NCBI GenBank assembly: GCA_040902515.1
Contig: JBBDXB010000006.1
Location: 335,814-399,813, forward strand
Length of the DNA stretch: 64,000 nucleotides
From: Patescibacteria group bacterium
Lineage (GTDB): Bacteria; Patescibacteriota; SICC01
Direction of reading: 5' to 3'
Shown: positions 1 through 64,000 of the stretch, in pieces
Position numbering within the stretch: position 1 is the stretch's first letter
How the letters are laid out: every line of letters starts with the position of its first letter
Made by a program: the position numbers and the translations under genes
Notes under the pieces: generated by a model
Database searches by the model: none
What the model saw: the letters and a program-made list of their open reading frames with translations, nothing else
What the model was told of the DNA's origin: nothing

Positions 1-1
1 C

Positions 2-97
2 CTCTCCGAGCTGGAGAAGGGCATCCTGGCCGCCGCCTACTTCCTCTACACCGCGATGCACCCGCTCGAGTACCACCCGGCCAAGCGGTACGGATAG
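2..97 (+). CDS. 3' end of an upstream gene (C-terminal fragment; product unknown)
   Basis: Open frame from window edge (…[31 protein letters not shown]) ending at TAG 95-97 just before the pyk RBS. Only 31 codons visible. Confidence 0.3.
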
Positions 98-101
98 GAG
101 T

Positions 102-1148
102 GTGATGCGGCGGACCCAGATCGTGGCGACCATCGGCCCGGCGTCGGAGACGCCGGCGGTCTTGCCGAAGCTGCTCGACGCCGGCACGGACGTGGCGCGG
201 CTGAACTTCTCCCACGGTGACTACGCGGAGTTCGAGCGGATCGTCCGGGACGTCCGGCGCTGGTCGAGCAAGCACACGCGCAAGGTGACGATCCTCCAGG
301 ACCTGCAGGGGCCGAAGCTCCGGGTGGGTGACATGGGGGGCGGCGTGGAGTACCGCGCCGGCACGGTCGTGATGGTCACGCCCGATCCGGTCGCCGGCAC
401 GGAGAAGACGATTCCGGTCACCTACAAGCACCTCGCCGCCGACCTCAAGAAAGGCGACACGATCCTGCTCGCGGACGGCGCGGTGGAGCTGACCGTCATG
501 GGCGCCAAGGGCCGCGACGTGAAGACGAAGGTCGCGAGTGGCGGGGTGGTGACGTCGCATCAGGGGTTCAACGTGCCGGGACGCTCGCTCTCCGTGCCGG
601 CCCTCACCGACAAGGACAAGGAAGACCTTGCCTGGGGACTCGCGCACGAGGTGGACTGGGTGGCGCTCTCGTTCGTCACCGGTCCGGCCGACGTGACCCG
701 CGTCCGCAAGATGATCGAGCGTGCGGAGCCAACCAAAGTACCCAAGCTGATCGCCAAGATTGAGAAGCACGAGGCGGTGGAACACCTGCCGGAGATCATC
801 GCGGCAGCGGACGGCGTAATGGTCGCTCGCGGCGACCTTGGCGTGGAGATCGACCCGGCCGAGGTGCCGTTCGTACAGAAGGAGATCATCCACTACGCGA
901 ACGCCGCGGCCAAACCGGTGATTACCGCCACGCAGATGCTCGAATCGATGGTGCAGCGCCCGCAGCCCACCCGCGCGGAGGTCTCGGACATCGCCAACGC
1001 CGTGCTCGACGGCACCGACGCGGTGATGCTCTCCGAGGAGGCCGCCGTGGGCAAGCACCCGGTCGAGACGGTCCGCACCATGGCGCACGTGATCGACGAT
1101 ACCGAGCGCCTCTTCCACCGCCATCGCGAACGGCTCCGGATCCAGTAA
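102..1148 (+). CDS. pyk: pyruvate kinase (short form, barrel and lid domains only; lacks the usual C-terminal regulatory domain)
   Basis: 348-aa ORF with PK hallmarks ([31 protein letters not shown]). AGGAG at 96-100. GTG at 102, ATG at 105. A hairpin terminator follows. Confidence 0.85.
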
Positions 1149-1191
1149 TCCGTCAGGCACCAACCGTCCACATAAGAACCACAGGAGAGCC

Positions 1192-1223
1192 GGAATCCCC
1201 TTTACTGTCAGGGATTCCTTTGG
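1192..1223 (+). terminator. hairpin terminator downstream of pyk (GGAATCCC-11nt-GGGATTCC then TTTGG)
   Basis: Perfect 8-bp inverted repeat 1192-1199/1211-1218 followed by a T-rich run, 44 nt after the pyk stop. Confidence 0.5.
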
Positions 1224-1302
1224 TAGGCTTTGTGACATCGTCGTACCTGAACATCCAGTAGCACGATAAATTCCACCAGCTGTTCCCGAGGGAAGGAGAG
1301 CA

Positions 1303-1578
1303 GTGGATCTTGCTGTGATGCAGGACTTTTGGGCGCTTCCCGACCGGGCGCTGTTCGCACTCGGCTTGTTGGGTGCCGTGAACCTTTTGGGGTTCTACCT
1401 GATTCGTTTCGGGACCCGCCCGCGTGAGTCACGTGCGCGGGCCTCACGCAGGTCGCCGTCGTCGGACCCGTCCTCGGGCCGGCCCGGTCGACCGCGCGGA
1501 CCTCCGTGCGTGGCTTACCGAAGTGAAATCTCGTTCACCGCGGCAGCTCCGGCATACCGACAACCCCCATGGGAGTGA
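1303..1578 (+). CDS. possible small membrane protein (N-terminal ~45 aa look genuine, remainder R/S/P-rich and possibly spurious)
   Basis: AAGGAGAG RBS then GTG 1303. The start MDLAVMQDFWALPDRALFALGLLGAVNLLGFYLIRFG is TM-like. No homology recognised. Confidence 0.25.
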   Translation: MDLAVMQDFWALPDRALFALGLLGAVNLLGFYLIRFGTRPRESRARASRRSPSSDPSSGRPGRPRGPPCVAYRSEISFTAAAPAYRQPPWE

Positions 1579-1606
1579 GGGAGTCACGGCCGGGGCTGCC
1601 GCTCTC

Positions 1607-1724
1607 GGCGGCGTAGCTCAGACGGTAGAGCGCTCGCGAGGAGAAGCCACAAGAGAAGGCGGAACGACATCCACCGGCATCGGGTCGGTAGCGAGGAGCG
1701 CGGGTTCAAGTCCCGTCGTCGCCA
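1607..1724 (+). tRNA. atypical tRNA-like gene, 118 nt, with a ~46-nt insertion in the anticodon arm; isotype undetermined
   Basis: Canonical 7-bp acceptor (GGCGGCG/CGTCGCC), U8-A9, D-arm GCTC-AGACGGTA-GAGC, T-arm GCGGG-TTCAAGT-CCCGT, discriminator A. Between the CTCGC and GCGAG stem halves there are 53 nt instead of a 7-nt loop. Confidence 0.45.
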
Positions 1725-1839
1725 TGCAACTGCGAACATAAGGAGGTACGCCTATAAGCCATAACTGAATCGCGCACTGCACGAGGGTTATCATCGCAGT
1801 ACGGCACGCCCGTAATCCGAAGGGAGGAAGGATGTTGCC

Positions 1840-1913
1840 GGGGAGGTAGCTCAGTCCGGTAGAGCGCCGGTTAGACACGCCGGAGGCCGCTGGTTCGAAT
1901 CCAGCCCTCCCGA
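1840..1913 (+). tRNA. tRNA, probably Val (anticodon GAC)
   Basis: Cloverleaf: D-arm GCTC-AGTCCGGTA-GAGC, anticodon stem CCGGT/GCCGG with loop TAGACAC, T-arm GCTGG-TTCGAAT-CCAGC. A33 and a G1·G72 acceptor pair are unusual, so the isotype call is tentative. Confidence 0.55.
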
Positions 1914-1952
1914 TGTCCAGTCCCGCAACGAAAGGGGGAAACATCGCAGTAC

Positions 1953-1968
1953 CCGTGCTTCGGCACGG
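1953..1968 (+). other. stable RNA hairpin with UUCG tetraloop (CCGTGC-UUCG-GCACGG) 3' of the tRNA; possible processing or terminator element
   Basis: Perfect 6-bp stem with a canonical UUCG tetraloop. It is preceded by the motif CATCGCAGTAC, which also occurs at 1791-1801 upstream of the same tRNA. Confidence 0.4.
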
Positions 1969-2027
1969 CCTGGTCCATTGAAGGAAACTGAGGTGATGCA
2001 AGTGACGCAACGCAGAGTGGTAATCGC

Positions 2028-2408
2028 ATGACTACCACCGACACCGTACTGCCCTCTTCACGGGAGGTGAGGGAGCAGGAGGAGAAAGACGTCCACCGCG
2101 ACGTTGTCAGCATCATTGGGAGAGGGGAGTTCACCCGGAAGTTCTGGAGGTTCTACTCTCTCGAGATACCGACCGCCGTCGAGACCGACGGCGAGGAGTG
2201 CAAGGAGTGGTTGGAGCGGAAACTGGAAACGCTTGTCGAGCTCAGTGATGAGCTCAGCGAGTTGATCCCCGGTGCCCGTTCCGACGTTCAGCGAAGCGCC
2301 CTCTACTGCTTGTACGTAGTGGTGGAGGTAATGATCGAGAAGACGCTCGAGACAGTTGTCGAGTTCTTCTTCCCGGACATGCCCTTCGCGTTTGTGGAGC
2401 AAACATGA
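2028..2408 (+). CDS. hypothetical acidic protein (126 aa)
   Basis: ATG ORF in a lower-GC islet between tRNA genes. 4-nt ATGA overlap with the next ORF suggests translational coupling. No homology recognised. Confidence 0.45.
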   Translation: MTTTDTVLPSSREVREQEEKDVHRDVVSIIGRGEFTRKFWRFYSLEIPTAVETDGEECKEWLERKLETLVELSDELSELIPGARSDVQRSALYCLYVVVEVMIEKTLETVVEFFFPDMPFAFVEQT

Positions 2409-2623
2409 GCAAGAAGGGACGAAACACCATCGAGCCCGCATCCAAGCGGGTCAAGGAGTTGCTCCAATCCAAGGCTAGTTTACCGGACCACGAGCGGATG
2501 CGGCTTGTCGCACTCAAGCAGCAAGGCTTGGAGACGAGCCCCGGCCTACGTTCGATCCGCCGCAAGCGGAAGTACGTGACCGAGCAGCTCAGCAAACTGG
2601 GGGTGCAGACCCAAGAGGTCTGA
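2405..2623 (+). CDS. hypothetical basic protein (72 aa, K/R-rich)
   Basis: Start overlaps the stop of the upstream ORF (ATGA). Basic composition suggests a nucleic-acid binder. No homology recognised. Confidence 0.4.
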   Translation: MSKKGRNTIEPASKRVKELLQSKASLPDHERMRLVALKQQGLETSPGLRSIRRKRKYVTEQLSKLGVQTQEV

Positions 2624-2846
2624 CCACACTTCCGGGGGTACCGAACGAGTCGACCGTTCAAAACCCGGCGTTCAGTCGACCACTCTCTGAGTGTGAACGT
2701 CCGACCTGAAACGCCCTTGTGAGAAATACGACATCGATTGATACCACATCATTCGACATCCACCATTTCTTGCAAGGGCTTTTTCTTTTGGCCGGAATTC
2801 CCGCCGCCGGCTACACTGGGAATGTCCGGCGTGCCGGACGACATAC

Positions 2847-2933
2847 GGAGAGGTGGCCGAGTGGTTTAAGGCGCACGCCTGGAACGCGTGTTGGCCCGCA
2901 AGGGTCTCGAGGGTTCGAATCCCTCCCTCTCCG
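2847..2933 (+). tRNA. tRNA-Ser (anticodon GGA), long variable arm
   Basis: GGAGAGG acceptor, D-arm GCC-GAGTGGTTTAA-GGC, anticodon loop CUGGAAC, 18-nt variable arm, T-arm GAGGG-TTCGAAT-CCCTC, discriminator G. Confidence 0.85.
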
Positions 2934-3159
2934 CAGGATAAACGTCCCGTGCGACCCATCCCAATATCGGATATAAGGCAGTGAAGGGTCAAAAGTGGGT
3001 GTAGCAAGAGGGTTCATGACGAGGACAACAGTACCGCCACGGCAGAGGATGTCTAACGGTTACCGAAAAGAGCAGTGAGTGCTATCTTGTAAGCAAGGGG
3101 AAAAGAACTCCTTAATAGTCTGTTTTCTACCGGCAACCGCGAAAACTAGAGGAGCAGGA

Positions 3160-3699
3160 ATGCTTAATCTGCCCAATTGTATTACCTTGTTGCGGTTGCC
3201 AATGATTGCCGGTGTTGTTCTCTTCTTGAGTATGGAGAGCACCACCAGTGACCGCGCAGCCGTACTTTTGGCAGTAGCCATCGTTGGATCGGACGTACTC
3301 GATGGATATATTGCCAAGAAGTACAGCCAGATAACCGAATTCGGACAGTTTATCGACCCCCTTGTCGATAAGCTCTTCATCGCTTCGGCCCTGTTGGCGC
3401 TTTTCGTTCGAGGCGAGGTAGCAGTTTGGGTGATAGTGGTAATCCTCGGTCGCGATCTGGCCGTGACGGCGTTGCGGGCCTATCTTGGTAGAAAGGGCGC
3501 GTCTATGCCTGCTGTTCGGGCGGCTCAACATAAGACAACCCTTCAGTCCTTGATGGTCATCCTTCTAATCGCAGTCAGCGGGAACCCGTTGTGGCTGCAG
3601 GGACTCATCTGGATCACTGTTGGAGTTACGCTCTATACAGGATTCAGGTATTTCCTCACAGCATCAGCACTTCTACAAGAAAGGAAAACTGCGAAGTAA
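3160..3699 (+). CDS. pgsA: CDP-alcohol phosphatidyltransferase (PgsA-like phosphatidylglycerophosphate synthase)
   Basis: D-G-x2-A-K…G-x3-D-x3-D motif (SDVLDGYIAKKYSQITEFGQFIDPLVDKL). Multi-TM. GGAG 5 nt upstream of ATG 3160. Lower GC than neighbours. Confidence 0.75.
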   Translation: MLNLPNCITLLRLPMIAGVVLFLSMESTTSDRAAVLLAVAIVGSDVLDGYIAKKYSQITEFGQFIDPLVDKLFIASALLALFVRGEVAVWVIVVILGRDLAVTALRAYLGRKGASMPAVRAAQHKTTLQSLMVILLIAVSGNPLWLQGLIWITVGVTLYTGFRYFLTASALLQERKTAK

Positions 3700-3726
3700 C
3701 CGGGGCAATCATCAGAAAGTAAATCA

Positions 3727-3768
3727 GTTGGTGGGTGCTGCAGAAAGCACTTTCGGCATCCACCAACC
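3727..3768 (+). terminator. compound GC hairpin after pgsA (GTTGGTGG…CCACCAAC with nested GTGCT/AGCAC stem), no U-tract
   Basis: 8-bp outer stem and 5-bp inner stem starting 28 nt after the pgsA stop. Confidence 0.35.
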
Positions 3769-3782
3769 CTCGGCTTCCACAA

Positions 3783-4460
3783 CTAGGACTCCAGTACCTC
3801 TGCTAGCAAGGATGCCTGTGTCTGTTTGGAGAAATTGTTTATGGGGATATGTTTGTGAAACCTGAGCCCCGGAACCATTGCCGCTGCAAAAAGTGCGAAT
3901 CGTCGGTCGCCATGACGAGCTCGTTCCATAGAGGCGAGATATTGTAGCAGACAAGCTTTACTTTCATTTTCACGTTCTAATCCTTTAGCGCCGAGAATCA
4001 AGTGACCTGTAGCGTGATCGACACCGGCTTGCATGAATACTTCGGCCATGCGGCGAGGGAAGCTGGTCGCAGGAGAATCACTGTAGAGAATCGCTAGCGG
4101 TGTATCCATACCATCGAACTTTACTTCTACGGCCTGGACTTCTTCAGGTGCTGGTCGATCTGCCAGAATCCATCGGGCACTTTCTCTTACGCTTGTAAGC
4201 GTTTCTCGATCTACTCCAATCGATTCAAAGGTATCGAAAGAATCCTCGCGTAACTCGATGAATTGTTCCCAAGTCACGTCTATTTCGGGCAACCGGTCCA
4301 CCATGTGTCGGATCGCCCGATGCAGTCGGGTGTTCGGCCGCGGGGGAGCCGCGTAGCCTACATCGTCTAATAATCGGTCAGGATCCTCAGGCAATAAATG
4401 TGGATTTCTAGATGATTCCTTTACTAGGATTTCTGATAAATCTGGTGAGGGCTCTGGCAC
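3783..4460 (-). CDS. hypothetical protein (225 aa)
   Basis: Minus-strand ORF with GTG start and no obvious SD, in a lower-GC islet. Contains GVDHATGHLILGAKG. No confident family assignment. Confidence 0.45.
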   Translation of the reverse strand: MPEPSPDLSEILVKESSRNPHLLPEDPDRLLDDVGYAAPPRPNTRLHRAIRHMVDRLPEIDVTWEQFIELREDSFDTFESIGVDRETLTSVRESARWILADRPAPEEVQAVEVKFDGMDTPLAILYSDSPATSFPRRMAEVFMQAGVDHATGHLILGAKGLERENESKACLLQYLASMERARHGDRRFALFAAAMVPGLRFHKHIPINNFSKQTQASLLAEVLES

Positions 4461-4487
4461 TGTAGTTGGTTGTTACTTTTCCTTTAG

Positions 4488-4523
4488 TGAGACATCTCTT
4501 TTTATAGTGTCTCATTTGTCTCA
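4488..4523. promoter_or_regulatory. candidate operator: TGAGACA-N13-TGTCTCA-N2-TGTCTCA in a divergent intergenic region
   Basis: Inverted repeat plus a direct repeat of the half-site in an AT-rich spacer between divergent genes (3783..4460 minus, 4703..5314 plus). An orphan AGGAGG at 4534 has no start codon after it. Confidence 0.35.
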
Positions 4524-4702
4524 TTTTGTGCCTAGGAGGATCGTAGACCCACCTGTTCCGCAGGATCGGCCGTATCTGAACCCAGCCCGAGAAGCCGGCT
4601 TCTTTTCGTGATGCCCGGTTGGTACAATGAAGCGCCGACTGACATCAGTTGGTTACCGTCCAGGCACGACCTGGAGCAACGCACATTACAAGGAGGAGAC
4701 AG

Positions 4703-5314
4703 ATGACGGCAACGGCACCGCCGGATGTCATCGTGGTATCGGCCCAAGAGCTCGAGAAGTGGGGCTGCCCGCACTGCGGATTCCAATCGGGGCAGAGCCT
4801 CGCGTCCACGGGTGGCGGAACTTGTTGGATCTGCGGCGAGTGCGGCAGATTCAGCATCGTCCTCGCCGAGGGCCTCACCGAGTCCCCCATCGAGATCGAC
4901 GAGGGGATCATCAAGGTCGGTGGCAATGCCCATGGCCCGACGCTCCAGGAGCACCCGCGCAAGGGAATCCCCAAGCATGGCACTCCCGACGAGCGGCCCG
5001 ATCAGGACGGCGGTGAGCACTTCCGTGTCCGCGGCATCGGTCGCGACCGGACTCCCGGTTGCTTCGTCTGCGGGGGAGAGGAGGAGCTCTACCACAACAT
5101 CGCCGCGTTCGTGCAGTGCAAGGCGTCCGGCGAGCGGGTCGTGGCGATGTTCGAGACAGGAGTTCGTCTCGACTACCGCGACTTCGAGCCCAACCGGGTG
5201 CAGGTGAAGGTGGGGGCGTGCGATACGCATCGCCCGAACTTGGACCGGCTCTACGAGCTGACCGGGGACGGCGTCATCAACGCGGAGCGAATCGAGACCG
5301 CCAGGTCCTGCTGA
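4703..5314 (+). CDS. hypothetical zinc-ribbon protein (multiple CxxC pairs)
   Basis: AGGAGG 6 nt upstream of ATG 4703. Motifs CPHCG…CWICGECG…CFVCGG. High GC typical of the host. The antisense ORF 4532..5230 is judged spurious. Confidence 0.5.
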   Translation: MTATAPPDVIVVSAQELEKWGCPHCGFQSGQSLASTGGGTCWICGECGRFSIVLAEGLTESPIEIDEGIIKVGGNAHGPTLQEHPRKGIPKHGTPDERPDQDGGEHFRVRGIGRDRTPGCFVCGGEEELYHNIAAFVQCKASGERVVAMFETGVRLDYRDFEPNRVQVKVGACDTHRPNLDRLYELTGDGVINAERIETARSC

Positions 5315-5394
5315 AGCACCCTGACTCCTCCATCGGCGTCCGCCGGCCTACCCTTTCATTGGCCGGCGGACGCTTCATCTTGCGCCTCACCTGT

Positions 5395-6183
5395 TTATGT
5401 CTCGATTTTCTTGACCGGCAGGGCGAGGTTGAGCCTTTCGGGGCTATCAAGGCGGTATTTTTTCCAGAGCTCCCGATACCGTGCTTGAACGTTCGGATTG
5501 GAGTGCTCCGCCCCTGAAAGCAAGAAATAGCTGGTCTGTCCCAGAAAACCTTCTGCCCTACGAGGGCCCCCTTTGGTGACTATCTGATTTACCAGGCCCT
5601 CGTAGAGATCCGCAGCGGCCAGGGAAACCTCAGGCAGCGGATGACCGAAAGGAATGTAGCGAACCTGTAATTCTATGTGATTATCCTCGTCAATCCAGCA
5701 GGCGAGGCGGTCACCCGCGGCTTTTAGTGCGCGCTTTGCGATTTCGGCATCTCTCATTTGTCCGGCTATGTTCAAGAGCTCGCCGGTGTCACCAGCGCTC
5801 TTTTCCCGCGAGACTGCAATCATGTGTTCAAGTGCGGCTACGCGCTCTTCCTTACTGAAGGCGGGGTTATATAGAACCATCCTTGAAGAGCGGTATATCT
5901 GCTCATCATCGACCACCTCTCCATCGGTCGCATCCTCCAGCAGCCGTTCATATGCGCGAGACGCGAGGTCTCGATCATGCTGGTCCAAAACTCGCAGAAG
6001 TTTCATTCTGCCCGCGTAATTGAGGTCATGATCATCGTCTTCGATGAGGACTAGGGCTTTTTTAAGCAACTGCTTTACACTTGCTTGGGACTCTGTGGAC
6101 GTCTCACAGAAGCCTGGTTCGAACAGTTCATCAGCGGGTGGATGCTGGTCGGGCGTATGCCCCTCGGTGTGTTCTGCACTCAT
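5395..6183 (-). CDS. hypothetical protein (263 aa), divergent from the TrmB-family regulator gene
   Basis: ATG at 6183 preceded by GGGGAG. Lower GC. No homology recognised. Confidence 0.5.
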   Translation of the reverse strand: MSAEHTEGHTPDQHPPADELFEPGFCETSTESQASVKQLLKKALVLIEDDDHDLNYAGRMKLLRVLDQHDRDLASRAYERLLEDATDGEVVDDEQIYRSSRMVLYNPAFSKEERVAALEHMIAVSREKSAGDTGELLNIAGQMRDAEIAKRALKAAGDRLACWIDEDNHIELQVRYIPFGHPLPEVSLAAADLYEGLVNQIVTKGGPRRAEGFLGQTSYFLLSGAEHSNPNVQARYRELWKKYRLDSPERLNLALPVKKIET

Positions 6184-6238
6184 TAGCTCCCCTTGGTTAA
6201 TTATTCGAGCTATCGAGTATCGCACGGATTCAAAAAAG

Positions 6239-6302
6239 TGTCAATGACAAGCATTTAATTTACTTAATATAGCTTTAGAAAGTGTCAAAATAGAGATTGA
6301 CA
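6239..6302. promoter_or_regulatory. two TGTCA/TGACA palindromes (TGTCA-A-TGACA at 6239-6249; TGTCA-N10-TGACA at 6283-6302), candidate operators
   Basis: Perfect inverted repeats in an AT-rich divergent intergenic region. The second overlaps the -35 of the regulator promoter. Confidence 0.45.
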
Positions 6303-6325
6303 AAAGTAAGAAGGCAAACTATACT
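6297..6325 (+). promoter_or_regulatory. sigma70-type promoter TTGACA-17-TATACT driving a leaderless transcript of the TrmB-like gene
   Basis: Consensus -35 at 6297-6302, 17-nt spacer, -10 at 6320-6325. ATG at 6332 lies about 7 nt downstream of the -10, with no SD. Confidence 0.6.
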
Positions 6326-6331
6326 CGCCGA

Positions 6332-7099
6332 ATGAACACTGCGTTGCTCACGAAGCTTGGCCTTACCGACTCCCAGGCGAAGACCTATCTCGCGTTGATC
6401 AAGGCCGGTCGGCTCACGCCGCCGGAGCTGGCGGCGAAGACCGGCGAGAGTCGCACCGCTGCCTACATGGCGCTCGCCAAGCTGGAGGAGGTCGGCCTGG
6501 CCCGGCCGGTGGAGGGTGCACGCAAGCAGACGTATGAGCCGGTCAATCCCGCCGAGTTGGAGCGATACCTTGACCGCCGGCGCAAGGAGTTGACGGAGAT
6601 CGAGGAAAACTATCGAGACTCGCTTTCCGGCATGCTGAGCTACTACTACGCGCACCGCAACGAACCAGGCGTACGGTTTTTCCAGGGCGAAAAGGGGTTG
6701 ACCAAGATTTACGAGGATCACCTGCGGACTGGCGAGGACGTCTACTTCGTCCGCACCCCGGCGGACGAGCAGTACTTCGGCAAGATCCTTTACCAGTACA
6801 TGACCAAACGGGCGCAGGCGGGGATTACCGCACACGGCCTGGCGCCATACAGTGAACGCGCCGCAACATGGGCCAAGCAGCACGACAAGCAGCTCAAGCG
6901 TGATATGACCTGGTACCCGCGCAAGGCCTACACGGCGCCGGTCGAGATCGCGGTGTACGGAAACAAGGTGTCGCTGGTTTCATTCGGCGATGAGGCGATT
7001 GGTACGATCATTGAAAGTCCCCAGATCGCACAGGCGCTGCGGGAGCTGCTCGGGATGGCGAGGGCCGGCGCCGGCGAGTTGATGCGGAAAATCCGCTGA
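6332..7099 (+). CDS. TrmB-family transcriptional regulator
   Basis: N-terminal winged HTH typical of TrmB (LTDSQAKTYLALIKAGRLTPPELAAKTGESRTAAYMALAKLEEVGLA) plus a C-terminal effector-like domain. Confidence 0.7.
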   Translation: MNTALLTKLGLTDSQAKTYLALIKAGRLTPPELAAKTGESRTAAYMALAKLEEVGLARPVEGARKQTYEPVNPAELERYLDRRRKELTEIEENYRDSLSGMLSYYYAHRNEPGVRFFQGEKGLTKIYEDHLRTGEDVYFVRTPADEQYFGKILYQYMTKRAQAGITAHGLAPYSERAATWAKQHDKQLKRDMTWYPRKAYTAPVEIAVYGNKVSLVSFGDEAIGTIIESPQIAQALRELLGMARAGAGELMRKIR

Positions 7100-7103
7100 T
7101 CGT

Positions 7104-8042
7104 CTAGTTGTTCTCGCCGGACCGCTTCTTGGCCGCGCCCATTTGTATCCGGGCTTCCTTGCGGCCGCGCTTGATGCCATGCCAGACGAGGCGCCCCAGT
7201 TCCGCAGCTAGGCGGAACGGCATGGCGACGACCCATTTGGCGGGATTGCTTTTCTTATACGTCTTGATGATGCGCTGAATTGATCCCTCTACGGCCCGCA
7301 TGGTCTCGGATGCCGGCTGCCCCTGCGCTTCGAATTCATGGATCTGGTCCTGCCGATGCTTCCGGGCGCGCGCCAGCCAGTCTTCCGTGATCTCCTTTTC
7401 CTTCAGTTCGTTCAGCGCTTTCCGGCGCTCCAGGTACTTTTCCCATGGCCACCAGCGCGCCCCCTGTTCGGATGTCCGATCGATGTGGTTTTGCACGTTG
7501 TTCAGGGTCTCTTCGCGGCGAAGCTGTTCCGCCAGGTCCTTGACCTCGATTTCATCACGCACATCCGCGCGATCGATGCGCCGCTTGGTCCGGCCCGAGG
7601 CGTTCTCGTAGGCAGCGGTCGCGTCCTGGGTGGCCGCCACAGTATCCAGTCCGGATTTAGTCGCGAAGTCGTACTCCTCTTGCTTCATGAAACGGCCCCT
7701 GGAGTCCCGCTTGGGAGTCTTGCGGCGCAATGTACTTTCCGCGTGTTTCAGTTCTCGTTCCTCGATATCCTCCGTAATCTCGACGCCCTTTTCGCTGAGC
7801 CGATGCAACCGGGCCCGCGTTTCCGCGAGCGCTTCCTCGCGTGAAGCCTCGTGGGCCTCCGAGTAGAGGCCCCAGGCTTCTTCCTCGGCTCTACTGACGA
7901 TCTCGTCCTGCATCTCCGGCGAAGAAGTCTCGAAGAAGTCCTTCTGTCGCTGTTCGAGGTGCTCAGGACCACGTTTTGCTTCGTCCGGCGCCGGTTGTTC
8001 GCGTTCACTCATGGTATTTTCAAAATTGCTTAATGGTAGCAC
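7104..8042 (-). CDS. hypothetical highly charged (E/R/K-rich) coiled-coil protein; start at GTG 8042 or ATG 8012
   Basis: Long ORF with no SD at either start. Composition suggests an extended alpha-helical protein. Confidence 0.45.
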   Translation of the reverse strand: MLPLSNFENTMSEREQPAPDEAKRGPEHLEQRQKDFFETSSPEMQDEIVSRAEEEAWGLYSEAHEASREEALAETRARLHRLSEKGVEITEDIEERELKHAESTLRRKTPKRDSRGRFMKQEEYDFATKSGLDTVAATQDATAAYENASGRTKRRIDRADVRDEIEVKDLAEQLRREETLNNVQNHIDRTSEQGARWWPWEKYLERRKALNELKEKEITEDWLARARKHRQDQIHEFEAQGQPASETMRAVEGSIQRIIKTYKKSNPAKWVVAMPFRLAAELGRLVWHGIKRGRKEARIQMGAAKKRSGENN

Positions 8043-8126
8043 TAAATCGCTAAGCAGTCAAGGGGTTGCGGTCAGCACATGGCTTGAGCCCGGTCAGCCG
8101 CGGCCATGCTCTGCTACCGTTAAGGC

Positions 8127-9665
8127 ATGATCGCCGTCCATAGTTTCGGCTCGCAGTTCACGCATCTGATCGCTCGGCGACTCCGGGCGCTGAACGTCCA
8201 CGCCGAGGTATTCGCACCGGACGTGCCGGCCAAGGAGCTCGCCGCCCGGAAACCGTCCGGCATCATCCTGTCCGGCGGCCCCGCCTCCGTGTCCGATCCT
8301 GGCGCACCGGGCGTGGATCCGGCGTTGTTCGAACTCGGCGTCCCGGTGCTCGGCATCTGTTACGGCGAGCAGCTGATGGTGAAGCTCCTCGGCGGCACGG
8401 TCGGGAAAGGCGAATCAGGACAGTACGGCAAGGAGACGGTGAAGAACGCCGCGGACGCCGGGACGCTCCTTGGGGGACTGCCGGACAAACATGTCGTCTG
8501 GTTTTCCCACGGCGACCAGGTCTCGAAGCTCCCCGACGGATTCCGGGCGATCGGCCGCACCGCCACCTGCGAGTTCGCGGCGATCGCCGATCCGGACCGC
8601 CGACTCTTCGGGCTCCAGTTCCATCCCGAAGTGGTGCATACCGAGTACGGCACCGACATCCTCCAGAACTTCGCGCTCAAGATCTGCGGCGACCCTGCCG
8701 ACTGGACCATCGGGCATGCGCGGGAAACGATTACCGCCGAACTCGTGAAGCAGCTCGGTACGGAGGGCGACGTGATCGTCGGCGTGTCCGGTGGCGTGGA
8801 CTCGATGGTCGCGGCGACGCTCCTGAACGAACTCATTCCGGACCGGCTCCATGCCGTGTTCGTGGATACCGGCCTGCTCCGCCAGGACGAGGCCGGGGAG
8901 GTCAGCACGGTCTTCGCCGAGCGGGGCTTCCGCGACTTCCGCCGCATCGACGCGGTGGACACGTTTCTCGGGAAGCTCGCCGGGGTCACCGACCCGGAAA
9001 AGAAACGGAAGATCATCGGGCACACGTTCATCGAACTATTCGAGGCGGAGGCCGAACAGATCGAAAAGGACGCGCCGGTCCGGTTCCTTGCGCAAGGCAC
9101 GATTTATCCCGACCGGATCGAATCGGCGCAGCCGTCCAAGCACGCCGCGAAGATCAAGAGTCACCACAACCTGACGCTGCCGGAGAAGCTGAGGCTCGAG
9201 ATCGTCGAGCCGCTGGGTGAGCTTTACAAGGACGAGGTCCGGGAGCTTGGTTTCCAGCTGGGTCTGCCGGCGCACCTCGTGGGACGACACCCGTTCCCCG
9301 GGCCGGGCCTCGCGATCCGGATCCTCGGTGACGTCACGCCGGAACGCGTCCGGACCCTCCAGGCCGCGGACGCGATCTACCAGCAGGAGCTGCGGACCAG
9401 CGGTGAGTACGACAAGATCTGGCAGGCGTTCGCGGCGCTGCTGCCGGTCAAGAGCGTCGGGGTGATGGGCGACGCTCGCACGTACGAAGACATCATCAGC
9501 CTGCGCGCGGTGAACTCGGTGGATGGCATGACCGCCGACTGGTACCGGTTCCCGCCGGAGGTGCTGGAGCGGGCCTCGTCGCGGATCGTCAACGAGGTGA
9601 CCGGCGTGAACCGCGTCCTCTATGACGTGACCCAGAAACCGCCGGGCACGATCGAGTACGAATAG
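8127..9665 (+). CDS. guaA: GMP synthase (glutamine-hydrolysing)
   Basis: N-terminal class-I glutamine amidotransferase domain, ATP-PPase SGGVDS motif and C-terminal dimerisation domain ending …GTIEYE. Confidence 0.95.
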   Translation: MIAVHSFGSQFTHLIARRLRALNVHAEVFAPDVPAKELAARKPSGIILSGGPASVSDPGAPGVDPALFELGVPVLGICYGEQLMVKLLGGTVGKGESGQYGKETVKNAADAGTLLGGLPDKHVVWFSHGDQVSKLPDGFRAIGRTATCEFAAIADPDRRLFGLQFHPEVVHTEYGTDILQNFALKICGDPADWTIGHARETITAELVKQLGTEGDVIVGVSGGVDSMVAATLLNELIPDRLHAVFVDTGLLRQDEAGEVSTVFAERGFRDFRRIDAVDTFLGKLAGVTDPEKKRKIIGHTFIELFEAEAEQIEKDAPVRFLAQGTIYPDRIESAQPSKHAAKIKSHHNLTLPEKLRLEIVEPLGELYKDEVRELGFQLGLPAHLVGRHPFPGPGLAIRILGDVTPERVRTLQAADAIYQQELRTSGEYDKIWQAFAALLPVKSVGVMGDARTYEDIISLRAVNSVDGMTADWYRFPPEVLERASSRIVNEVTGVNRVLYDVTQKPPGTIEYE

Positions 9666-9739
9666 ACCCCGCCGACGCTCCCCAGCACTTGACTGGTTGC
9701 TTTAAAAGTGCTAGGATTAGGCAATTTTAAACAAACCCA

Positions 9740-11014
9740 GTGATTGAACGAACAGACATGGACAGTGCCGCGGAAGCCGCCCAAGAGGAGGCGTATCATG
9801 CCGCGGCCGCCAATCACGAGACGGTAGGCGCGGCGGCGTCCCCGCAAGCTACGGCCCGCGGATTCCGAATCCGCAAGCCGTTCGTCATCGGTGGCACGGC
9901 ACTGGCCGTCCTGGTGGCCGGAGGCGTCGCGGCGTACATGTACCTCTACCAGACGCCCGAGCGGATCATGGGAGCGATGTTCGAGCGGCTCGAGGACGTC
10001 GAAGCGTTCGAGTACGCCGGCGAAGTGAAAGGTGAGTACCGTACGGAACCGACGGAACCGGCGGAGGGAGCCGTCAATCCGATTCCCGCGTCTCCCGTCC
10101 AGGAAGGTGACTTCTCGTTCCGGTCCGAAGGAACGATTGACGTAGGAGATGAAGACGAACCTAAGTTCCAAGGACTGCTCGCGATCGCGTTCGGCACGGA
10201 GGGATTGGATATTACCGGCGAAGCGGAGGCCCGCAGTATCGGCGATACCAGCTACTTCAAGTTGAACGAAGTGCCGACGTTCGGCATCATCCCCTTGGAG
10301 GAATTCAAGAACCAGTGGTTCGAAGTCGACCCGGAATCCGTGAAGAGAGAGACCGGCGTGGACATTACCGAAGAAAGCCAGGAATGGCTGGACCGGGACA
10401 CACAACAGCAGATCAGCGAAGCCTTCCGCGAATCCGACCCGCTCATTCTGGAAAAGAAAGGCAGCGAGGAAGTGGAAGGCACCGCGACTCATCGGATCGG
10501 CTATCGGGTGGACGAAGGGAAGTTCAGGACATTCGTGGCAGAGCTGTACCGGATCGTCGAAGACGGGGAGATGAACGATGACCAGCGCCAGGAACTGGAC
10601 GACGCGCTGGAGGAGGTTGAATTCAAGCCCGGCGACCTTTGGGTCGGGAAAAGCGATTACCTGCCTCGGAAAATCACCGGCGGTTTCTCGGGGAAGGATG
10701 GAACCGGAAGCACCACGCTGACCATCGAGCTTTCATTCAAGAACTACAACCGGGACGCACCGGATATCACCGCACCGGAAGGCGCCAAGCCAGCTTCCGA
10801 ATTGTCTTCCCTGCTCGGAGGCGGTACGGGTGCCGGTGAAGGGGAGGATGCCGACCGGGACGGTCTCACGGACGCCGAGGAATCACTTTACAAGACCGAT
10901 CCTGGGCGTGCCGACACCGACGGTGACGGGCATACGGACGGTGACGAGGTAGAGAACGGATACGACCCCCTCGGTCCCGGCCGCCTCAGGCCCGGCACCC
11001 AGCCTGCCATCTGA
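9740..11014 (+). CDS. hypothetical membrane-anchored acidic protein with C-terminal thrombospondin-type-3-like Ca-binding repeats (DxDxDG)
   Basis: N-terminal TM segment. C-terminus DADRDGLTDAEE…DTDGDGHTDGDEVENGYDP. Lies just upstream of pilB. Confidence 0.5.
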   Translation: MIERTDMDSAAEAAQEEAYHAAAANHETVGAAASPQATARGFRIRKPFVIGGTALAVLVAGGVAAYMYLYQTPERIMGAMFERLEDVEAFEYAGEVKGEYRTEPTEPAEGAVNPIPASPVQEGDFSFRSEGTIDVGDEDEPKFQGLLAIAFGTEGLDITGEAEARSIGDTSYFKLNEVPTFGIIPLEEFKNQWFEVDPESVKRETGVDITEESQEWLDRDTQQQISEAFRESDPLILEKKGSEEVEGTATHRIGYRVDEGKFRTFVAELYRIVEDGEMNDDQRQELDDALEEVEFKPGDLWVGKSDYLPRKITGGFSGKDGTGSTTLTIELSFKNYNRDAPDITAPEGAKPASELSSLLGGGTGAGEGEDADRDGLTDAEESLYKTDPGRADTDGDGHTDGDEVENGYDPLGPGRLRPGTQPAI

Positions 11015-11076
11015 CCCGCGTTCGCGACGAAGATTGAAAACCCCTGCCCGCTCTGCCATGATGGGCTTTTTCAGCA

Positions 11077-11105
11077 TTGACAAAAACGTCTAAAAATGTT
11101 ATGGT
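11077..11105 (+). promoter_or_regulatory. sigma70-type promoter TTGACA-17-TATGGT upstream of pilB (very short leader)
   Basis: -35 at 11077-11082, -10 at 11100-11105. pilB ATG at 11118 leaves a leader of only about 5 nt. Confidence 0.5.
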
Positions 11106-11117
11106 TACGTAATTTCC

Positions 11118-13031
11118 ATGTCACATGAACTCACACCGCGGGAGCAGGCAAAGCTTGAGGACTTCGTCCGCAAGGGCTTGGGCGGTACCGCGGATACGCC
11201 GCCGTCTCCGAAGGACGAGACCGGTTCATCGCTTCGGGAACAGGACGAGGAACAGCGCGAGAAGCTGTCGCCCGTAAGCCCGTCGGTCAAGAGCAGCAAA
11301 CGGGTCGTGCAGGAGTCGGGCTCGGCACCCTCGAAGCAGAAGAAGGATGACGATGACGATATCGACCTGTTCGCCCGCGGCAACGTGAGTCGGGTGGTCG
11401 ATGAGTTCAGGGCCGAGAAAGTCGAGAAAGAGCAGCGGGCCGTCGCCAAGAAGGCCGGCCTGCCTTTCGTGCGGCTGATGGGATACCCGATCAGTCCGGA
11501 GGTGCTCGCCCTGATCCCACGGGAGATCGCCGAAAAGTACGGCGTGATCTCCTACATCAAGGTCGGCAACAAGGTGCGGGTCGGTGTCCGGCATCCCGGC
11601 ACGAAACAGACCGCGCAGGTACTGGAATCGCTCAACCGGGCGACGGACCATGACTACCTCGTGTCGGCGATCGGTGAGGATTCCTATCGTTACGCACTCA
11701 AGCTGTATGACGAACTGCCTGCGGCACGCGCAGCCACGTCGGATGTCTCCGTGGACGAGAAGGAAAAGAAATCGTTCGAGACGGACATCCAATCGTTCCT
11801 CGATCTCCGGTCCCGGATCAAGGACGTGCCGACCACCAAGGTCGTCGACACGCTCCTGACCGGCGCGGTAAAGGTGGGCGCCTCCGACGTCCACATCGAA
11901 CCGATGGAGGAGGGGGTACGGATCCGCTACCGGATCGACGGCGTGCTGCACACCGTTGCCGACTTCAAGACCGACATCCTGCAGAGCCTCCTATCCCGGC
12001 TGAAGTTCCTGGCCAAGCTCAAGCTGGACGTGAACCGCCTGCCGCAGGACGGCCGGTTCACGATCACGGACAAGCAGCAGGACCGGAGCGTCGAGCTCGA
12101 CGTCCGGGTGGCGACGATCCCTTCCCAATACGGCGAAGCGATCACCATGCGGCTCCTGAACCGCGATGCGACGGGTATCACGCTCGACGCGCTCGGCCTC
12201 ACCGGGGAAGCCCGCCGGAAGGTGCTGGCGGCGATCGATCGGCCGCAGGGCATGGTGCTGGAATGCGGTCCGACCGGTTCCGGTAAGACCACCACGCTCT
12301 ACTCGCTGCTCACGCGGCTCAACGATCCCGGCAAGAAACTCGTGACGCTGGAGGATCCGGTGGAGTACCGGCTGCCCGGCGTGATGCAGTCGCAGGTGGA
12401 TCCCGCCCACGGGTACGATTTCGCGGAAGGATTCCGCTCGGTCCTCCGGCTCGACCCCGACGTGCTGATGATCGGTGAGATCCGTGACAGCAAGACCGCC
12501 GACCAGGCGGTGCAGGCTTCCCTGACCGGCCACATCGTGCTCTCGACGCTGCATACCAACGATGCCCCGACCGCGATCCCGCGGCTTACGGACATCGGCG
12601 TCCGGCCGTTCCTGCTCGCCAACGCGATCAACGCGATCATCGCGCAGCGGCTGGTGCGGAAGATCTGCATCCATTGCGCGGCCGAGACCAAGCCGGACAC
12701 GGCCACACTCGAGGCGGTGCAGGAGGTGCTCAAGGCGTTGCCGGAACATGCCAAGGACAGCCTGCCGCCGAAGAAAGAATGGCTGTTCATGAAGGGCAAG
12801 GGCTGCGCGCAGTGCAACGGCACCGGCTTCTCCGGCCGCATCGGCATCTTCGAGGTGCTGGTGATCAGCGACGAGATCGAGCGGTTGGCGATGAACCGCG
12901 CGCCGATCAGCCAACTCCGGCAAGCGGCCCACCGGACGGGTATGATGACGATGGAACAGGACGGCTTGCTGAAGGCCTTGGCGGGCGTTACGACGATCAG
13001 CGAGGTCTGGCGGGTCGCACGTAACGTCTGA
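11118..13031 (+). CDS. pilB: type IV pilus / type II secretion assembly ATPase (GspE/PilB family) with ~120-aa disordered N-terminal extension
   Basis: Walker A GPTGSGKTT, Asp and His boxes, tetracysteine motif (CIHCAAE…CAQCNGTG), T2SSE N-terminal domain. Confidence 0.9.
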   Translation: MSHELTPREQAKLEDFVRKGLGGTADTPPSPKDETGSSLREQDEEQREKLSPVSPSVKSSKRVVQESGSAPSKQKKDDDDDIDLFARGNVSRVVDEFRAEKVEKEQRAVAKKAGLPFVRLMGYPISPEVLALIPREIAEKYGVISYIKVGNKVRVGVRHPGTKQTAQVLESLNRATDHDYLVSAIGEDSYRYALKLYDELPAARAATSDVSVDEKEKKSFETDIQSFLDLRSRIKDVPTTKVVDTLLTGAVKVGASDVHIEPMEEGVRIRYRIDGVLHTVADFKTDILQSLLSRLKFLAKLKLDVNRLPQDGRFTITDKQQDRSVELDVRVATIPSQYGEAITMRLLNRDATGITLDALGLTGEARRKVLAAIDRPQGMVLECGPTGSGKTTTLYSLLTRLNDPGKKLVTLEDPVEYRLPGVMQSQVDPAHGYDFAEGFRSVLRLDPDVLMIGEIRDSKTADQAVQASLTGHIVLSTLHTNDAPTAIPRLTDIGVRPFLLANAINAIIAQRLVRKICIHCAAETKPDTATLEAVQEVLKALPEHAKDSLPPKKEWLFMKGKGCAQCNGTGFSGRIGIFEVLVISDEIERLAMNRAPISQLRQAAHRTGMMTMEQDGLLKALAGVTTISEVWRVARNV

Positions 13032-13041
13032 GCGCGGCACC

Positions 13042-14511
13042 GTGATACGAATACCCAACCGAACCAGAACGCTGATGATGATCGGGCTGCTCTGCCTGGT
13101 GATGACGTTCGGCGTGGTGTACGGAGGGCAGGCCGCTGCCCAGGACGGAGCGCAGGACGAACTCAGCCAGGCGCGTCAGGAAAAGGCGTTCTACTCGTCG
13201 CAGCAACGGCAGCTCGACGGAGCGCAGGCGGCGTCCGAAACGGACCTTGCGCTGGCACGGGCCGAGCTGGCGAAGCAACGCAAGGTCGTGGAGCTGAGCC
13301 TGGCGAAGGTCGAGCGCATCAATCGGGACCTCACCATCTTGAAGGCCCAACGCGGCCAGGCGATGGAAGAATCGTATATCTCCTCCGGCGGTGATAACAC
13401 GCTGCTTTATGCGCTGGTCGATTCCGGCTCTCTGAGCGAATTCCTGCGACGGGGGCAGTACACAATCTTCCTGGTCGACCATGCGGAAGGGCTGGTGGAC
13501 CGGATCGATGGCGAGATCCGGGCGCTGGATGACGAACGCCGCGACCTGATCACCAAGAAGAACGCGCTGGAGGCGGACATCGGCGCACTCAGCGAACGGG
13601 TCGCACTGCTCAAGCTGCAGCTGGAGGCTGCGGGAGAAAACCTGGAGCGGGCCGCCGCGCGGGAAGCGTACCTGCTCTCGGTCGCCAGCTTCCTGGAGGA
13701 AAACGATCGTGACTTCGTGAAGCGGAACGAGCCAGTCGGCGGACGGTTCGCGTTCGGCGGCGGCGGCACCGAGCACGGGCTCGGCATGTCGCAGTACGGC
13801 GCCAAGGGTGCGGCGGAACGCGGCCGGAACTACAAGGAGATCCTCTCGCACTACTACCGCGGGACGTCGATCAAGAAGGTCGGCAGCTTCGAGGTAGCTG
13901 GGCAGGGAGAGTCCGAGGCGTACGTCGCCCGGGTGGTAGCGGGAGAGGTGAGTGCCAGTTGGCCGATGGAGACACTCAAAGCCCAGGCGCTGGCGGCCCG
14001 GAGCTATGCATATCGGAACCGCGGGAATCAGGACTGTACGCCGCAGACGCAGGCCTGCGGTCAGCCGCGCGACCGGATCCGAGAGGCGGTCGAAGCTACG
14101 CGCGGTCAGGTGCTGACCTACGACGGCCAGGTCGTCCCCGCGTACTATCATTCCACGTCGGGTGGCTGGACGGAACACAACGAAAACGTCTGGGGCGGTA
14201 CGCCGCTGCCGTGGCTTCGGGGCGTGTCGAGTCCGTGGGAAACGGACTCACCCCACTGGTACTGGGAATCGAAGCACTATTCCCGGGCGCAGATGGAGGG
14301 AATCTTGAAGCAGGATCCGCGGACGTCGGTCGGGCGGCTCGAGACCGTCAAGATCATCGGGCGGGGCGTTTCGGGCCGGGTGACCGCGGTGGAGATCCGC
14401 GGATCGGCTGGAACCAAGACCGTGTCCGGCCCGCGCTTCAAGGCGATCTTCAATGCGTACTCGCCGGCAGACGAGCCGGGCCTCCGGTCAACGTTGTTCG
14501 GGTTCAGGTAA
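13042..14511 (+). CDS. SpoIID/LytB-domain protein with signal/TM and a long N-terminal coiled coil
   Basis: SpoIID-domain motifs (GGGTEHGLGMSQYGAKG; LKAQALAARSYAYRN; YHSTSGGWTE). Confidence 0.8.
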   Translation: MIRIPNRTRTLMMIGLLCLVMTFGVVYGGQAAAQDGAQDELSQARQEKAFYSSQQRQLDGAQAASETDLALARAELAKQRKVVELSLAKVERINRDLTILKAQRGQAMEESYISSGGDNTLLYALVDSGSLSEFLRRGQYTIFLVDHAEGLVDRIDGEIRALDDERRDLITKKNALEADIGALSERVALLKLQLEAAGENLERAAAREAYLLSVASFLEENDRDFVKRNEPVGGRFAFGGGGTEHGLGMSQYGAKGAAERGRNYKEILSHYYRGTSIKKVGSFEVAGQGESEAYVARVVAGEVSASWPMETLKAQALAARSYAYRNRGNQDCTPQTQACGQPRDRIREAVEATRGQVLTYDGQVVPAYYHSTSGGWTEHNENVWGGTPLPWLRGVSSPWETDSPHWYWESKHYSRAQMEGILKQDPRTSVGRLETVKIIGRGVSGRVTAVEIRGSAGTKTVSGPRFKAIFNAYSPADEPGLRSTLFGFR

Positions 14512-14608
14512 GCCAAAAGTAAAAGCCCCCGCGGAATCTGAAATGATTCGTTGGGGCGAAACCCGCCAGATCGTCGGTGCCTGGCGGGGGCGGATGCCTA
14601 TGCTGGGG

Positions 14609-15199
14609 TTATCGGGGGTGCATCACCCGGTCGACGCCATGTGCCTCGTCCCACCAGTCTATCCACACCTCGAGGTGCAGAAAGTTCTGATGGATCAGCG
14701 GTCCGTAGACAATGAGGGCGATCGTCGTGATGACGACGCTCGCAACCGTCTCGTGTGCCTGGTATGCCAGCAGGCCGCCGAGCACCAGCCAGACGATTCC
14801 CGAGCCGTAGAGTACCAGCGGGACATACCCGGTGTTCTTCCGCGGCTGGATGTAGCCGAACTCGACGACGAATACCACGGCGAGATAGGCGCTGATGACC
14901 CACCACGGGAGCACGCCGGCGTTAGCCAGCCAGAACGCAGCGGCAATCTGGAGTCCCAGGCTGAGGAACACGGCGTCGAGGGCGTGCCAGATTCCCCGAT
15001 CCTTCGGAGAACCCCACGACTCGCGTATCGTGAGGATCCGCTCCGCCAGCGCCCCGTCGAGCCCGTGGCTCAGGAGACCGGCGATGTACAGCCAGAACGC
15101 CTGCTCCGCGCTGACCGACACCGACGAGATTACCGGCAGGACCAGCAGGATGATGACGGGAACACGCACCAGCGTGATGATGTTCGGCAGCCAGTGCAT
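14609..15199 (-). CDS. CDP-alcohol phosphatidyltransferase family membrane protein (second copy)
   Basis: Multi-TM protein with a degenerate DG-x2-A-x…G…D-x3-D motif (LDGALAERILTIRESWGSPKDRGIWHALDAV). Confidence 0.5.
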   Translation of the reverse strand: MHWLPNIITLVRVPVIILLVLPVISSVSVSAEQAFWLYIAGLLSHGLDGALAERILTIRESWGSPKDRGIWHALDAVFLSLGLQIAAAFWLANAGVLPWWVISAYLAVVFVVEFGYIQPRKNTGYVPLVLYGSGIVWLVLGGLLAYQAHETVASVVITTIALIVYGPLIHQNFLHLEVWIDWWDEAHGVDRVMHPR

Positions 15200-15283
15200 G
15201 GCCGCACCTCCTTGTTCTGTGGGTGGATGAACGGCGGTCAGTTGGTAAGGTCCGACCGGGCAGTATATCGCCGGAGCGACGGC

Positions 15284-16252
15284 TTAATCAAGTGACGGTC
15301 GATACCCGAGCAGTTCCGAGCGCTTAAGGTACTCGGCCGTCTTGTCCGCATCGCCATCCAACCGTGCCAGCTCGGACTTGAGGTACCAGGAGTAGCCCCA
15401 GCCGGGATCCAGTTCGGTGGAGATATCGATGGCCCGGGCGGCTTCATCCCGCTCACCGAGTGCCAGCGCCGCCGCCGCCCACAGGTTCCAGGCATCGCGG
15501 TACTCCGGTTCGGTCTCGCTGGTGCGCTGCCCGATGATCCAGGCAGCCCGATGCTTGTCGAACTCGTACAGCAAGACGCCCCGTGCGACCCGGCGGCTGG
15601 TCTCGCCGGACATCCCGGCCATCCGGTCGAATGCCGCGAGCGACTCTCGCACGGCACCGTCCGGCACCTCGGTGAGCCGGTCCAGGAACGCGGCGACCAC
15701 CGGGTCGGGGTGGGAAGCGGCAGCCGGCGTATCGGCGACGTCCCGGAGAATCCGGACGCTTCGCTTCGGATCCTCGACCGAGTACGCTACCGCCAGCGGA
15801 TATGCCGCGATGACATTCCCGGCCGGTTCGTCTGCAAGCAAACGGATGACCGTGCCTGGGTCGGCGGCCTGGAGCGCGGCGTATGCCAGGCCGATCCGGA
15901 TCGTCTGATCGGAGGGAACGCCGATCCGGTCGCGGGCGTCTTCATACTCCTCGCCGGTCGTGGACGCTGCTTCGCCGAGCCGTGCCAGTTCGCCGTCCGC
16001 CCGCGCGAAGTGGCCGGTGGCCTGATCGAACTCACCGCGGAGATACGCGAGCACTCCGAGCGAGAGCGCCCGGTCGGACGCCGGAGCGATCGCGTGGGCG
16101 AATCGTGCCTGCTGGTAGGCGGTGTCGAGGTCACCATGGTCGAATGCAGCCCGGGCCTCGGTATCGAATGACTGCGCCTGTTCCGTCCGCCAGCCGGCCG
16201 AGGCGAACCAGATCGTGACAGCAAGTACGGTCATGGCCAACACCGCGGCCAT
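15284..16252 (-). CDS. TPR-repeat protein with N-terminal TM anchor
   Basis: The ORF extends to 16447 but would then overlap valS by 130 nt. ATG 16252 (MAAVLAMTVL…) is the first start clear of valS. Confidence 0.55.
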   Translation of the reverse strand: MAAVLAMTVLAVTIWFASAGWRTEQAQSFDTEARAAFDHGDLDTAYQQARFAHAIAPASDRALSLGVLAYLRGEFDQATGHFARADGELARLGEAASTTGEEYEDARDRIGVPSDQTIRIGLAYAALQAADPGTVIRLLADEPAGNVIAAYPLAVAYSVEDPKRSVRILRDVADTPAAASHPDPVVAAFLDRLTEVPDGAVRESLAAFDRMAGMSGETSRRVARGVLLYEFDKHRAAWIIGQRTSETEPEYRDAWNLWAAAALALGERDEAARAIDISTELDPGWGYSWYLKSELARLDGDADKTAEYLKRSELLGYRPSLD

Positions 16253-16313
16253 CAATACGACCAACCAGCGTCGTCCGTGCCGGCGCGTCCGGGCCGCGGG
16301 CCGCAGGCCGGCT

Positions 16314-19004
16314 TCAGCCCTGCCGGGATTCGAGTTTCGCGAGCGCGGCTTCGGCTTCACGGAGCTTCGCTTCGGTCTCGGTGACGATGTGCTTCGGTGC
16401 GTTCTCGACATAATCCTTGTTGGCGAGCCGCCCCTTGAGCCGCTCAATGTCCATCTTCGCCCGCTCCATCTCGGCCTGCAATCGCTGGGCCGCCGTTTCG
16501 GAGGTGAGTCCGGCTAGTGGCACGACCACCGTCACGTCGCCGACCACGGCCGTCGCCGCCTCTTCTTTCGGCGGATGCTGTCCCACGCGGAGCATGCTGA
16601 GCCGGGCCAGCTTGTTGATCGCGTCCCCGGCCTCGGCCAGCCAGGCCGACCCGTCCGCTACCAGGTACGCCTGCACGAAGGACTTGGCGGGGGTGCGGTG
16701 CTCCGCCCGGATCCGGCGGATCGTCTCGATCACCTCACGGATCCTGTCGAACCGGTCGGCGTCCTCCGGCTGGTCGAGGTCCTCGTGCACGACGGGCCAG
16801 GGACTGGTGATCAGCGGTTCCCGCTTCCTCAGCCCGTCCTGCCAGACCGCCTCGGTGACGAACGGCACGAACGGGTGGAGCAGTCCGAGGACGGTCTCCA
16901 GCGCGTATTTGAGGATGATCGCGGTATTCTGCGCGGTCTCGGGATTACGCAGTTGCACCTTGGCTATCTCCAGGTACCAGTCCGCGAAGTCGGACCAGAC
17001 GAATTCATACAGTGCGTTGCCGGCGAAGCCGAGGTCGTAGGGCTTCGCGAGCTGCCGCGGCCGCGATTCCGTCGGGACGTCCCCCGGTTTGTCATACGCG
17101 GCCGGGTCGTGGAACGCTGCCTCCACCGTTTGTGCCGTCCGGTAGAGCTTATGCAGGATCCCCCGGTCGAAGGTGGTCAGCGTCTCGGCCCGGAGCAACT
17201 TCAAGTCCGCCTCACCCTCGACGGTACCGGTGATGAACCGGCTGATGTTCCAGAGCTTGTTCGCGAAGTTCCGCGACTTCACCAGACGGTCTTCGTCGAA
17301 CTTAAGGTCGCCGCCCGGCGAGGTCGAGGTAGCGAGCATCCAACGGAGCGCGTCAGTGCCATACTTGCCGATCATCTCCAGCGGGTCCACGCCGTTCCCG
17401 AGCGACTTCGAGAACTTCCGACCGCGGGCATCGCGGACCAGGCCGTGCAGATAGGCGGTGTGGAACGGCGGCTTCAGCTGGCCGGTCTTCTCGTCCTTCA
17501 CGTCGAGCGCCGCGGTCATCAGCACCATCCGCGTGATCCAGAAGAAGATGATGTCATAGCCGGTCTCCAGCACGTCGTTGGGGAAGAAGCGCTTGAAGTC
17601 GGCGATCTGCTTCGGCCACCCCATCGTCGAGAAGGGCCAGAGCGCGGAGCTGAACCAGGTATCGAGCGTATCCTCGCTCGGCTTGTAGCCGGCTTTCTTG
17701 GTGAGCGATACGTCGCCTTTGTCATTGACGAACGCCGGCACCGGATGCCCGAACCAGATCTGCCGCGAGATGCACCAGTCGTGCAGGTTCTCCAGCCACT
17801 GGCGGTACGTCTTCCCGAACCGCTCCGGCACGAACTTCAGGTCGCCGTCCTCGGCGAACCGGATCGCTTGTTCCTTGATGTCGGACACCTTCACGAACCA
17901 CTGGTCCGAGATGCGGGGCTCGATCACGTCGTCCGATCGGTAGCAGCGGCCGACCGAATGCTTCATCAGCTCTTCCTTCTTGAGTAACTTCTTGCGCTTG
18001 AGCCATGCCACGAGCTTCTTGCGGGCCTCGAACCGGTCCAGTCCGGCCAGCGCCTTCCCGGCGGCGGCCGTCATCGTGCCGTCCTCGCCGATCACTTCGG
18101 GTGCATCGAGTTTGTGACGCCCTCCGATCGCGTAGTCGGTCCGGTCGTGGAAGGGCGTGACCTTCACCGCGCCGGTCCCGTACTCGGGGTCCACCGCGTC
18201 GTCCGCGACCACCTTGATCTTCCGGACACCGCTGATCATCGGTACCTCGACAGTCTTTCCGACGAATTCCTTGTACCGCTTGTCCTTCGGGTGCACCGCC
18301 ACCGCCGTGTCACCGACCATCGTCTCCGGCCGGGTGGTGGCCACGGTGAAGGGGCCGTACGCGAGGTGGTAAAGCACGCCTTCCTGCTCCTGATGCTCGA
18401 CCTCGTCGTCGGCAAGCACCGTCCGGCAGACCGGGCACCAGTTCACCATGTAGCTGCCGCGGTAGATCAGCCCTTTCTTGTAGAGCCGCCTGAACGCTTC
18501 CTGCACCGCACCGCGCCGCGGCTCGTCCATCGTGAAGGCGTTCCGGCTCCAATCGCAGGACGTCCCCATCGCCCGGACCTGCTCTTCGATCGTCCGCTTG
18601 TTCTCGAGAGCATACCGCATGGTCCGTTCCTCGAACTTCTTACGGCCGAGGTCGTGGCGGCCCTTTCCCTCCTTGGCGAGCTGCTTGTCCACCATGCTGG
18701 CGGTTGCGATCGCGGCGTGGTCGGTACCCGGGAGATACAGTGTGTCGAAGCCCCGCTTCCGGTGGTAGCGGATCAGCGCGTCTTCCAGCGCCAGCATCAC
18801 GGCGTGGCCGCAGTGCAGCCGATCGGTGACGTTCGGCGGCGGCATGATGATCGTGTACGGTCGCCGGTCCTTGTCAGCCCGCTTCCGGCCGTCCGATGCC
18901 GGCTTGAACGCACCCGACTTTTCCCACGCCGCATAGATCCGGTCTTCATACGCGGTCGGATCATAGGCTTTGGGGAGCTCCTTCGGCTGTTGCGGTTTCG
19001 GCAT
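16314..19004 (-). CDS. valS: valyl-tRNA synthetase
   Basis: Class-I HIGH-like (HCGHA) and KMSKS (KFSKSLGN) motifs, editing domain, characteristic C-terminal coiled coil. Confidence 0.95.
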   Translation of the reverse strand: MPKPQQPKELPKAYDPTAYEDRIYAAWEKSGAFKPASDGRKRADKDRRPYTIIMPPPNVTDRLHCGHAVMLALEDALIRYHRKRGFDTLYLPGTDHAAIATASMVDKQLAKEGKGRHDLGRKKFEERTMRYALENKRTIEEQVRAMGTSCDWSRNAFTMDEPRRGAVQEAFRRLYKKGLIYRGSYMVNWCPVCRTVLADDEVEHQEQEGVLYHLAYGPFTVATTRPETMVGDTAVAVHPKDKRYKEFVGKTVEVPMISGVRKIKVVADDAVDPEYGTGAVKVTPFHDRTDYAIGGRHKLDAPEVIGEDGTMTAAAGKALAGLDRFEARKKLVAWLKRKKLLKKEELMKHSVGRCYRSDDVIEPRISDQWFVKVSDIKEQAIRFAEDGDLKFVPERFGKTYRQWLENLHDWCISRQIWFGHPVPAFVNDKGDVSLTKKAGYKPSEDTLDTWFSSALWPFSTMGWPKQIADFKRFFPNDVLETGYDIIFFWITRMVLMTAALDVKDEKTGQLKPPFHTAYLHGLVRDARGRKFSKSLGNGVDPLEMIGKYGTDALRWMLATSTSPGGDLKFDEDRLVKSRNFANKLWNISRFITGTVEGEADLKLLRAETLTTFDRGILHKLYRTAQTVEAAFHDPAAYDKPGDVPTESRPRQLAKPYDLGFAGNALYEFVWSDFADWYLEIAKVQLRNPETAQNTAIILKYALETVLGLLHPFVPFVTEAVWQDGLRKREPLITSPWPVVHEDLDQPEDADRFDRIREVIETIRRIRAEHRTPAKSFVQAYLVADGSAWLAEAGDAINKLARLSMLRVGQHPPKEEAATAVVGDVTVVVPLAGLTSETAAQRLQAEMERAKMDIERLKGRLANKDYVENAPKHIVTETEAKLREAEAALAKLESRQG

Positions 19005-19052
19005 ACGCCCTCATCTTAGCGGCGCGGGTGCCGCCCCGGCTATGATGGACGG

Positions 19053-21074
19053 GTGATGAGGCGAATCAAGCAATTCGGTTATGAGCGGCTCGCCGCGTAC
19101 GCGGTGTTGGCGGCGGTCGGACTGATGATGCTCTGGGCGGTGTGGCCGTCATTGGGGGGCAGCGGCTACCTGGCTGCCTGGGACGCCGGCGGGCATTTGC
19201 TCAAGGCGGAGTACTTCGCCACGGAGCTGCTCCCGAGCCTGCGGCTCGACGGCTGGTTCCCGACCTGGCATGGCGGTTTCGACCTGTTCCAGTACTACCC
19301 GCCGCTGCTCTACTACCTCCTCGGTCCGCTGACGTACGTGTTCGCGCCGGAACTCGCGCTCCGGGTCTTCACCGCGGTGCTCTGGGTCGGCCTGTTGCCG
19401 GTGACGTACTACCTGCTCCGGAGTTTCGACCTCGGCCGGCTGCCGGCCGCCCTCGGGTCTGGCCTGCTGCTTTCGCTGAACGCGTCGTTCGGCGTGGGGC
19501 TCGGCGCGTTGTATGGCGTGGGGCTGCTTCCGAACGGCCTCGGCTTCATCCTCGCGATCTGGGCGCTCGGCCGGCTCAAGCGCGATCTCTTCGACCTGCG
19601 GCCGGCGTCGAAGGTCATCGTCACCGGCGTGGTGGTGGGACTGCTGCTGCTGGCGCACACGTTCTCCGCCTACTGGTTCGGTGCCGCGTCGATACTGCTC
19701 GGTGTCGCCGCGGCCTGGGGTCGCCCGCCCGGTCCGGTGGTCCGTCGTCTCGCCGTAGTGTTCGGGATCGGCCTGGCACTCTCCGCCTACTGGTGGCTGC
19801 CGCTGGCTGGCAGCTTCTCTGCCATGGGGGAAACGGGGGCGATCCAGGGACAGTCTCCCGGGGCGGCCCTGAAGGGGCTGCTATTGGCGGAGGATTCCGG
19901 TGGCTGGGTAATCAGCCTGCTGGCGGTCATCGGACTCGTCTACCTTTGGTTCCGCGGCCACTATCGCGAGTTGGGATTCTTCCTGGCGATCGGCGCGCTG
20001 ACCCTGCTGCTTTCGATCAACGCGATCAACGCGATCCTACCGTTCGGTGACGTGATCGGTTCCAGCCAGTTCATCCGGTTCCATGCGTTCTTCGCCCTGC
20101 TGCTCACGGTATGGGCGGCGCTTGGGCTGGCCGGGCTCTGGCATGTCGTCGGGCGATTGCCCCGGCATCGCCAAGCGCCGGGTACGGCCGCGTTCGCCCT
20201 GGCGCTGGGATTGATCATGGCCTTCGTGGTCCTGCCCACGCTCTCCCAGAAACGACTGTTCATCCGGGTGGTCGAGAATGGACCGACCGCCGAGCTGCAG
20301 ACGCTTGCCGCTGAACTGGAACCCCGGCTCCGCCCCGGCGACTTCGTCCTGTCCGAATTCAATTGGGAATCCCGTTTCCTGCTCGGCTCGCCGCACTTCG
20401 TGAACCAGCGGCTTCCGTGGGAAGTGCCAGGGCTCTGGGATCTCGACGGCAATTTCCCGGAAGGCACGCGCGGTTCCGCGCGGCCGGTCCTGATCGCGTC
20501 GGCGATGGGAAGCGAGGGATTCCTGGCGTCGCAGCGGGATTATCTCGAGGGGCGCGGGGTGCGCTTCATCATCAGCACGCATCCGTCCACCCGGGTCGTG
20601 CTCGACGCCCAATCCTGGCTCCGGGAAACGTGGAGCGGCACGGTCCTGTCGCTCTATGAAGTAACGGGATTCGACCGACCGTTCGGACTTCCCCGGGGTG
20701 TCGGTGCCCGGCTCCAGGATGTCTCTTTTGAAGACGGCCGATACCGGCTGGCGTTCGACCGGCCGGTGACGCTGCCGGCCGGGACCGCCTTCGCCGTAAG
20801 CCACCACCCGTGGCTGCGGGCGGAGGTGGACGGGGAGCGGGTCCGCACGGCGAGCCGTAACGGCCAACTTGTCCTGGCGGAATCCGCCAGGACCGGCTCG
20901 CTCACGATCCGCTACGCGCCGCCGGTAAGGGCCTGGGTCGCCCGGGCGGTCTCGCTGGCCGGCGTGGCCGCGGTGGCGCTCCTCGCCGCACGGCACCGGG
21001 GTGTCACGGCGTGGCTGGGGTCGCGAGCGCGAGGCCGGGGTCGGCGGAAACGCGCAGCCGCGCCGCGTCGGTAA
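19053..21074 (+). CDS. large polytopic membrane protein, putative GT-C-type glycosyltransferase (YfhO/PMT-like)
   Basis: About 12 predicted TM helices then a periplasmic-like C-terminal domain. N-terminal motifs (WDAGGHLLKAEYF…YYPPLLYY) resemble YfhO-like proteins. Function inferred only. Confidence 0.45.
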   Translation: MMRRIKQFGYERLAAYAVLAAVGLMMLWAVWPSLGGSGYLAAWDAGGHLLKAEYFATELLPSLRLDGWFPTWHGGFDLFQYYPPLLYYLLGPLTYVFAPELALRVFTAVLWVGLLPVTYYLLRSFDLGRLPAALGSGLLLSLNASFGVGLGALYGVGLLPNGLGFILAIWALGRLKRDLFDLRPASKVIVTGVVVGLLLLAHTFSAYWFGAASILLGVAAAWGRPPGPVVRRLAVVFGIGLALSAYWWLPLAGSFSAMGETGAIQGQSPGAALKGLLLAEDSGGWVISLLAVIGLVYLWFRGHYRELGFFLAIGALTLLLSINAINAILPFGDVIGSSQFIRFHAFFALLLTVWAALGLAGLWHVVGRLPRHRQAPGTAAFALALGLIMAFVVLPTLSQKRLFIRVVENGPTAELQTLAAELEPRLRPGDFVLSEFNWESRFLLGSPHFVNQRLPWEVPGLWDLDGNFPEGTRGSARPVLIASAMGSEGFLASQRDYLEGRGVRFIISTHPSTRVVLDAQSWLRETWSGTVLSLYEVTGFDRPFGLPRGVGARLQDVSFEDGRYRLAFDRPVTLPAGTAFAVSHHPWLRAEVDGERVRTASRNGQLVLAESARTGSLTIRYAPPVRAWVARAVSLAGVAAVALLAARHRGVTAWLGSRARGRGRRKRAAAPRR

Positions 21075-22014
21075 GGGCCTCGTCCCGTTGCCAGTAGGCG
21101 GCCAGGCCGATCATCGCGGCATTGTCGGTGGCGAGCTCCGGTGGTGTCAGGAGGAGCGGGACGGGAAGCCGCCTTTCCAGCGTTTCGCGCAGCAGGCGGT
21201 TGGCGGCCACCCCGCCGCCGAGCAGCACCACATTCGGCTGGTGGCGCCGGACGGCCCGAACCGCCTTTTCGACGAGCGTGTCGACGACCGCCGCTTCGAA
21301 CGAGGCGGCGACGTCATTGACCAGCGCCGTGGTAATCTGCCGATCTCCCACGGCCTGGCGCACGGCAGTCTTGAGGCCGGAGAACGAAACGTCGAGATTG
21401 TCCTGGTTCAGCATGGGCCGGGGGAAGTCGAACGCCGAAGGGTCGCCCTGGACGGCCCGTTTGGAAATTTCCGGGCCGCCCGGATACGGCAGCCCGAGCA
21501 GCCGGGCCACCTTGTCGAACGCCTCGCCGCTGGCGTCGTCACGGGTGGAACCGACCAGCGCGAAGTCACCGTACCCGTACATCAGTACGAATTCGGTATG
21601 ACCACCGGAGGCGACGAGCCCGAGATACGGGAACCGGAATACCGACTCGTCGGCAAGGCAGGCATACAGGTGACCCGCCAGGTGGTTCACTGGTATGAGC
21701 GGTTTGTCTTTGGCCAGTGCCAGTGCCTTTGCCGTTTCCACGCCGACTATCAGGGGGCCGATCAATCCGGGACCGCGCGTAACCGCGATTGCATCGATGT
21801 CCGGCCACTCCATCTTCGCGTCGTCCATTGCCTTTTCGAGTACCGGAATGATCGTTTCCGTCTGGGCTCGTGCGGCGACCTCCGGAACGATGCCGCCGGT
21901 CACGCGGTGCTTCGCGATCTGCGAACTCAAGACGCCCGACCGTACTTCACGGCCGTCAGTGACCACCGCGGCGGCGGTCTCGTCACAAGATGATTCGATG
22001 GCGAGGATGTTCAC
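21004..22014 (-). CDS. tsaD: tRNA N6-adenosine threonylcarbamoyltransferase (Kae1/TsaD)
   Basis: MNILAIESSCDETAAAV… with conserved His/Asp metal-binding segments. GTG start. Confidence 0.9.
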   Translation of the reverse strand: MNILAIESSCDETAAAVVTDGREVRSGVLSSQIAKHRVTGGIVPEVAARAQTETIIPVLEKAMDDAKMEWPDIDAIAVTRGPGLIGPLIVGVETAKALALAKDKPLIPVNHLAGHLYACLADESVFRFPYLGLVASGGHTEFVLMYGYGDFALVGSTRDDASGEAFDKVARLLGLPYPGGPEISKRAVQGDPSAFDFPRPMLNQDNLDVSFSGLKTAVRQAVGDRQITTALVNDVAASFEAAVVDTLVEKAVRAVRRHQPNVVLLGGGVAANRLLRETLERRLPVPLLLTPPELATDNAAMIGLAAYWQRDEALTDAARLRVSADPGLALATPATP

Positions 22015-22064
22015 GTTCCCAGTCTACTGTAGGCCGGGGCGCGTACACGGTAAGCTGTAGCGGT

Positions 22065-23114
22065 ATGCAGGTGGAAGACCTCAGTAATGCCAGGGGGGCA
22101 TGGAACAAGTTCGCACGCGCGAACCGCGGTGGCGTGCTCCAGAGTTACGAGTGGGGCGCGTTCCGAGGGGAGCTGGAGTGGGAGGCGCGATATCTAGGCG
22201 TCCGTGACGGCGACACGCTCCGGGTTCAGGCACTGGTCCTGAAGAAGGGACTCCCGGGTGGGTACGCCTTCTACTATTGCCCGGAAGGACCGGTCGTGCG
22301 GGGCGGCGACTGGCACGACGCCAGGAACCGGGAGGCGGTCGAGGTGCTGGTCCGGTATCTCGACGATCTGGCAAGCGAAGAGCGCGTCGTGTTCCTGAAG
22401 ATCGACCCCCACTTCGCTGCGGAACAGTTCCCGGTGGATTGGCTCGGTGAGGCCGGCTTCCGTGACAGTCCGGAGGATATCCAGGCCGCGATCGTCAGCG
22501 AAGTGGACCTTACCCCGAAGCCCGAGGACATCTTCGCGGGCTTCAAGCAGAAAGGTCGCTACAACGTCCGCAAGGCCGTGAAGCACGGCGTGAAGGTCCG
22601 GAAGAGCACCGCGGCGAAGGATCTCGACGTCTTTTACGCCTTGCTCGAGGATACGGCGAAGCGCCAGGGCATCACCTACCGGAAGAAGTGGTACTACGAA
22701 CAGTTCCGGAAGCACCTGATGCAGGAACACGACGACGCCTGTTTCTTCATCGCATCGCACGGCGGAGAGCCGGTAGCGGCAACGCTCTGTACGTTCTTCG
22801 GCGAGGAGGCTATTTACCTTTACGGCGGCTCGACCCAGTCGGACCGTAACCTCTATGCGAGCTACCTCTGCCAGTGGGCGGGCATGGAGGAAGCGAAGCG
22901 CCGCGGCTGCAGCTTCTACAACCTCACGGGAATCGCGGCGACCGACGATCCGAACGACGCCTGGGCCGGTCTGCGCCAGTTCAAGCTGAAGTTCGGCGGC
23001 GGCCAGACCGACCTGGTCGGGGCCCGCGACTGTGTCTACCGGCCGATCGAGTACTTCCTGTTCACGAACGCCGACCGAGTACGGCGGAAACTCGCCAAGC
23101 GGTCGGGGCGGTAG
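22065..23114 (+). CDS. FemAB-family peptidoglycan interpeptide-bridge aminoacyltransferase
   Basis: FemABX-like GNAT-duplication fold throughout. Sits next to a Mur ligase gene. Confidence 0.75.
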   Translation: MQVEDLSNARGAWNKFARANRGGVLQSYEWGAFRGELEWEARYLGVRDGDTLRVQALVLKKGLPGGYAFYYCPEGPVVRGGDWHDARNREAVEVLVRYLDDLASEERVVFLKIDPHFAAEQFPVDWLGEAGFRDSPEDIQAAIVSEVDLTPKPEDIFAGFKQKGRYNVRKAVKHGVKVRKSTAAKDLDVFYALLEDTAKRQGITYRKKWYYEQFRKHLMQEHDDACFFIASHGGEPVAATLCTFFGEEAIYLYGGSTQSDRNLYASYLCQWAGMEEAKRRGCSFYNLTGIAATDDPNDAWAGLRQFKLKFGGGQTDLVGARDCVYRPIEYFLFTNADRVRRKLAKRSGR

Positions 23115-23130
23115 GCGTTAGACTGGAAGC

Positions 23131-24456
23131 ATGGAACGTCTCCTCGCACCGGTCCGGCGGCTGATTCCTGACCCGCTCCTGAACGCGATCCGGGTGCCGT
23201 ACCACTTCGGTTGGGCGCTGCTGGGAAACCTGATTTACGGGTTTCCGGCCCGGAGGCTCACGGTGATCGGCGTCACGGGTACCAAGGGGAAGTCGACGAC
23301 CTCCTACCTGACCGCCAAGATCCTGGAAGCGGGCGGCCATCGGGTCGGCCTGATTTCCGGCGTGATGCTGAAGGTCGGCCCCGAAGAGTGGCAGAATCCC
23401 ACCAGTCTGACGACGCTTGGCCGGCTCTCCAATCCGCGTCTGCTCCGGCGGATAGTGAAAGCGGGTTGCACGCACGTGGTGATCGAGGTGACCTCGCATG
23501 CCCTGAACCAGTTCCGGGTGTGGGGCATCCCGTTCAAGACGGCGGTGCTCACGAACTTCAGCAAGGATCACATGGACCTGCACGGATCGATGGAAAACTA
23601 CCGCGCCGCGAAGGGAAAGCTGTTCAAGAAGCTGCGTCACGTCGAGCAGAGTACGGCGGTGGTCAACGGCGACGATCCGGCGGCAGCCTACTTCCTCGAG
23701 TTTTTCGCGGATACCAAGTATGTCTACGGCACCACGCAGCAGGCTCGGAACATCCTGCCCTTGGCCCGAAGGGTGATTGCCAAGGACATCAAGCTCACGT
23801 CGGACGGCAGCACCTTCACCGCCAGGAATGACGAGACGGTGCCGGTCACGCTAGGCCTACCGGGGGCGTTCAACGTGTCCAACGCCCTCGCGGCGATCTC
23901 GGTCGGCCTGGCCCATGGCGTGAAACCGAGGCAGATTGCCGACGGAATCGGAGCCATGCGGACCGTACCTGGCCGGATGGAGCGGGTCGAGGCCGGCCAG
24001 CCCTTCACGGTGATCATCGACTTCGCCCATACGCCGAAGTCCTATGAGACGGTCCTCAAGACCTTGCGCGAGATCACCAAGGGGCGGCTGATCTCGGTGC
24101 TCGGCGCATACGGCGACCGCGACTCGAGCATGTTTCCGAAGATCGGGAAGCTGGCCGCGGAGTACTCCGACCGGCTCGTCGTGACAGAGGACGATCCCGG
24201 TACCGAGGACCCTGAAAAGCTCACGGAACTGCTGTTGAAGGGGGTCGCGCGGGGCGGCATGACTACGGATGACTACGAGATCGAGATGGACCGTCGTAAG
24301 GCAATCAGCCGGGCCCTGCGCCAGGCCAAGCGAGGTGATACCGTCGCATTGCTTGGCAAGGGCGCGCAGCTGGTGATGCGGTACGGCAGCGGCAACCGGC
24401 CGTGGGACGAGCGGAACGTCGCGGCCGAGGAGTGGCAGAAGCTCGCCAAACGGTAA
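23131..24456 (+). CDS. Mur ligase family protein (MurE-like UDP-N-acetylmuramoyl-tripeptide synthetase)
   Basis: P-loop VIGVTGTKGKSTT. Mur ligase central and C-terminal domains (DxAHNP-like region). Confidence 0.75.
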   Translation: MERLLAPVRRLIPDPLLNAIRVPYHFGWALLGNLIYGFPARRLTVIGVTGTKGKSTTSYLTAKILEAGGHRVGLISGVMLKVGPEEWQNPTSLTTLGRLSNPRLLRRIVKAGCTHVVIEVTSHALNQFRVWGIPFKTAVLTNFSKDHMDLHGSMENYRAAKGKLFKKLRHVEQSTAVVNGDDPAAAYFLEFFADTKYVYGTTQQARNILPLARRVIAKDIKLTSDGSTFTARNDETVPVTLGLPGAFNVSNALAAISVGLAHGVKPRQIADGIGAMRTVPGRMERVEAGQPFTVIIDFAHTPKSYETVLKTLREITKGRLISVLGAYGDRDSSMFPKIGKLAAEYSDRLVVTEDDPGTEDPEKLTELLLKGVARGGMTTDDYEIEMDRRKAISRALRQAKRGDTVALLGKGAQLVMRYGSGNRPWDERNVAAEEWQKLAKR

Positions 24457-24591
24457 GCTTGGCAGCCCCGGTACCGGAGAGTAAACTCGAATCAAATGAA
24501 TATACACGGGCCTGATTCAGCCCCCGAACACGACGGCAACCGACCCGCTCCTGGCGGGTCTTTTTTAAAGCCGAAAGGAGATACCGGATTC

Positions 24592-25026
24592 ATGACCCCG
24601 GCGGAAGCGGCGACGTACGACACCTGGCGGGGAATCGTGCAGGGAGGCGAAGGAGCTCCTGCGCGCTGCTACAGCGGTTTCGGACAGCGCCGGGGCCGGT
24701 TCGAACGGTACGCCCTGGTGCCTCGCGCCGCTCGTTGCCAATCGGGTCAGGAAATCATCACGGCAATGGCAGACCGGCTGACGCCGGGCGGCCGGGTCGT
24801 CGTCATCGACGGGCACGACTCCGTCGAAGTCGAGGCTGAGGCATTCGCTACCGCCCTGCCGCCGGAGCGGCTGCACTCGATCCTTGAGTCCGCCGACTCG
24901 GCGCATCGCGAGGAAGATCAGACCGGCAGGCTAATCACCGAAGTCCTGCGGGCGGTCGAGGAAACACGCACCGATCAGGAACTCGCCGCGGTGCGGCGGG
25001 AACTCGAGACTTCGCTCGTCGCGTAA
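24592..25026 (+). CDS. hypothetical protein (144 aa)
   Basis: AAGGAG about 11 nt upstream of ATG 24592. No homology recognised. Confidence 0.4.
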   Translation: MTPAEAATYDTWRGIVQGGEGAPARCYSGFGQRRGRFERYALVPRAARCQSGQEIITAMADRLTPGGRVVVIDGHDSVEVEAEAFATALPPERLHSILESADSAHREEDQTGRLITEVLRAVEETRTDQELAAVRRELETSLVA

Positions 25027-25061
25027 TCGACAGGGGTGGTCGGGCGTAGAACAATGGGAGC

Positions 25062-27851
25062 ATGGCCGCTTCGTCCGCTCATCGCAAGAAACTCGTTCTG
25101 ATCGACGCCCACGCCCTGATCCACCGGGCGTTCCACGCGATCCCGTTCCTGGCCAAGAAGGACGGCGAGCTGATCAACGCCGTCTTCGGCTTCACGGCCA
25201 CCGTGCTCTCGGTGCTTAAGAATCTCAGGCCGGAATACGTGGCGGTGAGCTTCGACCTTCCGGAACCGACGTTCCGGCATGAACAGTACGCGGACTACAA
25301 GGCGACCCGTCAGAAAGCACCGGACGAACTCCGCTCCCAGTTCGGCCGGGTCCGCGAGGTCGTGGAAGCGCTCGGCTTCCCGGTGTTCGAGCAGGCAGGC
25401 TACGAGGCCGACGACGTGCTCGGGTCCCTCGCCAAGCAGTTCAGCCAAAAGCATGACCTCGACGCGTACATCGTCACCGGCGACAAGGACGCGCTCCAGC
25501 TGGTGGATGATCGCGTGCGGATCTTCACGCTCCGGAAAGGCATCAAGGACACGGTGATCTACGACCCGGCCTTGCTCAAGGAGGAGACCGGCCTGACCGC
25601 GGACGAGTTCGTCGAGTACAAGGCGCTCAAGGGAGATCCGTCCGACAACATCCCCGGCGTTCCGGGCATCGGCGACAAGACCGCGACGATCTTGATTCAG
25701 AAGCACGGTACGCTCGAAAGGCTGTACGCGGCACTCGACGAGGACCCGTCGAAGCATCCGGACATCAAACCAAAAGTCCGCGAAAACCTCGCCACGTTCA
25801 GGGATCAGGCGTTTCTTTCCCGCGACCTTTCCCGGATCAAGACCGACATGGAACTGTCGTTCCACCTGCCGGACTGCGTGATCCATGACTTCGACCAGGA
25901 GCGCGCCCTCGCCCTCTTCAAGGAACTGGAGTTCAGTTCGCTCGTTCCGCGGCTCAAGGAGGCAATGACCGTGGAATTGCCGATCGTTAAAGCCGCGGCT
26001 CACGCCGCCGAAGCGGTCGAGCGCGACTTTTCGAAGAAGGACTATCGGATCGTGGCGACCATTGCCGACTTTAAGGCTTTCCTTGCCGAACTGAAGCGGC
26101 AGGAGGTCTTCGCGTTCGATACCGAGACCGACACGCTGGACTCCGTGAAGCCGGTCCTCGTCGGCCTGTCGTTTTCGTGGCAGGCGGATATGGCCTGGTA
26201 TCTCCCGGTCGGCCATGCCGAGGGCCCGAACCTGCCGCTCGTAAAGACGCTGAAGACCCTGACGCCGGTGCTTACCGACGACAAAGTGGGCAAGGTCGGC
26301 CACCACCTCAAGTACGACTACGCGGTGATGCGTGCAGCGGGGATCGAGCTCAAGGGACTGCACTTCGACACGCTGCTCGGCTCCTACCTGCTCAACCCCG
26401 GCGCGCGGACCCTGAACCTCGACAAGCTCGCCTACCAGGAACTGGGATACGAGATGCAGCCGCTCACGGACCTGATCGGCGCTAGTCCGGCCAAGAACCA
26501 GAAACCAGTGTCCGCGGTGCCGGTAGCCGATCTCGCGAACTACGCCGCCGAGGACGCCGACGTCACCTGGCAGCTTTACGAGAAGTTCCGCCCGGAACTG
26601 GAACGGCTGGGACTCACCAGGGTCCACGACGAATTCGAGCTGCCGCTGGTGCCCGTGCTGGCGAAGATGGAGCAGCGCGGCATTCGGATCGACACGGCGT
26701 TCCTGGCCGAGATGGGAGGGCGGTTGGGAAAGCAGTTGGCGACCATCGAGCGGAAGGTCGAGAAGCACTGCGGCCATCCGCTCAATCTCAATTCGCCGCG
26801 GCAGCTGGCGCAGGTCCTCTTCGACGAACTCAAGGTCGGTAAGGGGACGCGTACCCTCGGCGGCGGGCATGCCTCGACGGCGGCCGACAAGCTGGAGAAG
26901 CTCCGCGACGCGCACCCGGTCGTGCCGCTGGTCCTCGAGTACCGTGAGCTCTCGAAGCTGAAGGGCACGTACCTCGATGCCCTGCCGAACCTGGTCCGGA
27001 AGGAGACCGGCCGGCTTCACACCTCGTTCAACCAGACCGTCGCGGCGACCGGCCGGCTCAGCTCCTCGGATCCCAACCTCCAGAACATCCCGATCCGGAC
27101 CGAGGTCGGTCGGCAGATCCGGAAGGCGTTCGTGACCGACCGCGGGATGCGCCTGCTCGCCGCTGACTATTCCCAGTTCGAGCTCCGGATCGCCGCGCAC
27201 ATCTCCGGCGACGAAAGGCTCAAGGAGCACTTCCGGGAGGGGCGGGACATCCATACCGCCACGGCCGCGGAAGTGGCCGGCGTTTCCCAGTCGAAGGTCA
27301 CCCCCGAGCAGCGCTACGCCGCCAAGGCCGTGAACTTCTCGATCCTCTACGGAGCCACCCCGCACGGCGTCGCGCGCAGCACCGGCATGAGCGTCCCCGA
27401 CGCACGGACATACATCGAGCGGTACTTCGAGACCTACCCGAAGCTTCGCGAATACATGGACGCGATGGTCGCGAAGGTCCGGACGGATGGATACGTCGAG
27501 ACGCTATTCGGCCGGCGACGCTACATCCCGGAGATCAACTCCAGTTCGCACCCGATTCGGGAAGCGGCCAAACGGATGGCAATCAACATGCCGATCCAAG
27601 GCACCCAAGCGGACATCCTCAAGTTGGCGATGATCGCGCTTGACCGGAAACTGGCCGGGACGTTTCCCGACACGCATCTGCTGCTGACGGTGCACGACGA
27701 GCTGGTACTGGAGGTCCCGACCGCACGGCTTGTCGCCGCCGCCGCGCTCGTCGAGGAAACCATGCGCGATGCGTACGAGCTGTCCGTGCCGGTGGCGGTA
27801 TCGGTCACGGCAGGCAGGAGCTGGGGCGACCTGAAACCGGTACGGGCCTGA
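25062..27851 (+). CDS. polA: DNA polymerase I
   Basis: 5'-3' exonuclease domain, 3'-5' exonuclease domain, and polymerase motifs A (DYSQIELR), B (RRxAKxxNFGxxYG) and C (HDE). Confidence 0.95.
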   Translation: MAASSAHRKKLVLIDAHALIHRAFHAIPFLAKKDGELINAVFGFTATVLSVLKNLRPEYVAVSFDLPEPTFRHEQYADYKATRQKAPDELRSQFGRVREVVEALGFPVFEQAGYEADDVLGSLAKQFSQKHDLDAYIVTGDKDALQLVDDRVRIFTLRKGIKDTVIYDPALLKEETGLTADEFVEYKALKGDPSDNIPGVPGIGDKTATILIQKHGTLERLYAALDEDPSKHPDIKPKVRENLATFRDQAFLSRDLSRIKTDMELSFHLPDCVIHDFDQERALALFKELEFSSLVPRLKEAMTVELPIVKAAAHAAEAVERDFSKKDYRIVATIADFKAFLAELKRQEVFAFDTETDTLDSVKPVLVGLSFSWQADMAWYLPVGHAEGPNLPLVKTLKTLTPVLTDDKVGKVGHHLKYDYAVMRAAGIELKGLHFDTLLGSYLLNPGARTLNLDKLAYQELGYEMQPLTDLIGASPAKNQKPVSAVPVADLANYAAEDADVTWQLYEKFRPELERLGLTRVHDEFELPLVPVLAKMEQRGIRIDTAFLAEMGGRLGKQLATIERKVEKHCGHPLNLNSPRQLAQVLFDELKVGKGTRTLGGGHASTAADKLEKLRDAHPVVPLVLEYRELSKLKGTYLDALPNLVRKETGRLHTSFNQTVAATGRLSSSDPNLQNIPIRTEVGRQIRKAFVTDRGMRLLAADYSQFELRIAAHISGDERLKEHFREGRDIHTATAAEVAGVSQSKVTPEQRYAAKAVNFSILYGATPHGVARSTGMSVPDARTYIERYFETYPKLREYMDAMVAKVRTDGYVETLFGRRRYIPEINSSSHPIREAAKRMAINMPIQGTQADILKLAMIALDRKLAGTFPDTHLLLTVHDELVLEVPTARLVAAAALVEETMRDAYELSVPVAVSVTAGRSWGDLKPVRA

Positions 27852-27875
27852 GGCTTACGCCGGTATACTGACGGA

Positions 27876-28700
27876 GTGAACGTACGCCGCGAACGCCACC
27901 ACTATGACCCCCTGATGCCATCCGCCGGAAAGGCGGACGTGCATATGCATACCACCGCTTCGGACGGCGCCATGACGCCGCAGCAGCTCCTGGAGCATGT
28001 GGAGCACCGGACCGACCTCGACGTGATCGCGATTACCGACCATGACACGATCGAAGGGGCCCTCGAGGCGAAGCGCCTCCACGAAGAAGGAGATTACAGT
28101 TTCGACCTGATCGTCGGACAGGAGGTCACGTCGTCGGACGGGCACATCCTGGCGCTGTTCATTGAAAAACCGGTTCCCAAGGAACGCTCGGCGGAGGAGA
28201 CGGTCCGCCGCATCCATCAGCAGAACGGCCTGGCGGTGGCGGCCCATCCCTTGCTGGTGATGCGTTACATCGACCCCGACATGCTCACGGCCAACGGGGT
28301 GGGGGCCGACGTCCTGATGGATACGCCGTTCGACGGCGTGGAGATCGTCAACGGCGGGCCGACGATGAAGGACGAGAACGCCCGTGCCCGGCTGCTCAAC
28401 CGGACGGTATTGCTCCGCGCGGAGACCGGTGGATCGGACGCCCATATCCTCGATGCCGTCGGGAAGGGGTATACGTTGTTTCCCGGCCGTCGCGCCACGG
28501 ACTTCCGGCGGGCGATCCGCCAGCGGACGGCGGAAGCGGTCAGTTCGCGGTACCGGGTCCGGGAGCTTCTCCGGTACCTTCGTTTCTTCCTGAAGATGAA
28601 GATCCGGGAAACCGGAAGACGCCTGTTCTCGACGGTGCGCCGGAAGGAGCGCGGGTCGCGCGGCGCACGGCACGCCGCCAAGCGGAGGGAGGCCCGATGA
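27876..28700 (+). CDS. PHP-domain metal-dependent phosphoesterase
   Basis: HMHTTASDG and ITDHDT PHP motifs. Confidence 0.75.
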   Translation: MNVRRERHHYDPLMPSAGKADVHMHTTASDGAMTPQQLLEHVEHRTDLDVIAITDHDTIEGALEAKRLHEEGDYSFDLIVGQEVTSSDGHILALFIEKPVPKERSAEETVRRIHQQNGLAVAAHPLLVMRYIDPDMLTANGVGADVLMDTPFDGVEIVNGGPTMKDENARARLLNRTVLLRAETGGSDAHILDAVGKGYTLFPGRRATDFRRAIRQRTAEAVSSRYRVRELLRYLRFFLKMKIRETGRRLFSTVRRKERGSRGARHAAKRREAR

Positions 28701-29116
28701 CCGCCGGCGGTGCCAAGACGCTTTGGCTGGTGACCGTCGGTCTGGCGGTGCTCTACCTCGGCGTGTGGGCGGTGGGCACGGAAGGCGATTCGGTGGTTCC
28801 CCGTCAGACGGCCCTGCCCGCGGCTGCCGAAGACGCGCCGGGTCGTTCCGCCGAACAGCGGACGGTGTTGGAGGAATCGGCATCCGCCGATGCCGCCGAT
28901 CGCGTGGATTCGCGGGCGACGCTGGAAGTGACCGGCGTGAAGCCGAAGTTCTTCAGCGGTCCCGACCTGCAGCCGGTCGCGTTCGCCGCGCAGGACGCGA
29001 AGGCGGGCTTCGAGATCACGATCCTGGCTCGTGTGGACGGTGAGCCTGTCTCGAAACTGACCTACCATGCCGTACCGCCGGACCGGGTGGTGTTCGTCCG
29101 CCAAGAGGAGCCCTAG
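28697..29116 (+). CDS. hypothetical membrane-anchored protein (139 aa)
   Basis: ATGA overlap with the upstream gene. N-terminal TM helix. Confidence 0.4.
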   Translation: MTAGGAKTLWLVTVGLAVLYLGVWAVGTEGDSVVPRQTALPAAAEDAPGRSAEQRTVLEESASADAADRVDSRATLEVTGVKPKFFSGPDLQPVAFAAQDAKAGFEITILARVDGEPVSKLTYHAVPPDRVVFVRQEEP

Positions 29117-29123
29117 GCCTACC

Positions 29124-30038
29124 GTGCCTGAACTGCCGGAAGTCGAGACGATCCGCCGCGGCCTGGCCGGGGTGTTGCCCGGGAAACGCATCAAGCGGTT
29201 CAGCGTGACGCTGCCGAAGCTCTTCTCGGCCGAGGCGCCAGCGAAACGGATCCATCTCACGGGGGCGACGGTCCTCGACGTCGAGCGACGGGGCAAGGCG
29301 CTGTTGATCCGCTTCTCCGGAGACCGGACCCTGGTGATCCATCTGAAGATGACCGGGCAGCTGATCTACCGGGAACCGTCCCGGAGGCGCGCGCCCGGGA
29401 AGATCCTCCTGGCTGGTGGTCACCCGATCCCCGCCATCGGTGGGGACGGGATGCGGCTGCCCGGCAAGGTGACTCATGCGACCATTACGTTCGACGACGA
29501 CAGTCGCCTGTTCTATAACGACCTCCGGCAGTTCGGCTATCTCAAGCTGGTTTCTACGGAACAAGCCGGCTCGTTGCCGTTCATCGCGGCGTTGGGGCTG
29601 GAACCGCTGGAGCGTTCGTTCACGCTCGGGAAGTTCGAGGAAGTATTGCGCCGCTGTCCGTCCGCGAAACTGAAACCGCTGCTCCTGGACCAGACGGCGG
29701 TCGCCGGATTGGGAAACATCTACGTGGACGAGGCGCTGAATCTGGCCCGGCTGCATCCGCTCCGGACCGCCGGATCGCTTACGAAACCCCAGCGTGTCGT
29801 GCTGCACGCAGCGATCAAGCGGATTCTCCGGGACGCGCTCAGGGCCGGCGGCACCTCCGACAACACGTACGTGACCATTCGCGGCGAGCGCGGCGATTAC
29901 CTCCGGCGAGCGCGGGTGTATCATCGAACCGGAGAACCCTGCCGCCGCTGCGGGACGCCGATCGAGCGGATCGTAGTGGTAGGACGGGGCACCCATATCT
30001 GCCCGCGTTGCCAGCGCTTCCCGCGTGCGGCGAAGTGA
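29124..30038 (+). CDS. mutM: formamidopyrimidine-DNA glycosylase (Fpg/MutM)
   Basis: GTG start followed by PELPEVE (catalytic Pro2), H2TH domain, C-terminal CxxC-x16-CxxC zinc finger. Confidence 0.9.
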   Translation: MPELPEVETIRRGLAGVLPGKRIKRFSVTLPKLFSAEAPAKRIHLTGATVLDVERRGKALLIRFSGDRTLVIHLKMTGQLIYREPSRRRAPGKILLAGGHPIPAIGGDGMRLPGKVTHATITFDDDSRLFYNDLRQFGYLKLVSTEQAGSLPFIAALGLEPLERSFTLGKFEEVLRRCPSAKLKPLLLDQTAVAGLGNIYVDEALNLARLHPLRTAGSLTKPQRVVLHAAIKRILRDALRAGGTSDNTYVTIRGERGDYLRRARVYHRTGEPCRRCGTPIERIVVVGRGTHICPRCQRFPRAAK

Positions 30039-30061
30039 CCGGACAGCCGTCATCATCCGAC

Positions 30062-31021
30062 ATGCTACTCATCATCCACGGTTCCGAACCCTACCTCGTC
30101 CATCGCAAACTTGCGCAGGCGATGGAGAAGGCGCGTACGCAGGATGCCTCCGGCATCAGCCGGCTGCCGGCGGATACGTCGGACATCGGGGCTGCCCGGG
30201 AGGCGCTCCGCGGCGGTTCGCTGTTCAGTGAGCGTTCCGTCGTGGTCCTCCAGGACTGGTTCCGGGAGAAGCCGGCGGAAGAGGCGAACGAGCTGGCCGA
30301 ACTGCTCGGGACCGTTTCGGACGACACCGTGGTGATCGTGGCCGAAGCCGGGGCGGTGGACCGCCGCCGCAAGGCGTTCGCCGAGCTGGTGAAGCGCGCC
30401 GACAAGGCCTGGCGGTTCGACACGATGGATGAGGCGACGGCCGCCCGCTGGCTCGTGAAACGGGCGGCGGCACACGGGGCCGAGCTACCTCCGGGGACCG
30501 CCCGACGGATCGTCGCGACGCTCGGCACCGACGGCTGGACCTTGGCTACCGAGCTCGACAAGCTCACGGCGGCGGCCGGCAAGGCCGGCACGATCACCGA
30601 TGCCTTGGTGAACGACCTGGTCAGCCGCACCGGCACAGCGACGATCTGGGAACTGGTGGACGGGGTGGCGGCCCGGGACTTCCCGAAGGCGCAGTCCGCC
30701 CTGAAGAGCCTGCTCGACTCCGGCGAACCGGCGATCCGCGTCTTCGCGATGGTCGTCCGGCAGTACCGGATCCTGCTTGGGGTCCACGCCGCCGCGGCCG
30801 AGGGCGGCAGTGACGCCGCGATCGGCAAACAGCTCGGGGTGCATCCGTACAGCGTGAAGCAGGCGCGACGCCAGGCGGACCGCTTCAGTGAGGCGGAGCT
30901 CAAGAAGATCTTCGCCGAACTGGTCGAGCAGGACGTGGCCACGAAACGCGGCAAGCGCGATGCGGCCGAGGCGCTCGAACTGTTCGTGGCGGAACGCACG
31001 CAACCCGCTGCCGCGGCGTAA
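30062..31021 (+). CDS. holA: DNA polymerase III delta subunit
   Basis: Length and N-terminal clamp-loader delta-like fold (MLLIIHGSEPYLV…). Followed by a hairpin terminator. Confidence 0.65.
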   Translation: MLLIIHGSEPYLVHRKLAQAMEKARTQDASGISRLPADTSDIGAAREALRGGSLFSERSVVVLQDWFREKPAEEANELAELLGTVSDDTVVIVAEAGAVDRRRKAFAELVKRADKAWRFDTMDEATAARWLVKRAAAHGAELPPGTARRIVATLGTDGWTLATELDKLTAAAGKAGTITDALVNDLVSRTGTATIWELVDGVAARDFPKAQSALKSLLDSGEPAIRVFAMVVRQYRILLGVHAAAAEGGSDAAIGKQLGVHPYSVKQARRQADRFSEAELKKIFAELVEQDVATKRGKRDAAEALELFVAERTQPAAAA

Positions 31022-31025
31022 GGCC

Positions 31026-31047
31026 GCACGGCATCGCGCCGTGCTTT
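31026..31047 (+). terminator. hairpin GCACGGC-ATCGC-GCCGTGC followed by TTT (holA terminator)
   Basis: 7-bp perfect stem immediately after the holA stop. Confidence 0.5.
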
Positions 31048-31272
31048 GCATCGCGACGTCGGTCGGTTATGCTCGGGGCGAAGATGAAACACAAACGAAT
31101 CTGGAAATCCTGACGAGTATCGCGGTCCCGTGCCGCGGCCATGATTCCGTTTGCCATCTCATCGCGAAGCTTCCCAGCCTCCGCCGAACTTGAACGCCAA
31201 CCGTCACCGTCAGGATGACAGCCCAGCGTTCACCGAACCGCACCTCGCGAGCGCGAGGATGTGGGGCCACCC

Positions 31273-31342
31273 GGGACGGACGCGCGACAGGTTCTCAGAA
31301 CCTCTCCCATTCCGAAAACCGCGAACACCGCGCGTCCGTCCC
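31273..31342. other. 14-bp perfect inverted repeat (GGGACGGACGCGCG / CGCGCGTCCGTCCC) enclosing a nested hairpin, in the holA-rpsT convergent spacer
   Basis: Direct pairing check. The loop contains AGGTTC-TCA-GAACCT and, on the minus strand, a CGCG-GUGUU-CGCG hairpin followed by a UUUU run. Confidence 0.5.
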
Positions 31343-31353
31343 TGCCTCTTCCG

Positions 31354-31373
31354 CCTCCTCAGGAGGTCTTTTT
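31354..31373 (+). terminator. plus-strand hairpin CCTCC-TCA-GGAGG followed by a T-run, overlapping the 3' end of rpsT
   Basis: 5-bp stem followed by a U-tract (TCTTTTT). Confidence 0.4.
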
Positions 31374-31736
31374 CGTGGTTTTCGCCGCTGGCTTGGTAGC
31401 GGCCTGCTTCGCCGGCTTCTTGGCGGCCGTCTTCTTCGGCGCGCTCTTCGCGGTACCCTTCGTCACCGGCTTCACGCCAGCTTCTTTCAGGGCTTCCGCC
31501 AGCCGGGCCTTGTGCCGCGCCACCGCCCGCGGATGGATCGCGCGGGTCTTGCCGGCCTTGTCGAGGTACTTCTGCGTAGTCGGGAGCTCCCCGGCGGCCT
31601 CCGATCCCTTCCCGGCCGCGATCAGGGTACGGATCCGCTTCACGGCCGTGCGGGCCCGCGTACGGTGCAGGTTGTTTTCCCGGCTTTGCCGGGCCGCGAC
31701 CTGGACGCGCTTCTTGGCTGACTTGATTTGCGGCAT
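31359..31736 (-). CDS. rpsT: 30S ribosomal protein S20 with C-terminal Ala/Lys-rich histone-H1-like extension
   Basis: MPQIKSAKKRV… S20 core, then about 45 aa of AKK/PAK repeats. Confidence 0.85.
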   Translation of the reverse strand: MPQIKSAKKRVQVAARQSRENNLHRTRARTAVKRIRTLIAAGKGSEAAGELPTTQKYLDKAGKTRAIHPRAVARHKARLAEALKEAGVKPVTKGTAKSAPKKTAAKKPAKQAATKPAAKTTKKTS

Positions 31737-31796
31737 AACGAAATCCAGCTTACCCTGCGCGCGCTTCCGCGTGAAGCCTTGGCTCTCCCTCGGTAC

Positions 31797-31825
31797 TTGA
31801 CTATAGGGCTAAAAAACACTATAAT
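31797..31825 (+). promoter_or_regulatory. consensus sigma70 promoter TTGACT-17-TATAAT upstream of the DHH phosphoesterase gene
   Basis: -35 at 31797-31802, 17-nt A-rich spacer, -10 at 31820-31825. A second, weaker TTGACA-17-TACGCT lies at 31849-31877. Confidence 0.55.
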
Positions 31826-31898
31826 TAAGCAATTTTGCGGGCTGCCGTCATTGACAGTGAGCGACGTGCCCGATACGCTATACAGTCAATTTTCACCC

Positions 31899-33479
31899 AT
31901 GGAACTCAGCCCCAAGCAGCAAGTCACCGAACTGATCCGGAAGTTTTCGAACATCCTGATCGTCACGCACGCCCGGCCCGACGGCGACGCCGTCGGTTCG
32001 GCGCTGGCGATGCAGCATGTGCTCGAGGCGCTCGGCAAGCACCCGACGACGATCATCCTCGACGAAATCCCCGAGATGTACCGGTTCCTGCCCGGCCTGG
32101 ACAAGGTGACCACGCAGCTTTCCGGCAGCCGCGACCTGGTGCTCAGCGTGAACACGACGCACACCAAGGTCGACAAGCTCAAGTACAACACGACCGAGGA
32201 CCGACTCAACGTGGTGGTTTCCCCGAAGGAGGGCCAGTTCGCCGAGAAGGACGTGGAAATCCGGCAAGGCGCGTACAATTTCGACCTCGTGATCGTCCTC
32301 GACGCGCCCGACCTTGACCGGCTCGGCAAGCTCTACGATGAGAATCCGGACCTGTTCTACGAGGCGCCGGTCGTGAACATCGACCATCATCCTTCGAACG
32401 ACTACTTCGGCGCGGTGAACCTGGTCGACCTGACCGCCACCTCCACCGCGGAGGTGCTGGTCGGCGTGATCGAAGCACTCGGCGAATCATTGATGACCGA
32501 GGACGTGGCGACGCTGCTGCTCACCGGCCTGATCACCGACACCGGCAGCTTCCAGAACGCGAACACCACGCCGAAGTCGCTGACCGTGTCCGCGCAGCTC
32601 GTGGCGCAGGGCGGCCGGCAGCAGGAGATCATCCAGCATGTCTACAAGACCAAGCCGCTCTCGACGCTCCGGCTCTGGGGGCGGGCGCTCACGCGGCTGC
32701 AGTATGATCCGGAAACGCGGCTCGTCTGGGCCAGTCTCTCGCACCAGGACTTCCAGGAGACCGGCGGTACCGCGACCGAAGCCAAGGGCGTGATCGATGC
32801 GCTGATGAGTTCGGCACCGGACGCCGAGGTGATCCTGCTGCTCCGCGAGAACGCGGACGGCCGGGTGGACGGCTCGGTCCGGACCACCAAGGGCGTGGAC
32901 GCCACCAAGGTGGTCGGCTTCTGGAACGGCGGCGGTCACAAGGGCGCGGCCGGGTTCGACGTGGACGGTCCGCTGGAAGAGGCGGAGCGCTCGGTGGTGA
33001 CCCAGATCAAGAAGTGGCAGGCGGAGCGGCTGGGCGTGCAAGGCCCGACCGCCACGACGACCTCGCGCCGGTCGCAGACGGCTAACGCGCCCAAGGGGCC
33101 TTCGGAGCCACCGAACGGTGCGCCGGGAGCGTCGATCCGACAAGGGGCGAGCGTGTCTTCCGATGCCCCGCCTCCCCCGGGTCAGGATCGACAAGCGGGA
33201 TCACCGCCACAGCCGGACCGGCAGCAGAACGTACGGCCGCAGTCGCAGCCGCGGCCTGACCAGCCCCGGCGACCTGAATCCGGACAGCAGCGACCGCAGT
33301 CTCCAAGGCCGCAGCCGCCACAGCGACCACAGCAGCCCCCGGCGAATCAGCAACCCGCCCCCCAACGGCCGCTCTCCGACGAGGAATTGGATGCCTACTT
33401 CAAGAAGACTCCGGGTGCCAAAGGACAGGTAATCGACCAGCGCCCGGATAAGAGCCGGGGGAATGATGGCACCGCCTGA
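31899..33479 (+). CDS. DHH-family phosphoesterase (NrnA-like nanoRNase/pAp phosphatase) with ~140-aa Pro/Gln/Arg-rich C-terminal tail
   Basis: DHH motifs (HARPDGDAVGS, NIDHHPSN, GGGH). Start at ATG 31899, in frame with the longer ORF from 31728. Confidence 0.8.
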   Translation: MELSPKQQVTELIRKFSNILIVTHARPDGDAVGSALAMQHVLEALGKHPTTIILDEIPEMYRFLPGLDKVTTQLSGSRDLVLSVNTTHTKVDKLKYNTTEDRLNVVVSPKEGQFAEKDVEIRQGAYNFDLVIVLDAPDLDRLGKLYDENPDLFYEAPVVNIDHHPSNDYFGAVNLVDLTATSTAEVLVGVIEALGESLMTEDVATLLLTGLITDTGSFQNANTTPKSLTVSAQLVAQGGRQQEIIQHVYKTKPLSTLRLWGRALTRLQYDPETRLVWASLSHQDFQETGGTATEAKGVIDALMSSAPDAEVILLLRENADGRVDGSVRTTKGVDATKVVGFWNGGGHKGAAGFDVDGPLEEAERSVVTQIKKWQAERLGVQGPTATTTSRRSQTANAPKGPSEPPNGAPGASIRQGASVSSDAPPPPGQDRQAGSPPQPDRQQNVRPQSQPRPDQPRRPESGQQRPQSPRPQPPQRPQQPPANQQPAPQRPLSDEELDAYFKKTPGAKGQVIDQRPDKSRGNDGTA

Positions 33480-33996
33480 CGGTACGCCTGAGGGAAATCA
33501 CCGGGAGCGCATGGAAGCACTTCCTGATGCTGAAGCGTCCGGACTTTCAAAACGGCTCGAACGCTGCCTGGAGGGACACCCGCACGTCGTACTGAAGCTG
33601 GACGACATGGAACACGGGATCCAGGCTCTCCGGGATGACGAAGGTGACGATGAGATCACCATGGACATCATGCGCGGCCAAGGGGGGTTTGAAGGTATCG
33701 AATTGCGGATCCGTCAGGAGCTGGGCAGCCTGGGTGGTGCTCCTGAAGATACGAAGTACGAAAAAGAACACATCGTATTCCTGGGATACGGCGGACATAC
33801 CATAGACTCGGATATCCATCCCATCAGGGACTCCGGTGACGGTGACGATAGGGATGTGCGCGAGGACCTGGACGCCGAAGTCGCGGCCCTCAAGTTCAAG
33901 ATAGAGCAAGGCCTGTCCGGCCGGCCGTTGCTTCGCGCGGAAGCCGACGATATAGATTTCCTCCTCCGCCACGGTCGGAAGGTATCGCCGAAGTGA
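33463..33996 (+). CDS. hypothetical acidic protein (177 aa)
   Basis: Overlaps the upstream gene by 17 nt. The antisense ORF 33547..34293 is S/T/P-rich and judged spurious. Confidence 0.4.
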   Translation: MMAPPDGTPEGNHRERMEALPDAEASGLSKRLERCLEGHPHVVLKLDDMEHGIQALRDDEGDDEITMDIMRGQGGFEGIELRIRQELGSLGGAPEDTKYEKEHIVFLGYGGHTIDSDIHPIRDSGDGDDRDVREDLDAEVAALKFKIEQGLSGRPLLRAEADDIDFLLRHGRKVSPK

Positions 33997-34021
33997 CCGT
34001 CGGTTCACCGAAACCCTTACA

Positions 34022-34735
34022 ATGATCCTGATGGATGTTCCGGGATTCTTATTGGTGGACAAACCGGCCGGCTGGACCAGCCACGACGTGGTGGCGAAAG
34101 TCCGGGGGATCACGGGGGTCAAGAAGGTGGGGCACGGAGGCACGCTGGATCCGATGGCGACCGGACTGTTGGTGCTGGGGTTCGGCAAAGCCACCAAACA
34201 GCTCGAGCGGTTCATGCAAGGGGACAAGACATATGTGGCCGAGGTAACGCTCGGTGCCACGAGCGACACGGACGACGCGGAAGGTACGGTCACGCCGGCG
34301 AAGCGGCCGGCACGTCCGACCGGAACGGAGGTGGAGGTGACCCTGGGATCGTTCCGCGGGGATTTCCAACAGCTCCCGCCCGTCTATTCTGCGATCAAGA
34401 CGAACGGACGGAAAGCCTACGCGGAAGCGCGGAAAAATAGGACGGTGGAACGGAAACCACGACCTGTCACCGTCCACGAGATGGTCTTGCTGGACTATCG
34501 CTGGCCGTCCATCCGGTTCCGTTGCCGGGTTTCCAAGGGGACGTACGTCCGATCGATCGCACGCGATGTGGGGGAAAAACTGGGCACCGGCGGTTACCTC
34601 AGTGCCTTGCGACGTGAGGCGATCGGGAGCCTGGAGGTCGAGGCAGCGGTCGGTATCGATGCGGTTACGGAACAGTCCTGGCATGGTCTGGTCATTCCGT
34701 CGGAGGATGCTATGATTAACCCGAATCCCGCATAA
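34022..34735 (+). CDS. truB: tRNA pseudouridine(55) synthase
   Basis: GHGGTLDPMATGLLVLGFGKATK catalytic Asp motif. Confidence 0.9.
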   Translation: MILMDVPGFLLVDKPAGWTSHDVVAKVRGITGVKKVGHGGTLDPMATGLLVLGFGKATKQLERFMQGDKTYVAEVTLGATSDTDDAEGTVTPAKRPARPTGTEVEVTLGSFRGDFQQLPPVYSAIKTNGRKAYAEARKNRTVERKPRPVTVHEMVLLDYRWPSIRFRCRVSKGTYVRSIARDVGEKLGTGGYLSALRREAIGSLEVEAAVGIDAVTEQSWHGLVIPSEDAMINPNPA

Positions 34736-34737
34736 CC

Positions 34738-35025
34738 ATGGCCCTTGCAGAAGCCAGTCCCGAGTATTCCCAGGAAGAGATATTCCTGCCGGTGCGAGCC
34801 ACCGTACTACATCTGGTCAGGGGTGATGATTACGATCCTGAGCACTCCCCGGCGGCTATCGCCGAAGGATTTGGCGTTGGCGCAGATAATGTTAGGGAAA
34901 TTTTCAGCGGTTGCTTCGCACGAGGAGAGATCGACCGGGCCCCCACCGAAGACGGTTCCATGTTGGTCATCACGGCCGACGGTGAACGGAAACTGGCCGA
35001 GATAGAGGAGCGCCTCGCCGCGTAG
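34738..35025 (+). CDS. hypothetical small protein (95 aa) inserted between truB and rpsO
   Basis: ORF only. No homology recognised. Confidence 0.35.
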   Translation: MALAEASPEYSQEEIFLPVRATVLHLVRGDDYDPEHSPAAIAEGFGVGADNVREIFSGCFARGEIDRAPTEDGSMLVITADGERKLAEIEERLAA

Positions 35026-35061
35026 ACAGCAGTCCGTCCACCTGCTAGACTGCACCTCGCT

Positions 35062-35328
35062 ATGCTGACAGCTGAGCAGAAAAGTACGGTCATCAAGAAG
35101 CACGCCACGTCGAAGAACGACGTCGGCTCTGCGCCGGTGCAAATCGCCCTCCTGACGGAGCGGATCAACGACCTCACCGGCCACATGAAGACCCATAAGA
35201 AAGACCTGCACAGCGAGCGGGGGCTGGAACTCCTGGTCGGCAAACGCAAGCGGCTCCTGGCGTACCTGCAGCGGGAAGACCCGAAGCAGTACCAGGAACT
35301 GGTAAAGACCCTTAAGCTACGTAAGTAA
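35062..35328 (+). CDS. rpsO: 30S ribosomal protein S15
   Basis: MLTAEQKSTVIKKHATSKNDVGSAPVQIALLTERINDLTGH… S15 signature. Confidence 0.95.
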   Translation: MLTAEQKSTVIKKHATSKNDVGSAPVQIALLTERINDLTGHMKTHKKDLHSERGLELLVGKRKRLLAYLQREDPKQYQELVKTLKLRK

Positions 35329-35429
35329 GTAATTAACGGCACGGAGCGTGTCGAGATCCAAGCGCCGAGCTGGCAGGCTCGCCTCGGCATTCGGACTTCT
35401 ACATGCTCCTCGCCACAGAAGGAGGAAGC

Positions 35430-37625
35430 ATGTTCAACGTGCACACCGCAGAAGGCGTTTTCGGGCGCGAAACACTCAAGTACGAGACCGGCAAGCTTGC
35501 CGGCTTGGCCCATGGCGCCGTCACGGCGCGGTACGGGGATACCGTCGTCCTGGTGACGGCAGTGGTCGGGGACCAGAAACCCGGCTTCGACTACTTCCCG
35601 CTGATGGTCAGCTATGAAGAGAAGATGTACGCGGCCGGCAAGATCTCCGGCGGTTTCTTCAAGCGGGAAGGCCGTCCCAGCGAAGAAGCGACCCTGACGT
35701 CCCGGCTGATCGATCGCCCGATCCGCCCGCTCTTCCCCAAGGGCTGCCGCAACGACATCCAGGTAATCGCCACGGTGCTGTCCGTGGACGGCGTGCACCA
35801 TCCCGACATCGTCGCGATGAACGCCGCTTCGGCAGCGCTGCATGCGGCGGGTTCGCCGATGGTCGAGATGATCGGTGGCGTCCGGATTGGCATGGTCGAC
35901 GGCGCGTTCGTCGTGAACCCGACCGAATCGGAACGTGAGCAATCCACGCTGGACCTGATCGTCGCGGGCACCAAGGACAAGGTCATGATGGTCGAGGCGG
36001 GCGCCAACGAGGTTCCCGAGGAGAAGATGCTCGAAGCGTTCGAGCTGGCATTGTCCGAGATCAAGAAGGCGATCACCATCCAGGAGGACTTGGTCGCCAA
36101 GGTCGCGCCGGCGAAGCGGCAGACGGCGCTGGCCGAAGTCGATCCCGACCTTGAGCGCGAAGTCGCGGAGAAGACCCGGGCGAAGCTCCTGGAGGTCACC
36201 CTGAACTCCAGCCAGGAGGAACGCGAAAAGAAGATAGCCGAACTGACCGGCTGGCTGGCCGAGGAGCTGATGCCGGAAGAAGGCGCTGAGGATCCGAAAT
36301 GGACTCAGGGCCAGGTGAAGGATGCCTTCACCAAGGTCGAGCAAGAAGTGATCCGGGAATCCATCCTCAAGCATGAGGTACGTCCTGACGGACGGAAGCT
36401 CGAAGAGATCCGTCCGATTTCCTGCGAGACCGGCGTCCTGCCGCGGACCCACGGCTCCGCCCTGTTCACGCGCGGCCAGACCCAAGCGCTCACGCTGACC
36501 ACGCTCGGTACCCCGGGCGACCAGCAGATCATCGACACGATGCTCGAAGACACCAAACGGCGCTACATGCACCACTACAACTTCCCTCCGTTCTCGGTGG
36601 GTGAAGCGCGTCCCGTCCGCGGCCCCGGCCGCCGGGAGATCGGGCACGGTTCGCTGGCGGAGCGGGCGCTGCTCCCGATGATCCCGGAGCAAGAGGACTT
36701 CCCGTACACGATGCGGTTGGTCAGCGAGATCCTCGCGTCAAACGGTTCCACCTCAATGGCGTCGGTCTGCGGTTCCACGCTTTCCTTGATGGACGCGGGC
36801 GTGCCGATCAAGAAGCCGGTCTCCGGCATCGCGATGGGCCTCGTCACCGACGGCGACACCACCAAGGTGCTCACCGACATCCAGGGTGCCGAGGACTTCG
36901 CCGGCGACATGGACTTCAAGGTCGCGGGTACCAAGGACGGCATCACCGCACTGCAGATGGACATGAAGGTCTGGGGCATCCCGCTGGATGTGATGGACCA
37001 GGCGCTGGCGCAGGCCAAGACTGCACGGCTGGAGATCATGGAGAAAATGCTGGAGACGATCCCCGAGCCGCGGCAGGAGATGGCGCCGCACGCGCCGCGG
37101 ATCACCACGATGAAGATCGACCCGGAGAAGATACGGATCGTGATCGGTCCGGGCGGCAAGACGATCAACGAGATCACCCAGGCGACCGGCGTGACCATCG
37201 ACCTCGAGGACGACGGCACCGTGATGATCGGTTCGATCGACGGCGACGGCGCCACGAAGGCGAAGGAGTGGATCGAGGCGCTTACCGCCGAGCCGGAAGT
37301 CGGCAAGGTCTACGACGGTAAGGTCACCAAGCTGATGCCATTCGGCGCGTTCGTGGAATTCATGCCGGGCAAGGAAGGCATGGTCCACATCTCCCAGATC
37401 GCGGACGAGCGGATCGGGGCCGTGGAAGACGTGCTCTCGGTCGGCGACGAAACGAAGGTGATGGTGATCGAAGTCGACTCACAAGGTCGTAACAACCTTT
37501 CGATCAAGGCCGCGAAGAACGGCAGCGACGCCGCCGCCGCCGCGGACGAAGTCCGGCAGGCCCGCGGCAGCGGCCCGGCCGGCGGCCGGGGCGACCGCCG
37601 TGGACCGCGCGGACCCCGCCGGTGA
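35430..37625 (+). CDS. pnp: polynucleotide phosphorylase
   Basis: Two RNase PH domains, KH and S1 domains. AAGGAGG 4 nt upstream of ATG 35430. R/G-rich C-terminal tail. Confidence 0.95.
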   Translation: MFNVHTAEGVFGRETLKYETGKLAGLAHGAVTARYGDTVVLVTAVVGDQKPGFDYFPLMVSYEEKMYAAGKISGGFFKREGRPSEEATLTSRLIDRPIRPLFPKGCRNDIQVIATVLSVDGVHHPDIVAMNAASAALHAAGSPMVEMIGGVRIGMVDGAFVVNPTESEREQSTLDLIVAGTKDKVMMVEAGANEVPEEKMLEAFELALSEIKKAITIQEDLVAKVAPAKRQTALAEVDPDLEREVAEKTRAKLLEVTLNSSQEEREKKIAELTGWLAEELMPEEGAEDPKWTQGQVKDAFTKVEQEVIRESILKHEVRPDGRKLEEIRPISCETGVLPRTHGSALFTRGQTQALTLTTLGTPGDQQIIDTMLEDTKRRYMHHYNFPPFSVGEARPVRGPGRREIGHGSLAERALLPMIPEQEDFPYTMRLVSEILASNGSTSMASVCGSTLSLMDAGVPIKKPVSGIAMGLVTDGDTTKVLTDIQGAEDFAGDMDFKVAGTKDGITALQMDMKVWGIPLDVMDQALAQAKTARLEIMEKMLETIPEPRQEMAPHAPRITTMKIDPEKIRIVIGPGGKTINEITQATGVTIDLEDDGTVMIGSIDGDGATKAKEWIEALTAEPEVGKVYDGKVTKLMPFGAFVEFMPGKEGMVHISQIADERIGAVEDVLSVGDETKVMVIEVDSQGRNNLSIKAAKNGSDAAAAADEVRQARGSGPAGGRGDRRGPRGPRR

Positions 37626-37696
37626 CCGTCAGTAATCCAGGTCCCTGCCGTTCGTCCATTGACTACGGCGGGGATTTTGGCATAGTTTGGAGCATC

Positions 37697-38323
37697 ATGG
37701 AAGCCGCGCAAGCACCAGGTCGCGGGCCGGAACGCGAACACGCCGCCGCCCGGCGCCTCCGGCTCGTCTTGTCCGGAGAGGTTGATGTACCCGAACTGCC
37801 TGATACGGATCCACCGGATGAGAGCCGGCTTGGTGATGCCGTGTTGCACGAGGCTGCGTTGGAAGAAGAAGCGCTTCGGATCCGTGCCCGCTACGATATC
37901 CACGGCATGCTGGCGGAGGAAGCAAAGAGACTGATCCGGATTCCGGAGAAACATGGCGGGTACCGTGACGTCGAGACGAACCGCCGGTTCGCCGTGATCA
38001 CTGACTCCGATGGTCGTTTGGAATCGATCATGTTCGAGGATCCGGAAATTGACGAGAAAGGCGAGCGCTCCCGGACGATCCGGTATGAACGGTATATTCG
38101 TGAAGAAGTGACGATCGATCCTTCGCAGGTAGAACCGGAAGGACCGCGCAAGTATTCCGTTTGGAAACGGGAAGACCTCTTCGCGGAAGTCGATAATGAG
38201 ACCCATGAGACAGTGGATCACTGGTACGGTCCAGCAGCAGAAGTCGATACCGACGAGGTTACCAAACTCCATGCCATGGTCTCAGAGATTACCGGCACGA
38301 TCAGCCGGCCGCGGGCAAACTAG
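37697..38323 (+). CDS. hypothetical acidic protein (208 aa)
   Basis: GGAG 5 nt upstream of ATG 37697. The antisense 320-aa ORF overlaps pnp and is judged spurious. Confidence 0.45.
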   Translation: MEAAQAPGRGPEREHAAARRLRLVLSGEVDVPELPDTDPPDESRLGDAVLHEAALEEEALRIRARYDIHGMLAEEAKRLIRIPEKHGGYRDVETNRRFAVITDSDGRLESIMFEDPEIDEKGERSRTIRYERYIREEVTIDPSQVEPEGPRKYSVWKREDLFAEVDNETHETVDHWYGPAAEVDTDEVTKLHAMVSEITGTISRPRAN

Positions 38324-38347
38324 CATAATCTTGCTACAATACCCCGG

Positions 38348-39913
38348 ATGGCACGAACCGCCCGGAAAATGCGACGGTTGCCCGGCTCCTTGCATAAGGT
38401 GCGGTTTTGGCCGGCCTTGGTAGCGGGTGTCGCACTGATTCTGCTCGGCATGTGGTTCTGGCTCGCGGTGATGCGCGCGTCGGTGAGCCAAGCGCTGCTG
38501 GCGGAACTTCCCCAGGACAGCCGGATTGCCGGGGTGGTCAAGCTTTCCGCGATCGACCTGGACACCATCGAACAGGTGAGCCAGTCGGCGAGCATCTATC
38601 CCGCGGGTGTCGAATCACTGGTCGCGACGCTCCGGGATGCGGCGCCGGCTGAACTGTTCGCCAAGGCGCTCGGACCGGAGGTCGCGTTCGCGGACGTACA
38701 CGGGCATTCTCTGGCCGTGGTGACGATCCGAGACCAGGCGTCGTTCGAGGAGCTCTCCGGAAAGGTCGGGGCACGGCTGGGGGAGCCGGGCATTTCCCAT
38801 GCGGAGTCAGCCGAGCGGGGCCGTGTGCCGTTCTTCAGCGCGAAGCTGGCGGAATCAGACCGGACCGTCTTCGCTTACCGCGAGGACGACCTGCTTTTCG
38901 TCGCGACGGATCCCGAGCCGATACTGGATGCGCTCGCCCAGCGGCAGGGGTTTGACGCGACCACGGCGTTCGAGGACGTTTCCGGAAGGTTGCCGGGCGG
39001 AGCGGACGCGTACGTCTTCCTGGACGGCCGCCTGGCGGACCGCTATCCCCGACTGGGATTCTCGCTGATCGGCGTGGCCATCCGTGACGAGGATGAACAC
39101 CTGCGCCTACAGGCGGTCAGCGCGGACCCGCCCGAGGTCAACGTATCATTACCCGCCGCTTCCGGCGGCCTGCTGCCCGCGCCCGAACAGGCGACGCTCG
39201 GCATATCCGGCACGAGCGTGCTCCGGTATCTCCAGCTGCTCGAAGCACAGCGCAGCGAACGGGCGCTTCCGGAGGTGATCAAGCTGCAGAACGGGATCGC
39301 GTCACTGAACCGTCGGCTCGGAGTTGACCTGGAGACGGACTATCTGGCCGCCGCTGACGGGCGGTTCACGTACGCGCGGTTTGCGGACGGGAAATCGCAA
39401 CGGTGGATGACGTTATTGGAGTTCGAGGGTCCGGAGGTGGCCCGTACCAAGGTCGAAAGCTTCGAGCAGCTGGCGCGCGAGAAACTGACCGTGCCAGTCC
39501 GTCGAGAAGTGGTCAAAGTGCTGCCGGATGGTTCCCGCTCACGCGAGATCGAATCGGAGAAGCAGGAGCGGCTGAAGTTCGGCGCGGTGGAGGTGGAAGA
39601 CCAGCCGGCCAAGGCGGTCAAGCTGCCGGAACTCGGCCGGATCGTCTGGCAGGTCCGTGACCGGTTCCTGCTGGTCGGTGACAGCGAACGGAGCGTTGCC
39701 CGCTTGGTCCGGACGATCCGGAAACCGACGGATACCGTCGATGGCGAAGGACAGCTTGCCGTCCGTCTGGATCTCTCGAAGGCCGGGACGTTGACTGGTG
39801 GCGAGGACGTGATTTTCAGTTGGATCCTGGCGACCCGTCCGGCAGAGGGCGAGCTCACCCTGGGCAAGGAGAGCGGCGTGCTTTCCGGATTCGTGACGTT
39901 CGCGGAGCGCTGA
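38348..39913 (+). CDS. hypothetical membrane-anchored protein (521 aa)
   Basis: N-terminal TM helix and a large extracytoplasmic domain. Stop overlaps the nfo start by 1 nt. Confidence 0.5.
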   Translation: MARTARKMRRLPGSLHKVRFWPALVAGVALILLGMWFWLAVMRASVSQALLAELPQDSRIAGVVKLSAIDLDTIEQVSQSASIYPAGVESLVATLRDAAPAELFAKALGPEVAFADVHGHSLAVVTIRDQASFEELSGKVGARLGEPGISHAESAERGRVPFFSAKLAESDRTVFAYREDDLLFVATDPEPILDALAQRQGFDATTAFEDVSGRLPGGADAYVFLDGRLADRYPRLGFSLIGVAIRDEDEHLRLQAVSADPPEVNVSLPAASGGLLPAPEQATLGISGTSVLRYLQLLEAQRSERALPEVIKLQNGIASLNRRLGVDLETDYLAAADGRFTYARFADGKSQRWMTLLEFEGPEVARTKVESFEQLAREKLTVPVRREVVKVLPDGSRSREIESEKQERLKFGAVEVEDQPAKAVKLPELGRIVWQVRDRFLLVGDSERSVARLVRTIRKPTDTVDGEGQLAVRLDLSKAGTLTGGEDVIFSWILATRPAEGELTLGKESGVLSGFVTFAER

Positions 39914-40806
39914 TGCGGCTCGGTGCGCACCTTTCGGTGGCCAAGGGGCTGCCCCACCTGTTGCAACAGGCCGACGATCTCGGCGCGACGGCGATCCAGA
40001 TCTTCGCCCGCAACCCCCGCGGTCGTGGGGAGACGAAGATATCGCCCGAGGATGCCGCCGCATTCCGTGCCGGCCTCAAGCGACGCAAGGCGAAGCTGTT
40101 CATCCATGCCCCGTATTACGTGCAGGTCGGTGCGAGCGATGCCCGGAACCGGCGGATCGCCGCGGAAGTCGCGGCCGCCGACCTGGTGAAAGGCGACCTA
40201 CTGGGAGCCGACGGTGTCGTCGTGCACTTCGGCGGCTCCGTCGACGCGGATGGTCCCGACGTAAGCACGGCGCATACGGTCAAGACCATCAAGGCGGCGT
40301 TCAAGAAGTCCGGCCCGACGAACTGCCGGCTGCTCCTCGAGATTTCGGCCAGCGACAAGCGGGTCGGCGGGACCTTCGAGCAGATCAGGAACATCCTGGA
40401 CGGCGTCGGTGAGCCGTCACGGGTCGGCGTCTGCCTCGACACGTGCCACCTGTATACCGCGGGATTCGATATCCGCGGGAGCGGCGCTACCAGGGTCCTC
40501 AACCGGTTCGCGAAAACGGTGGGGCTCCGGAAGCTGAAGGTGGTCCACCTGAACGATACCCAATCCGATCTCGGCCAGGGACTGGACCGGCACTTCCACA
40601 TCGGCCAAGGGCAGATCGGCGAGGCCGCGTTCCGGAACCTGCTCCGTGATTCCCGGCTGAGGAACATGGACTTCGTGTTGGAAACGCCGAAGGAGGGCTG
40701 GGGTGAAGCCACGCGCCTACCGAAAACCAAGGGCGCGCCATCGATCGACGCGGATGCCCGAAACCTGGCCACGCTCCGCCGGCTCGCCGGTACGGCCGCC
40801 CGCTGA
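39913..40806 (+). CDS. nfo: endonuclease IV (AP endonuclease)
   Basis: TIM-barrel xylose-isomerase-like fold with metal-binding His/Asp/Glu (IFARNPRG; HAPY; CLDTCH; VHLND). Confidence 0.9.
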   Translation: MRLGAHLSVAKGLPHLLQQADDLGATAIQIFARNPRGRGETKISPEDAAAFRAGLKRRKAKLFIHAPYYVQVGASDARNRRIAAEVAAADLVKGDLLGADGVVVHFGGSVDADGPDVSTAHTVKTIKAAFKKSGPTNCRLLLEISASDKRVGGTFEQIRNILDGVGEPSRVGVCLDTCHLYTAGFDIRGSGATRVLNRFAKTVGLRKLKVVHLNDTQSDLGQGLDRHFHIGQGQIGEAAFRNLLRDSRLRNMDFVLETPKEGWGEATRLPKTKGAPSIDADARNLATLRRLAGTAAR

Positions 40807-40818
40807 TACGCTAAGACC

Positions 40819-41265
40819 ATGGCGAGACAAAACACCAATCCGGTCCGGTCGAACCCGACCCATCCGGCGGCGTACGTGGCCTGGGCACAAGCGCTGGCCG
40901 CGACATCCGGCAGCCTCTACTTCAGCGAAGCCGCGGGATACCTGCCGTGCCTGCTCTGCTGGTACCAGCGGATCGCGATGTATCCGCTGGTCGTGATCCT
41001 GGCAGTCGGTATCCTGCGCCGGGACGCGAAGATGTACCAGTACGCCCTGCCGCTGGCGATCATCGGCGCTCTAGTCGCGCTATACCACGTACTGCTCTAC
41101 TACGGCGTGTTCCCCGAATCGGAACAGACCTGCCGGGCCGGGGTATCCTGTACGACCGAATACATCGAGTACCTGGGATTCATCACGATCCCGTTGCTCT
41201 CGCTGGTATCGTTCCTGGTAATTATCGGGTGCATGATGCTACTTTGGAAAGCGGCTAGGAGATGA
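40819..41265 (+). CDS. disulfide bond formation protein B (DsbB/BdbC-like)
   Basis: Four TM helices. Cys pairs CLLC and CRAGVSC in loops. Confidence 0.75.
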   Translation: MARQNTNPVRSNPTHPAAYVAWAQALAATSGSLYFSEAAGYLPCLLCWYQRIAMYPLVVILAVGILRRDAKMYQYALPLAIIGALVALYHVLLYYGVFPESEQTCRAGVSCTTEYIEYLGFITIPLLSLVSFLVIIGCMMLLWKAARR

Positions 41266-41891
41266 ACACCGAATCGAAAGTCATGATCGCCATCGCCGCC
41301 GTGATCACCGTCGCGGTGAGCGTGCTCTTGGTGATGAACGGTTCGTCACAAGGTGAATCCGAGGTGGCCGATCCCGGCAAGCTGGTCCGCGAGGATTCGA
41401 TCCAGTCCAACCCCGACGCCGCGGTGACGGTCGTGGAATTCGGTGACCTGCAGTGTCCGGCCTGTGCCGACGCCAACGCCACGGTCCAGCAGATCAAGGA
41501 TGAGTTCAAGGATCGGGTGAACGTGGTCTGGCGGCACTTCCCGCTGGACAGCCATGCCAACGCCGAGGCGGCCGCGAATGCCGCCGAGGCGGCCCATGCC
41601 CAAGGGAAATTCTTCGAATATGCCGATACCCTCTTCGCCCAGCAGGGTTCCTGGAGTGATACCACGGGCGGCAGCTTGGTCCAGCTTTTCGTGCAGTACG
41701 GTGAGGCACTCCAGCTCGACGGCGATACCATCACGCAGGCCGTGGAGAACGAGCAGTACCAGGATAAGATCGATCGCGACCGTCAGGATGGTCTGGCGCT
41801 CGGCGTCAATTCCACGCCGAGCTTCTTCGTGAACGGACAGCCGGTGCCGACCACGGGGCTCCGCCAGGCCGTCCAGGACGCCCTGAAGTAG
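41262..41891 (+). CDS. DsbA-family thiol-disulfide oxidoreductase
   Basis: N-terminal TM/signal helix. Thioredoxin fold with CPAC active site (GDLQCPACAD). ATGA overlap with dsbB. Confidence 0.8.
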   Translation: MNTESKVMIAIAAVITVAVSVLLVMNGSSQGESEVADPGKLVREDSIQSNPDAAVTVVEFGDLQCPACADANATVQQIKDEFKDRVNVVWRHFPLDSHANAEAAANAAEAAHAQGKFFEYADTLFAQQGSWSDTTGGSLVQLFVQYGEALQLDGDTITQAVENEQYQDKIDRDRQDGLALGVNSTPSFFVNGQPVPTTGLRQAVQDALK

Positions 41892-41902
41892 CCAGTACCG
41901 CG

Positions 41903-42400
41903 ATGCGCATCGGTATCCTCGGCGATATCCACGACAACCGGGCCAATCTCGCGAAAGTGCTTTCGGGAATGCAGGCGGTCCGTCCGGATCTGATCCTCTG
42001 CCTGGGCGACCTGACCGAACCGTCGGTGCTGCTTCCTATCACTCAGGCCTTTCCGGAAACGCCGCTCCACCTCGTCTCCGGCAATTGCGATTCTGACGAA
42101 TCGATAAAGTGCTTCATTGACAAGGAATCACTCGATGGGGTACACTATCATCACTTAACAGGAAGGCTGACGCTTGATGACAAGCGGATCGCCTTCACTC
42201 ACAAGCCCCGCCACGCCGAGGTCCTTCTCCAGGAAGACTTCGACGTCATCTGCTTCGGGCACACGCATGAACCGCGCCTCCTTTCCAAGGAGGATACGTT
42301 GCTGGTCAATCCAGGCGATGTACAAGGACGTTTCGGCGAGCGCCCCGGATATGCCGTGTATGACACGGCCAGCGGCCGGGCGGAACTGAAGAACGTTTGA
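41903..42400 (+). CDS. metallophosphoesterase (YfcE-like)
   Basis: GDIHDN, LGDLTE and GHTH calcineurin-like motifs. Confidence 0.8.
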   Translation: MRIGILGDIHDNRANLAKVLSGMQAVRPDLILCLGDLTEPSVLLPITQAFPETPLHLVSGNCDSDESIKCFIDKESLDGVHYHHLTGRLTLDDKRIAFTHKPRHAEVLLQEDFDVICFGHTHEPRLLSKEDTLLVNPGDVQGRFGERPGYAVYDTASGRAELKNV

Positions 42401-43107
42401 AACCGAATAAGTCACTGGACCAGATCGCCGAGGAAATCCGCGCCCACCGCGGGTGTGGATTCGAGCCGTGCGAAACCTGCACGAACCCGGTACCGGGCGA
42501 AGGAAATCCCCATGCCGAGATCATGTTCATCGGCGAAGGGCCGGGGAAGAACGAAGACCTCCAAGGGCGTCCGTTCGTCGGCGCGGCCGGAAAGCTGCTC
42601 GACGAATTGATCGCTTCCATCGGCCTGCAGCGCGGGGACGTGTTCATCACCAACGTGTTGAAGGCGCGTCCGCCGGGAAACCGCGACCCGAAGCCGGATG
42701 AGATCGACCATTCCTGGCCTTGGCTGCGTGACCAGATCGCGAACATCCGTCCGAAGCTGCTGGTGCTGCTGGGCCGGCACGCGATGGACTGGTTCCTCCC
42801 GGACCTCCGGATCTCGGCCGATCACGGACGGGCCAAGCGCTTCCGCGGGCAGGTATATCTGCCGGTGTACCATCCCGCGGCGGCGCTATACACGGGCTCG
42901 CTCCGCCAGACGCTTTTCGACGACTTCAAGCAGATTCCCAAACTGCTGGAGAAGATCAAGCAGCAGCCGGCGCAGGAACCGGTGATCGAGCCGGCGTTCA
43001 AGCTGAAGCTGGAACCGAAGGCAGGCACACCTGCCGACCTGGGAAGCGACGCCAAGGCGCCTGCGACCCGGCAGACTACCAACAATAACCAAGGAAATTT
43101 ACTCTGA
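42397..43107 (+). CDS. uracil-DNA glycosylase, family 4
   Basis: GEGPG…RPFVG-AG motif A and Fe-S Cys residues. TTG start overlapping the upstream stop. Confidence 0.85.
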   Translation: MKPNKSLDQIAEEIRAHRGCGFEPCETCTNPVPGEGNPHAEIMFIGEGPGKNEDLQGRPFVGAAGKLLDELIASIGLQRGDVFITNVLKARPPGNRDPKPDEIDHSWPWLRDQIANIRPKLLVLLGRHAMDWFLPDLRISADHGRAKRFRGQVYLPVYHPAAALYTGSLRQTLFDDFKQIPKLLEKIKQQPAQEPVIEPAFKLKLEPKAGTPADLGSDAKAPATRQTTNNNQGNLL

Positions 43108-43108
43108 T

Positions 43109-44995
43109 ATGAATCAACAACCACGACAATCAAACAACAACGACCGCTCGAAGCGGCCCCGCCGCTCCGGCGGCCAAAGAGGTGGCCAGGGTGGCCAAGG
43201 CGGCCAGGGTGGCCAGCGGCGCAACCGCCCGTCACGCGGCGGCGGACGCCGCCGCGGAGGACCGCCCCGCCGCTCCAACGGACCGCTGATCGGACCGGTG
43301 GCCCCGCCGACCGGAAAGCCGGCACCGCCGGGACCGAACCATTTGCGGATCATCCCGATGGGTGGCCTCGGTGAGATCGGCCTGAACTGCATGGCTCTGG
43401 AATACGGCAATGACATCATCATCATCGATGTCGGCCTGATGTTCCCCGACCAGACGATGCCGGGCGTGGACCTCGTCATCCCGGACGTCTCGTACCTCGA
43501 GGCCCGGAAGGACCGGATCCGCGGCATCTTCATCACCCATGCCCACCTCGACCACATCGGCGGCGCGCCGTACCTGGTGCCGAAGCTCGGCTTCCCGCCG
43601 GTCTACGCGACCCGGCTGGCCGACGGCTTCATCAAGGCGCAGCTGGAGGAGCACAAGCTCGACCGGCGGGTGCAGGTCAATACGTTCAAGTTCGACGACA
43701 AGATCAAGGCGGGCGTCTTCACGGTCGAGGCCTTCCACATCAATCACAACATTCCCGAAGGAGTCGGGTTCGCGATCACCACGCCGCTCGGCGTCGTGAC
43801 GCACTCCGGCGACTTCAAGTTCGACAAGACGCCGATCGCGGACACGCCGGCGGAATTCGACAAGATCAAGCGGATCGGCGAGCACGGCGTGCTGCTCGCG
43901 ATGAACGACTCCACCAACGTGGAGAAGCCCGGCCGGACCGTTTCCGAGATCGAGATCGAGAAGAACCTGATCGAACAGATCTCCAAGGCCAAGGGCCGGG
44001 TGATCATGTCGACGTTCGCTTCGCTCGTGTCACGGCTCCAGGAAGCGATCGATGCGGCCGAGAAGAACGGCCGGAAGGTCTGTATCGTCGGCCGCTCCAT
44101 GCTCAAGAACGTCGAGATCTGCCAACGGCTCGGCTACATCAAGATCCCGAAGGGGATCCTGGTGGACGTGCGGAAGCTCAAGGGCATCCCCGACCGGGAG
44201 CTCCTGGTGATCTGCACCGGCTCGCAGGCGACCGAGTTCTCGGCGCTGCTCCGGATGTCCACCGGCGAGCACGCACAGATCCAGATCAAGCAGGGCGATA
44301 CGGTGATCCTTTCCAGTTCGCCGGTACCCGGCAACGAGCGCGCGGTCGAATCCATGATGGACGACCTGTTCCGGCTCGGCGCGGACGTAATCTATAACAA
44401 GATGTATGACATCCACACCTCGGGACATGCCCAACAGGACGAGCTGCGCGAGATGATCCAGATGCTTCGGCCGAAGCACTTCATGCCGATCCACGGCGAG
44501 TACCGCAAGCGCGTACTCCATGGGCGGATCGCGAACGAGGAAGGCATTCCGCCGGCCAACGTACACATCCTCGACAACGGCCGGGTGCTTGAGGTCAAAG
44601 GCCCGGACCGGGTGGAGCTCACCAAGGAGCGCGCCGGCGGCGGCCTGGTACTCGTGGACGGCCTTGGTGTAGGCGACATCGGCCAGGTGGTCCTGCGGGA
44701 CCGCCAGCACATGGCCGAGGACGGCATGCTTGTGGCGATCATCACGGTGGACCGTCGCAGCGGCCAGTTGATCGGTAGCCCGGATATCATCTCCCGCGGC
44801 TTCGTCTATCTGAAGGAGTCCGGGAAGCTCATGGGCCAGGTCCGGGGCGAGATCAAACGGATGTTCAAGGGTGCGGAGAAACGGCCGAGCGAATGGTCGG
44901 CGACCAAGAACAAGGTCCGCGACGACCTCGGCGATTTTCTCTACGCCGAGACTGAACGCCGTCCGATGGTGATTCCGGTAATCATCGAAGTTTAG
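43109..44995 (+). CDS. rnj: ribonuclease J with ~90-aa Arg/Gly/Gln-rich N-terminal extension
   Basis: Metallo-beta-lactamase HxHxDH (THAHLDHIGG), beta-CASP domain, RNase J C-terminal domain. Confidence 0.9.
   Translation: MNQQPRQSNNNDRSKRPRRSGGQRGGQGGQGGQGGQRRNRPSRGGGRRRGGPPRRSNGPLIGPVAPPTGKPAPPGPNHLRIIPMGGLGEIGLNCMALEYGNDIIIIDVGLMFPDQTMPGVDLVIPDVSYLEARKDRIRGIFITHAHLDHIGGAPYLVPKLGFPPVYATRLADGFIKAQLEEHKLDRRVQVNTFKFDDKIKAGVFTVEAFHINHNIPEGVGFAITTPLGVVTHSGDFKFDKTPIADTPAEFDKIKRIGEHGVLLAMNDSTNVEKPGRTVSEIEIEKNLIEQISKAKGRVIMSTFASLVSRLQEAIDAAEKNGRKVCIVGRSMLKNVEICQRLGYIKIPKGILVDVRKLKGIPDRELLVICTGSQATEFSALLRMSTGEHAQIQIKQGDTVILSSSPVPGNERAVESMMDDLFRLGADVIYNKMYDIHTSGHAQQDELREMIQMLRPKHFMPIHGEYRKRVLHGRIANEEGIPPANVHILDNGRVLEVKGPDRVELTKERAGGGLVLVDGLGVGDIGQVVLRDRQHMAEDGMLVAIITVDRRSGQLIGSPDIISRGFVYLKESGKLMGQVRGEIKRMFKGAEKRPSEWSATKNKVRDDLGDFLYAETERRPMVIPVIIEV
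43181..43216 (+). repeat. 4 x 9-nt tandem repeat (GGTGGCCAG-like) encoding (GGQ)4 inside the rnj N-terminal extension
   Basis: ggtggccag / ggtggccaa / ggcggccag / ggtggccag, contiguous. Confidence 0.8.
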
Positions 44996-45016
44996 CCCGA
45001 GGTTTGACTGCCGGGC

Positions 45017-46837
45017 TCACGTAGCCGGCTGGCAGGGACCGTCCGCGGTATCGCAGACGACTTCCTGCCAGCCACCGGCGGAGAAGCTTCCCCCGGGACC
45101 GGCCGAAAAATCGATGTCGGCGAGACCGGTCAGGTACGTGATCGTCGCGTTGTTGTTCAGTTGGAGCCGCTGGGCGGTCAACGCATTGGCCCCTCCATTG
45201 TTACTGATCTGAATGGTACCGAAGGGGGCGGCCAGGACGATGCTGTCCGAGTTGTTGGAGGAATGGATGGCATTTCCGGAAGCATCGCTGGTGGCGAGCA
45301 ACAGGAAGCTGTTCGGATCGCCGCTTCCCTCGAATTCGACATTATTGGAAATGGTTACCTGTTCGTCGGCGACGATCGCTCCGCTGGAGCTGCCATAGTC
45401 CGGGTGGAGCAGGATATTGACGTTGTTGGAGAAGAGGATGGTGCCGGTCACCCAGACGGTTCCGGTCATGATCAACGTCGCACCATTCTCGACGTTCAGG
45501 TTGCCTTCGATTTTCATCGGGCCGACAGTGCGGGTCTGGCCGAGTGGAATCGTGTAATCACCGGTATGTGTCGCGCCTGCCGACGCCTGGTTCTTGAAAT
45601 CGACCAGGTTGGCTTCGGTGATCGGCAGATCCTTTTGCGGAGGATCCTCGCTACCGGGGAAGCGGGTGCCGCCGACGCTTGAGCCGTCATCCACCTGGTA
45701 GTAGGCATCGCCCGTCACATCAAGGTCCTTGATCTCGTGGGCGTGGACGTCGCCGCCGACATCCAACCGTTCCGCCCGGGTTGGCGGGCTTCCCATGAAC
45801 GCCTTGAATCCGAAATCCAGGTCCGCATCCTCCCAGTCGTGGTTGCCGTTCGAGCGCCAGCGATCGGAAAACATCCCTTGTCCGTCGGGGTATCCGTCCT
45901 GAGCTCCCCAGGCCCAGTAGTTACTCGGGGAACCGGATGTGTCTATGACGATCCAGTAGTCCTGCCCCCCGTCCAACGTCGGAGGATTCGAAAGGCTGAC
46001 TTGGATGAACTGCAAGGTATTCCCGACGGAGGCGGTGCTCAGGGTGCCGCTGGCAACCTGGTTTCCCGAGGGTTCGCCTCCGGCATCCCTGACGATGCGG
46101 ACCGTCGCGTTCGCAGGATTACCGAATTTCCGCACCAACAGGCCGACCTTGATCAGCTTGTCGCTCGCGGAAGTATCCGGCTTGAAGCGCTGTGCGACGT
46201 CAATGACGTCAGGATTGGTGGAATGCCCGAAGACGAATTCCAGGGGATCGGACGGGACGTGTTCCGGCGTCGCTTCGAGCGCGGCACCCCCGGCCACCCA
46301 GACGTCGCCGGTCACCTGTGCGCCGTTGTTGCCGACATGGTCCCCATTGGAGTAGGACGAGCCATGGATGATGGCATTGTTATTCATGTGGATGCCACCC
46401 GCCCCGGCCTGCAGCGCGTAGGCGAAATCCGCTTCCACGGAAGGAATCGGACAGTTGCTTACCTGGATCCGCCGGACCAGATCATCCACGAATCCGGAGG
46501 CGGTGACCTGCTTCGCCGATCCGCAGCTTTCGGTGGAAACGGTCTCGACGACCGTTTCCACCCGATCGGTATCACTGAACGTCGTGGTAAGCGTCGTGCT
46601 GGTGCTTCCGTATGACGCATTGCGCTTCATCTGGAGCAGGGCGTCCTCAGTGCCGCTCTCCGCGTGATAGAGGCTTTGGACGGAGCCGACCCGCTGGTTC
46701 GAGATGCGGTAATTGATCACCGAGGTCGTTACCATCGCGGCGGCGATCACCACGACGATCGCCGAATACATGCCGACGCCGAGGATGCCGATTACGCCGC
46801 GCTGGTCCGTCAGCCGTCGGATGCCCGCGCGCCTCAC
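45017..46837 (-). CDS. large pilus-associated protein (606 aa; putative minor-pilin/tip or PilY/PilX-like), last gene of the prepilin operon
   Basis: N-terminal hydrophobic anchor. Gly/Asn/Thr-rich beta-type composition. ATGA overlap with the upstream prepilin gene. Confidence 0.55.
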   Translation of the reverse strand: MRRAGIRRLTDQRGVIGILGVGMYSAIVVVIAAAMVTTSVINYRISNQRVGSVQSLYHAESGTEDALLQMKRNASYGSTSTTLTTTFSDTDRVETVVETVSTESCGSAKQVTASGFVDDLVRRIQVSNCPIPSVEADFAYALQAGAGGIHMNNNAIIHGSSYSNGDHVGNNGAQVTGDVWVAGGAALEATPEHVPSDPLEFVFGHSTNPDVIDVAQRFKPDTSASDKLIKVGLLVRKFGNPANATVRIVRDAGGEPSGNQVASGTLSTASVGNTLQFIQVSLSNPPTLDGGQDYWIVIDTSGSPSNYWAWGAQDGYPDGQGMFSDRWRSNGNHDWEDADLDFGFKAFMGSPPTRAERLDVGGDVHAHEIKDLDVTGDAYYQVDDGSSVGGTRFPGSEDPPQKDLPITEANLVDFKNQASAGATHTGDYTIPLGQTRTVGPMKIEGNLNVENGATLIMTGTVWVTGTILFSNNVNILLHPDYGSSSGAIVADEQVTISNNVEFEGSGDPNSFLLLATSDASGNAIHSSNNSDSIVLAAPFGTIQISNNGGANALTAQRLQLNNNATITYLTGLADIDFSAGPGGSFSAGGWQEVVCDTADGPCQPAT

Positions 46838-47343
46838 TGCGACCTCGTGGTTATCGTGGTGTCGAGCATGAGGTCGGCCGATTCCCCACCGCTGCTGCGC
46901 CGGAGCGATCCGTCTACCCGTACCGCGGCCAGCGCTCCGTCCGTGCAGGTCGGGAAGAACGAGAGGTCCTGGACGGTCGTGCCGGGCGAGAGCAGGACTT
47001 CGCTCTGGCCCGACTCATCGGTGTAACGGATCCGGTTGTCGGAGATGTCATACCGGCGCGTCTGACCTCCGGAAAGGGAGACCGTCAGAGCATCGGCGTT
47101 TTGGACGTTGCAGACGGTCGGTGAAGCCACCCCGATGGCCGGCTTGAGATGGCCGGACAGGTGTCCCGACACGGCGTCCACGTCGCGTTGGAGTTCCTGC
47201 ACCAACCGGTCCTGGAGGCTCGTCTTGAGAATGATCGAATAGAGCGTGGCGGCAGCGAGGGCCAGGAGGATGAAGATACTGAATGCCACGATCAGCTCGA
47301 TCAGGGTGAGTCCGGACTGCCGGTTGGTGATGCGATGTGTCAT
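46834..47343 (-). CDS. type IV prepilin-like protein
   Basis: Class III signal peptide MTHRITNRQSG|LTLIELIVAFSIF (G-1, E+5). Confidence 0.75.
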   Translation of the reverse strand: MTHRITNRQSGLTLIELIVAFSIFILLALAAATLYSIILKTSLQDRLVQELQRDVDAVSGHLSGHLKPAIGVASPTVCNVQNADALTVSLSGGQTRRYDISDNRIRYTDESGQSEVLLSPGTTVQDLSFFPTCTDGALAAVRVDGSLRRSSGGESADLMLDTTITTRSQ

Positions 47344-47864
47344 TGCCAGTTGGTGAGATAGGCGTACAGCGAGCGGGTGACGGTCCGGTTTCCCTGTTCC
47401 CAGGTGACGGTCACGGTGGTGCGACGGGTGTCCGGATCGTCGAACTGGCCGCAGTTGCTGCCGGTACAGATCCGGTCCCCAGCGGTCAGGGTACCGGATC
47501 CGTCGCTATCCTCGCGATGGACGTCCTCGAACCGGACGGTGCGGGTGTACTCTCCGATGGCCTCGCTACCCTCGGTCAGGGTCCACGGCGGCGCCGTTCC
47601 GGGCTGGGCATGCAGCCGGTAGTCCGTGCCCGGAGCAGGCCCGGCGACCAGCTCCCAATCGTGGTCGCGGATGCTCCGGACCGCCTCGATGCCTTCCTGT
47701 AGGTAGTTCACTGCCTGGACGGTGTCGCGCCCCTCCTCCGAGGTAGACTTGGCCAGCAGGGTAATCTGCACGAGTGCTACCACGCCGATCACGAATACCG
47801 TCATCGCGACGACGGCCTCCACCAGCGTGAACCCGCGCTGCCCGGTGCCGATGCTACTCCGCAT
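47340..47864 (-). CDS. type IV prepilin-like protein
   Basis: MRSSIGTGQRG|FTLVEAVVAMTVFVIGVVAL prepilin signal. Confidence 0.75.
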   Translation of the reverse strand: MRSSIGTGQRGFTLVEAVVAMTVFVIGVVALVQITLLAKSTSEEGRDTVQAVNYLQEGIEAVRSIRDHDWELVAGPAPGTDYRLHAQPGTAPPWTLTEGSEAIGEYTRTVRFEDVHREDSDGSGTLTAGDRICTGSNCGQFDDPDTRRTTVTVTWEQGNRTVTRSLYAYLTNWQ

Positions 47865-48357
47865 TGATCACCCCCGAGGACTCGATCCGGACGGTACGGT
47901 TTCGCTGCGGGTCGGTACTACTGAACGTCAGGGTGCCCGACGTGCCGTCCGTGGGCTTACCGGTGACCCGTTCGAAGGTGACGTGATCCGCTGCCGGCGT
48001 CAGGTCCACCGCCAGGCTGGCCACGGAGAATTCCTCGCTCCGGACCGTCCCGGCGAATCCGCTCACGCACGGATCGGCGGTATCGTTCATGTCCTGTGCG
48101 TAGGACGTCCAGCCGTCCGCATCGAAGCAGACTCCGTACTCCTTGTTGTCCTTGGCGGCGCGAGCGTCTCCCTGCATCCGCTTAAGCTCGGCCACGGTCT
48201 CCTCGACCTCGCCGTTGAACCGCGGACCGCGGTCCTGTCCGACCAGCATGAACGTCGCGGTGGCGGCGATGCCGACGATGGTCAGGACCACGATCGCTTC
48301 CACCAACGTGAATCCGCGCTGGGTCGGGGGCAGGCAGTATCGCCTCAAGAAATGCAT
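47854..48357 (-). CDS. type IV prepilin-like protein
   Basis: MHFLRRYCLPPTQRG|FTLVEAIVVLTIVGIAA prepilin signal. Upstream in-frame starts at 48411 and 48417 would give an implausibly long leader. Confidence 0.7.
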   Translation of the reverse strand: MHFLRRYCLPPTQRGFTLVEAIVVLTIVGIAATATFMLVGQDRGPRFNGEVEETVAELKRMQGDARAAKDNKEYGVCFDADGWTSYAQDMNDTADPCVSGFAGTVRSEEFSVASLAVDLTPAADHVTFERVTGKPTDGTSGTLTFSSTDPQRNRTVRIESSGVINAE

Positions 48358-48437
48358 GTTCGTTTTTACGGTCGTTTCACGCGTCAGTATAGCCGAATGG
48401 ACAAGATTCATGAACACGGACGGCTATACTGGGGAGT

Positions 48438-50240
48438 ATGCAATCGCATATCCGGAATTTCTGCATCATCGCCCACATTGACCACGGGAAGTCCACGCTG
48501 GCCGACCGGCTGTTGGAACATACCGGTACGGTCGAGCGGCGGGACATGCGCGAACAGCTCCTCGATTCGATGGACCTGGAGCGCGAGCGCGGCATCACGA
48601 TCAAGCTCCAGCCGGTGACGATGCGCTGGAGACCGTCCGGCACGCCGGCTGCGGACACATTGGAGTTGAACCTGATCGATACGCCCGGCCACGTGGATTT
48701 CTCCTACGAGGTCTCACGGACGCTCTCGGCCTGCGAGGGCGCGCTGCTTTTGGTGGATGCCACCCAGGGCATCCAGGCCCAGACGATCGCCCACGCCCTG
48801 CGGGCCAAGGAGGAGGGGCTCCGGGTGATTCCCGCCATCAACAAGATCGACCTGCCTGCGGCCGAGCCGGAGGATACCGCCAAGGCGGTGGCGGAAACGC
48901 TGGAGTTGCCGGAGGACGACGTACTCTTCGTCTCGGCCAAGACCGGCGACGGCGTATCGGAGTTGCTCGAGGCGATCCGCGACCGCGTCCCGCCGCCGAG
49001 CGGCGATCCTGCCGCACCCCTCCGCGCCCTGGTATTCGACTCTTACTTCGATTCCTACCAAGGCGTGATTGCGTATGTCCGGGTGGTCGACGGCGAACTG
49101 CCCGCGCGTCTGCCGGTCCGCCTGATGGCCGCCGGGCGGAGCGGCGAGGCGCAGGAGGTCGGCGTGCTGACTCCGGAAAGGAAGAAGCTGCCACAGCTGG
49201 CAACCGGCAGCATCGGGTTCATGGTGACCGGGCTCAAGGACCTTTCGCAGGTCCGGGTGGGCGATACCGTCACCGCGGCCGGTACGCCCGCGCAGCAGCC
49301 GCTGCCCGGATACCAGGTGGTGGCTCCGATGGTGTTCGCCGGGCTATTCGTGCAGAGCGGCAGTGAGTTCGCCAAGCTCCGAGACGCGCTGGACCGGCTC
49401 TCGCTCCATGATGCGTCGTTCACTTTCGAGCCGGTGCAGTCGCAGGCGCTCGGGCAGGGGTTCCGCTGCGGGTTCCTGGGGCTGCTCCACCTCGACATCA
49501 TCCGCGAGCGGCTGACCCGTGAATTCGGACTCGACCTGGTGGTGACCGCCCCGACGGTGCCGTACGAGGTACGGCTCACCGACGGCAGCACGGAGACCGT
49601 CACCGATCCGGCGGAACTGCCCGATCCCACCAAGATCGCGGAGACCCGCGAGCCTTGGGCGAAACTGGAGGTCGTCTGCCGGAGCCAGGACCTTGGCGCG
49701 GTCCAGCAGTTGATCGCCGATCGCCGCGGAGCGTTCGTCGGCACGTCGTTCGCGAGCAGCGACCGCGTGCTAGTGGAGGCAGAGCTTCCGCTCGCGAACC
49801 TGGTTGCCGACTTCTACGATCAGCTCAAGGGCGTGACCGCGGGGTACGGTTCGCTGGCGTTCGAGCGCACCGGTTTCCGGGCGGCGCCGCTGGTACGGAT
49901 CGATTTCCTGATCGCCGGCGACGCGGTGTCCGGTCTCTCCGTGATCGTGCATCGCGATGAGGCCGAACGCCGGGCACGGGGCATGCTCAAGAAGCTACAG
50001 GAGGTGATCCCGCCGGCACTGTTTGAGATCGCGCTGCAGGCGGCGATCGGCGGCAAGGTGATCGCCCGTGAGAACATCAAGCCGCGGAAGAAAGACGTGA
50101 CGGCCGGTCTCTACGGCGGTGACGTCACCCGGAAGCGCAAGCTCCGCGAAAAGCAGAAGAAGGGAAAGGCCCGGATGAAAGCCAAGGGGAACATCCGGAT
50201 TCCGGCGGAAGCGTTCGTCGCGGTGCTCAAACAAGACTAG
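48438..50240 (+). CDS. lepA: elongation factor 4
   Basis: GTPase G1-G5 motifs (AHIDHGKST, DTPGHVDF, NKID) and LepA-specific C-terminal domain. Confidence 0.95.
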   Translation: MQSHIRNFCIIAHIDHGKSTLADRLLEHTGTVERRDMREQLLDSMDLERERGITIKLQPVTMRWRPSGTPAADTLELNLIDTPGHVDFSYEVSRTLSACEGALLLVDATQGIQAQTIAHALRAKEEGLRVIPAINKIDLPAAEPEDTAKAVAETLELPEDDVLFVSAKTGDGVSELLEAIRDRVPPPSGDPAAPLRALVFDSYFDSYQGVIAYVRVVDGELPARLPVRLMAAGRSGEAQEVGVLTPERKKLPQLATGSIGFMVTGLKDLSQVRVGDTVTAAGTPAQQPLPGYQVVAPMVFAGLFVQSGSEFAKLRDALDRLSLHDASFTFEPVQSQALGQGFRCGFLGLLHLDIIRERLTREFGLDLVVTAPTVPYEVRLTDGSTETVTDPAELPDPTKIAETREPWAKLEVVCRSQDLGAVQQLIADRRGAFVGTSFASSDRVLVEAELPLANLVADFYDQLKGVTAGYGSLAFERTGFRAAPLVRIDFLIAGDAVSGLSVIVHRDEAERRARGMLKKLQEVIPPALFEIALQAAIGGKVIARENIKPRKKDVTAGLYGGDVTRKRKLREKQKKGKARMKAKGNIRIPAEAFVAVLKQD

Positions 50241-50281
50241 CCCCGCAAGGGGCTAGTCGGAAGCACGCGGCTGACGCGTCG

Positions 50282-50509
50282 TCAGAACTGGACGGCCGGA
50301 CTGGCCGTGGCCTCGGCAGCTGCCGTTACTTCCGGCGAAGCCTGGATCTCGACCACGTTCTCGACCTCGACTTCGTCGACCTCGTCGACGATGAACCAGG
50401 CGTACGCGGCGGCACCGGTCACGAGCACGCCGACGACGAAGCCCCCGATAAACATCGTGAACGGATGGGCGTGGTCGTTACCCCATTGGAATACGGTGCG
50501 GTGTGGCAT
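50282..50509 (-). CDS. hypothetical small membrane protein (75 aa)
   Basis: One TM helix then an acidic tail. Convergent with lepA. Confidence 0.3.
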   Translation of the reverse strand: MPHRTVFQWGNDHAHPFTMFIGGFVVGVLVTGAAAYAWFIVDEVDEVEVENVVEIQASPEVTAAAEATASPAVQF

Positions 50510-50621
50510 GGTGAATCCTCCTTTTGCCTTGAAGCGTTACTACGGGCTTCATTGTGCGTGAACGCTCGGTTGGCCGTCAACCATGGCAGCGACCGAGCGA
50601 CCGTACCGACACCCGGGTTGC

Positions 50622-50650
50622 TTGACATGCATGCCGGTTTTTGTGAGTAT
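50622..50650 (+). promoter_or_regulatory. heat-shock operon promoter TTGACA-17-(TGt)GAGTAT
   Basis: -35 at 50622-50627. Extended -10-like element directly abutting CIRCE. Confidence 0.5.
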
Positions 50651-50676
50651 TAGCACTCACTAGTCATGAGTGCTAA
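50650..50676. promoter_or_regulatory. CIRCE operator (TTAGCACTC-N9-GAGTGCTAA), HrcA binding site
   Basis: Perfect match to the CIRCE consensus 13 nt upstream of the hrcA ATG. Confidence 0.9.
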
Positions 50677-50688
50677 AATGACAGCGAT

Positions 50689-51393
50689 ATGTTAAGTCCC
50701 CGTGAAACCCAGATCCTTCGTGCCATCGTGAACGAATACCTGCATTCGGCGCAGCCGGTCGGTTCACGCGTGCTCCGGGTGCGGTATGGTTTTGGCATTT
50801 CCCCGGCCACCATCCGTAACGCGATGGGTGTGCTCACGGAAGCCGGGTTCCTCGAGCAGCCGCACGTATCGGCTGGCCGGGTGCCGACCGACCGTGCGTT
50901 CCGGCTGGTCATGGAGAGCGCTTCCACGGCGGAACCGTCGCTCGCGGAGCAGCAGAAGCTGTCCGTGCGCCTGGAGAAGGCCGGGACGCCCGCACGGGCG
51001 ACCCGCAAGCTCGCCGAACAGCTGTCCGAGACCGCGGGAGCGGCCGGAATCCATCTCGACGAAGACGGCGTGCAGCTCTTCAACCTTGCCAACGTCTTCG
51101 GCCAGCCGGAGTTCGAGGATCCGCGCGTGGCATCGTACCTCGCGGAACTGTTGGACCGGGTGAAGGACTGGCTGCCGAAGCTGGCCTCCCGAGTGAACCA
51201 AGTGGGTGTGAAGATCGGCGCCGAGCATGAGGATTTCCGGGCCCGGGCCGTGGCGATGATGGGCCTCAAGGTGAAGCCGGCGGATACGTACGAAGCACGC
51301 ATCGGCGTGATCGGATCGACCCGCATGCCGTACCAGCGGCTGAGCCGGCTGTTCGATTACGGCAGGAAGGAGATGGCCCGTGTCTACGGATAA
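50689..51393 (+). CDS. hrcA: heat-inducible transcription repressor HrcA (short, 234 aa)
   Basis: N-terminal winged helix (LSPRETQILRAIVNEYLHSAQPVGSRVL…SPATIRNAMGVLTEAGFL). Sits in a CIRCE context. Confidence 0.85.
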   Translation: MLSPRETQILRAIVNEYLHSAQPVGSRVLRVRYGFGISPATIRNAMGVLTEAGFLEQPHVSAGRVPTDRAFRLVMESASTAEPSLAEQQKLSVRLEKAGTPARATRKLAEQLSETAGAAGIHLDEDGVQLFNLANVFGQPEFEDPRVASYLAELLDRVKDWLPKLASRVNQVGVKIGAEHEDFRARAVAMMGLKVKPADTYEARIGVIGSTRMPYQRLSRLFDYGRKEMARVYG

Positions 51394-52027
51394 GTCGAAG
51401 CGGGACGTACCGAAAGATCGGCAACCGGATGCCGGACGGGACCAGGACGGGAATCCGAAAGTGACGATCCGGAAGAAGGAGCGGCTGGAGCGGAAGCCCC
51501 CGAAGGGCTCCGACGAGCCGAAGGCGCGCCAGACCGGCGAAGCCGATACTCCGACGGACGGTTCCGCCGCCGACCGTTCCGGTGAGGCGGACGCGCTCAG
51601 GTCCCAGATGGCCCGGCTTCAGGCCGACTTCAGCAACTTTCGGCGGCGGACCGAGGAGGAGCGGTTGGAAGTGGCGGCATTGGCCCGCACCGACCTGGCG
51701 CTCAAGCTCCTGCCGGTGATCGATAACTTCGACCGCGCCGCGGAACATGTACCCGAGGCGGTCAAGGAAGACCCGTGGTACATGGGCATCGAAGGCATCC
51801 GGAAGCAGTTCGCGGACATGCTCGCGGAACTCGGGATCGAACGGATCGAGGCGGTCGGCCAGCCGTTCGACCCCGAGCTGCACGAGGCGTTATCGCACGA
51901 GCCGAGCGACGAGTTCGAGAAGGACGTCGCCTCGAAGGAGCTCGAAGCAGGTTACCGGATGGGCGACACGGTCGTCCGCCCGGCGAAAGTACAAGTATCA
52001 AGCGGAAAGGAGAAATCCCATGAGTAA
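51380..52027 (+). CDS. grpE: nucleotide exchange factor GrpE
   Basis: GrpE signature ([13 protein letters not shown]…; coiled-coil tail). Overlaps hrcA by 14 nt. Confidence 0.9.
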
Positions 52028-54032
52028 GATTATCGGTATCGATCTCGGTACCACCAACTCGGCCGCGGCCGTCCTGGAGGGCGGTGAGGCCAAGATCATC
52101 ACGAACAAGGAGGGCGGCCGGCTGACTCCGTCGGTCGTGGCGCTCGGTAAGAACAAGGAGCGCCTGGTCGGACAGGTGGCGCGACGGCAACAGGTCACCA
52201 ATCCCGAGCACACCATCTTCTCGGTGAAGCGACTGATGGGTCGCAAGTTCAAGGATCCGATCGTCCAGAAGGAAGCCAAGCTGCTTCCGTACGCGCTCGA
52301 AGAAGGCCCGCACGGCGAGGTGAAGGTGCGGATGGGCGAGAAGTCCTACACGCCGCCGGAGATCTCGGCGATGATCCTCCAGAAGATCAAGGCGGACGCG
52401 GAGACGTTCCTCGGTGAGAAAGTCACCGACGTGGTGATCACCGTGCCGGCCTACTTCAACGATTCACAGCGGAACGCGACCAAGGATGCCGGCAAGATCG
52501 CCGGCGTGAACGTGAAGCGGATCATCAACGAACCGACCGCGAGCTCGCTGGCGTACGGTCTCGACAAGAAGAAGGATGAGAAGATCGCCGTCTTCGACCT
52601 CGGCGGCGGCACGTTCGACATCACGATCCTGGAGCTCGGCGACGGTGTGTTCGAAGTGAAGTCCACCAACGGCGACACGCACCTTGGCGGCGACGACTTC
52701 GACCAGGCGGTCATCGACCATCTGGTGGCCGAGTTCAAGAAGGACCAAGGCGTGGACCTCTCCACGGATCGCCAGGCGCTCCAGCGGCTCAAGGAGGCGG
52801 CTGAGAAGGCGAAGATCGAGCTTTCCACCACCGGCGAATCGGAGATCAACATCCCGTTCATCAGCGCCGGCGACTCCGGTCCCAAGCACCTGAACCTGAC
52901 GATGACCCGGGCTAAGCTCGAACAGCTGACCAGCGACCTGATCGGACGGACCAAGCAGCCCTGCCAGAAGGCGTTGGAGGACGCGGGGCTCAAGACGTCG
53001 GATATCGACGAGGTGATCCTCGTCGGCGGTATGACCCGGATGCCGGCGGTACAGGCAGCGGTAAAGGACACGTTCGGCAAGGAGCCGAACCAGAACGTGA
53101 ATCCCGACGAAGCGGTCGCACTCGGCGCGGCGATCCAGGGCGGCGTCCTCTCCGGCGACGTGAAGGACCTGCTCCTCCTCGACGTCACGCCGCTCACGCT
53201 CGGCCTGGAGACGCTCGGTGGCGTGGCCACGCCGCTGATTCCGCGGAACACGACCGTCCCGACCAGCAAGAGCCAGGTATTCTCGACGGCGGCGGACAAC
53301 CAGGGTTCGGTGGACGTGCACGTGGTCCAGGGCGAACGGCCGATGGCGGGGCACAACAAGTCGCTCGGCCGGTTCGTGCTCGACGGCATCCCGCCGGCGC
53401 CGCGCGGCGTGCCGCAGATCGAGGTGACGTTCGACATCGATGCCAACGGCATCCTGAACGTCTCGGCCAAGGACAAGGGCACCGGCAAGGAACAGAAGAT
53501 CACGATCCAGGGTTCCAGCGGCCTCTCCGACGCGGAGGTCGAGAAGATGCGGAAGGAAGCGCAGGAGCACGAGACGGAAGACCAGAAGCGCGCTGGCCTG
53601 ATCGAGGCCCGTAACGCCGCGGACAACCTGATCTACACTAGCGAGAAAACGCTGAAGGATGCGGGCGACAAGGTCAGCGAGTCCGACAAGCAGGACGTCG
53701 ATGAGAAGATCAAGGCGCTTCGCGAAACGATGGGCGCCGATGACCTCGATGCGATCAAGCAGAAGACGGACGAGCTTTCGGAAGCGATCCAGAAGATCGG
53801 TGCGGCGATGTACCAACAGGGCGGCGGTACGGAGCAGGGCGGCCCCGACCAGTCCGGCGGCGAGGACGAGGGTGTCGACTACACCACGACCGCCGACCAG
53901 TCGGATTCGGACACGTCTGGCGGCGATGCCGCGGCCGGCGCGGAATCGGGGAGCGGCGAGACGGGCAGCGAAGCAGAGTCGAAGGACGGTTCGAAGCAGT
54001 CCGACGCTCCCGACGACGACGGGAAGAAGTAG
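52020..54032 (+). CDS. dnaK: molecular chaperone DnaK (Hsp70)
   Basis: [18 protein letters not shown] and Hsp70 signatures. AAGGAG 7 nt upstream of ATG 52020. The longer ORF from 51747 is an out-of-context 5' extension overlapping grpE. Confidence 0.95.
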
Positions 54033-54048
54033 CCGAAGACGGAGCAAG

Positions 54049-54078
54049 CAGCCCGGCACCTCGCGAGGTGCCGGGCTG
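54049..54078 (+). terminator. 30-nt perfect palindrome (CAGCCCGGCACCTCG/CGAGGTGCCGGGCTG) 17 nt after the dnaK stop; U-tract-less terminator candidate
   Basis: Direct base-pair check gives 15 consecutive pairs. No downstream T-run. Confidence 0.45.
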
Positions 54079-54095
54079 CACGGTACGATGGTCGC

Positions 54096-54725
54096 ATGCG
54101 AATAGTACGCAAACTCGGAAACACCGCGGCACTCCTGGTAATCACCGGTGCCGTGCTGGGCATCGCCGGCTGCGACAGCAAGCCGGAACCCGCGCCGACC
54201 CCGGCGGTTTCCGAGACTCCCAGCCCGATCGACGAAGCCAAGGGCCGGTACACCGAGGCCCTGGAGCGTGCCAAGCAGTGGCAGGAGAACGCGGAGCTGG
54301 CCCGGGTGTATCGGCGCTTCAGCGGAACGCTGGCCCCGGCCGCCCCCACGCCGGCCATCTACGCATTCTCGTCGCTGGCCGAACCCCGATCGACGTTCGA
54401 GGTCGAGTTCCAGGGTGACGACGTATCCGACCGGACGGTCGAGAAGCAGCCGTTCGAACTGCTCTTCAATCCGATTGACGTGGCCGTCTGGAAGGTACCG
54501 CCGGACGAAGCGCTCCGAATCGCCGAGCAAGCGGGCGGCGAATCGTTCCGTGAAGCGCACCTGGCCGGGTACACAGTACTCCAGCAGCTCTCGAAGATGG
54601 GAGCCTACCCGCTCCAGTGGTACTTTCGGTACGAGACCGGAGATGGCAGCGACCTCCGGCTCGAGATCTACGTGAACGCGGACTCCGGAGGTGTGGACTT
54701 CAAGCGGGAAGTCAAACAGCCGTGA
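54096..54725 (+). CDS. hypothetical lipoprotein
   Basis: Signal peptide with lipobox LGIAG-C. Confidence 0.55.
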   Translation: MRIVRKLGNTAALLVITGAVLGIAGCDSKPEPAPTPAVSETPSPIDEAKGRYTEALERAKQWQENAELARVYRRFSGTLAPAAPTPAIYAFSSLAEPRSTFEVEFQGDDVSDRTVEKQPFELLFNPIDVAVWKVPPDEALRIAEQAGGESFREAHLAGYTVLQQLSKMGAYPLQWYFRYETGDGSDLRLEIYVNADSGGVDFKREVKQP

Positions 54726-54863
54726 GAATGGTAGACTGAACGTACTTTCAATGGGTACGCATCTACCAGCCTCGTAGCGCATACCACCGAGGAACTCATC
54801 ACCGAGATCCTCCGACGTTCCGGCCTGCCCCATTCCGAACTGCTCTCCGCCACGCCGACCCGC

Positions 54864-55286
54864 GTGGCGAAATCATACCGTGAGCTCTTGTCGGGCTATG
54901 GAGCGGACGTGGCCGGCCTGTCCCGGACGTTTCCGTCGGACGGTTTCGGAGGCGTGCTCATGATCGGGCCGATTCCGTTCAGCAGCCTCTGTCGGCATCA
55001 CTTCCTGCCGTTCACGGGCGAAGTCACGGTGCGATACATGCCGTCAGGTCGTGTCCTCGGGCTATCCAAGTTCTCCCGGGTCGTATCGGCCTTCGCCAGA
55101 CGTGTGCAGACCCAGGAGCGTCTGACCCAGCAGGTTTCCGACACACTCAAGGGTATCCTCGCACCCCGGGAGCTATCCGTCACCGTCACGGCGGAGCATT
55201 TCTGCATGCGGATGCGCGGCGTGCAGCAGGCAGGAGTACGGACCATGACCGTTGGGACCAGCAAGGAGGAACATGAAACGGCCTGA
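54864..55286 (+). CDS. folE: GTP cyclohydrolase I (FolE); annotated from GTG 54864 but homology continues in frame upstream to the stop at 54732 with no canonical start
   Basis: SLCRHHFLPF (Cys-His-His zinc site), QERLTQQ, HFCMRMRGV motifs. The upstream in-frame sequence encodes …EELITEILRRSGLPHSELLSATPTRVAK…, i.e. the conserved TP-x-RVAK helix. Confidence 0.75.
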   Translation: MAKSYRELLSGYGADVAGLSRTFPSDGFGGVLMIGPIPFSSLCRHHFLPFTGEVTVRYMPSGRVLGLSKFSRVVSAFARRVQTQERLTQQVSDTLKGILAPRELSVTVTAEHFCMRMRGVQQAGVRTMTVGTSKEEHETA

Positions 55287-55959
55287 TAATCATCCCGAGA
55301 CCGGCATACCGGCGGAACGAGCGCCGGAAACGGAGGTCCGCCGCGCGTTGGCAGAAGTCCGGGAGCGCGGCGGAGCATTCATACCGGGCTTTCTGGATGT
55401 GGCGGCGGTCGACGCGTTACGGGCGGAAGTGTCCGGGTCGGAATTCGAGTGGCAGGAGCAGCGGTATCTGAAAGCGGAACAACGGATCGCCAGCTACGTG
55501 GTGACCCCTCCGTTTGGCGGATATCCCCTATTGGAATCGGTCGGACGGCGGCTGACAGACGTTTACCGGACCGCGGAGCCGCCGATTACGGGGAGCGAAC
55601 GGTACGTGCCCGACCATGTGTCGGTCCATCGTTATCCGCCGGGGGACGTTGGCATTACGCCGCACTACGACGAGAAGCGCTACGGCTTTTTGGTTGCCTC
55701 ACTGACCCTGGAGGGATCGGCCACGTTCTCGATCGTCGAAGATCCGGATCCGAAGCGTACGCTTCCGGACGATCAGGTGCTCGCAGCGCGACTGCAAGCA
55801 CCGTTACTGGAAAGCTGGCAGACTGGCCCCGGGGATCTTGTCCTGCTGCGCGCACCTGGTTTCGACGGGGCTCCCGACGGACGGCCGCTTCATCAGGTAA
55901 GCGGTGGCAAGGACGGATTCCGGACGGCGCTGGTGTACCGGATGTCCGCGGGACAGTAG
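55273..55959 (+). CDS. putative Fe(II)/2-oxoglutarate-dependent oxygenase-fold protein (PhyH/P4H-like)
   Basis: AAGGAGG 3 nt upstream of ATG 55273, which lies inside the folE 3' end. Candidate H-x-D (PHYD)…H…R facial triad spacing. Confidence 0.45.
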   Translation: MKRPDNHPETGIPAERAPETEVRRALAEVRERGGAFIPGFLDVAAVDALRAEVSGSEFEWQEQRYLKAEQRIASYVVTPPFGGYPLLESVGRRLTDVYRTAEPPITGSERYVPDHVSVHRYPPGDVGITPHYDEKRYGFLVASLTLEGSATFSIVEDPDPKRTLPDDQVLAARLQAPLLESWQTGPGDLVLLRAPGFDGAPDGRPLHQVSGGKDGFRTALVYRMSAGQ

Positions 55960-55968
55960 GCTAGAAGC

Positions 55969-57003
55969 ATGTCCAAAGAGACCTACTATGACGTCCTCGG
56001 CGTGTCCCGGACGGCGACCGCGGAGGAAATCAAACGCGCATACCGGACGTTGGCCCGGGAGTATCATCCGGACGTCAACAAGGGCGACCAGGCGGAAGAG
56101 CAGTTCAAGCGGATCAACGAGGCGTACGGTACGCTGTCCGATTCGTTGAAGCGCGCCGACTACGACCAGCAGATCGCGGATCCCGGCGTGCGGGGCGGGG
56201 GTGTGTCCGGCGCCGGCGCCGCGCGTCCGGGGGCATCCCAGGCCGAGGCTGCCGCGGCACAGGGGCCCTACCGGCAGGCGCTGATCCGTGCGGCACTCGT
56301 GCGGACGATAGCCTGGGGACTGATCGCGGCCCTGGTTGGCGGTCTGCTCGCCCTTTCGCTCGAGTACCTTACCGCCACCCGGATCGATCCGTCCGCCGGA
56401 GTCCTGGGTGCCATACCGGGGCTGGTCGTGGGGTTGCTCTGGGGAGCGGACTATAATTTCAAAGTGGAGACGTTCCTGGGTACCGGTTGGCTGAGCCGGA
56501 GCTACACGCTGGCTCGGACGATCCTGATGAGCCTCGGCCTCGCCTACTACGGCGGCTTGCTTGGAGGCACAATCGACGCCGCGGCGGGGACGGGTATCTT
56601 CACCGTGTCCCTGATCCTGCTCGGCGTCCTGTCCGGTGCCGTGGCCGGATCCGACGGCGATACCGTCGAGAAGCTCCGGAGCGGCCAGGGCCGGTTCAAC
56701 CTGTTCTACACGCTGCTGCGCGGCGCCGAAGTCGGCGCGCTCGGCGCGGCGGTCGGCGCGGGTCTTGGCGGCGTCCTGGCGATCGCGGGCAGAGGCGGTG
56801 CCTTCGGCTGGACGGTGCTCACCGGATTTGCGCTCGGCATGATTATCGGCTCGATCAAGCCGCCGAACCTGGCGGCGTATGCCAGCTATGCCTCAGCTTC
56901 CGTCAAAAGCCTGATCATAATCCTGATGGTCCTCGGTGCCCTCGTGGTAGGCGTGTTGTTCGGGGCGATCGCGGGACCGGAGCTGTTGCCGGACGCGCGA
57001 TGA
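55969..57003 (+). CDS. J-domain protein with polytopic membrane C-terminal region
   Basis: N-terminal J domain with HPD (YYDVLGV…[10 protein letters not shown]), then Gly/Ala-rich TM segments. Confidence 0.75.
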
Positions 57004-57045
57004 CCCCCTGACGGTACGACGATAATTCCCTAAACTAGACACGCT

Positions 57046-58197
57046 ATGCCTACGAGCAAGGATTATTATGACATTCTCGGTATTTCCCGACAGGCCTCGG
57101 TGAACGACATCAAGCGGGCCTATCGGAAGCTGGCGCATAAGTACCATCCGGACAAAGGCGGTACCAAGGAGGACGAACGGAAGTTCCGTGAGGTGCAGGA
57201 AGCGTACGAAGTGCTTTCAGACGACAAGAAGCGGGCGGCGTACGACCAGTTCGGCCACGCCGGCGCGGCCGGTGCGGGGGCTGGTCCGGGTGGTTTCGGT
57301 GGTCAGGGCTTCGGCGGATTCCAGGGCGGTGCCGAGGGGGTCGACTTCGGCGGGTTCGGTGACATCTTCGAGCAGTTCTTCGGCGGGTTCGGCGGCGCCG
57401 GCACGCGTCAGCGCGGTCCGGCGCGTGGATCCGACCTGCAGGTGAACGTGACCGTCGATTTCGAAGAGGCCGTCCGCGGTGCGGACAAGGAAGTGTCGCT
57501 GACACGGCGTGCGGCCTGCGGAACCTGCAGTGGCAATGGCGCCGCTAAGGGCGCGAAGATCGTCACGTGCCAGCGCTGCAACGGCCAGGGCCAAGTGCAG
57601 GTCACCCGGCGGACGATCCTTGGCACGATGGCCCAGGTAACTCCCTGTCCGGAATGTCACGGCGAGGGCAAGCGGCCGGAAAAGGCGTGCCCGACCTGCG
57701 GCGGCGAAGGACGCGTCCAGAAAAAGGAGACGCTCAAGGTGAAGATCCCGGCCGGTATCGATGACGGCCAGACGATCCGGGTGCAGGGAGCCGGTGAGGC
57801 CGGCGAACGGGGAGCCCCGTCCGGCCATGCGTACGTGGTCGTCCGGGTGAAGCCGTCCAAGGCGTTCGAGCGCGACGGTGCCGATCTCAGGATCGCCGTG
57901 CCGGTCAGCTTCGCCCAGGCCACGCTCGGCGCGACGATCGAAGTGCCGACGCCGACCGGTGATACCGCCACGTTCAAGATTCCCGCAGGGACCCAGAGCG
58001 GCACGTCGTTCACGCTGAAAGGCGAGGGCATGCCGAAACTCGGCTCCGCCGCCCGCGGCGACCTGGTCGCGACCGTCCAAGTGGTCGTGCCGAAGAAGCT
58101 CTCCGCGGAGGAAAAGAAGCTCGTGGAAGCGCTTGGCAGGCATGATGACATGGATGTCGGAGGCAAATCCGGCCTCTTCGGCAAGCTCGGATTGTAG
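57046..58197 (+). CDS. dnaJ: molecular chaperone DnaJ (type I)
   Basis: J domain with HPD, G/F region, four CxxCxGxG zinc-finger repeats, C-terminal domains. Confidence 0.95.
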
Positions 58198-58261
58198 TTT
58201 CCGGCTTGTCGCCTGCCTGCGGAAGTAGTACGCTTTTTTCAGAAACCAAAACGAACGAATC

Positions 58262-58780
58262 GTGGAATTTCTTACCGGACTAGATGTGAACAGCCCCAGT
58301 TGGGATTTGTTCATTTTCCTTTTCTTCATCGTCGCGACGTTCGTCTACGGCTTCACGCTGGGGCGTTCGCGGATCATGGTGCTCCTGGTCAGCACCTATA
58401 TGGCGTTGGCGCTTACGCAGACGGCGCCGTTCCTGGGCGGGACCGAGGAAGTGACCGTCGGCTCCAGCCCGTTCTTCGTGGTGCAGATCACGGCGTTCGT
58501 GGCTACGATGCTGTTGATCTTCTTCTTCCTCTCGAACTCGGCGCTGCGGCGGGCGTTCGCCGCCACCGAGATCCAGGGTAAGGCCTGGCAGATCATCATC
58601 TTCTCAATCCTTCACGCAGGACTGCTCGTTTCCGTGGTGCTCTCGTTCGTACCGCCGGACCGCCGCGCCGCGTTGCTGGATGCTACGCAGAACCTATTCG
58701 CGACCGAGACCGCGCTGTTCGTCTGGACGCTCCTGCCGATTATCGTGATGATGTTCGTGCGGGATCCGGAAGAAGAGTAG
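58262..58780 (+). CDS. hypothetical polytopic membrane protein (CvpA-like?)
   Basis: GTG start. Four predicted TM helices. Confidence 0.5.
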   Translation: MEFLTGLDVNSPSWDLFIFLFFIVATFVYGFTLGRSRIMVLLVSTYMALALTQTAPFLGGTEEVTVGSSPFFVVQITAFVATMLLIFFFLSNSALRRAFAATEIQGKAWQIIIFSILHAGLLVSVVLSFVPPDRRAALLDATQNLFATETALFVWTLLPIIVMMFVRDPEEE

Positions 58781-58925
58781 CCGCGCTCACTGCCATCGTG
58801 CCGGAAACGCCTTCTCGGGATTTCCCGACGGAGAGCAACGTTCTTATTTCCGGATCCTAAGCGTTTCCTGACACGAGGCAGTGAGCGCCCAACCTTCTTA
58901 GCCAGAATGGCCCGGCGGGGTACAA

Positions 58926-58998
58926 TATGTGGGCTGCCCCGGTAGCTCAGTTGGCAGAGCAGTGGGCTTTTAACCCATGTGTCGGGGGTTCGAGACCC
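58926..58998 (+). tRNA. tRNA-Lys (anticodon UUU)
   Basis: Acceptor GCCCCGG/CCGGGGC, D-arm GCTC-AGTTGGCA-GAGC, anticodon loop CUUUUAA, T-arm GGGGG-TTCGAGA-CCCTC, discriminator A. Confidence 0.85.
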
Positions 58999-59047
58999 TC
59001 CCGGGGCACACTTGACCAAAATTAAAGGCGTGCTAGGTTTAGAAGCT

Positions 59048-59224
59048 ATGCCAGATCCTGAAAACAGCGAAGTTGCTAACTTGATCTTCTCCGAGAACCG
59101 AGATTGGTTCGAAAGGCTTAGCCCGGAAAGACAGACTGAGGTCCTGGAAAAGGAAAGGCAAAGGAAAGAGGCAATGGAGAGACATGGAATTGAACCTCTC
59201 TTGCCCGACGGTTTCGACAGATAG
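59048..59224 (+). CDS. hypothetical small protein (58 aa) in a low-GC patch immediately 3' of tRNA-Lys
   Basis: ATG ORF. AT-rich codon usage unlike the host genes. Confidence 0.3.
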   Translation: MPDPENSEVANLIFSENRDWFERLSPERQTEVLEKERQRKEAMERHGIEPLLPDGFDR

Positions 59225-59345
59225 GTGGGTACTCATTATGCGACCGGTTTGGCCGTAAGTCTGGCCATCCCATCGGCTTTGAGAGAGGCGGGACACTCGG
59301 TGTCTCGCGTGTTTGAAAGCCGTGGATACAGCAGCCGGTCGGGGT

Positions 59346-59915
59346 TCAGCCGGGGAGCACACCGGGATACTCCCGGACATCGAACGGTCGCATCCCAAGT
59401 CCCTTGGCGGTTTCCAGGTGCGCGGGTCGTACGTCCACGAACGGCAGCCCTTCCCGTGGATGTTGGAGCCGCTCCGCGGAAAGCTTGAGGAGCCCCGGAT
59501 AGTCGCGGTTTTCGTCGAGTTCCGAGCCGATCACATGTACGTGCAGCAGCTCGTCGAGCTGATAGCGTTTCCGGAAGTGGCCCACGAAATCCGGCGTGGC
59601 ATCGGATACCAGTCCAAGCACATGCGTCGGTGATTGTACGCGGATCCGGCCGAGTACCGACTGCTCCATCTCTGCGCCGTTGATCGCGAACATAGACAGC
59701 GTATCGGTTTCCTCAAGCGCCAGCTTGAGCGCGATCCCTCCCCAGTGCTCGCTCTGGGTGATCTCGCCGCGGTCGTAGGCCGGCTTGGAGTCAGCGATCG
59801 CAGCGGCCACATCGTCTTCCGGACGTTCCAGCGCCTCGGCGATATCCTCCGCCTGCGACGTAAGGTCGTCGCGCACGATCACGGACAGGTCGTAGAGGAT
59901 GGTCGGTTTTTGCAT
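59346..59915 (-). CDS. putative HAD-like hydrolase (189 aa)
   Basis: C-terminal (F)VDVRPAHLETAKGLGM resembles HAD motif IV. Assignment is weak. Confidence 0.45.
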   Translation of the reverse strand: MQKPTILYDLSVIVRDDLTSQAEDIAEALERPEDDVAAAIADSKPAYDRGEITQSEHWGGIALKLALEETDTLSMFAINGAEMEQSVLGRIRVQSPTHVLGLVSDATPDFVGHFRKRYQLDELLHVHVIGSELDENRDYPGLLKLSAERLQHPREGLPFVDVRPAHLETAKGLGMRPFDVREYPGVLPG

Positions 59916-60013
59916 ACGAGCAGCATATCAGACCACCCAGGCGTGGATGCGGTGGGGAGGCTTGACAAACGGCTCTTTTTTAGCTATGCTTAGACAATTT
60001 TCTAGAAACCAAT

Positions 60014-63000
60014 ATGACACGGAGCACCAGAAGGATCCTCGCCCATTCGGCTATCGTCACGGCCTGCGTAGCAGTGACGGCGGTGGCCGGTGTCGTCCTT
60101 CTCTCCCAGCAGGCCGAGCCGGCAGCGCCGGCGGCACTCGACGCCGTCGAGCGGATCGAGCGCGTTACCGAAGTCGCCGGCCAGCCCGTCGAACGGGTGG
60201 AAGTGGGAGGCCGCGAAACCAAGGCGGCGGCAGGTCGGCTGGTCGTGACCCTCGAGAGCGACGAGGCAAAGGCGCGGTTCGGTGACCGGCTCACGCCGAC
60301 TACCCTGCCCGACACCTACCTGCTGGCAATCGACGGTCCGCTCGAGTCGGAGCGAAGGGCCGTGGCTGCGGTCCCGGGCGTAACGCAGGTGACCCCCGAC
60401 TACGTGGTCACCGCCACCCGGACGCCGGACGACCCGCAGTACTCGTCTCACCAGTGGAACCTGCCGAAGATCGACGCTCCGCAGGCGTGGGATCGGACCA
60501 TCGGGGACGCATCTCTCCTGTCCGCCAATATCGATACGGGAGTGAACCGGAGCCACCAGGACCTGACCGCGCGGATGTGGACGAATGCCGGCGAAACGCC
60601 CGACAACGGCGTCGACGATGACGGCAACGGCTACATCGACGACTACCACGGTATGGACTTCGTGAACGCGACCCAGCCGGAAAGCGGCGTCTTCCAGAAT
60701 GACGCCGACGGTCCGCTGGACGACCACGGCCACGGCACCCTGACCTCGTCGGTTACCGGTGCCGCGACCGACAACGCGACCGGCATCGCCGGCGTGGACT
60801 GGCAGGCGAAGATCGTCGCCGTGAAGGTCCTCGACAGCGATGGGTTCGGCTTCTTCTCAGACGTGGCCGAGGGTATCCGGTACGCTTCCGTCGTCGGCGC
60901 GAAGACCGCGAATCTCAGCCTGGGTGCGTTCGGTGTGGATAGCGACGCCATGACCGACGCCGCCATCGAGTACGCGACGGGGCGCGGGACCATCGTGGTC
61001 GCCGCCTCCGGCAACGACGGCTCCTCGACCGTGGTGGATTACCCGGCCAAGCACCCGGACGCGATCGCCGTCGGTGCCACCGGTTCGACCGACGTCCGGG
61101 CCAGTTATTCCAACGGAGGTCCTGAGCTGGACCTGGTCGCGCCAGGTTCCGGCATCCGCGGCGCGGGACTCGGTAGTACGAGCTACATCAACGCCAGTGG
61201 CACCTCGCTCTCCACGCCCCACGTGGCCGGCGTGGCGAGCCTGCTCAAGAGCATCAACCCGGGACTGACCACCGCCCAGGTAAGGAGCATCCTCCACAAG
61301 TCGGCGGACAAGGTGTCCGGCATGAACGGGGCCACCCGGACCGACCTCTACGGGTACGGCCGGCTTAACGCCAAGCGCGCGTTGGACCAACTCAAACCGT
61401 ATTCGGCACGTTGGGCCGGACAGTCGGCGCACCCTTCGATCAGCCCGGGGGAGGACGCGACGGTGCATGTGGACTTCAAGAACACCGGCTCGCTGGCCTG
61501 GTCGAATACCGGCTCCAACCCGGTCCGGCTTGGTACCAGCCACCCTCGTGATCGCTGGTCTCCGTTCTATAACGATACTTGGTTGACACCGACCCGGACG
61601 GGCAGCTTCACGGGCCGTGTCGAAGGCGACGGTTCGGTCACGACTACCGGCACCATTGAGCCCGGCGAGACCGCCCGGTTCAGCTTCACGATGACGGCGC
61701 CGCCGCGGACCACCGTAGCGAACCTGCGGGAATACTTCCAGCCGGTCGCCGAAGGCGTGACCTGGCTCGAGGATTGGGGAATGTATCTGGAACCGACGGT
61801 GTCGGGGGAAACCTATGCCTACGAGTATGTCAGCCAGACCAACACCAGCGGCGTGATGCAGCCGAACGAGCGGCAGGAGGTGACGATCGACCTGAAGAAC
61901 ACCGGGACCGCCGCCTGGCGCAACGACACGTTGTTTGACTTCAAGCTGGGCACCAGCCGTACCCGGGACCGTTCGAGTATCACCTACAACGACACCTGGC
62001 AGGTCCCGAACCGCATCGGTGCGTTCAAGGGGACGGTGTCCGGCGGTGTCCTTACCGAGACGAATGCGGTCGAGCCCGGCGAGACCGCCCGGTTCCGGTT
62101 CGATTTCAAGGCACCGTCCGGTGGCACCAATCACAAGGAATACTTCCAGCCGTTGATCGAGCGCTTCGCCTGGCTGAAGGACATCGGCATCTACTGGTCC
62201 ATCGTCGTGCCATCGCAATCGTACGATTACCAATGGGTGAGCCAGAGCGCCCATCCGGTGATGGAGGAAGGCGCGACCGCCACCGTAAGCATTCGCCTCA
62301 AGAACATCGGTTCCTCGAACTGGCAGTCGGACGGATCGAACCCGGTCCGGCTCGGCACCGACCGTCCGCAGGACCGGCTTTCCGGATTCACGGACGGCGG
62401 TTCGGCCGCGGGCTGGATCGGCATGAACCGGGTCAAGCTCACGCGCAACGTGACGGACACCGGGAAGAACGTGGACGGCGAGACGACCGTCGCTCCCGGC
62501 GAGGTCGGTGAGTTCGAATTCGATGTAGTAGGAGATCCGGCCCCCGGGACATACCGGGAGTATTTCCGGCCCGTTACCGAGGGAATCGCCTGGATGCGCG
62601 ACATCGGCATCTACTGGGACATGACCGTCAGCCACCCGATTGACGTGGGCCTGGCCCAGCAGGGGTCGATGACGTTCACCTCGGACGGCACCGTGACGAT
62701 CCGCGACGTCCTGGGGGCGGTCCGCGGTACGGCCAGCGCCGGCCAGACCGTCACGCTCCGGTATACCGGCTCCTCTTACCAAGCGGTCCTGCCGAGCGGG
62801 ACGATCACCTCGTGCTGCGCGTTGACCGCTGAGCAGGGTGCGAACAGCCTCTTCACGATCTCGGATCTGGCGAACGGCGGTTCCAACAACCGCTTCCGCG
62901 GATCGCTTGCAATCCGGAACGGGACCGTTGGTAGCTGGGCGGTGAACACGCTGAACCTTGAGGAATACCTGCGCGGTCTCGGTGAAGTGCCGGATTCCTG

Positions 63001-63709
63001 GCCGGCGGAAGCGATCAAGGCACAGGTGGTGGCAGCCCGGACCTACGCCGCCCGGCAGATCAGCGCTCCGAAGACCGACATCTTCGACCTCTACGACGAT
63101 ACGCGCGACCAGGTCTATTCCGGTTACAACCGTGAGGCGGTCCAGCCGAACCACGTGAGCGCGATCAGTGCGACCAAGGGGAAAGTGATCAAGCGCGATG
63201 GAGCGCTGATCCAGGCCTTCTATAGCTCGAACGCGGCGGGACATACCGCCTCGAACGAGGAGGTATGGGGCGGCAGTCCGATCAATTACCTGCGCGGCAA
63301 GTCCGACGGCTACTCGCTGGCGTCCGACACCGACCATCTCTGGCCGGACACCACCTCCCGCGACACGATCAAGACGAACTACGGCTACGGCTGCACGGTG
63401 ACCGGCGTCAGCGTTCCGGTCACCTACACCTCCGGCCGGATGAAGACGGTGCGGCTCTCCGGGAGCGGTTGCGCGACCAAGGATTACACGCTGGCGGCGG
63501 ACACCCACCGGAGCCGGCTGGGCCTGCCGAGTTCGCAGGTGACGGGTGTCAGCAAGAGCGGCACGGACTTTGTCTTCTCGGGGAAAGGGTTCGGTCACGG
63601 CATCGGCATGAGCCAGTGGGGTACCTACCGGCGGGCCGCGGCCGGCCAAGGTTACGCGACGATCCTCGGGTTCTACTACACCGGTGTGTCGATCACGAAC
63701 CTGTACTAG
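60014..63709 (+). CDS. giant secreted protein (1231 aa): N-terminal peptidase S8 (subtilisin) domain, four tandem ~120-aa beta-sandwich-like repeats, and a C-terminal SpoIID/LytB domain
   Basis: Signal peptide. S8 catalytic triad motifs (DTGVNRSHQDL; HGHGTLTSS; GTSLSTPHVAG). Four repeats (…FKNTG…W…NPVRLGT…PGETARF.F…EYFQP…W). C-terminal SpoIID motifs (AQVVAARTYAARQ; YSSNAAGHT; GHGIGMSQWG). Confidence 0.9.
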   Translation: MTRSTRRILAHSAIVTACVAVTAVAGVVLLSQQAEPAAPAALDAVERIERVTEVAGQPVERVEVGGRETKAAAGRLVVTLESDEAKARFGDRLTPTTLPDTYLLAIDGPLESERRAVAAVPGVTQVTPDYVVTATRTPDDPQYSSHQWNLPKIDAPQAWDRTIGDASLLSANIDTGVNRSHQDLTARMWTNAGETPDNGVDDDGNGYIDDYHGMDFVNATQPESGVFQNDADGPLDDHGHGTLTSSVTGAATDNATGIAGVDWQAKIVAVKVLDSDGFGFFSDVAEGIRYASVVGAKTANLSLGAFGVDSDAMTDAAIEYATGRGTIVVAASGNDGSSTVVDYPAKHPDAIAVGATGSTDVRASYSNGGPELDLVAPGSGIRGAGLGSTSYINASGTSLSTPHVAGVASLLKSINPGLTTAQVRSILHKSADKVSGMNGATRTDLYGYGRLNAKRALDQLKPYSARWAGQSAHPSISPGEDATVHVDFKNTGSLAWSNTGSNPVRLGTSHPRDRWSPFYNDTWLTPTRTGSFTGRVEGDGSVTTTGTIEPGETARFSFTMTAPPRTTVANLREYFQPVAEGVTWLEDWGMYLEPTVSGETYAYEYVSQTNTSGVMQPNERQEVTIDLKNTGTAAWRNDTLFDFKLGTSRTRDRSSITYNDTWQVPNRIGAFKGTVSGGVLTETNAVEPGETARFRFDFKAPSGGTNHKEYFQPLIERFAWLKDIGIYWSIVVPSQSYDYQWVSQSAHPVMEEGATATVSIRLKNIGSSNWQSDGSNPVRLGTDRPQDRLSGFTDGGSAAGWIGMNRVKLTRNVTDTGKNVDGETTVAPGEVGEFEFDVVGDPAPGTYREYFRPVTEGIAWMRDIGIYWDMTVSHPIDVGLAQQGSMTFTSDGTVTIRDVLGAVRGTASAGQTVTLRYTGSSYQAVLPSGTITSCCALTAEQGANSLFTISDLANGGSNNRFRGSLAIRNGTVGSWAVNTLNLEEYLRGLGEVPDSWPAEAIKAQVVAARTYAARQISAPKTDIFDLYDDTRDQVYSGYNREAVQPNHVSAISATKGKVIKRDGALIQAFYSSNAAGHTASNEEVWGGSPINYLRGKSDGYSLASDTDHLWPDTTSRDTIKTNYGYGCTVTGVSVPVTYTSGRMKTVRLSGSGCATKDYTLAADTHRSRLGLPSSQVTGVSKSGTDFVFSGKGFGHGIGMSQWGTYRRAAAGQGYATILGFYYTGVSITNLY

Positions 63710-63772
63710 TCCGGCGCGCCTGGACTGACGTCCTGCTGGCCTAAGCAGCCGAGTTTATGGTAGATTGCTTGT

Positions 63773-64000
63773 GTGAAGCAACCGACCTTTATACTGGCGG
63801 CGGGCTTCGTGCTGGGAATCGCCGTGGCGTCGTGGCTGCCGCTGCTGTTGCTCATACCGTTCGGGTTGATTTCGCTCGTGATGCGGGCACCTGCACTGGC
63901 GGTCGGTCTCGGCCTTGGAGCGGCCCGGCTGGTTTCCGTCCCGCTCGAACCTCCTGTCGACGACCTGTCGGTCCTTGCCGGAAACCGCATGGAAGTCAGA
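63773..64000 (+). CDS. 5' end of a polytopic membrane protein gene (possibly ComEC-like), truncated by the window edge
   Basis: GTG start. VKQPTFILAAGFVLGIAVASWLPLLLLIPFGLISL… resembles ComEC N-termini. Very partial. Confidence 0.3.
   Translation, partial: MKQPTFILAAGFVLGIAVASWLPLLLLIPFGLISLVMRAPALAVGLGLGAARLVSVPLEPPVDDLSVLAGNRMEVR

Follow-up and report, generated by a model that had tools for sequence, protein, structure and literature searches.

A tRNA-shaped gene of high-GC Patescibacteria with a 53-nt insertion in its anticodon arm is probably a non-decoding tRNA mimic and not a tRNA with a mini-intron

The element at 1607-1724 (+ strand) of the stretch of DNA analysed here (64,000 nt in length, hereafter the window) is a 118-nt gene in the shape of a tRNA from which no anticodon can be recovered. 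Rather than a tRNA carrying a mini-intron, it is probably a tRNA mimic that does not decode. Its tRNA-like structure, the lack of a recoverable anticodon, its synteny in related genomes and the compensatory evolution of its stems are established. We hold with moderate confidence that it represents a conserved, non-decoding tRNA-shaped RNA of high-GC Patescibacteria, in which selection acts on the acceptor stem, on the D and T arms and on the base of the anticodon stem and leaves the distal part of the arm free as a lineage-specific module. The window is bacterial chromosome of ~64% GC from the MAG of a high-GC member of the Patescibacteria (CPR), and it encodes, among others, a pyruvate kinase (102-1148), a GMP synthase, a PilB-type ATPase and a subtilase/SpoIID protein. 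A phage origin was considered and rejected, as there was no megablast match to phage records and the flanks consist of housekeeping genes.

The initial annotation had called the region tRNA-like, with 53 nt between the stem halves CTCGC and GCGAG, and the sequence reads as it described. The Rfam tRNA model (RF00005) matches the element end to end (50.4 bits with a gathering score of 29, E 7.7e-08, model positions 1-71 of 71) and its alignment places a 53-nt insertion where the 7-nt anticodon loop is expected, so that the outcome that would have spoken against the label, no match to a tRNA covariance model, did not occur. Read from the sequence, and with all features on the + strand, the acceptor stem is formed by GGCGGCG (1607-1613) and CGTCGCC (1717-1723). 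Its 5′ strand is followed directly by U8 and A9 (TA, within the 5′ body 1607-1632), by a D stem (GCTC, 1616-1619, and GAGC, 1628-1631) with the loop AGACGGTA that contains G18 and G19, and by a G at position 26 between the D stem and CTCGC. The expanded anticodon arm (1633-1695, 63 nt) consists of the outer stem CTCGC (1633-1637)/GCGAG (1691-1695) and the insert of 53 nt that it encloses (1638-1690). In the 3′ body (1696-1724), the variable loop GAGC lies directly 3′ of GCGAG and is followed by the T stem (GCGGG, 1700-1704, and CCCGT, 1712-1716) with the loop TTCAAGT and by the discriminator A1724 (A73); CCA is not encoded. All four stems are fully paired, the wobble pairs being G5-U68 and G49-U65, and pair 3-70 is C-G. 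The view that the anticodon arm is the sole deviation from a normal tRNA thus holds for the acceptor, D and T arms, which are intact, but not for the variable loop, which with 4 nt is in itself unusual. A permissive Rfam rescan of the entire window gave nothing beyond tRNA at 1607-1724, even at E<=1, and the pattern of a D arm and a T arm separated by 50-80 nt occurs once in the window and in 0/100 shuffles. ARAGORN in default mode reported tRNA-Val(GAC), tRNA-Ser(GGA) (2847-2934) and tRNA-Lys(TTT) (58936-59009) in the window, and did not report the element.

Compared with a canonical bacterial tRNA, the element is alike in the 7-bp acceptor stem, U8, G18 and G19 of the D arm, the TTC of the T arm, the 5-bp base of the anticodon stem, A73 and the lack of an encoded CCA, which is missing from every other tRNA of the window as well. 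It differs in the 4-nt variable loop, in a body that evolves far faster, and in the absence of a 7-nt anticodon loop, none being recoverable. Of the features that mark a decoding tRNA, the covariance score and the acceptor, D and T arms are present, whereas a 7-nt loop with U33 and a purine at position 37 on a 5-bp stem is found neither directly nor after one excision, and ortholog-type sequence conservation and identity elements are missing too. Since the element passes the covariance test and fails on the anticodon loop, it should not be classified among decoding tRNAs.

The proposal that the insertion is a short intron with non-canonical processing was examined by an exhaustive scan of the single excisions after which position 26, a 5-bp stem that encloses a loop of 6-9 nt, and a variable loop of 4-5 nt remain. 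No solution with U33 and a purine at 37 was obtained for the element; the best 7-nt loop was G-U-CGG-U-A, with G32, U33 and U37. The bulge-helix-bulge (BHB) motif, which consists of a helix, a 3-nt bulge, a 4-bp helix, a second 3-nt bulge and a helix at the exon-intron junctions and had been suggested as a possible splice signal, gave two matches in the element, both using the 3′ strand of the acceptor, with a shuffle mean of 0.9. There is no match to the Rfam group I model (RF00028) at the element, and the insert has just 53 nt, whereas a group I intron would have a catalytic core, a length above ~200 nt, U at -1 and G at its 3′ end. As no canonical arm results from a single excision, BHB motifs are at chance level and the insert matches neither the group I nor any other Rfam model, we rejected the mini-intron reading; the related genes described below, which lack an anticodon as well (arms of 13, 15, 43 and 50 nt), likewise speak against the original proposal. 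One could still imagine a decoding, Pro-like tRNA from which ~46 nt are removed by some bacterial pathway, for example an endonuclease together with RtcB, to leave the loop G-U-CGG-U-A. The perfect tRNA body would agree with this, as would the 7-nt loop, containing U33 and CGG, that results from a cut after position 31/32, and the existence of cleanly excisable short structured inserts in other bacterial and phage tRNA genes. However, the sole 7-nt loop obtainable has G32 and U37, and the G1-C72 pair of the element does not fit bacterial tRNA-Pro, which has C1-G72. BHB motifs above chance and a group I match are both lacking, no relationship links the insert to the excisable insert families, and in the relatives the inserts of L212 and L210 yield no canonical loop while the 5-nt loops of L126 and L127 contain nothing that could be removed. 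We therefore regard a spliced, decoding tRNA as very improbable. As part of our best explanation, and with the same moderate confidence, the insert would not be an intron and would stay in the RNA.

Group I introns that interrupt tRNA genes are typically longer than 200 nt. In Patescibacteria and other bacteria they are self-splicing, lie within the anticodon loop (33/34 to 36/37) and restore canonical tRNAs upon splicing (PMC13011429). The genes that contain them resemble the element in belonging to the same phylum, in being interrupted in the anticodon region and in being missed by standard tRNA finders (PMC13011429); the element differs from them by its insert of 53 nt without a group I match and by the impossibility of a canonical product. 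In its size of tens of nucleotides and its location in the anticodon arm, the insert is rather like the protein-spliced BHB introns of archaea and eukaryotes (PMC4090602). Unlike these, it has no BHB beyond chance, resides in a bacterial host and allows no excision that gives U33 and a purine at 37. The topology of the element, with ends that close an acceptor stem and a T arm and with a large insertion at the position of the anticodon arm, also resembles tmRNA. The EndA splicing endonuclease is not known to occur in bacteria.

An open frame that ends in TAG (EEKPQEKAERHPPASGR) can be read from the sequence of the insert, as a tmRNA-like reading would want, but 17 open codons are the chance expectation at 64% GC, and the encoded ‘tag’ does not have a hydrophobic, degron-like end. 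As there is no match to a tmRNA model in the window, pair 3-70 is not the G3-U70 of tmRNA, the D stem is normal and pseudoknots are missing, we rejected this reading. In the elements of the window, L212 and L210 the outer stem is succeeded by ‘GA’; a K-turn or another protein-binding motif at the base of the insert was rejected by manual inspection, since the strands do not fit a K-turn. The octamer GCGAGGAG does occur on both sides of the insert, at 1636-1643 and 1691-1698, as the initial annotation had noted, but its significance is not supported: an exact direct repeat of 8 nt arises in 13% of shuffled 118-mers and the stem forces part of it, so that the repeat is no evidence of a target-site duplication. 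Removal of one copy of the repeat together with the insert leaves no anticodon arm. Within the 64-kb window the insert (1638-1690) occurs a single time, and it does not resemble inserts elsewhere; a mobile insert with a target-site duplication was rejected on these grounds.

A pattern scan for relatives of the element returned at least 120 matches in GTDB genomes and at least 120 in IMG/VR, and recovered many archaeal tRNAs with introns of 24-54 nt at 37/38. Besides archaeal introns and att-type duplications, the matches listed include many bacterial and phage tRNA genes with conserved, structured inserts of 41-54 nt. They sit in the 5′ strand of the anticodon stem and do not disturb the anticodon stem-loop itself, and perfect tRNAs of many isotypes are recovered by a cut after position 28/29. 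At least three families of these inserts can be distinguished (a: UUGCC-hairpin-GGCCG...GGUUAUC; b: hairpin-ACAGCAA; c: ...UUACUYC). One family is found in cyanobacteria, Chloroflexia and other phyla, in tandem arrays and with covarying helices, and the hairpin-ACAGCAA family accounts for 35 of the 97 clean viral matches among those listed. Rfam 15 holds no model for inserts at position 28/29, and our search of the literature found no description of them. Such genes are comparable to the element in their short insert within the anticodon arm of a bacterial gene, in their total length of ~110-125 nt and in that finders may miss them. The insert of the window is nevertheless not a member of these families, as it has no sequence similarity to them, takes the place of the loop and allows no productive excision. 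Because inserts at position 28/29 are widespread, short inserts in bacterial tRNA genes are less rare than the initial annotation had assumed; they are a different and much more widespread phenomenon that deserves a study of its own.

Comparison with related genomes was possible by using pyruvate kinases as anchors, which yielded loci from ~6-9 lineages, all of them MAGs or metagenome contigs (L121/L122 from GCA_025449535.1 and JGI 3300035108, L212 from SRR14610230 (Logan), L210 from JGI 3300048927 and L211 from Logan). The kinase of the window is 100% identical to a protein of a Patescibacteria MAG, encoded on a contig of ~639 kb, and belongs to a clade of kinases of 345-351 aa without the C-terminal domain. 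Its nearest relative (L209, 93% identical) has no DNA downstream, a metagenome scan with the pyruvate kinase gave distant kinases only, and a search with a C-terminal kinase fragment gave no close relatives. The loci share a conserved layout, in which a promoter-like site and a small ORF come after the pyruvate kinase gene; one or two tRNA-like elements follow, often with a tRNA-Val or tRNA-Ile behind them, and tRNA-Ser(GGA) lies further downstream. In the comparison of orthologous loci that had been proposed, relatives do keep tRNA-shaped genes with abnormal anticodon arms in the same slot. The element of L212 (3475-3580; RF00005 32.3 bits; kinase 60% identical) has a 40-nt insertion between CUGGA and UCCAG, giving an arm of 50 nt, and shares with the element of the window the unusual T loop UUCAAGU, a near-identical D loop (AGAYGGUA), the 4-nt variable loop and the place before a tRNA-Val. 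It is the clearest ortholog, slightly eroded by one G-G mismatch and an extra base after U8. L210 and L211, identical in sequence, carry a 99-nt element (46.7 bits; kinase 63% identical) with a 35-nt hairpin insertion and an arm of 43 nt. In L127 the element has 70 nt and scores 54.1 bits, its arm of 15 nt being UUCCU-CAAAA-AGGAA with a 5-nt loop, and in L126 an element of equally 70 nt, reported by ARAGORN as ‘tRNA-???’, has the 13-nt arm CCCC-UACCC-GGGG. The anticodon arms of the five well-formed elements thus measure 13, 15, 43, 50 and 63 nt and never 17 nt. No anticodon loop is present in L126, L127, L210 or L212; excision yields no canonical loop in L210 and L212, and the 5-nt loops of L126 and L127 offer nothing to remove.

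These loci also bear on the suspicion that the element is an artefact of assembly or binning, i.e. a chimeric join within a tRNA gene. The source is a MAG, and tRNA genes are repeats prone to misjoins by assemblers, but both flanks of the insert form one coherent cloverleaf, and the architecture recurs in independently made assemblies of other samples, with inserts of 40 nt (L212, Logan) and 35 nt (L210 from JGI, identical to L211 from Logan). An artefact is therefore hardly credible.

By sequence, the bodies of the elements are no closer to one another than to ordinary tRNAs, and the orthology of the L126, L127 and L210 elements with that of the window rests on synteny. In L121 an intact tRNA-Ile(UAU) occupies the equivalent slot and is the best or near-best match to the bodies of the elements (39-44 of 56 positions). 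A second kind of tRNA-like gene, which we call type B, is found in L121 and L125; its acceptor stem has 7 bp, its T arm is good and its D arm degenerate, and a hairpin of ~10 bp capped by a UNCG or GNRA tetraloop stands in place of the anticodon arm. Type B genes are significantly closest to tRNA-Val(GAC) genes and to the L210 element, which groups with this tRNA-Val(GAC)/type B lineage, and show no similarity to the element of the window. A possible homology between window positions 1541-1612 and the 5′ half of type B (L121 and L125) was tried and rejected as not significant (shuffle fractions 0.15 and 0.7). The element is visibly eroded in L214, reduced to a 22-nt 5′ remnant in L213 and absent from L128, which, together with the slight erosion in L212, indicates that it is dispensable in some lineages. 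The locus thus holds at least two gene lineages in which the anticodon was lost in different genomes, and both loss and erosion occur; this keeps alive the possibility of a pseudogene.

A decaying pseudogene is the main rival to a selected mimic. A redundant tRNA, for example a tRNA-Ile(UAU) or a paralogue of tRNA-Val, would have been hit by indels in the anticodon loop and, functionless, would be drifting towards loss. A good part of the comparative data would fit such a process: the locus loses tRNAs, with the element absent, reduced or eroded in L128, L213 and L214; the neighbouring tRNA-Val(GAC) lineage has become anticodon-less too, in L121 and L125 (type B) and in L210; the same slot is filled in L121 by the intact tRNA-Ile(UAU) that is the best or near-best match to the bodies; the bodies evolve much faster than tRNA-Ser; and the insert has neither a conserved sequence nor a strong fold. 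The state of the stems speaks against a neutral pseudogene. We counted stem pairs from explicit parses of the five well-formed elements, as MAFFT misaligned the tRNA bodies. In the acceptor, D and T stems, 79/80 cells are paired, and in 10/16 pairs both bases have changed. Of the 21 pairs of the acceptor, D, outer anticodon and T stems, 10 differ between the window and L212; nine of these are still paired, and in six, among them acceptor pairs 2, 3 and 6 and two pairs of the outer anticodon stem, the bases on both sides differ. If dinucleotides were random (P(pair) = 0.375), nine or more of ten changed pairs would remain paired with a binomial probability of ~0.001. With a kinase 60% identical and intergenic DNA that is otherwise unalignable, the divergence is so large that neutral sequence should no longer score as tRNA, yet the elements of the window, L127, L210 and L212 reach 50, 54, 47 and 32 bits. 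Independent recent inactivations confined to the anticodon arm in five lineages would moreover be unparsimonious. The scattered, uncompensated disruptions without covariation that a neutral pseudogene should display are not what we find, in a sample that is small and includes erosion or loss in L214, L213 and L128. The compensatory changes in the stems favour a selected tRNA-shaped RNA over a decaying pseudogene, which we consider rather unlikely, though it is the strongest of the competing readings.

The bodies of the elements are 57-72% identical, compared with 82-99% for the tRNA-Ser(GGA) orthologs of the same loci, which indicates that the constraint on sequence is relaxed and pairing is kept. 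Among the acceptor pairs, G1 alone is conserved across the five elements, and as there is no conserved acceptor identity element (neither G3-U70 nor G-1), nothing points to a specific synthetase or other partner. The interiors of the inserts, which lack significant similarity and fold no more than modestly, behave as an unconstrained module should. Strong constraint on the helices, weak constraint on the sequence and none on the distal arm is the pattern expected of selection on shape only. Since the orthology of the L126, L127 and L210 elements is based on synteny and L210 groups elsewhere, the strongest argument from covariation comes from one pair of elements, that of the window and that of L212. 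Of the three options that the initial annotation had left side by side, the mini-intron is unsupported, and a pseudogene or a tRNA-derived, non-decoding RNA remain.

A further reading places the function in the insert. Its 5′ part is a purine-rich, mostly unpaired tract (GAGGAGAAGCCACAAGAGAAGGCGGAA), most of 1638-1672 being predicted as unpaired, and is followed by a small hairpin (1673-1689, + strand; ACCGGC-AUCGG-GUCGGU). Fold z-scores are weak for the entire element (-1.2) and for its anticodon arm (-1.6), and only modest for the arms across loci (-1.6 to -2.1). In a tRNA-scaffolded regulatory RNA, the body would serve processing and stability, and the unpaired, Shine-Dalgarno-like purine tract (GAGGAGAAG...AAGAGAAGGCGGAA) would pair with a pyrimidine-rich target, such as the anti-SD of 16S rRNA or an mRNA. 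The predicted unpaired, purine-rich state of the tract is compatible with this, the arms of L210 and L212 also contain strings like GGAGAAG or AGAAG(G)CGG, and the body would be conserved just as under our best explanation. Against this stands the lack of significant similarity among the insert interiors (shuffle fractions 0.06, 0.25 and 0.10, with 0.06 for the window and L212), and a candidate conserved motif inside the inserts (ACAAG-AGAAGGCGG compared with ACAAGCAGAA-GCGG) is not significant either (shuffle fraction 0.06). Strings resembling AGAAGGCGG are frequent across the window (38 matches), and the arms of L126 and L127 (UACCC and CAAAA) have no such tract. A regulatory RNA of this kind thus seems unlikely, if less so than a spliced tRNA.

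The selected, non-decoding tRNA-shaped RNA that we prefer has a conserved genomic setting. A promoter-like site (1201-1229, + strand; TTTACT, 17 nt, TAGGCT, with TG before the -10) can be read from the sequence between the pyruvate kinase gene and the element; it is not among the sites listed by a consensus promoter scan of the window. The arrangement TTTACN-17-TAnnTT recurs directly 3′ of the pyruvate kinase stop in L121, L125, L126, L127, L210, L212 and L213. It is followed in the window by a small ORF (1303-1578, + strand) of 91 aa that starts from GTG, has a hydrophobic N-terminal half and stops 28 nt 5′ of the element. In seven loci the stop of this ORF lies 5-28 nt upstream of the first tRNA-like element (5-15 nt in most). 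A C-terminal motif, P(A/G)(Y/F)(F/W)(L/I)PGH(R/K)R, is present in four loci (L212, L214, L125 and L127), and a Pfam search of the ORF gave no family. The next gene on the same strand, 115 nt downstream of the element, is tRNA-Val(GAC) (1840-1913, + strand; 1839-1913 according to ARAGORN), which has the loop UAGACAC with A33 and a G1-G72 mismatch; the order tRNA-like element before tRNA-Val is also seen in L212, with a gap of 5 nt, and in L214. No terminator-like sites were found on the + strand between the small ORF, the element and tRNA-Val(GAC). The conserved promoter and the small-ORF stop 5-28 nt upstream suggest that the element lies inside a transcription unit.

From this setting a mechanism can be sketched, in which we infer co-transcription, processing and any role of the released RNA. 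The promoter after the pyruvate kinase gene would drive co-transcription of the small ORF, the element and tRNA-Val(GAC). RNase P, the enzymes that trim 3′ ends (RNase Z or 3′ exonucleases) and the CCA-adding enzyme should recognise the element, because it has the L-shape of a tRNA and such enzymes read shape and not the anticodon. As a punctuation signal, the element could then define where the small-ORF mRNA ends on its 3′ side and release the tRNA that lies downstream, and its product would be a stable tRNA mimic of ~118 nt that is unable to decode. As most loci have 5-15 nt between stop and element, a ribosome that terminates translation there would reach into the 5′ strand of the acceptor, and it is tempting to speculate that translation and processing might be coupled.

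Mitochondrial tRNA punctuation and elements of the mascRNA/MALAT1 type combine a tRNA shape with a non-decoding anticodon region and adjoin a gene in the same transcript, the ends being made by RNase P and RNase Z. The element is similar in having a tRNA shape with a non-conserved anticodon region directly after another gene; it differs from these eukaryotic or organellar systems by the lack of any sequence relation and by its full-size tRNA body with an expanded arm. Of the features of a processing element, the tRNA-shaped fold, the variable anticodon region and the position adjoining another gene in one unit are found here, and by this analogy the element would most plausibly work like mascRNA or mitochondrial punctuation. 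A search of the literature gave no description of elements of this type. More tentatively, it is possible that the clade keeps, by selection on shape alone, an anticodon-less RNA with a module of 13-63 nt, which would serve as an RNase P/Z signal to mature the mRNA of a small membrane protein and tRNA-Val and would then persist as a CCA-tailed mimic; the element and the tRNA-Val(GAC) lineage would both be converted decoders, and the system would be a bacterial counterpart of mascRNA and mitochondrial punctuation.

For annotation in general, bacterial covariance matches to ‘tRNA’ with long insertions in the anticodon region should be checked for a restorable anticodon arm before they are annotated as intron-containing or included in tRNA counts. 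If the element is indeed a selected, anticodon-less mimic, bacteria would offer with it a clear example of a tRNA gene that was put to a new use for its shape and not for decoding, in a group, the CPR, whose minimal genomes have little space for junk.

Structured and conserved inserts of 41-54 nt are present in many tRNA genes of bacteria and phages, as seen among the loci retrieved by the pattern scan for tRNAs with long anticodon-arm inserts. The insertion site lies after position 28/29, in the 5' strand of the anticodon stem and not in the loop, and a perfect tRNA is regained once the insert is cut out there. The isotypes affected include Lys, Met, Ile, Arg, Pro, Thr, Asn, Gly and Cys, among others, and some of the genes are arranged in tandem arrays. 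The loci concerned are L004 (3999-4531), L071 (6774-7255), L103, L105, L055, L094 and L102, the last with two copies on the minus strand; L017, L030, L063 (7093-7354), L104 and L110; L042, L047 and L070 (1602-1843); and the viral loci L231-L332. By sequence the inserts fall into at least three families, namely a (UUGCC-hairpin-GGCCG...GGUUAUC), b (hairpin-ACAGCAA), which accounts for 35 of the 97 clean viral matches among those listed, and c (...UUACUYC). No Rfam family covers these inserts, and no description of them was found in the literature searched.

The pyruvate kinase encoded upstream of the tRNA-like element (window 102-1148, 348 aa) consists of the barrel domain alone, and the C-terminal PK_C domain that it lacks is also absent from about 20 related pyruvate kinases of the same clade (345-351 aa). 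Directly upstream of the element lies a small ORF (1303-1578) without a match to any Pfam family, with homologs at the syntenic loci of relatives L125, L127, L212 and L214. The family is hydrophobic in several lineages and shares a C-terminal motif, P(A/G)(Y/F)(F/W)(L/I)PGH(R/K)R, of which just "PAY" is recognizable in the window copy.

The adjoining tRNA-Val(GAC) gene (1840-1913) carries a G1-G72 mismatch and an A at position 33 (loop UAGACAC), in contrast to the near-universal U33. Its counterpart in L214 has C33 (loop UCGACAC), while that in L212 has A33 with the anticodon AAC (loop UAAACAC).

The heptamer GCAGTAC occurs 12 times in the window against 3.5 expected, a count reached in none of 100 shuffles. 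Its sites (1796, 1946, 2046 on the minus strand, 41089 on the minus strand, 41693, 41753 and six others) cluster in intergenic DNA around tRNA genes, often accompanied by CCAGT-like repeats, and it also occurs in intergenic DNA of L125, L126 and L128.

GC content is 54-59% at 2001-8000, compared to about 64% elsewhere; the low-GC stretch begins with the ORFs that separate tRNA-Val from tRNA-Ser(GGA) and continues to about 8000. Among nine ORFs tested in this interval, eight had no Pfam family, the exception being a CDP-alcohol phosphatidyltransferase (3079-3699). The interval may represent a horizontally acquired island beside tRNA genes.

In L127, an acceptor-closed element of 103 nt (5429-5531, GGAGACG...CGTCTCC) with a T-loop-like UUCGAUU sits between the small ORF and a 70-nt tRNA-like gene; its fold was no better than that of shuffles (z -0.5). 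A second kind of tRNA-like element without an anticodon, type B, was observed in L125 (4986-5058), L121 (7465-7536) and L210 (3099-3197). Its acceptor stem is 7 bp long, its T arm is good and its D arm degenerate, and the place of the anticodon arm is taken by a hairpin of ~10 bp with a tetraloop of the UNCG or GNRA type at its tip. Type B elements most closely resemble the tRNA-Val(GAC) genes (z about 5), so the locus has a second tRNA lineage whose anticodon has likewise been lost.

Follow-up and report, generated by a model that had tools for sequence, protein, structure and literature searches.

In the Thermococcales, TrmBL2 (P. furiosus PF0496, T. kodakarensis TK0471) is abundant and chromatin-like, and attaches with little specificity to DNA both within and between coding regions (PMC4158304). 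TrmB and TrmBL1 (Tgr) of the Thermococcales and VNG1451C of Halobacterium carry the DNA-binding domain PF01978. TrmB and TrmBL1 are proteins of about 340 amino acids with a sugar-binding domain (PF11495). They bind as dimers to palindromes over core promoter elements (TACT-N3-AGTA or TATCAC-N5-GTGATA, the TGM), and their regulons consist of sugar-metabolism genes. A tyrosine and the residue after it are the DNA-recognition residues in the archaeal TrmB proteins (Y50/D51 in Pfu TrmB), and Tgr is proposed to be autoregulated (PMC4158304). In other families, the MarR-, ArsR- and IclR-type autorepressors are winged-helix dimers that bind a palindrome over their own promoter and exert negative feedback. 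A winged-helix autorepressor acting over its own -35 is a textbook mechanism. In Actinobacteria and Deinococcus (GeneMarkS-2 'group C'), leaderless genes have a Pribnow box 6-8 nt from the ATG and no Shine-Dalgarno (SD) sequence (PMC6028130).

Here we describe a locus of a Patescibacteria/Saccharimonadia MAG and compare it with these systems. The window, meaning the whole stretch of 64,000 nucleotides (64 kb) that was analysed, has a G+C content of 63%. Hosts of this kind, the Saccharibacteria/CPR bacteria, are tiny symbiotic bacteria. In the literature searched, TrmB proteins of Saccharibacteria or CPR bacteria were the subject of no paper, and a transcription factor characterised together with its operator was not found for these or other CPR bacteria; leaderless transcription in Saccharibacteria/CPR was not found there beyond reference-list mentions. 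The features of the locus, with positions counted in the window, are as follows:

5395..6183, minus strand: divergent ORFan gene, 262 amino acids, unknown function; no family match.
6187..6194, minus strand: SD-like AAGGGGAG, 3 nt before the divergent ATG (6183..6181); read from the sequence.
6216..6223, minus strand: divergent extended -10, TG-GATACT, with a predicted start near 6209; promoter scan.
6239..6244, minus strand: -35 of the divergent promoter, TTGACA, the left half of palindrome 1; promoter scan, 76/96 loci.
6245..6249, no strand: right half of palindrome 1, TGACA; not conserved, probably fortuitous.
6283..6302, no strand: predicted operator TGTCAA-N8-TTGACA, centre about -39.5 from the start codon; conservation, arm co-variation, recognition-helix residue 46.
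6297..6302, plus strand: -35 of the regulator promoter, TTGACA, also the right operator arm; sequence and promoter scan.
6320..6325, plus strand: -10, TATACT, 17 nt past the -35 and 6 nt before the ATG; sequence and promoter scan.
6332..6334, plus strand: ATG start, with the predicted +1 at or within 1 nt of A6332; first start, conserved N-terminus.
6332..7099, plus strand: regulator coding sequence, 255 amino acids plus stop; Pfam PF01978, conserved N-terminus, AF2, Foldseek.

The locus is likely to work as follows. The product of ORF 6332-7099 would be a TrmB-family winged-helix regulator, dimeric and of TrmBL2-like architecture. Its gene would be transcribed from a near-consensus sigma-70-type promoter, with a start that coincides with the A of the ATG or lies no more than 1 nt away, giving a leaderless mRNA. 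The regulator dimer would bind the inverted repeat at 6283-6302 and compete with RNA polymerase, because the right arm is the -35 hexamer, and so exert negative autoregulation. Half-site specificity would be set mainly by the residue after the recognition-helix tyrosine (Y45-M46), and the C-terminal PLD-like domain would probably sense some signal. TGTCAA at 6239-6244 would be a separate element, namely the -35 of a divergent, SD-leadered promoter driving the ORFan 5395-6183.

The first-pass annotation, whose coordinates all proved right on re-reading the sequence, had assigned the product of ORF 6332-7099 to the TrmB family, and the profile searches and the TrmBL2-like predicted fold agree with it. 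The match to PF01978 (TrmB) scored 50.1 bits (cut-off 25.6, E 2.5e-13) and aligned residues 6-73 on profile positions 1-67 of 68. A TrmB-type winged helix (about residues 6-73) is followed by a long, putatively coiled-coil helix (74-108) and the PLD-like C-terminal domain; the AF2 monomer model (pLDDT 90.2) has a wHTH, a single helix at 74-108, which aligns with the long helix of TrmBL2, and an alpha/beta C-terminal domain. Foldseek searches with the full-length model gave TrmBL2 as the best match (5bpd, 5bpi, 5box and 5bqt; E ~7e-15, 6.6e-15), with alignments of 246-267 columns against chains of 253-263 residues. The TM score to TrmBL2 was only ~0.4, which we take to reflect a differing domain orientation. 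TrmBL2 was also the best PDB sequence match, and the only close solved relative in a PDB profile search with 38 homologues. Searched alone, the C-terminal domain, which has many invariant polar residues (T142, D145, R160, R190, Y200, E205, E221 and S229 are among its invariant positions), matched PLD-like folds (e.g. NucT, Zucchini), and MarR, IclR and ArsR regulators were weaker matches of the N-terminal domain.

Both proteins, of similar size (TrmBL2 has about 260 amino acids), have in the same order a winged helix, a long helix (putatively a coiled coil in the regulator) and a C-terminal domain without the sugar-binding subdomain, and the recognition-helix tyrosine is common to them. However, their identity is only 16-20%, and the regulator lies far below the equivalog cut-off (NCBIfam TrmBL2 equivalog NF041141, 23.1 bits vs 530; the TrmBL1 equivalog gave 23.6 bits vs 650). 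TrmBL2 belongs to an archaeon with TATA/BRE promoters, whereas the host of the regulator is a bacterium with sigma-70-type promoters; in contrast to the DNA coating by TrmBL2, the regulator has a single co-evolving palindrome at its own promoter and appears to be sequence-specific. Compared to TrmB and TrmBL1, the regulator has the PF01978 domain and probably shares both the dimeric binding to a palindrome over core promoter elements and the specificity set by the tyrosine and the next residue. It is shorter (255 amino acids), its sites are TGTCAA-N7/8-TTGACA, and its only predicted target is its own gene instead of sugar-metabolism genes. No match to PF11495, the TrmB effector domain, was detected at E <= 0.01. 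The regulator is therefore not a sugar-sensing TrmB, since the effector subdomain is absent. Judged by its DNA-binding domain it is a member of the TrmB family, and it is not a TrmBL2 equivalog. The proposed circuit is like that of the MarR, ArsR and IclR types, but the regulator is of another family, has a PLD-like C-terminal fold, uses an operator arm that is the -35 consensus and would be made from a leaderless transcript.

An exhaustive search returned 1,465 family clusters at 50% identity with E <= 1e-10; most of the matches listed are full length (about 250 amino acids), and nearly all relatives of the regulator come from Saccharibacteria/Saccharimonadia. Two sets of loci were compared: 62 from species-representative genomes, 49 of which have a family-type recognition helix and were counted, and 80 independent metagenome loci, with 65 counted likewise. 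No neighbour family was common across clades when neighbours were clustered by BLAST, and no second paralogue of the regulator was found within the 64-kb window. Three genomes have two paralogues (loci L003/L024, L011/L029 and L009/L033).

The first-pass annotation had also proposed a sigma70-type promoter in front of the regulator and a leaderless mRNA. The promoter scored 11/12 in our scan, which found 3 promoter-like sites in a 3.5-kb region (0.8 expected), and its -10/ATG geometry is kept across the family. The gap between -10 and ATG is 6-7 nt in 43/49 genome and 57/65 metagenome loci (100/114, ~88%), compared to about 18% expected if the best hexamer, sought within 3-13 nt of the ATG, were placed anywhere. 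An ATG start was present in 48/49 genome and 64/65 metagenome loci (112/114). ATG 6332 is the earliest possible start after the in-frame stop, and because the N-terminus (M-N/D-x3-L-x2-[IL]-G-L-T) is kept in register among 38 homologues, it is taken as the true start. The 6 nt between -10 and ATG leave no room for an SD site. With its -10 box 6 nt before an AUG and no SD, the regulator gene resembles the leaderless genes of Actinobacteria and Deinococcus. The same promoter-to-ATG arrangement occurs in the window at polA (25062), an HrcA-like gene (50689) and a gene of unknown function (24496), and at least four leaderless-type genes are present in it. Since 6-7 nt separate the -10 from a conserved ATG throughout the family, the regulator mRNA should be leaderless; the comparison supports this strongly, with the transcription start itself placed by inference from promoter geometry. 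A minus-strand terminator-like hairpin at 6329..6313 was dismissed as chance (1 found vs 3.7 expected).

An mRNA with a leader, starting upstream or read from a downstream start codon, would make the adjacency of -10 and ATG a coincidence. There is an in-frame TTG at codon 5, and in a few homologous loci the gap is 9-13 nt, implying very short leaders. However, the residues before this TTG are conserved, the promoter scan found no further promoter-like site on the plus strand in the 148-bp intergenic region, any ribosome-binding site would have just 6 nt, and the short gap and the ATG are kept in most of the 114 loci. We consider a leadered mRNA very unlikely.

The palindrome over the -35, described at first as TGTCA-N10-TGACA (6283-6302), really has 6-nt arms, TGTCAA-N8-TTGACA. 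In the 64 kb, TGTCA-N(0-14)-TGACA occurred only here and at 6239-6249 (0.31 expected), and 4/100 shuffles had two or more copies; the chance test within the window is suggestive and not decisive alone. Further copies of the 20-bp palindrome were not found in the window with up to 2 mismatches, nor were extra operator copies found in about 300 kb of related loci.

Nearly all loci had a palindrome of this design in the corresponding position. With a palindrome finder that prefers GT/AC cores and resolves ties towards -30, the right arm ended at -29 to -31 from the ATG in 36/49 genome and 56/65 metagenome loci. The own-type perfect palindrome, where present, occurred once per locus (1.1-6.8 kb) and once in the 64-kb window, always at the regulator promoter. 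The spacing across the family is N7 or N8 between 6-nt arms, and in each of the three genomes with two paralogues one is of N8 type and the other of N7 type, which suggests that spacing may contribute to insulation between paralogues. The arm pairs differ by clade: TGTCAA/TTGACA, TGTGAA/TTCACA, TGTAAA/TTTACA, TGTCGA/TCGACA and TGTCGG/CCGACA, with TGTCAC/GTGACA in Peregrinibacteria. Loci of the clade to which the window belongs mostly have TTTACA as the right arm and hence an imperfect palindrome. Symmetric arm matches at positions 4-6 numbered 120/144, compared to a shuffled mean of 96, and none of 20,000 shuffles reached the observed value, a figure made without correction for phylogeny that overstates independence because the loci share ancestry.

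From the residue that follows the recognition-helix tyrosine (Y45-M46 in the window protein), the arm sequence can be predicted; Y45 is invariant (A1 and A2). The association of YK with TGTGAA/TTCACA was fixed as a rule in the genome set (4/5 vs 0/44) and held in the held-out metagenome set (22/24 vs 0/41, Fisher 2e-15, likewise uncorrected for the relatedness of the loci). YT goes with TGTCG[GT]/CCGACA, once in the genome set and in 4/4 vs 0/61 of the metagenome loci. The rule linking R[AS]N.YM to TGTAAA is leaky (L025, L078 and L104). Probably just a few evolutionary events lie behind the YK, YT, RTT-YS and R[AS]N classes. Nevertheless, the proximal palindrome behaves as a conserved predicted operator that changes with the recognition helix, a strong comparative inference which fits autoregulation, and the evidence for binding of the adjacent regulator to it is strong but indirect. 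The earlier view of an autorepression-like palindrome over the -35 is strengthened by this conservation and by the co-variation of arms and regulator, as far as sequence comparison can tell.

A palindrome made of the -35 and a chance or structural copy, with no protein-binding role, or one bound by another factor, would account for part of these data: TGACA belongs to the -35 consensus, AT-rich intergenic DNA abounds in such words, and the window-only chance test is modest. It would not account for a left arm kept at fixed spacing though it is no promoter element, for the predictive recognition-helix residue in the held-out set, or for a -35 that leaves the consensus (TTCACA, TCGACA) in step with the left arm, as a plain promoter element would not do. 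We regard this explanation as highly improbable. A third promoter, on the minus strand and with the left arm for its -35, was also considered and rejected (9% of loci have a -10 behind the arm vs 21% of shifted controls).

If the proximal palindrome is the operator, as we favour, its position bears on the sign of regulation. The centre at about -39.5 lies near the class II position of -41.5, and archaeal TrmB members activate as well as repress (PMC4158304); the regulator could activate its own promoter in contact with RNA polymerase. But the core promoter is near consensus and should for that reason not need activation, and the protein would compete with sigma region 4 for the right arm. Moreover, several lineages (L004, L005, L010 and L051, and, by the position of the right arm, L066, L068 and L069) have the palindrome placed on the spacer, on the -10 or on the start site, where only repression is compatible. 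In the YK clades the -35 itself is TTCACA and the palindrome is thereby kept. Class II-type activation is accordingly judged unlikely; occlusion of RNA polymerase appears to fit the palindrome positions better, and autoregulation is probably repression.

The distal palindrome (palindrome 1, TGTCAATGACA at 6239-6249) had been taken for a regulatory site in the first-pass annotation, a claim that did not survive the comparison. A divergent promoter-like site, missed earlier, is present on the minus strand: TTGACA at 6244..6239, 17 nt, and TG-GATACT at 6221..6216, scoring 10/12. TTGAC[AT] on the minus strand, followed by a -10 after 16-18 nt, was found in 76/96 loci, with 17 nt in nearly all loci of the first set, and nearly all of these -35 elements begin at -92 to -106 from the ATG, in clusters at -101 to -106 or -92 to -95. 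The only conserved part of the distal site is [AT]GTCAA, which is TTGAC[AT] on the minus strand. This hexamer stays TGTCAA where the operator arms are TGTGAA, TGTAAA or TGTCGA, and because it is unchanged where the arms differ, it is probably read by RNA polymerase and not by the regulator. The compact form TGTCA-N0-3-TGACA was present in 1/96 loci, only the window's own, and even locus L001, with a 93% identical protein, has TGTCAATCATA in place of the right half.

Both palindromes could still be operators, with the regulator sitting on the divergent -35 and controlling 5395-6183 too, since the distal site has two half-sites identical to the operator arms and overlaps that -35. The comparative data above point the other way: the compact form is the window's own, the conserved part belongs to a promoter with its own -10, and it is unmoved by changes in the arms. 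In addition, the N1 spacing of the half-sites does not fit the N10 dimer geometry, so that one dimer could not serve both, nor is the divergent gene conserved. We rejected a second operator at palindrome 1 on grounds of conservation, co-variation and geometry, and hold a model with two operators to be improbable. The preferred reading thus keeps one operator, at 6283-6302.

The gene behind the divergent promoter has a predicted leader of about 26 nt, so that an SD-leadered gene and a putatively leaderless one sit back to back at the locus. Its product had no match in Pfam, NCBIfam, PADLOC or PHROG and no homologue but itself among 5.8 billion proteins; phmmer/jackhmmer searches of all neighbours of 45 loci found a homologue in L001 only. 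The genes behind the divergent promoter vary between loci, and a search of the conserved leaders downstream of these promoters with Rfam found only tRNAs. With a homologue in L001 alone and no family match, the divergent gene was rejected as a conserved partner or regulon member. The suggestion that the same sites control it is therefore unsupported, because the distal site is conserved as a -35 and is not linked to changes in the regulator.

The mechanism proposed here is classical; the family, the operator and the specificity rule are undescribed. The locus is of value because it makes a lineage accessible to regulatory analysis; it offers no new principle. The circuit is also cheap to test, as it consists of one protein and one 20-bp site, with a family-wide rule checkable by single-residue swaps. 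The locus indicates that the reduced genomes of Saccharibacteria/CPR bacteria may use both leaderless and SD-led initiation. If the regulator binds further genomic sites, regulons would become computationally predictable in these largely uncultured bacteria. A wider and rather doubtful proposal is that the locus represents a Saccharimonadia-wide cassette, in which a leaderless TrmBL2-like autorepressor with a one-residue operator code (M/A/E for TGTCAA, K for TGTGAA, T for TGTCGG) and a central ACAGAT element would be joined to a divergent promoter, at a distance that preserves helical phase, driving fast-evolving or ORFan genes. Such a cassette, if true, might switch variable genes, possibly ones for host interaction, in a lineage-specific way.

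Two preferred distances between the operator (the inverted repeat TGTCAA-N8-TTGACA over the regulator -35) and the divergent promoter were revealed when positions 6216-6244 of the minus strand were compared with the equivalent position in the homologous loci L001-L142. The distal hexamer, which is the -35 of the divergent promoter, starts at approximately -103 in the loci with 7 nt between the operator arms (N7 type) vs. approximately -94 in those with 8 nt (N8 type). Taken from the left edge of the operator, these distances differ by approximately 11 bp, that is, one helical turn. The genes behind the divergent promoter, which it would transcribe, were unrelated from clade to clade. Clade-specific conserved leaders of 50-60 nt followed this promoter on the minus strand in L011/L012/L014/L015, L017-L020 and L022/L033/L047 (for example ...ggcgacctagagcaaccgctcaaaggcgcacc... 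and ...gaaagtcaagctaacaa). They gave no match in Rfam; small RNAs are one possibility, structured leaders another.

Both spacer types were present in genomes harbouring two paralogues of the regulator (L003/L024 in JARIHI01, L011/L029 in CAYPSN01 and L009/L033 in JBBRSS01): in each pair one operator was N8 and the other N7. The L011/L029 paralogues are located on one contig, a few kb apart, and L009/L033 also share a contig. A second member of the family (253-275 aa) was encoded downstream inside the fetched locus in L011, L012 and L014.

A third conserved element in the related loci was a hexamer, either ACAGAT or the reverse-complement form ATCTGT. It lies approximately at -61 to -74 from the regulator ATG, about halfway from the regulator start to the inferred divergent start. 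It was present in 21 of the 49 genome loci with a family-type recognition helix and in 38 of the larger set of 96 loci (0.027 expected per 52-nt window). Its orientation varied, being forward in, for example, L012, L022, L025, L033 and L047, and reverse in, for example, L002, L023, L026 and L035. Neither positions 6250-6282 of the window nor L001, the closest relative, harboured the hexamer in either orientation. The element may be a site for another factor.

The PLD-like C-terminal domain of the regulator carries the string HDKQLKRD (residues H184-D191, window 6881-6904), which fits the PLD pattern HxKx4D. This match is probably fortuitous, because H184 and K186 are not conserved across the regulator family; position 184 is N in most members.

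G+C and GC3 were reduced at approximately 3000-6300, after tRNA-Ser 2847-2934 (0.48-0.55 vs. 0.63 overall). Family searches gave no matches for the ORFs 3783-4460, 4649-5314 and 5395-6183 of this region, which is possibly variable or acquired and adjoins a tRNA gene. A tRNA was also located approximately 2 kb upstream of the regulator in L001, and just downstream in L011-L015. Positions 1607-1724 (plus strand) gave an Rfam tRNA match (118 nt, 50.4 bits) without an ARAGORN call, and could represent a tRNA interrupted by an intron or insertion.

In three more genes of the window the start codon is located 6-9 nt past the -10 of a promoter-like site:

24459-24498, unknown 176-aa protein
25027-25064, DNA polymerase I
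50650-50691, HrcA-like repressor

Judged from these sequences, leaderless initiation seems to be recurrent in this CPR genome.

The ORF 7104-8042 (minus strand), whose product gave no match in family searches, has a promoter-like site at 8061..8033. The -10 box of this site (8038..8033) falls downstream of GTG 8042, the start of the longest ORF; ATG 8012 (MSEREQ...) is the likelier true start, and the leader ahead of it begins TAAGCAATTTT. Several promoter-like sites of the window have TA(A/G)GCAATTTT right behind the -10 box:

starting at 9689, plus strand
starting at 31797, plus strand
starting at 59962, plus strand
starting at 8061, minus strand
starting at 11077, plus strand (weakly)

The leadered genes of this genome may have TA(A/G)GCAATTTT in common as a motif of the start site or the leader.

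Follow-up and report, generated by a model that had tools for sequence, protein, structure and literature searches.

What do four tightly overlapping genes, three of them prepilin-like and the last encoding a protein of 606 aa, contribute to a Patescibacteria cell? Type IV pili are needed by Patescibacteria for host attachment, motility, and probably DNA uptake; their pilins are highly divergent, and databases mostly label them "hypothetical" or "choice-of-anchor R domain-containing." The four genes lie at positions 45017 to 48357 of the window, by which we mean the whole 64-kb stretch of DNA that was analyzed. The first-pass annotation had taken them for a minus-strand operon with overlaps of 11, 4, and 4 nt, which agrees with the four open reading frames (ORFs) listed there:

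47854..48357, minus strand: gene 1, 167 aa from the ATG start at 48357, or 187 aa if translated from the GTG at 48417 (ORF 47854-48417).
47340..47864, minus strand: gene 2, 174 aa, overlapping gene 1 by 11 nt (47854-47864).
46834..47343, minus strand: gene 3, 169 aa, overlapping gene 2 by 4 nt (ATGA).
45017..46837, minus strand: gene 4, 606 aa, with a GTG start that shares 4 nt (GTGA) with the end of gene 3.

All four are real genes on which purifying selection acts, because synonymous codon differences outnumber nonsynonymous ones in each of them (15/10, 25/8, 19/9, and 69/21 for genes 1 to 4, counted against a relative of 94% identity) and GC3 is high in all four frames (0.76 to 0.83), as is usual for genes of this genome. 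The identical 11/4/4 overlaps recur in a relative whose large protein shares no more than 60% identity. A scan of positions 44800 to 48700 for promoters and terminators returned none exceeding shuffled expectation.

A class III prepilin is recognized here by a short basic leader, Gly(-1), a hydrophobic residue at +1, Glu(+5), and a hydrophobic helix of ~20 residues. The three class III signal peptides claimed earlier for this locus are present: the leaders read MHFLRRYCLPPTQRG/FTLVE in gene 1 (ending TQRG), MRSSIGTGQRG/FTLVE in gene 2 (ending GQRG), and MTHRITNRQSG/LTLIE in gene 3 (ending RQSG), where the slash marks the predicted cleavage site. Pfam N_methyl (PF07963) lies above its cut-off of 21.2 bits in each (32.4, 27.3, and 27.2 bits, respectively), and a six-frame regex scan found prepilin motifs in the real genes of the 64-kb window in genes 1 to 3 only.

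Judged from its domain matches, gene 1 is a GspH/FimU-class minor prepilin and not the GspH of a type II secretion system (T2SS). Pfam GspH (PF12019) covers aa 66 to 162 at 34.1 bits (cut-off, 21), and the T2SS GspH equivalog model TIGR01708 reaches 41.3 bits, short of its cut-off of 80; among 19 positional orthologues, GspH was matched in 6 and N_methyl in 17. Gene 2 is best described as PilV/GspI/ComGE-like, on the basis of below-cut-off N-terminal matches only: TIGR02523 (PilV) aligns to its N-terminal 61 aa (E = 7.7e-7), and its positional orthologues match PilV (17/19), ComGE (13/19), and GspI (9/19), every time below cut-off. Gene 3 is a GspJ/PilW-class minor prepilin. Its globular domain has the GspJ type of fold, with Thermus TTHA1219 and GspJ as the nearest structures; a single-sequence homologue search with it returned three matches. 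Searched against Pfam, the orthologues of genes 2 and 3 matched N_methyl alone, and PDB sequence-profile searches with genes 1 to 3 went no further than the N-terminal helix of various major pilins, a match that does not tell the classes apart. The minor-pilin set suspected at first reading is supported, with the small genes as its H, probable I, and J members.

The machine that such a set would serve is visible in more distant Patescibacteria, where PilB and/or PilC is encoded upstream of the gene 4 homologue in 24 of the 26 loci examined. The typical layout is pilB-pilC-three prepilins-large protein, and several loci run on into pilM-pilN; the gene 4 homologue always closes the run of prepilin genes, overlapping by 4 nt, and pilM is often directly next. 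The pilus association that the first-pass annotation had given the 606-aa protein is supported by these homologues, which lie inside the type IV pilus clusters of other Patescibacteria. A locus search based on an alignment of the 15 closest sequences showed the close clade to keep the four-gene unit flanked by lepA and the RNase J gene, with the same overlaps and 44 to 97% identity; here the module has left the pilus cluster. It had also been described as uncoupled from the PilB ATPase, and indeed the window has just one further type IV pilus gene, 32 kb away:

11118..13031, plus strand: a 637-aa PilB-like assembly ATPase that matches Pfam MshEN and T2SSE (the latter at E = 1e-115), without an adjacent pilC.

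Searches with phmmer for Patescibacteria PilC, PilD, PilM, PilN, PilO, and PilT found nothing further in the 64-kb window, and no major pilin was found there; we assume that this genome encodes a working pilus machine. The same loci bear on whether the module could build no external pilus but a pseudopilus instead, either GspH-I-J-K proper in a type II secretion-like system or an Hps-like one for polysaccharide export. The small genes have GspH, GspI, and GspJ among their best named matches, and two gene 2 orthologues match the hormogonium polysaccharide pseudopilin HpsB, but no T2SS equivalog model reaches its cut-off, and neither a secretin nor any other T2SS-specific gene was seen in the window or in the related loci, which carry PilM, PilN, PilO, and PilT instead. 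Patescibacteria are generally considered to be without an outer membrane, and an exposed tip would better suit the head of the 606-aa protein described below. We consider a pseudopilus extremely improbable.

Whether gene 4 is itself a pilin is less obvious from its N terminus. It had been described as anchored at its N terminus and without a canonical prepilin motif, and only part of that description holds. The N terminus, LTDQRG/VIGIL, places QRG ahead of a hydrophobic helix, as in genes 1 and 2, and Gly(-1) (Gly14) is kept in 51 of 51 aligned homologues; Phe(+1) is missing, and Glu(+5) occurs in 0 of 52 homologues. Since the Gly(-1) of the cleavage site is conserved, it is only the +1/+5 half of the motif that is noncanonical. 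Gene 4 reaches no pilin threshold in Pfam, and PilX_N (PF14341) gives no match to it at E ≤ 1; among its homologues PilX_N is matched by 6 of 52 (best E = 4.5e-7), and one distant relative is named a PilX N-terminal domain protein by NCBI. When a profile of the 52 homologues was run against all PDB sequences, it found no solved relative, and ComZ (6QVI) went unmatched at E ≤ 1. The AF2 model divides the protein into four segments:

46433..46837, minus strand: aa 1 to 135, pilin module comprising the leader, a helix (aa 13 to 72), and a four-stranded sheet (aa 81 to 127), from the secondary structure of the model.
46277..46432, minus strand: aa 136 to 187, first beta-solenoid turns; the best conserved segment (52% mean identity, 51 homologues).
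45794..46276, minus strand: aa 188 to 348, jelly-roll insert (choice-of-anchor R domain).
45017..45793, minus strand: aa 349 to 606 and the stop codon, main part of the beta-solenoid, flanked by a helix (aa 408 to 419), and a conserved C-terminal GPGGS...W-x-E strand.

In this model a pilin module is fused with a beta-solenoid of the ice-binding-protein type, the architecture of a ComZ-like tip pilin, and ice-binding proteins are its top structural matches. The choice-of-anchor R model NF041539 covers aa 212 to 337 at 44.2 bits (cut-off, 30); this insert, which short-form relatives of ~430 aa do not have, is similar to carbohydrate-binding modules and to those with which phages bind receptors. 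Cys105 and Cys129 are invariant in alignment columns of the close clade. Structure prediction thereby separates the two folds that had been proposed for the 606-aa protein at the outset, bearing out a beta-helix, as a beta-solenoid with a jelly-roll, and not a PilY1-like beta-propeller. The propeller is rejected, because the model consists of solenoid and jelly-roll with a pilin helix and no propeller is among the top matches. A true ice-binding protein is likewise rejected: the pilin anchor is present, and neither gene 4 nor any of its 52 homologues has a Pfam match to DUF3494, so that the likeness is one of fold only. An unrelated enzyme family, which the first-pass annotation had named as the outcome that would overturn its reading, was looked for and gave no match in Pfam, the NCBI/TIGR models, or the PDB profile search, and gene 4 as an enzyme is rejected.

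We therefore regard gene 4 as a predicted PilX/GspK-class, ComZ-like modular pilin, an assignment that is well supported; its link to ComZ and GspK draws on predicted structure and gene order, because sequence profiles match no solved relative. The evidence likewise supports a pilin-anchored, nonenzymatic surface protein of the PilX/GspK/ComZ type. A different reading would make the 606-aa protein an independent membrane-anchored surface protein, such as an ice-binding or cell wall adhesin, merely cotranscribed with the pilins. The ice-binding structural matches, the NCBI label carried by its relatives ("choice-of-anchor R domain-containing protein"), and the lack of a direct Pfam pilin match in the window protein would suit such a protein. 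We find it very unlikely nonetheless, given the invariant Gly(-1) in a QRG context common to the neighboring prepilins, the PilX_N matches among homologues, the pilin-type helix and sheet of the model, the constant place at the end of the prepilin block, and the failure of DUF3494 to match by sequence.

Taken together, the four genes probably encode the core minor pilins of a type IV pilus, in the order H-I-J-K, in a high-GC, Saccharimonadia-like Patescibacteria bacterium; their most likely role is to prime the pilus and then form its tip, capped by a bulky head. We propose that N-terminal hydrophobic helices would insert all four proteins into the cytoplasmic membrane, where a prepilin peptidase encoded outside the window would cut after the conserved Gly, in gene 4 as in genes 1 to 3. 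The four helices could then assemble into a short priming bundle on the PilC/PilMNO platform, with the 606-aa protein on top; with no further subunit above, we suggest, it could do without Glu5. The J and I pilins would sit beneath it, and H would join the complex to the major pilin. With the PilB ATPase inserting major pilin underneath, the complex would be pushed outward to become the pilus tip. The head of beta-solenoid and jelly-roll may be too bulky for the shaft and would thus cap the fiber, facing outward, where its likeliest target would be a surface such as the envelope of the host cell, with DNA less likely.

The head itself says little of its ligand. Gene 4 is rich in small residues (Gly, 11%; Ala, 9%; Ser, 9%; Thr, 8%), with Gly+Ala+Ser+Thr at 37.6% compared to 25 to 30% in the cytoplasmic proteins of the window, and its head domains are acidic (pI 4.46 and 4.13), with just 20 Lys+Arg in 419 residues. 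Conservation per domain is flat, with no hypervariable domain, and therefore gives no hint of the ligand; an acidic head with no hypervariable domain positively indicates neither a DNA-binding role nor that of a host-specific adhesin. The same four-protein tip complex might be specialized for DNA uptake, as in the competence pilus built by Thermus pilA1-pilA2-pilA3-comZ, with the solenoid protein as a DNA receptor at the tip that feeds ComEC. DNA uptake would suit a nucleotide-auxotrophic Patescibacteria cell and the compact ComG-like gene order of distant relatives (ATPase, platform, pilins, and large protein), and it could draw on the ComGE matches of gene 2 orthologues. Across Patescibacteria, the large protein is also better conserved (about 30 to 35% identity) than the small pilins (about 16 to 20%), which fits a universal ligand. 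The strongly acidic head domains argue against this reading, as do the lack of sequence similarity to ComZ, the likeness of the jelly-roll insert to carbohydrate-binding and phage receptor-binding modules, and the finding that the second pilus system of the Saccharibacterium TM7x (T4P-2), which includes the large pilin PilX2, contributed nothing to competence (PMC11623550). On balance, we think specialization for DNA uptake rather unlikely. With some hesitation, we speculate that the long-form protein could be a host-recognition device of an epibiotic Patescibacteria cell: a jelly-roll of the sort that phage baseplates and carbohydrate-binding modules employ would be set into a solenoid like that of ComZ, carried on a pilin of the GspK type, and would select a host surface from the pilus tip. 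If this were true, relocation of the module to its housekeeping surroundings, beside lepA and the RNase J gene, could reflect changed expression of the tip set or its sharing between pilus systems.

The gene 4 family is large, with 1,209 clusters (50% identity) at E ≤ 1e-30 and 5,073 at E ≤ 1e-10. The core minor-pilin reading provides this widespread family with a reasoned annotation, as a K-class, ComZ-like tip pilin partnered by the three core minor pilins H, I, and J, and it offers one defined candidate host or DNA receptor in cultivable relatives.

Known systems share parts of this arrangement. PilY1 tip adhesins have no pilin helix but a type I signal peptide and a beta-propeller at the C terminus, a description that gene 4 does not fit. 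In the Saccharibacterium Nanosynbacter lyticus TM7x, a member of the same superphylum, the large pilins PilX1 (jelly-roll) and PilX2 (beta-propeller) have no predicted PilD signal, and loss of pilX2 lowers host binding (PMC11623550). By the published description, these resemble gene 4 as the largest pilin of their locus, with an accessory domain and no predicted PilD signal, and as proposed tip adhesins, but gene 4 combines a jelly-roll with a solenoid, and no solenoid was reported for PilX1. Cyanobacterial PilX families have the same beta-solenoid and were proposed to replace PilY1 as a "tip plug" (bioRxiv 10.64898/2026.02.12.705559); this likeness is drawn from a description of the fold in another phylum, and only the long form reported here carries the jelly-roll insert. 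The ComGD-ComGE-ComGF-ComGG set of monoderm Com pili (PMC10790768, PMC8727766) has in common with the distant relatives an ATPase, a platform, pilins, and a noncanonical last pilin, besides the ComGE matches of gene 2 orthologues, all below cut-off. In contrast, ComGG is small and without a solenoid head, and no ComGC-like major pilin adjoins the genes here.

The cluster pilA1-pilA2-pilA3-comZ of Thermus thermophilus (6QVI; PMC6561018) likewise consists of three canonical prepilins followed by a large pilin missed by pilin-finding software, and Thermus TTHA1219 is, with GspJ, nearest to gene 3. ComZ, a pilin of the GspK type whose solenoid resembles that of ice-binding proteins, is argued to be located at the tip (PMC6561018). 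A ComZ-like tip pilin would be expected to bind DNA and the I-class pilin and to be required for transformation; in ComZ, the C-terminal strand returns to the pilin sheet. Unlike ComZ, to which it has no detectable sequence similarity, the window protein is acidic and carries an extra jelly-roll inserted in its solenoid, and it comes from a Patescibacteria bacterium that probably has no outer membrane. Core H-I-J-K minor-pilin sets, of which PilX and GspK, both without Glu5, are placed at the tip (PMC7541494), also agree in layout with the set described here. Common to both are the gene order, a GspH domain in gene 1, a GspJ fold in gene 3, and a last member without Glu5 whose N terminus is of the PilX_N type in some homologues. 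The present set differs in that all equivalog scores fall below cut-offs, no machinery gene adjoins the module in this genome, and there is no PilY1 gene, the bulky head being carried on the K-class pilin itself. The four-gene set is not a new type of system, and its annotation as standard minor pilins is well supported.

The first-pass annotation had described a minus-strand operon of three prepilin-like genes and a fourth, larger pilus-associated gene, with junctions overlapping by 11, 4 and 4 nt, as expected if translation is coupled. The open reading frame coordinates reproduce these overlaps at the gene 1/2, 2/3 (ATGA) and 3/4 (GTGA) junctions.

Coordinates of the operon, its flanking genes and the PilB-like ATPase gene
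48438-50240, plus strand: lepA, divergent flank
47854-48357, minus strand: gene 1, 167 aa from ATG (187 aa from an upstream GTG at 48417)
47340-47864, minus strand: gene 2, 174 aa
46834-47343, minus strand: gene 3, 169 aa
45017-46837, minus strand: gene 4, 606 aa, GTG start
43109-44995, plus strand: RNase J gene, convergent flank
11118-13031: PilB-like ATPase gene (T2SSE, E=1e-115), 32 kb from the operon, with no pilC neighbor

GC3 is biased in each of the four frames as it is in true genes of this genome (64% GC), and synonymous codon differences from a 94% identical relative exceed nonsynonymous ones throughout (15/10, 25/8, 19/9 and 69/21 for genes 1 to 4). The class III signal peptides proposed for genes 1 to 3 are present as described (QRG/FTLVE, QRG/FTLVE and QSG/LTLIE, the slash marking cleavage), all above the Pfam N_methyl cutoff, and a scan of the whole 64 kb found no prepilin motif in any other gene. 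Because reading frames, overlaps, GC3, codon differences and prepilin motifs agree, we regard the operon as confirmed.

Genes 1 to 3 probably stand in the order H, I, J of the core minor-pilin classes (GspH/FimU, GspI/PilV/ComGE and GspJ/PilW). Gene 1 carries a GspH globular domain (aa 66 to 162; 34.1 bits against a Pfam cutoff of 21), also matched by 6 of 19 positional orthologues, and falls under the cutoff of the type II secretion GspH equivalog model. The match of gene 2 to PilV (E=7.7e-7) is restricted to the N-terminal 61 residues; among its 19 orthologues, PilV was matched by 17, ComGE by 13 and GspI by 9, all below cutoff. Since these three families make up the I class, gene 2 is, on sequence, probably the I-class subunit. 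Genes 1, 3 and 4 belong to their general classes, the latter two on structure and motifs; cutoffs of the curated equivalog families were not reached.

The 606-aa product of gene 4 had no match in Pfam and matched no enzyme family, whereas a match to an unrelated enzyme family is what the first-pass annotation had named as refuting its pilus reading; a sequence profile search found no solved relative. An NCBIfam choice-of-anchor R domain spans aa 212 to 337 (44.2 bits, cutoff 30). Across 52 aligned homologues, the leader ends in Gly without exception (51/51); next come a hydrophobic helix that never has Glu at +5 (0/52), a small sheet region and conserved Asn/Gly-rich repeats; a further segment of ~160 residues (aa 188 to 348) is missing in relatives of ~430 aa. 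PilX_N was matched by 6 of the 52 homologues (best E=4.5e-7) and DUF4082 by 5. AlphaFold2 modeling (pLDDT 84.5, pTM 0.59) predicted a 60-residue helix with a four-stranded antiparallel sheet, together a pilin module, followed by beta-rich domains and one flanking helix. Foldseek ranked a phi812 baseplate protein first, through the jelly-roll part, and Thermus ComZ fifth. Prepilin peptidase recognizes its substrates chiefly by Gly(-1), and cleavage of the gene 4 product is plausible because this residue is kept within a QRG context common to the neighboring prepilins. Separately, the gene 4 product has two Cys pairs, one at 105/129 that does not vary within the close clade and one at 595/602, and counterparts of a plus-strand gene pair 3 kb away (40819-41891) carry DsbB and DsbA/thioredoxin Pfam domains in a relative; pilins of the operon may need disulfide formation.

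All gene 4 homologues lie in metagenome-assembled genomes of Patescibacteria (CPR). The closest (97%) is on contig CAYZCS010000002.1, labeled uncultured Candidatus Saccharibacteria, and a Candidatus Saccharimonadia genome has a 61% relative on an 810-kb contig. The family is large, poorly annotated and made up mainly of proteins of 580 to 650 aa; its representatives number 23,703 at E<=1e-3, falling to 5,073 at E<=1e-10 and to 1,209 at E<=1e-30. Some much longer members (e.g., P0187, P0190, P0215 and P0242; 741 to 1004 aa) contain two to three profile-matching stretches from the jelly-roll/solenoid region on, which suggests duplicated head modules.

Reading the module as a set of tip pilins hinges on genomic context elsewhere. 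Among distant homologues (29 to 38% identity), PilB and/or PilC is encoded upstream in 24 of 26 loci, usually as pilB-pilC, three prepilin genes each with G/[FY][ST]L[IV]E, and then the large protein. In the group lacking the insert, pilM and pilN follow directly. The homologue closes the pilin block both in locus L005 (pilB-pilT-pilC-pilin-pilD-pilin-six small genes-601 aa-pilM-185-aa gene without Pfam match-pilO) and in L003 (pilC-pilin-pilin-pilin-434 aa-pilM-pilN), and in L004 the four-gene module stands alone among housekeeping genes. Throughout the close clade (44 to 97% identity; L001/L002, L006-L011 and L026) the module adjoins the RNase J gene, with lepA at its opposite end on every contig long enough to show it (L008 and L011 stop short); L001 has identical 11/4/4 overlaps, and no pilus machinery was found within 8 to 10 kb at these loci. 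L001/L002, from the relative with 60% identity, also carry an extra 415-aa gene without Pfam match (11822-13069, minus strand) between the large pilin and RNase J genes; the window lacks it and has 21 nt between these two genes. The module was said to be uncoupled from PilB, and the only PilB-like gene in the window is indeed the distant one; it is the only pilus gene besides the operon, and phmmer searches with Patescibacteria PilC, PilD, PilM, PilN, PilO and PilT found nothing else there. Before this orphan (region 9740-14511) comes the gene for a 424-aa membrane-anchored protein carrying a bacterial TSP3 repeat, and after it one for a protein with a SpoIID domain. This lineage seems to have its pilus genes scattered.

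PilX and GspK, the minor (pseudo)pilins without Glu5, are assigned to the extreme tip of the priming complex (PMC7541494). In Thermus, the gene for ComZ follows pilA1-pilA2-pilA3; ComZ is missed by pilin predictors, joins a GspK-like pilin module to an ice-binding-protein-like solenoid and binds the I-class pilin PilA2, a tip-only fit being argued on steric grounds (PMC6561018). Cyanobacterial PilX has the same solenoid and is proposed as a tip plug replacing PilY1 (bioRxiv 10.64898/2026.02.12.705559). In the Saccharibacterium TM7x, neither of the two large pilins, PilX1 with a jelly-roll and PilX2 with a propeller, has a predicted PilD signal, and loss of pilX2 reduces host binding with the filament still present (PMC11623550). 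By analogy, the products of genes 1 to 4 would together form a priming and tip complex with the 606-aa protein as its uppermost subunit, whose solenoid and jelly-roll head would cap the fiber and provide an exposed binding surface. Alternatively, the head might receive DNA or serve only as a structural cap: among pilus proteins ComZ comes closest, conservation across Patescibacteria is higher for the large protein than for the three small ones, and none of its domains is hypervariable. We counted for surface or glycan binding the similarity of the jelly-roll to carbohydrate-binding and phage receptor-binding modules, a lectin-like Pfam domain in two homologues and the acidity of the head (pI 4.1 to 4.5). 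On balance we judge adhesion the more probable role, ahead of DNA reception.

Other features of the window were also recorded. An Rfam tRNA match at 1607-1724 (plus strand, 50.4 bits), not called by ARAGORN, has 53 nt where a 7-nt anticodon loop is expected; this tRNA gene thus carries ~46 extra nt, as an insertion or intron. GC content at 2000-8000 is 54 to 59% (~64% elsewhere), and Pfam gave no match for open reading frames 3783-4460, 4649-5314, 5395-6225 and 7104-8042; the stretch may be an island that is foreign or evolving fast. Downstream of hrcA-grpE-dnaK are two neighboring DnaJ-domain genes (55969-58197, plus strand), one of full length, including the Zn finger and C-terminal domain, and one that has just the J domain. 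A 1231-aa protein (60014-63709, plus strand) has subtilase S8, Ig-like and SpoIID domains, an uncommon pairing of a protease with a domain of the cell-wall amidase-enhancer type.

In working and organization, the pilin module is like FimU-PilV-PilW-PilX, GspH-I-J-K and Thermus PilA1-PilA2-PilA3-ComZ. Two features are particular to it, a jelly-roll set into the solenoid and its relocation away from machinery genes, and both are variations on an already described theme.

Follow-up and report, generated by a model that had tools for sequence, protein, structure and literature searches.

The window, a 64,000-nucleotide stretch of DNA from a Patescibacteria group bacterium, carries a folE gene for a divergent GTP cyclohydrolase I, preceded by a short open reading frame (ORF) in another frame. 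The features at the locus, in window coordinates, are as follows:

54729-54737, + strand: predicted extended −10 promoter box TGGTAGACT (consensus TGnTAnnCT, next base an invariant G), called by comparison
54744-54750, + strand: predicted transcription start A 54744 and 7-nt leader ACUUUCA, lacking a Shine-Dalgarno sequence, placed by spacing
54751-54777, + strand: leader ORF MGTHLPAS (ATG, seven sense codons and TAG), +1 relative to folE
54753-54756, + strand: G_GGT, candidate −1 slip site of the rival frameshift explanation only (tRNA-Gly moving from GGT 54754-54756 to GGG 54753-54755)
54753-54830, + strand: possible long-range helices 54753-54760/54823-54830 and 54790-54795/54817-54822 (RNAalifold prediction)
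54771-54777, + strand: junction CTC GTA G (folE-frame CTC 54771 and GTA 54774, the latter overlapping the leader stop TAG 54775-54777)
54771-55286, + strand: folE, divergent GTP cyclohydrolase I, with its frame taken from the junction (coding would start at 54751/54753 if a −1 slip holds)
54798-54800, + strand: ATC, the start annotated by NCBI for the same sequence (MEX2209853.1), inside helix 1
54848-54869, + strand: invariant hairpin CGCCACGC-N6-GCGUGGCG, containing the miscalled GTG 54864

The FolE protein and its missing start codon

The product matched the Pfam family GTP_cyclohydroI (PF01227) with 167.5 bits against a cut-off of 27, residues 19-176 aligning with profile positions 2-161 of 179. 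The alignment begins at residue 19 (GAG 54789), at profile position 2, and FolE homology starts at about 54786; alignments with FolE chains in the PDB (E 3e-33) start at the same point. In the AlphaFold model (pLDDT 89.5) helix 1 is encoded by 54786-54818 and helix 2 by 54852-54887, which places GTG 54864 (Val38) inside helix 2. The zinc and catalytic motifs C-x-H-H, H-x-C, Q-E-R and G-L-S-K are all present, with C80, H82, H83, H149, C151, Q121, E122, S105 and K106 invariant in a 24-sequence alignment. The residue between the Cys and the His-His pair is Arg here (CRHH) and Gln in relatives, where Glu is usual. The NCBIfam cut-offs were missed (TIGR00063, 143.1 against 181.6; NF006825, 157.2 against 174) and the PF01227 match stops at position 161 of 179, the C-terminal helix being absent from the whole clade. 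We therefore assign the protein to a divergent FolE subfamily, which by its sequence probably retains GTP cyclohydrolase I activity. Downstream of folE, two relatives carry genes with glutamine amidotransferase and chorismate-binding domains (pabA/pabB-like).

The folE frame is open from 54735, directly after an in-frame TAG (54732-54734), and its translation from there reads TERTFNGYASTSLVAHTTEELITEILRRSGLPHSELLSATPTRVAK... The first ATG, GTG or TTG in this frame is GTG 54864, and none occurs in 54735-54863. A sequence-only reading of the locus had taken this GTG for an internal valine codon, and rightly so: it lies within helix 2, past the family-invariant Thr-Pro-x-Arg. The FolE N-terminus is encoded 5' of it, where the Pfam and PDB alignments begin (54789), and the fold needs these residues. 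Confirmed as well were the lack of any canonical start upstream in frame and the position of ATG 54751 in the +1 frame, where it reads MGTHLPAS over 8 codons and then TAG 54775-54777. By itself the start-free run of 43 codons is only mildly unusual (P ~0.07 at the genome's 5.9% frequency of start-type codons); the anomaly is real because homology and fold both reach 5' of the first canonical start. The gene thus lacks a normal start codon, which reflects an unusual translation start and no error. Read-through from the upstream ORF is implausible, with in-frame stops at TGA 54723 and TAG 54732 and a divergent upstream gene in the relatives' loci L002, L004 and L009.

Annotation pipelines miscall the gene in differing ways, and none of the annotated starts is supported. 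Prodigal-type callers choose GTG 54864, NCBI annotates ATC 54798 (database protein P0233 begins M-TEILRRSG, and position 1340 of locus L048 is this ATC), and CTG, TTG or an internal ATG is called in relatives. Most database entries of the clade are in consequence truncated at the N-terminus and lack helix 1, and the shortest calls, from the equivalent of GTG 54864 or from an internal ATG, also lack the conserved T-P-x-R. These annotations bear on an explanation to which we give little credence, namely that folE is initiated directly on a near-cognate codon (ATC 54798, CTG 54825 or the junction CTG of relatives), the ATG ORF being a decoy or irrelevant. NCBI indeed annotates the ATC in the window and the junction CTG in GCA_040900285.1, and in E. 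coli initiation on AUC or CUG reaches ~1-2% of that on AUG (bioRxiv 10.1101/063800). ATC 54798, however, is unlikely to be a conserved start since it lies inside helix 1 and is GTC in the sister species; none of the candidates has an upstream Shine-Dalgarno sequence, and this explanation would not account for the invariance of the leader, for the ATG or for the fixed place of the stop.

A conserved leader and a predicted promoter ahead of folE

The sequence of the window was 100% identical in three other assemblies (GCA_040903945.1 and two Logan assemblies), and its layout is common to seven related Saccharimonadia lineages with 57-92% protein identity to the window. In order, this layout consists of the extended −10 box (TGnTAnnCT), 6 nt, the invariant ACTTTCAATGGG and a 7-8 codon out-of-frame ORF, the end of which coincides exactly with the onset of constraint in the folE frame. 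In 8/8 lineages, known from independent assemblies, the ATG keeps its +1 offset and the folE ORF is intact, and in every one the open folE frame reaches back to the −10 box. The sequence-only reading had left the choice between an indel after ATG 54751 and a non-canonical start. Of this, the alternative stands as a real choice: either the frame changes after ATG 54751 or initiation is non-canonical. An assembly or sequencing error, by which a base was lost or gained after ATG 54751 and before the body of the gene, is by contrast already refuted and keeps practically no probability: the frame offset itself, and nothing more, speaks for it, against three identical other assemblies and seven lineages with the same offset. 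A recent indel or pseudogenisation fell likewise, to the offset in seven other lineages and a dN/dS of 0.29. Comparison with orthologs put the ATG in frame in none of the relatives; distant FolE genes have ordinary ATG starts. That reading missed the short conserved leader ORF which begins at this ATG, and the conserved predicted promoter in front of it.

Wider sampling did not enlarge the clade. A profile search of 5.8 billion proteins returned the same seven members and none further, a JGI metagenome search gave no match above 46% identity, and GTDB genomes held three clade loci, all from lineages already found. A profile of the N-terminal segment had no matches, and cluster members examined at the DNA level showed no additional 5' variants.

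Within the predicted −10 box, TG, TA and CT are invariant in 8/8 lineages between hypervariable flanks, and the box is kept whether the upstream gene is divergent or co-directional. The promoter call is comparative only, because a −35/−10 consensus scanner found no classical promoter in 54500-55400; an intrinsic terminator was not found in the same interval either. Elsewhere in the window the same box stands 6-7 nt before the ATG of long ORFs (counted as TGNTANNNT-N6-ATG, 3 matches against 0.2 expected), and the genome uses ATGs at the 5' end. At folE, box and ATG are 13 nt apart in all lineages, as opposed to 6-7 nt in the window's leaderless genes. The predicted transcription start is A 54744, 6 nt past the box, a distance matching that of the A of the ATG in those genes. 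With the predicted 7-nt leader, ATG 54751 would thus not sit at the 5' end of the transcript, as the start codon of a leaderless mRNA does. The leader ACTTTCAATGGG took 1 Fitch step in 12 columns across the clade and is predicted to be unpaired in all lineages. Since ACT TTC AAT shows no synonymous variation, conservation here is at the nucleotide and not the coding level. Two further candidates were rejected: an operator palindrome around the start site, of which on inspection only the right half (ACTTTC) is conserved, and leaderless initiation on the 5'-terminal ACU (in the folE frame), which is mechanistically implausible.

The leader ORF of relatives has 7 codons and a TGA stop, and its peptide shows no conservation beyond MGT. 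It nevertheless ends at codon 8 or 9 in every lineage, whereas within folE the leader frame has few other stops (1.9% per codon, the next at codons 32-125). The lineage of the window lost the TGA and has TAG at the very next codon. Its junction, CTC-GTAG, contains no recognised start codon; the corresponding position in six relatives is CTGA, a TGA stop overlapped by a CTG of the folE frame. The lineages have CTG or CTC as their junction codon and in no case ATG, GTG or TTG. The Met of a shorter FolE homologue (P0008) aligns at the junction, and from there to the start of helix 1 in the AlphaFold model there are 4-5 residues. Fitch steps by codon position (16/19/40 and 105/78/203 in folE) place the beginning of a coding-type substitution pattern at the junction (16/19/40). 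In the 15 nt before it, between GGG and the junction, the counts of 11/6/9 are close to the neutral rate and carry no coding signature, and this codon-position test is uninformative there.

Purifying selection acts on folE. In comparison of the window with its sister species, dN/dS was 0.29, with 19 synonymous and 16 non-synonymous changes (19/35 synonymous, against 27% expected); the value for a neighbouring gene was 0.04. The stretch 54771-54863 differs by 3 synonymous and 2 conservative changes, with 0 stops and 0 indels, and 54732-54797 shows 0 differences in loci that are 92.4% identical (P ~0.005). The marks of a pseudogene were absent: selection is not relaxed, and the apparent defect is conserved and shared by relatives. 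It is accordingly very improbable that the gene is decaying in the window's lineage, or yields only a truncated product from GTG 54864 with the upstream homology as a relic. The loss of the junction CTG in this lineage, a dN/dS above that of the neighbouring gene and the choice of GTG 54864 by Prodigal-type callers are what such decay could call upon. It is opposed by a dN/dS clearly below 1, by the absence of stops and indels in 54771-54863 and by the identity with the sister species over 54732-54797. The GTG itself is an internal Val in all relatives, lies inside helix 2 past the invariant T-P-x-R, has no Shine-Dalgarno sequence and falls in the 3' arm of a stable hairpin.

This hairpin (54848-54869) has an 8-bp stem with a pairing probability of ~1. 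In the stem 5/5 codons are invariant at synonymous sites, against a background of 26% of degenerate codons invariant where the amino acid is invariant, and the loop Pro codon has 4 variants. For the possible long-range helices, the covariation score from pair counts was reached by 5/500 shuffles, which is suggestive only. The outer helix appeared in single-sequence folds with P = 0.83-0.96 in four lineages and ~0 in L002, L006 and the window, where the register is shifted (AAUGGG:CCCAUU); from 8 sequences, support for these helices is weak. Rfam 15 covariance models gave no relevant match at E up to 10 in 54500-55100, nor at E up to 5 in the seven related loci.

Entry into the folE frame

As the best reading, which we favour tentatively, we propose that the leader ATG loads a ribosome, which terminates and then restarts on an overlapping non-AUG codon. 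The extended −10 promoter (54729-54737) would direct transcription from about A 54744, and the 7-nt leader of the mRNA would lack a Shine-Dalgarno sequence. Judging from other gene starts in the genome, ribosomes would load at the 5'-proximal ATG 54751 and make the 8-codon leader peptide, with termination at TAG 54775-54777. Some of them may remain on the mRNA and resume translation in the folE frame at a codon that shares two bases with the stop, which is how −4 NTGA translational coupling is arranged. Six related lineages, with CUGA, would restart on CUG; the window's lineage, with GUAG after CUC, would do so on GUA. Such a restart would be weak because CUG and GUA are not AUG, GUG or UUG, and the arrangement may keep FolE output low, perhaps tuned by RNA pairing of the bases just 3' of the AUG.

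Several observations are consistent with restart: the layout of 8 lineages, with the −10 box and ACTTTCAATGGG invariant between hypervariable flanks; a leader stop fixed at codon 8/9 although the peptide appears unconstrained, with the coding pattern setting in at the junction; and a junction that matches the N-terminus of P0008 and adjoins helix 1. The genome's use of 5'-end ATGs and of NTGA overlaps, the ppe2 upstream ORF as a precedent and CUG initiation in E. coli point the same way. NTGA overlaps are common in this genome, with ATGA, GTGA and TTGA junctions (five listed). Against restart, CTC and GTA of the window's lineage are not recognised as initiation codons, yet the gene is under purifying selection, and no bacterial precedent for restart on a GUA/CUC-type codon was found in the literature. 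A junction varying only between CTG and CTC is, moreover, the pattern that an internal Leu codon would be expected to show. Finally, the restart reading does not need the invariance of GGG after the ATG, which would require the weakly supported RNA helix as its explanation.

The last two points are those that a programmed or compensatory −1 frameshift at codon 2 would accommodate, which we consider unlikely overall. Translation would start at ATG 54751 and the peptidyl-tRNA-Gly slip from GGU to GGG after the first translocation, yielding M-G-Y-A-S-T-S-L-V-A-H-T-T-E-E-L..., with unshifted ribosomes making the 8-codon peptide. ATGGGY is invariant in 8/8 lineages and the first two anticodon positions can re-pair. 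The change from CTG to CTC would be a harmless synonymous Leu change, since no start codon is needed, which fits both the CTG/CTC-only variation and purifying selection. All lineages keep the folE frame open from the −10 box on, and part of the variation between GGG and the junction is synonymous in that frame (GCA/GCG, CAC/CAT, ACC/ACG/ACA). However, G_GGN tetramers are reported to slip little or not at all in E. coli, even when a strong pseudoknot is present (PMC4066793). The site is an invariant G_GGT tetramer and not an X_XXY_YYZ heptamer, the 7-nt leader leaves it without an upstream Shine-Dalgarno stimulator, and no conserved structure lies 5-9 nt downstream (54761-54766), the helices involving the site itself or beginning at 54790. 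The 15 nt after GGG lack a coding signature (11/6/9 steps), and the fixed place of the leader stop at the junction is left unexplained. Transcriptional slippage adding a G in the GGG run was dismissed as unlikely for a run of 3 nt.

The stop position would be accounted for, again with no start codon required, if ribosomes shifted −1 at the leader stop and released no peptide (a 'shifty stop'), giving the fusion MGTHLPAS-VAHTTEEL... The first folE-frame codon read would then overlap the stop, GUA in the window and CUG in relatives. A frameshifted uORF-PPE2 fusion at an AUGA overlap is known from mycobacteria (PMC11260477), where it is only a minor product. The P-site tRNA cannot re-pair in the −1 frame in any lineage (UCG to CUC in the window; AGC to AAG, CGC to ACG, GGC to AGG and ACC to CAC in relatives), and we regard this route as quite improbable. 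That the enzyme gene is expressed only through obligatory recoding with no known signal, by restart on GUA/CUC or by a −1 slip on AUG_GGY, is possible, but we hold it to be doubtful.

Relation to known systems and significance

A close parallel is uPPE2, the upstream ORF of M. tuberculosis ppe2, described as a 'landing pad' where ribosomes terminate and reinitiate at AUGA (Kipkorir et al. 2024, PMC11260477). There, as proposed for folE, a short upstream ORF feeds ribosomes to a main ORF that has no ribosome-binding site of its own, and stop and restart codons overlap by two bases in the −4 geometry. The restart codon of ppe2 is AUG, whereas that of folE would be CUG, or GUA in the window, and the ppe2 upstream ORF lies behind a long leader with a B12 riboswitch, whereas folE has a predicted leader of ~7 nt and gave no riboswitch match. 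Among coupling geometries the −4 NTGA overlap is the most frequent (review PMC12548453), and folE would share it with coupled neighbouring genes (Huber et al. 2019, PMC6728339; PMC12548453). Its upstream partner, however, is a 7-8 codon ORF and not a gene, and its 'N' is C (CTGA), or the overlap is GTAG. In most bacterial groups of the NTGA survey a Shine-Dalgarno sequence precedes the downstream start in most overlapping pairs; folE has none.

Programmed frameshifting in chromosomal genes (prfB, +1; dnaX, −1; PMC4066793, review PMC5009743) resembles folE in that the offset is conserved and a homopolymeric G_GGY occupies the required frame-change point; 'compensatory' frameshifting on an indel-bearing run is a recognised class. 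Unlike these genes, folE would shift at codon 2, and it lacks a heptamer as well as a canonically spaced stimulator, be it a Shine-Dalgarno sequence or an RNA structure. Actinobacteria have leaderless or short-leader mRNAs, and short ORFs that are leaderless (Shell et al. 2015 in PMC11260477; PMC9031893), in which, as proposed for folE, ribosomes enter at an ATG at or near the 5' end. The extended −10 type of the predicted folE promoter is another likeness, and the genome that carries this folE has several truly leaderless genes. The folE leader ATG differs in its predicted position at +8 instead of +1 and in being out of frame with the gene it serves.

The AUU of infC is a near-cognate start codon that limits expression. 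Like near-cognate-start genes, folE would have a weak non-AUG start and a low-level need, but those genes carry a Shine-Dalgarno sequence and do not depend on a leader ORF, and the window's lineage keeps no recognised near-cognate codon at the junction. With the THF-I/THF-II (folE motif) and preQ1 riboswitches the locus shares a conserved folE 5' element, possible helices and an excess of synonymous-site conservation; in contrast to them, it gave no Rfam match in any lineage and its candidate helices lie inside the folE coding sequence.

For the uncultured Saccharibacteria, the locus is a concrete conserved case of an ordinary metabolic gene without a usable start codon, the reading frame of which must be entered from an out-of-frame leader ATG. 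It bears on how far start-codon rules, translational coupling and frame maintenance differ in this group. If either recoding route is true, the rules by which these reduced-genome bacteria fix the frame from an AUG near the 5' end would be ones undescribed in model organisms. If FolE is deliberately kept low or regulated, the arrangement would also bear on whether epibionts make their own pterins and folate.

Homology and fold of FolE 5' of the annotated start

The frame of folE, the GTP cyclohydrolase I gene, carries a TAG at 54732 and is open thereafter, translating as TERTFNGYASTSLVAHTTEELITEILRRSGLPHSELLSATPTRVAK..., with no ATG, GTG or TTG before the annotated start GTG 54864. ATG 54751, +1 relative to folE, opens a leader ORF encoding MGTHLPAS, closed by TAG 54775-54777. 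Re-reading the sequence thus bore out both the lack of a canonical start and the out-of-frame ATG described in the sequence-only reading. A run of 43 codons free of start-type codons is by itself mildly unlikely (chance P ~0.07); the significance of the observation is that homology and fold reach 5' of the first canonical start. The Pfam GTP_cyclohydroI alignment (167.5 bits) begins at GAG 54789, profile position 2, as does the alignment to solved FolE structures. In the AlphaFold model, built from a 24-sequence alignment (mean pLDDT 89.5; numbering from GGG 54753), residues 1-10 form a disordered tail, followed by helix 1 (residues 12-22, 54786-54818) and helix 2 (residues 34-45, 54852-54887). 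GTG 54864 is Val38 within helix 2, directly after the family-invariant Thr34, Pro35 and Arg37. Arg37 presumably corresponds to E. coli FolE Arg65, a contact to the GTP triphosphate. A GTG-started protein would be devoid of helix 1 and of these three residues. The earlier claim that the N-terminus is encoded upstream of the GTG is therefore supported by Pfam, the FolE structures and the model.

The protein carries CRHH (54987-55001), or CQHH in the relatives, instead of the usual CEHH. The clade has no C-terminal helix, the Pfam match stopping at 161 of 179 (folE 3' end about 55240-55286), and the window FolE scores under every NCBIfam FolE cut-off. Clade FolE is thus a divergent subfamily, for which we infer GTP cyclohydrolase activity.

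The NCBI MAG contig GCA_040903945.1 and the Logan assemblies SRR27977660 and SRR27977661 match the window at 100% identity across 2.8-3.8 kb. All seven related protein clusters, among 5.8 billion, come from loci with the same folE anatomy and none brings the ATG into frame; they belong to Candidatus Saccharibacteria / Saccharimonadia MAGs and are 57-92% identical to the window FolE. FolE genes at or below 46% identity have ordinary ATG starts. Identical contigs in three other assemblies and the anatomy of the relatives rule out the assembly or sequencing error considered previously, and a recent indel or pseudogene is refuted by the clade-wide layout and a purifying-type dN/dS. Gene callers are inconsistent on the start across the clade.

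Starts called for folE
GTG 54864 and equivalents in relatives: products begin MADSYREL (entries P0001, P0005, P0006, P0007)
ATC 54798: NCBI, identical sequence (P0233 = MEX2209853.1)
CTG: NCBI (GCA_040900285.1)
TTG, other GTG or internal ATG: elsewhere

Conserved layout and predicted RNA structure

The region upstream of folE was read from alignment A3, which covers the eight lineages of the clade.

Layout upstream of folE
(a) TGnTAnnCT box, then G: TG, TA and CT invariant, flanks hypervariable
(b) five variable bases between box and leader
(c) ACTTTC(A/G)ATGGG: one substitution clade-wide
(d) 15 A/C-rich, fast-evolving bases 3' of ATGGG
(e) six lineages, CTGA: TGA closes a 7-codon ORF from the ATG, CTG is in the folE frame; window and sister species L001/L010, CTCGTAG: ORF of 8 codons, TAG stop
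(f) folE-frame coding pattern of substitutions from the junction (the folE-frame codon at the leader-ORF stop) onward

Fitch steps by codon position were 16/19/40 from the junction to the GTG, 105/78/203 past the GTG and 11/6/9 in the 15 bases 5' of the junction. The box is kept with either orientation of the upstream gene, co-directional or divergent. In most lineages a 209-aa protein with no Pfam match (54096-54725) lies between dnaK and folE; it is very strongly conserved (dN/dS 0.04 vs the sister species) and ends at TGA 54723, which shares the folE frame and stands two codons 5' of the TAG within the -10 box.

Conservation of the leader peptide is limited to MGT. Leader-frame stops are rare within folE (25/1304 codons, the next ones at codons 32-125); the leader ORF stops at codon 8 in six lineages, and in the window's lineage the TGA is lost and TAG stands at codon 9. 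This stop is the point where folE-frame constraint starts, matches the N-terminus of the shorter homologue P0008 and lies 4-5 residues before helix 1. Because ATG, promoter distance and leader are invariant and the stop position is kept at the onset of constraint, while the peptide is free to vary, the alignment appears to show that translation and termination of the leader ORF matter, rather than its product.

Truncation or decay of folE in the window's lineage is very improbable, being at odds with a dN/dS of 0.29 against L001 (19 synonymous and 16 non-synonymous changes; neutral expectation for the synonymous share about 27%). Over 54771-54863 the two differ by three synonymous and two Ile-to-Val changes. 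At 54732-54797 there are zero differences from the sister, with loci 92.4% identical overall (P ~0.005); in this lineage too, constraint therefore extends over promoter, leader, leader ORF and junction. By these comparisons folE is evidently alive in this lineage.

Synonymous sites are unusually conserved over the initial 100 nt of coding sequence: of the degenerate codons with an invariant amino acid, 9/18 are invariant there vs 11/59 downstream. An invariant hairpin, CGCCACGC-N6-GCGUGGCG (54848-54869, 8-bp stem, pairing probability ~1), covers the codons A-T-P-x-R-V-A; its five stem codons are all invariant in the eight lineages, against four variants of the Pro codon in the loop. The mis-called GTG 54864 lies inside and is predicted to be hidden by it. 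RNAalifold pairs 54753-54760, just past the AUG, with 54823-54830, enclosing an inner helix 54790-54795 / 54817-54822. These helices show some covariation (U-A, C-G, U-G), with a score equalled in 5/500 shuffles, and two lineages are mismatched. Folding each sequence alone gives the outer helix P = 0.83-0.96 in four lineages and ~0 in three; a shifted register, AAUGGG:CCCAUU, is seen in the window's lineage. Such pairing could control how accessible the leader ATG is, eight sequences being too few to establish it. Rfam gave no match to the leader region in the window and seven related loci.

Probable promoter type and neighbouring genes

Within the window, TGNTANNNT-6 nt-ATG occurs three times vs 0.2 expected, each time at the head of a long ORF.

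Box-headed ORFs and NTGA overlaps
TGNTANNNT-6 nt-ATG: ORFs at 8127, 40819 and 59915 (minus strand)
TGNTANNNT with 7 or 9 nt to ATG: ORFs at 38348, 50689
Extended -10 box (TGnTAnnnT) 6-9 nt 5' of the ATG: 8112-8129; 38332-38350; 40804-40821; 50671-50691; 59913-59930 (minus strand)
4-nt NTGA overlaps of co-directional ORF pairs: 41262 ATGA; 42397 TTGA; 21990 ATGA; 37622 GTGA; 28697 ATGA

The long ORFs so headed are predicted to have leaderless mRNAs, and from this spacing a leaderless or near-leaderless start at the 5'-proximal ATG would be normal here. The folE box is probably of this organism's promoter type. By the spacing at the other ORFs, the transcript should start at A 54744, with ATG 54751 as first AUG behind a 7-nt leader in which no Shine-Dalgarno sequence is found. 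A 637-aa ORF at 11118 (region 11103-11120) shares this promoter type, and its predicted leader, ATTTCC, is 6 nt long; given the resemblance to ACTTTCA of folE, short leaders rich in U/C may recur. Strong Shine-Dalgarno sites of the GGAGG type precede dnaK (52020) and the gene at 55273, so that the genome would mix two initiation modes. The five NTGA overlaps would fit a genome in which translational coupling is frequent.

As listed mechanically, the dnaK ORF extends 91 codons (51747-52019) 5' of the conserved start ATG 52020, preceded by AAAGGAG, and overlaps ORF 51380-52027, which holds the position that grpE has at the related locus L002; this extended version was rejected as an ORF-listing artefact. 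Directly 3' of dnaK, an inverted repeat whose 14-bp arms match perfectly around a 4-nt loop (54048-54079, GCAGCCCGGCACCTCGCGAGGTGCCGGGCTGC) looks like a terminator, though without the T-run, which puts it outside the terminator scanner's reach. The gene 3' of folE (55263-55959; ATG 55273, 228 aa, no Pfam match) begins 14 nt 5' of the folE stop, with its AAGGAGG within folE. In L002 two small unannotated genes follow folE; in L004 and L006 GATase (PF00117) and chorismate-binding (PF00425) genes follow, pabA/pabB-like, which links clade FolE to folate synthesis.

Entry to the folE frame

The reading we tentatively favour, at slightly less than even chances, is a 'landing-pad' leader ORF with termination-reinitiation: ribosomes would land on the leader ORF, terminate at its stop and restart in the folE frame at a CUG overlapping the stop in -4 geometry. 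Landing-pad termination-reinitiation has an experimental precedent in M. tuberculosis ppe2 (PMC11260477), the -4 geometry is general in NTGA coupling (PMC12548453, PMC6728339), and CUG initiation in E. coli reaches ~1-2% of the AUG level (bioRxiv 10.1101/063800). The weak point of reinitiation is the window's lineage, where the junction is CTC and the stop-overlapping codon GTA. The junction codon is ATG, GTG or TTG in no lineage and would look like an internal Leu codon.

The main rival, which we consider unlikely, is a -1 slip of tRNA-Gly from GGU to GGG on the invariant AUG_GGY, giving MGYASTSLVAH...; CTG to CTC then becomes synonymous and no start codon is needed at the junction, but in E. 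coli G_GGN tetramers show essentially no tendency to shift (PMC4066793), a stimulator is absent, the 15 nt 3' of GGG have no coding signature and the observed stop position is not required. A -1 shift at the leader-ORF stop without peptide release has a low probability, as P-site re-pairing is absent. Initiation at ATC 54798 or a CTG independently of the leader ORF is equally doubtful and leaves the conserved leader unaccounted for; ATC 54798 is GTC in the sister species.

The folE frame thus appears to be entered throughout the clade by a conserved, non-canonical route from an out-of-frame 5'-proximal ATG. Whether by coupling of the leader ORF to a non-AUG codon or by an atypical frameshift, this is a variation on known mechanisms and not a new kind of system.
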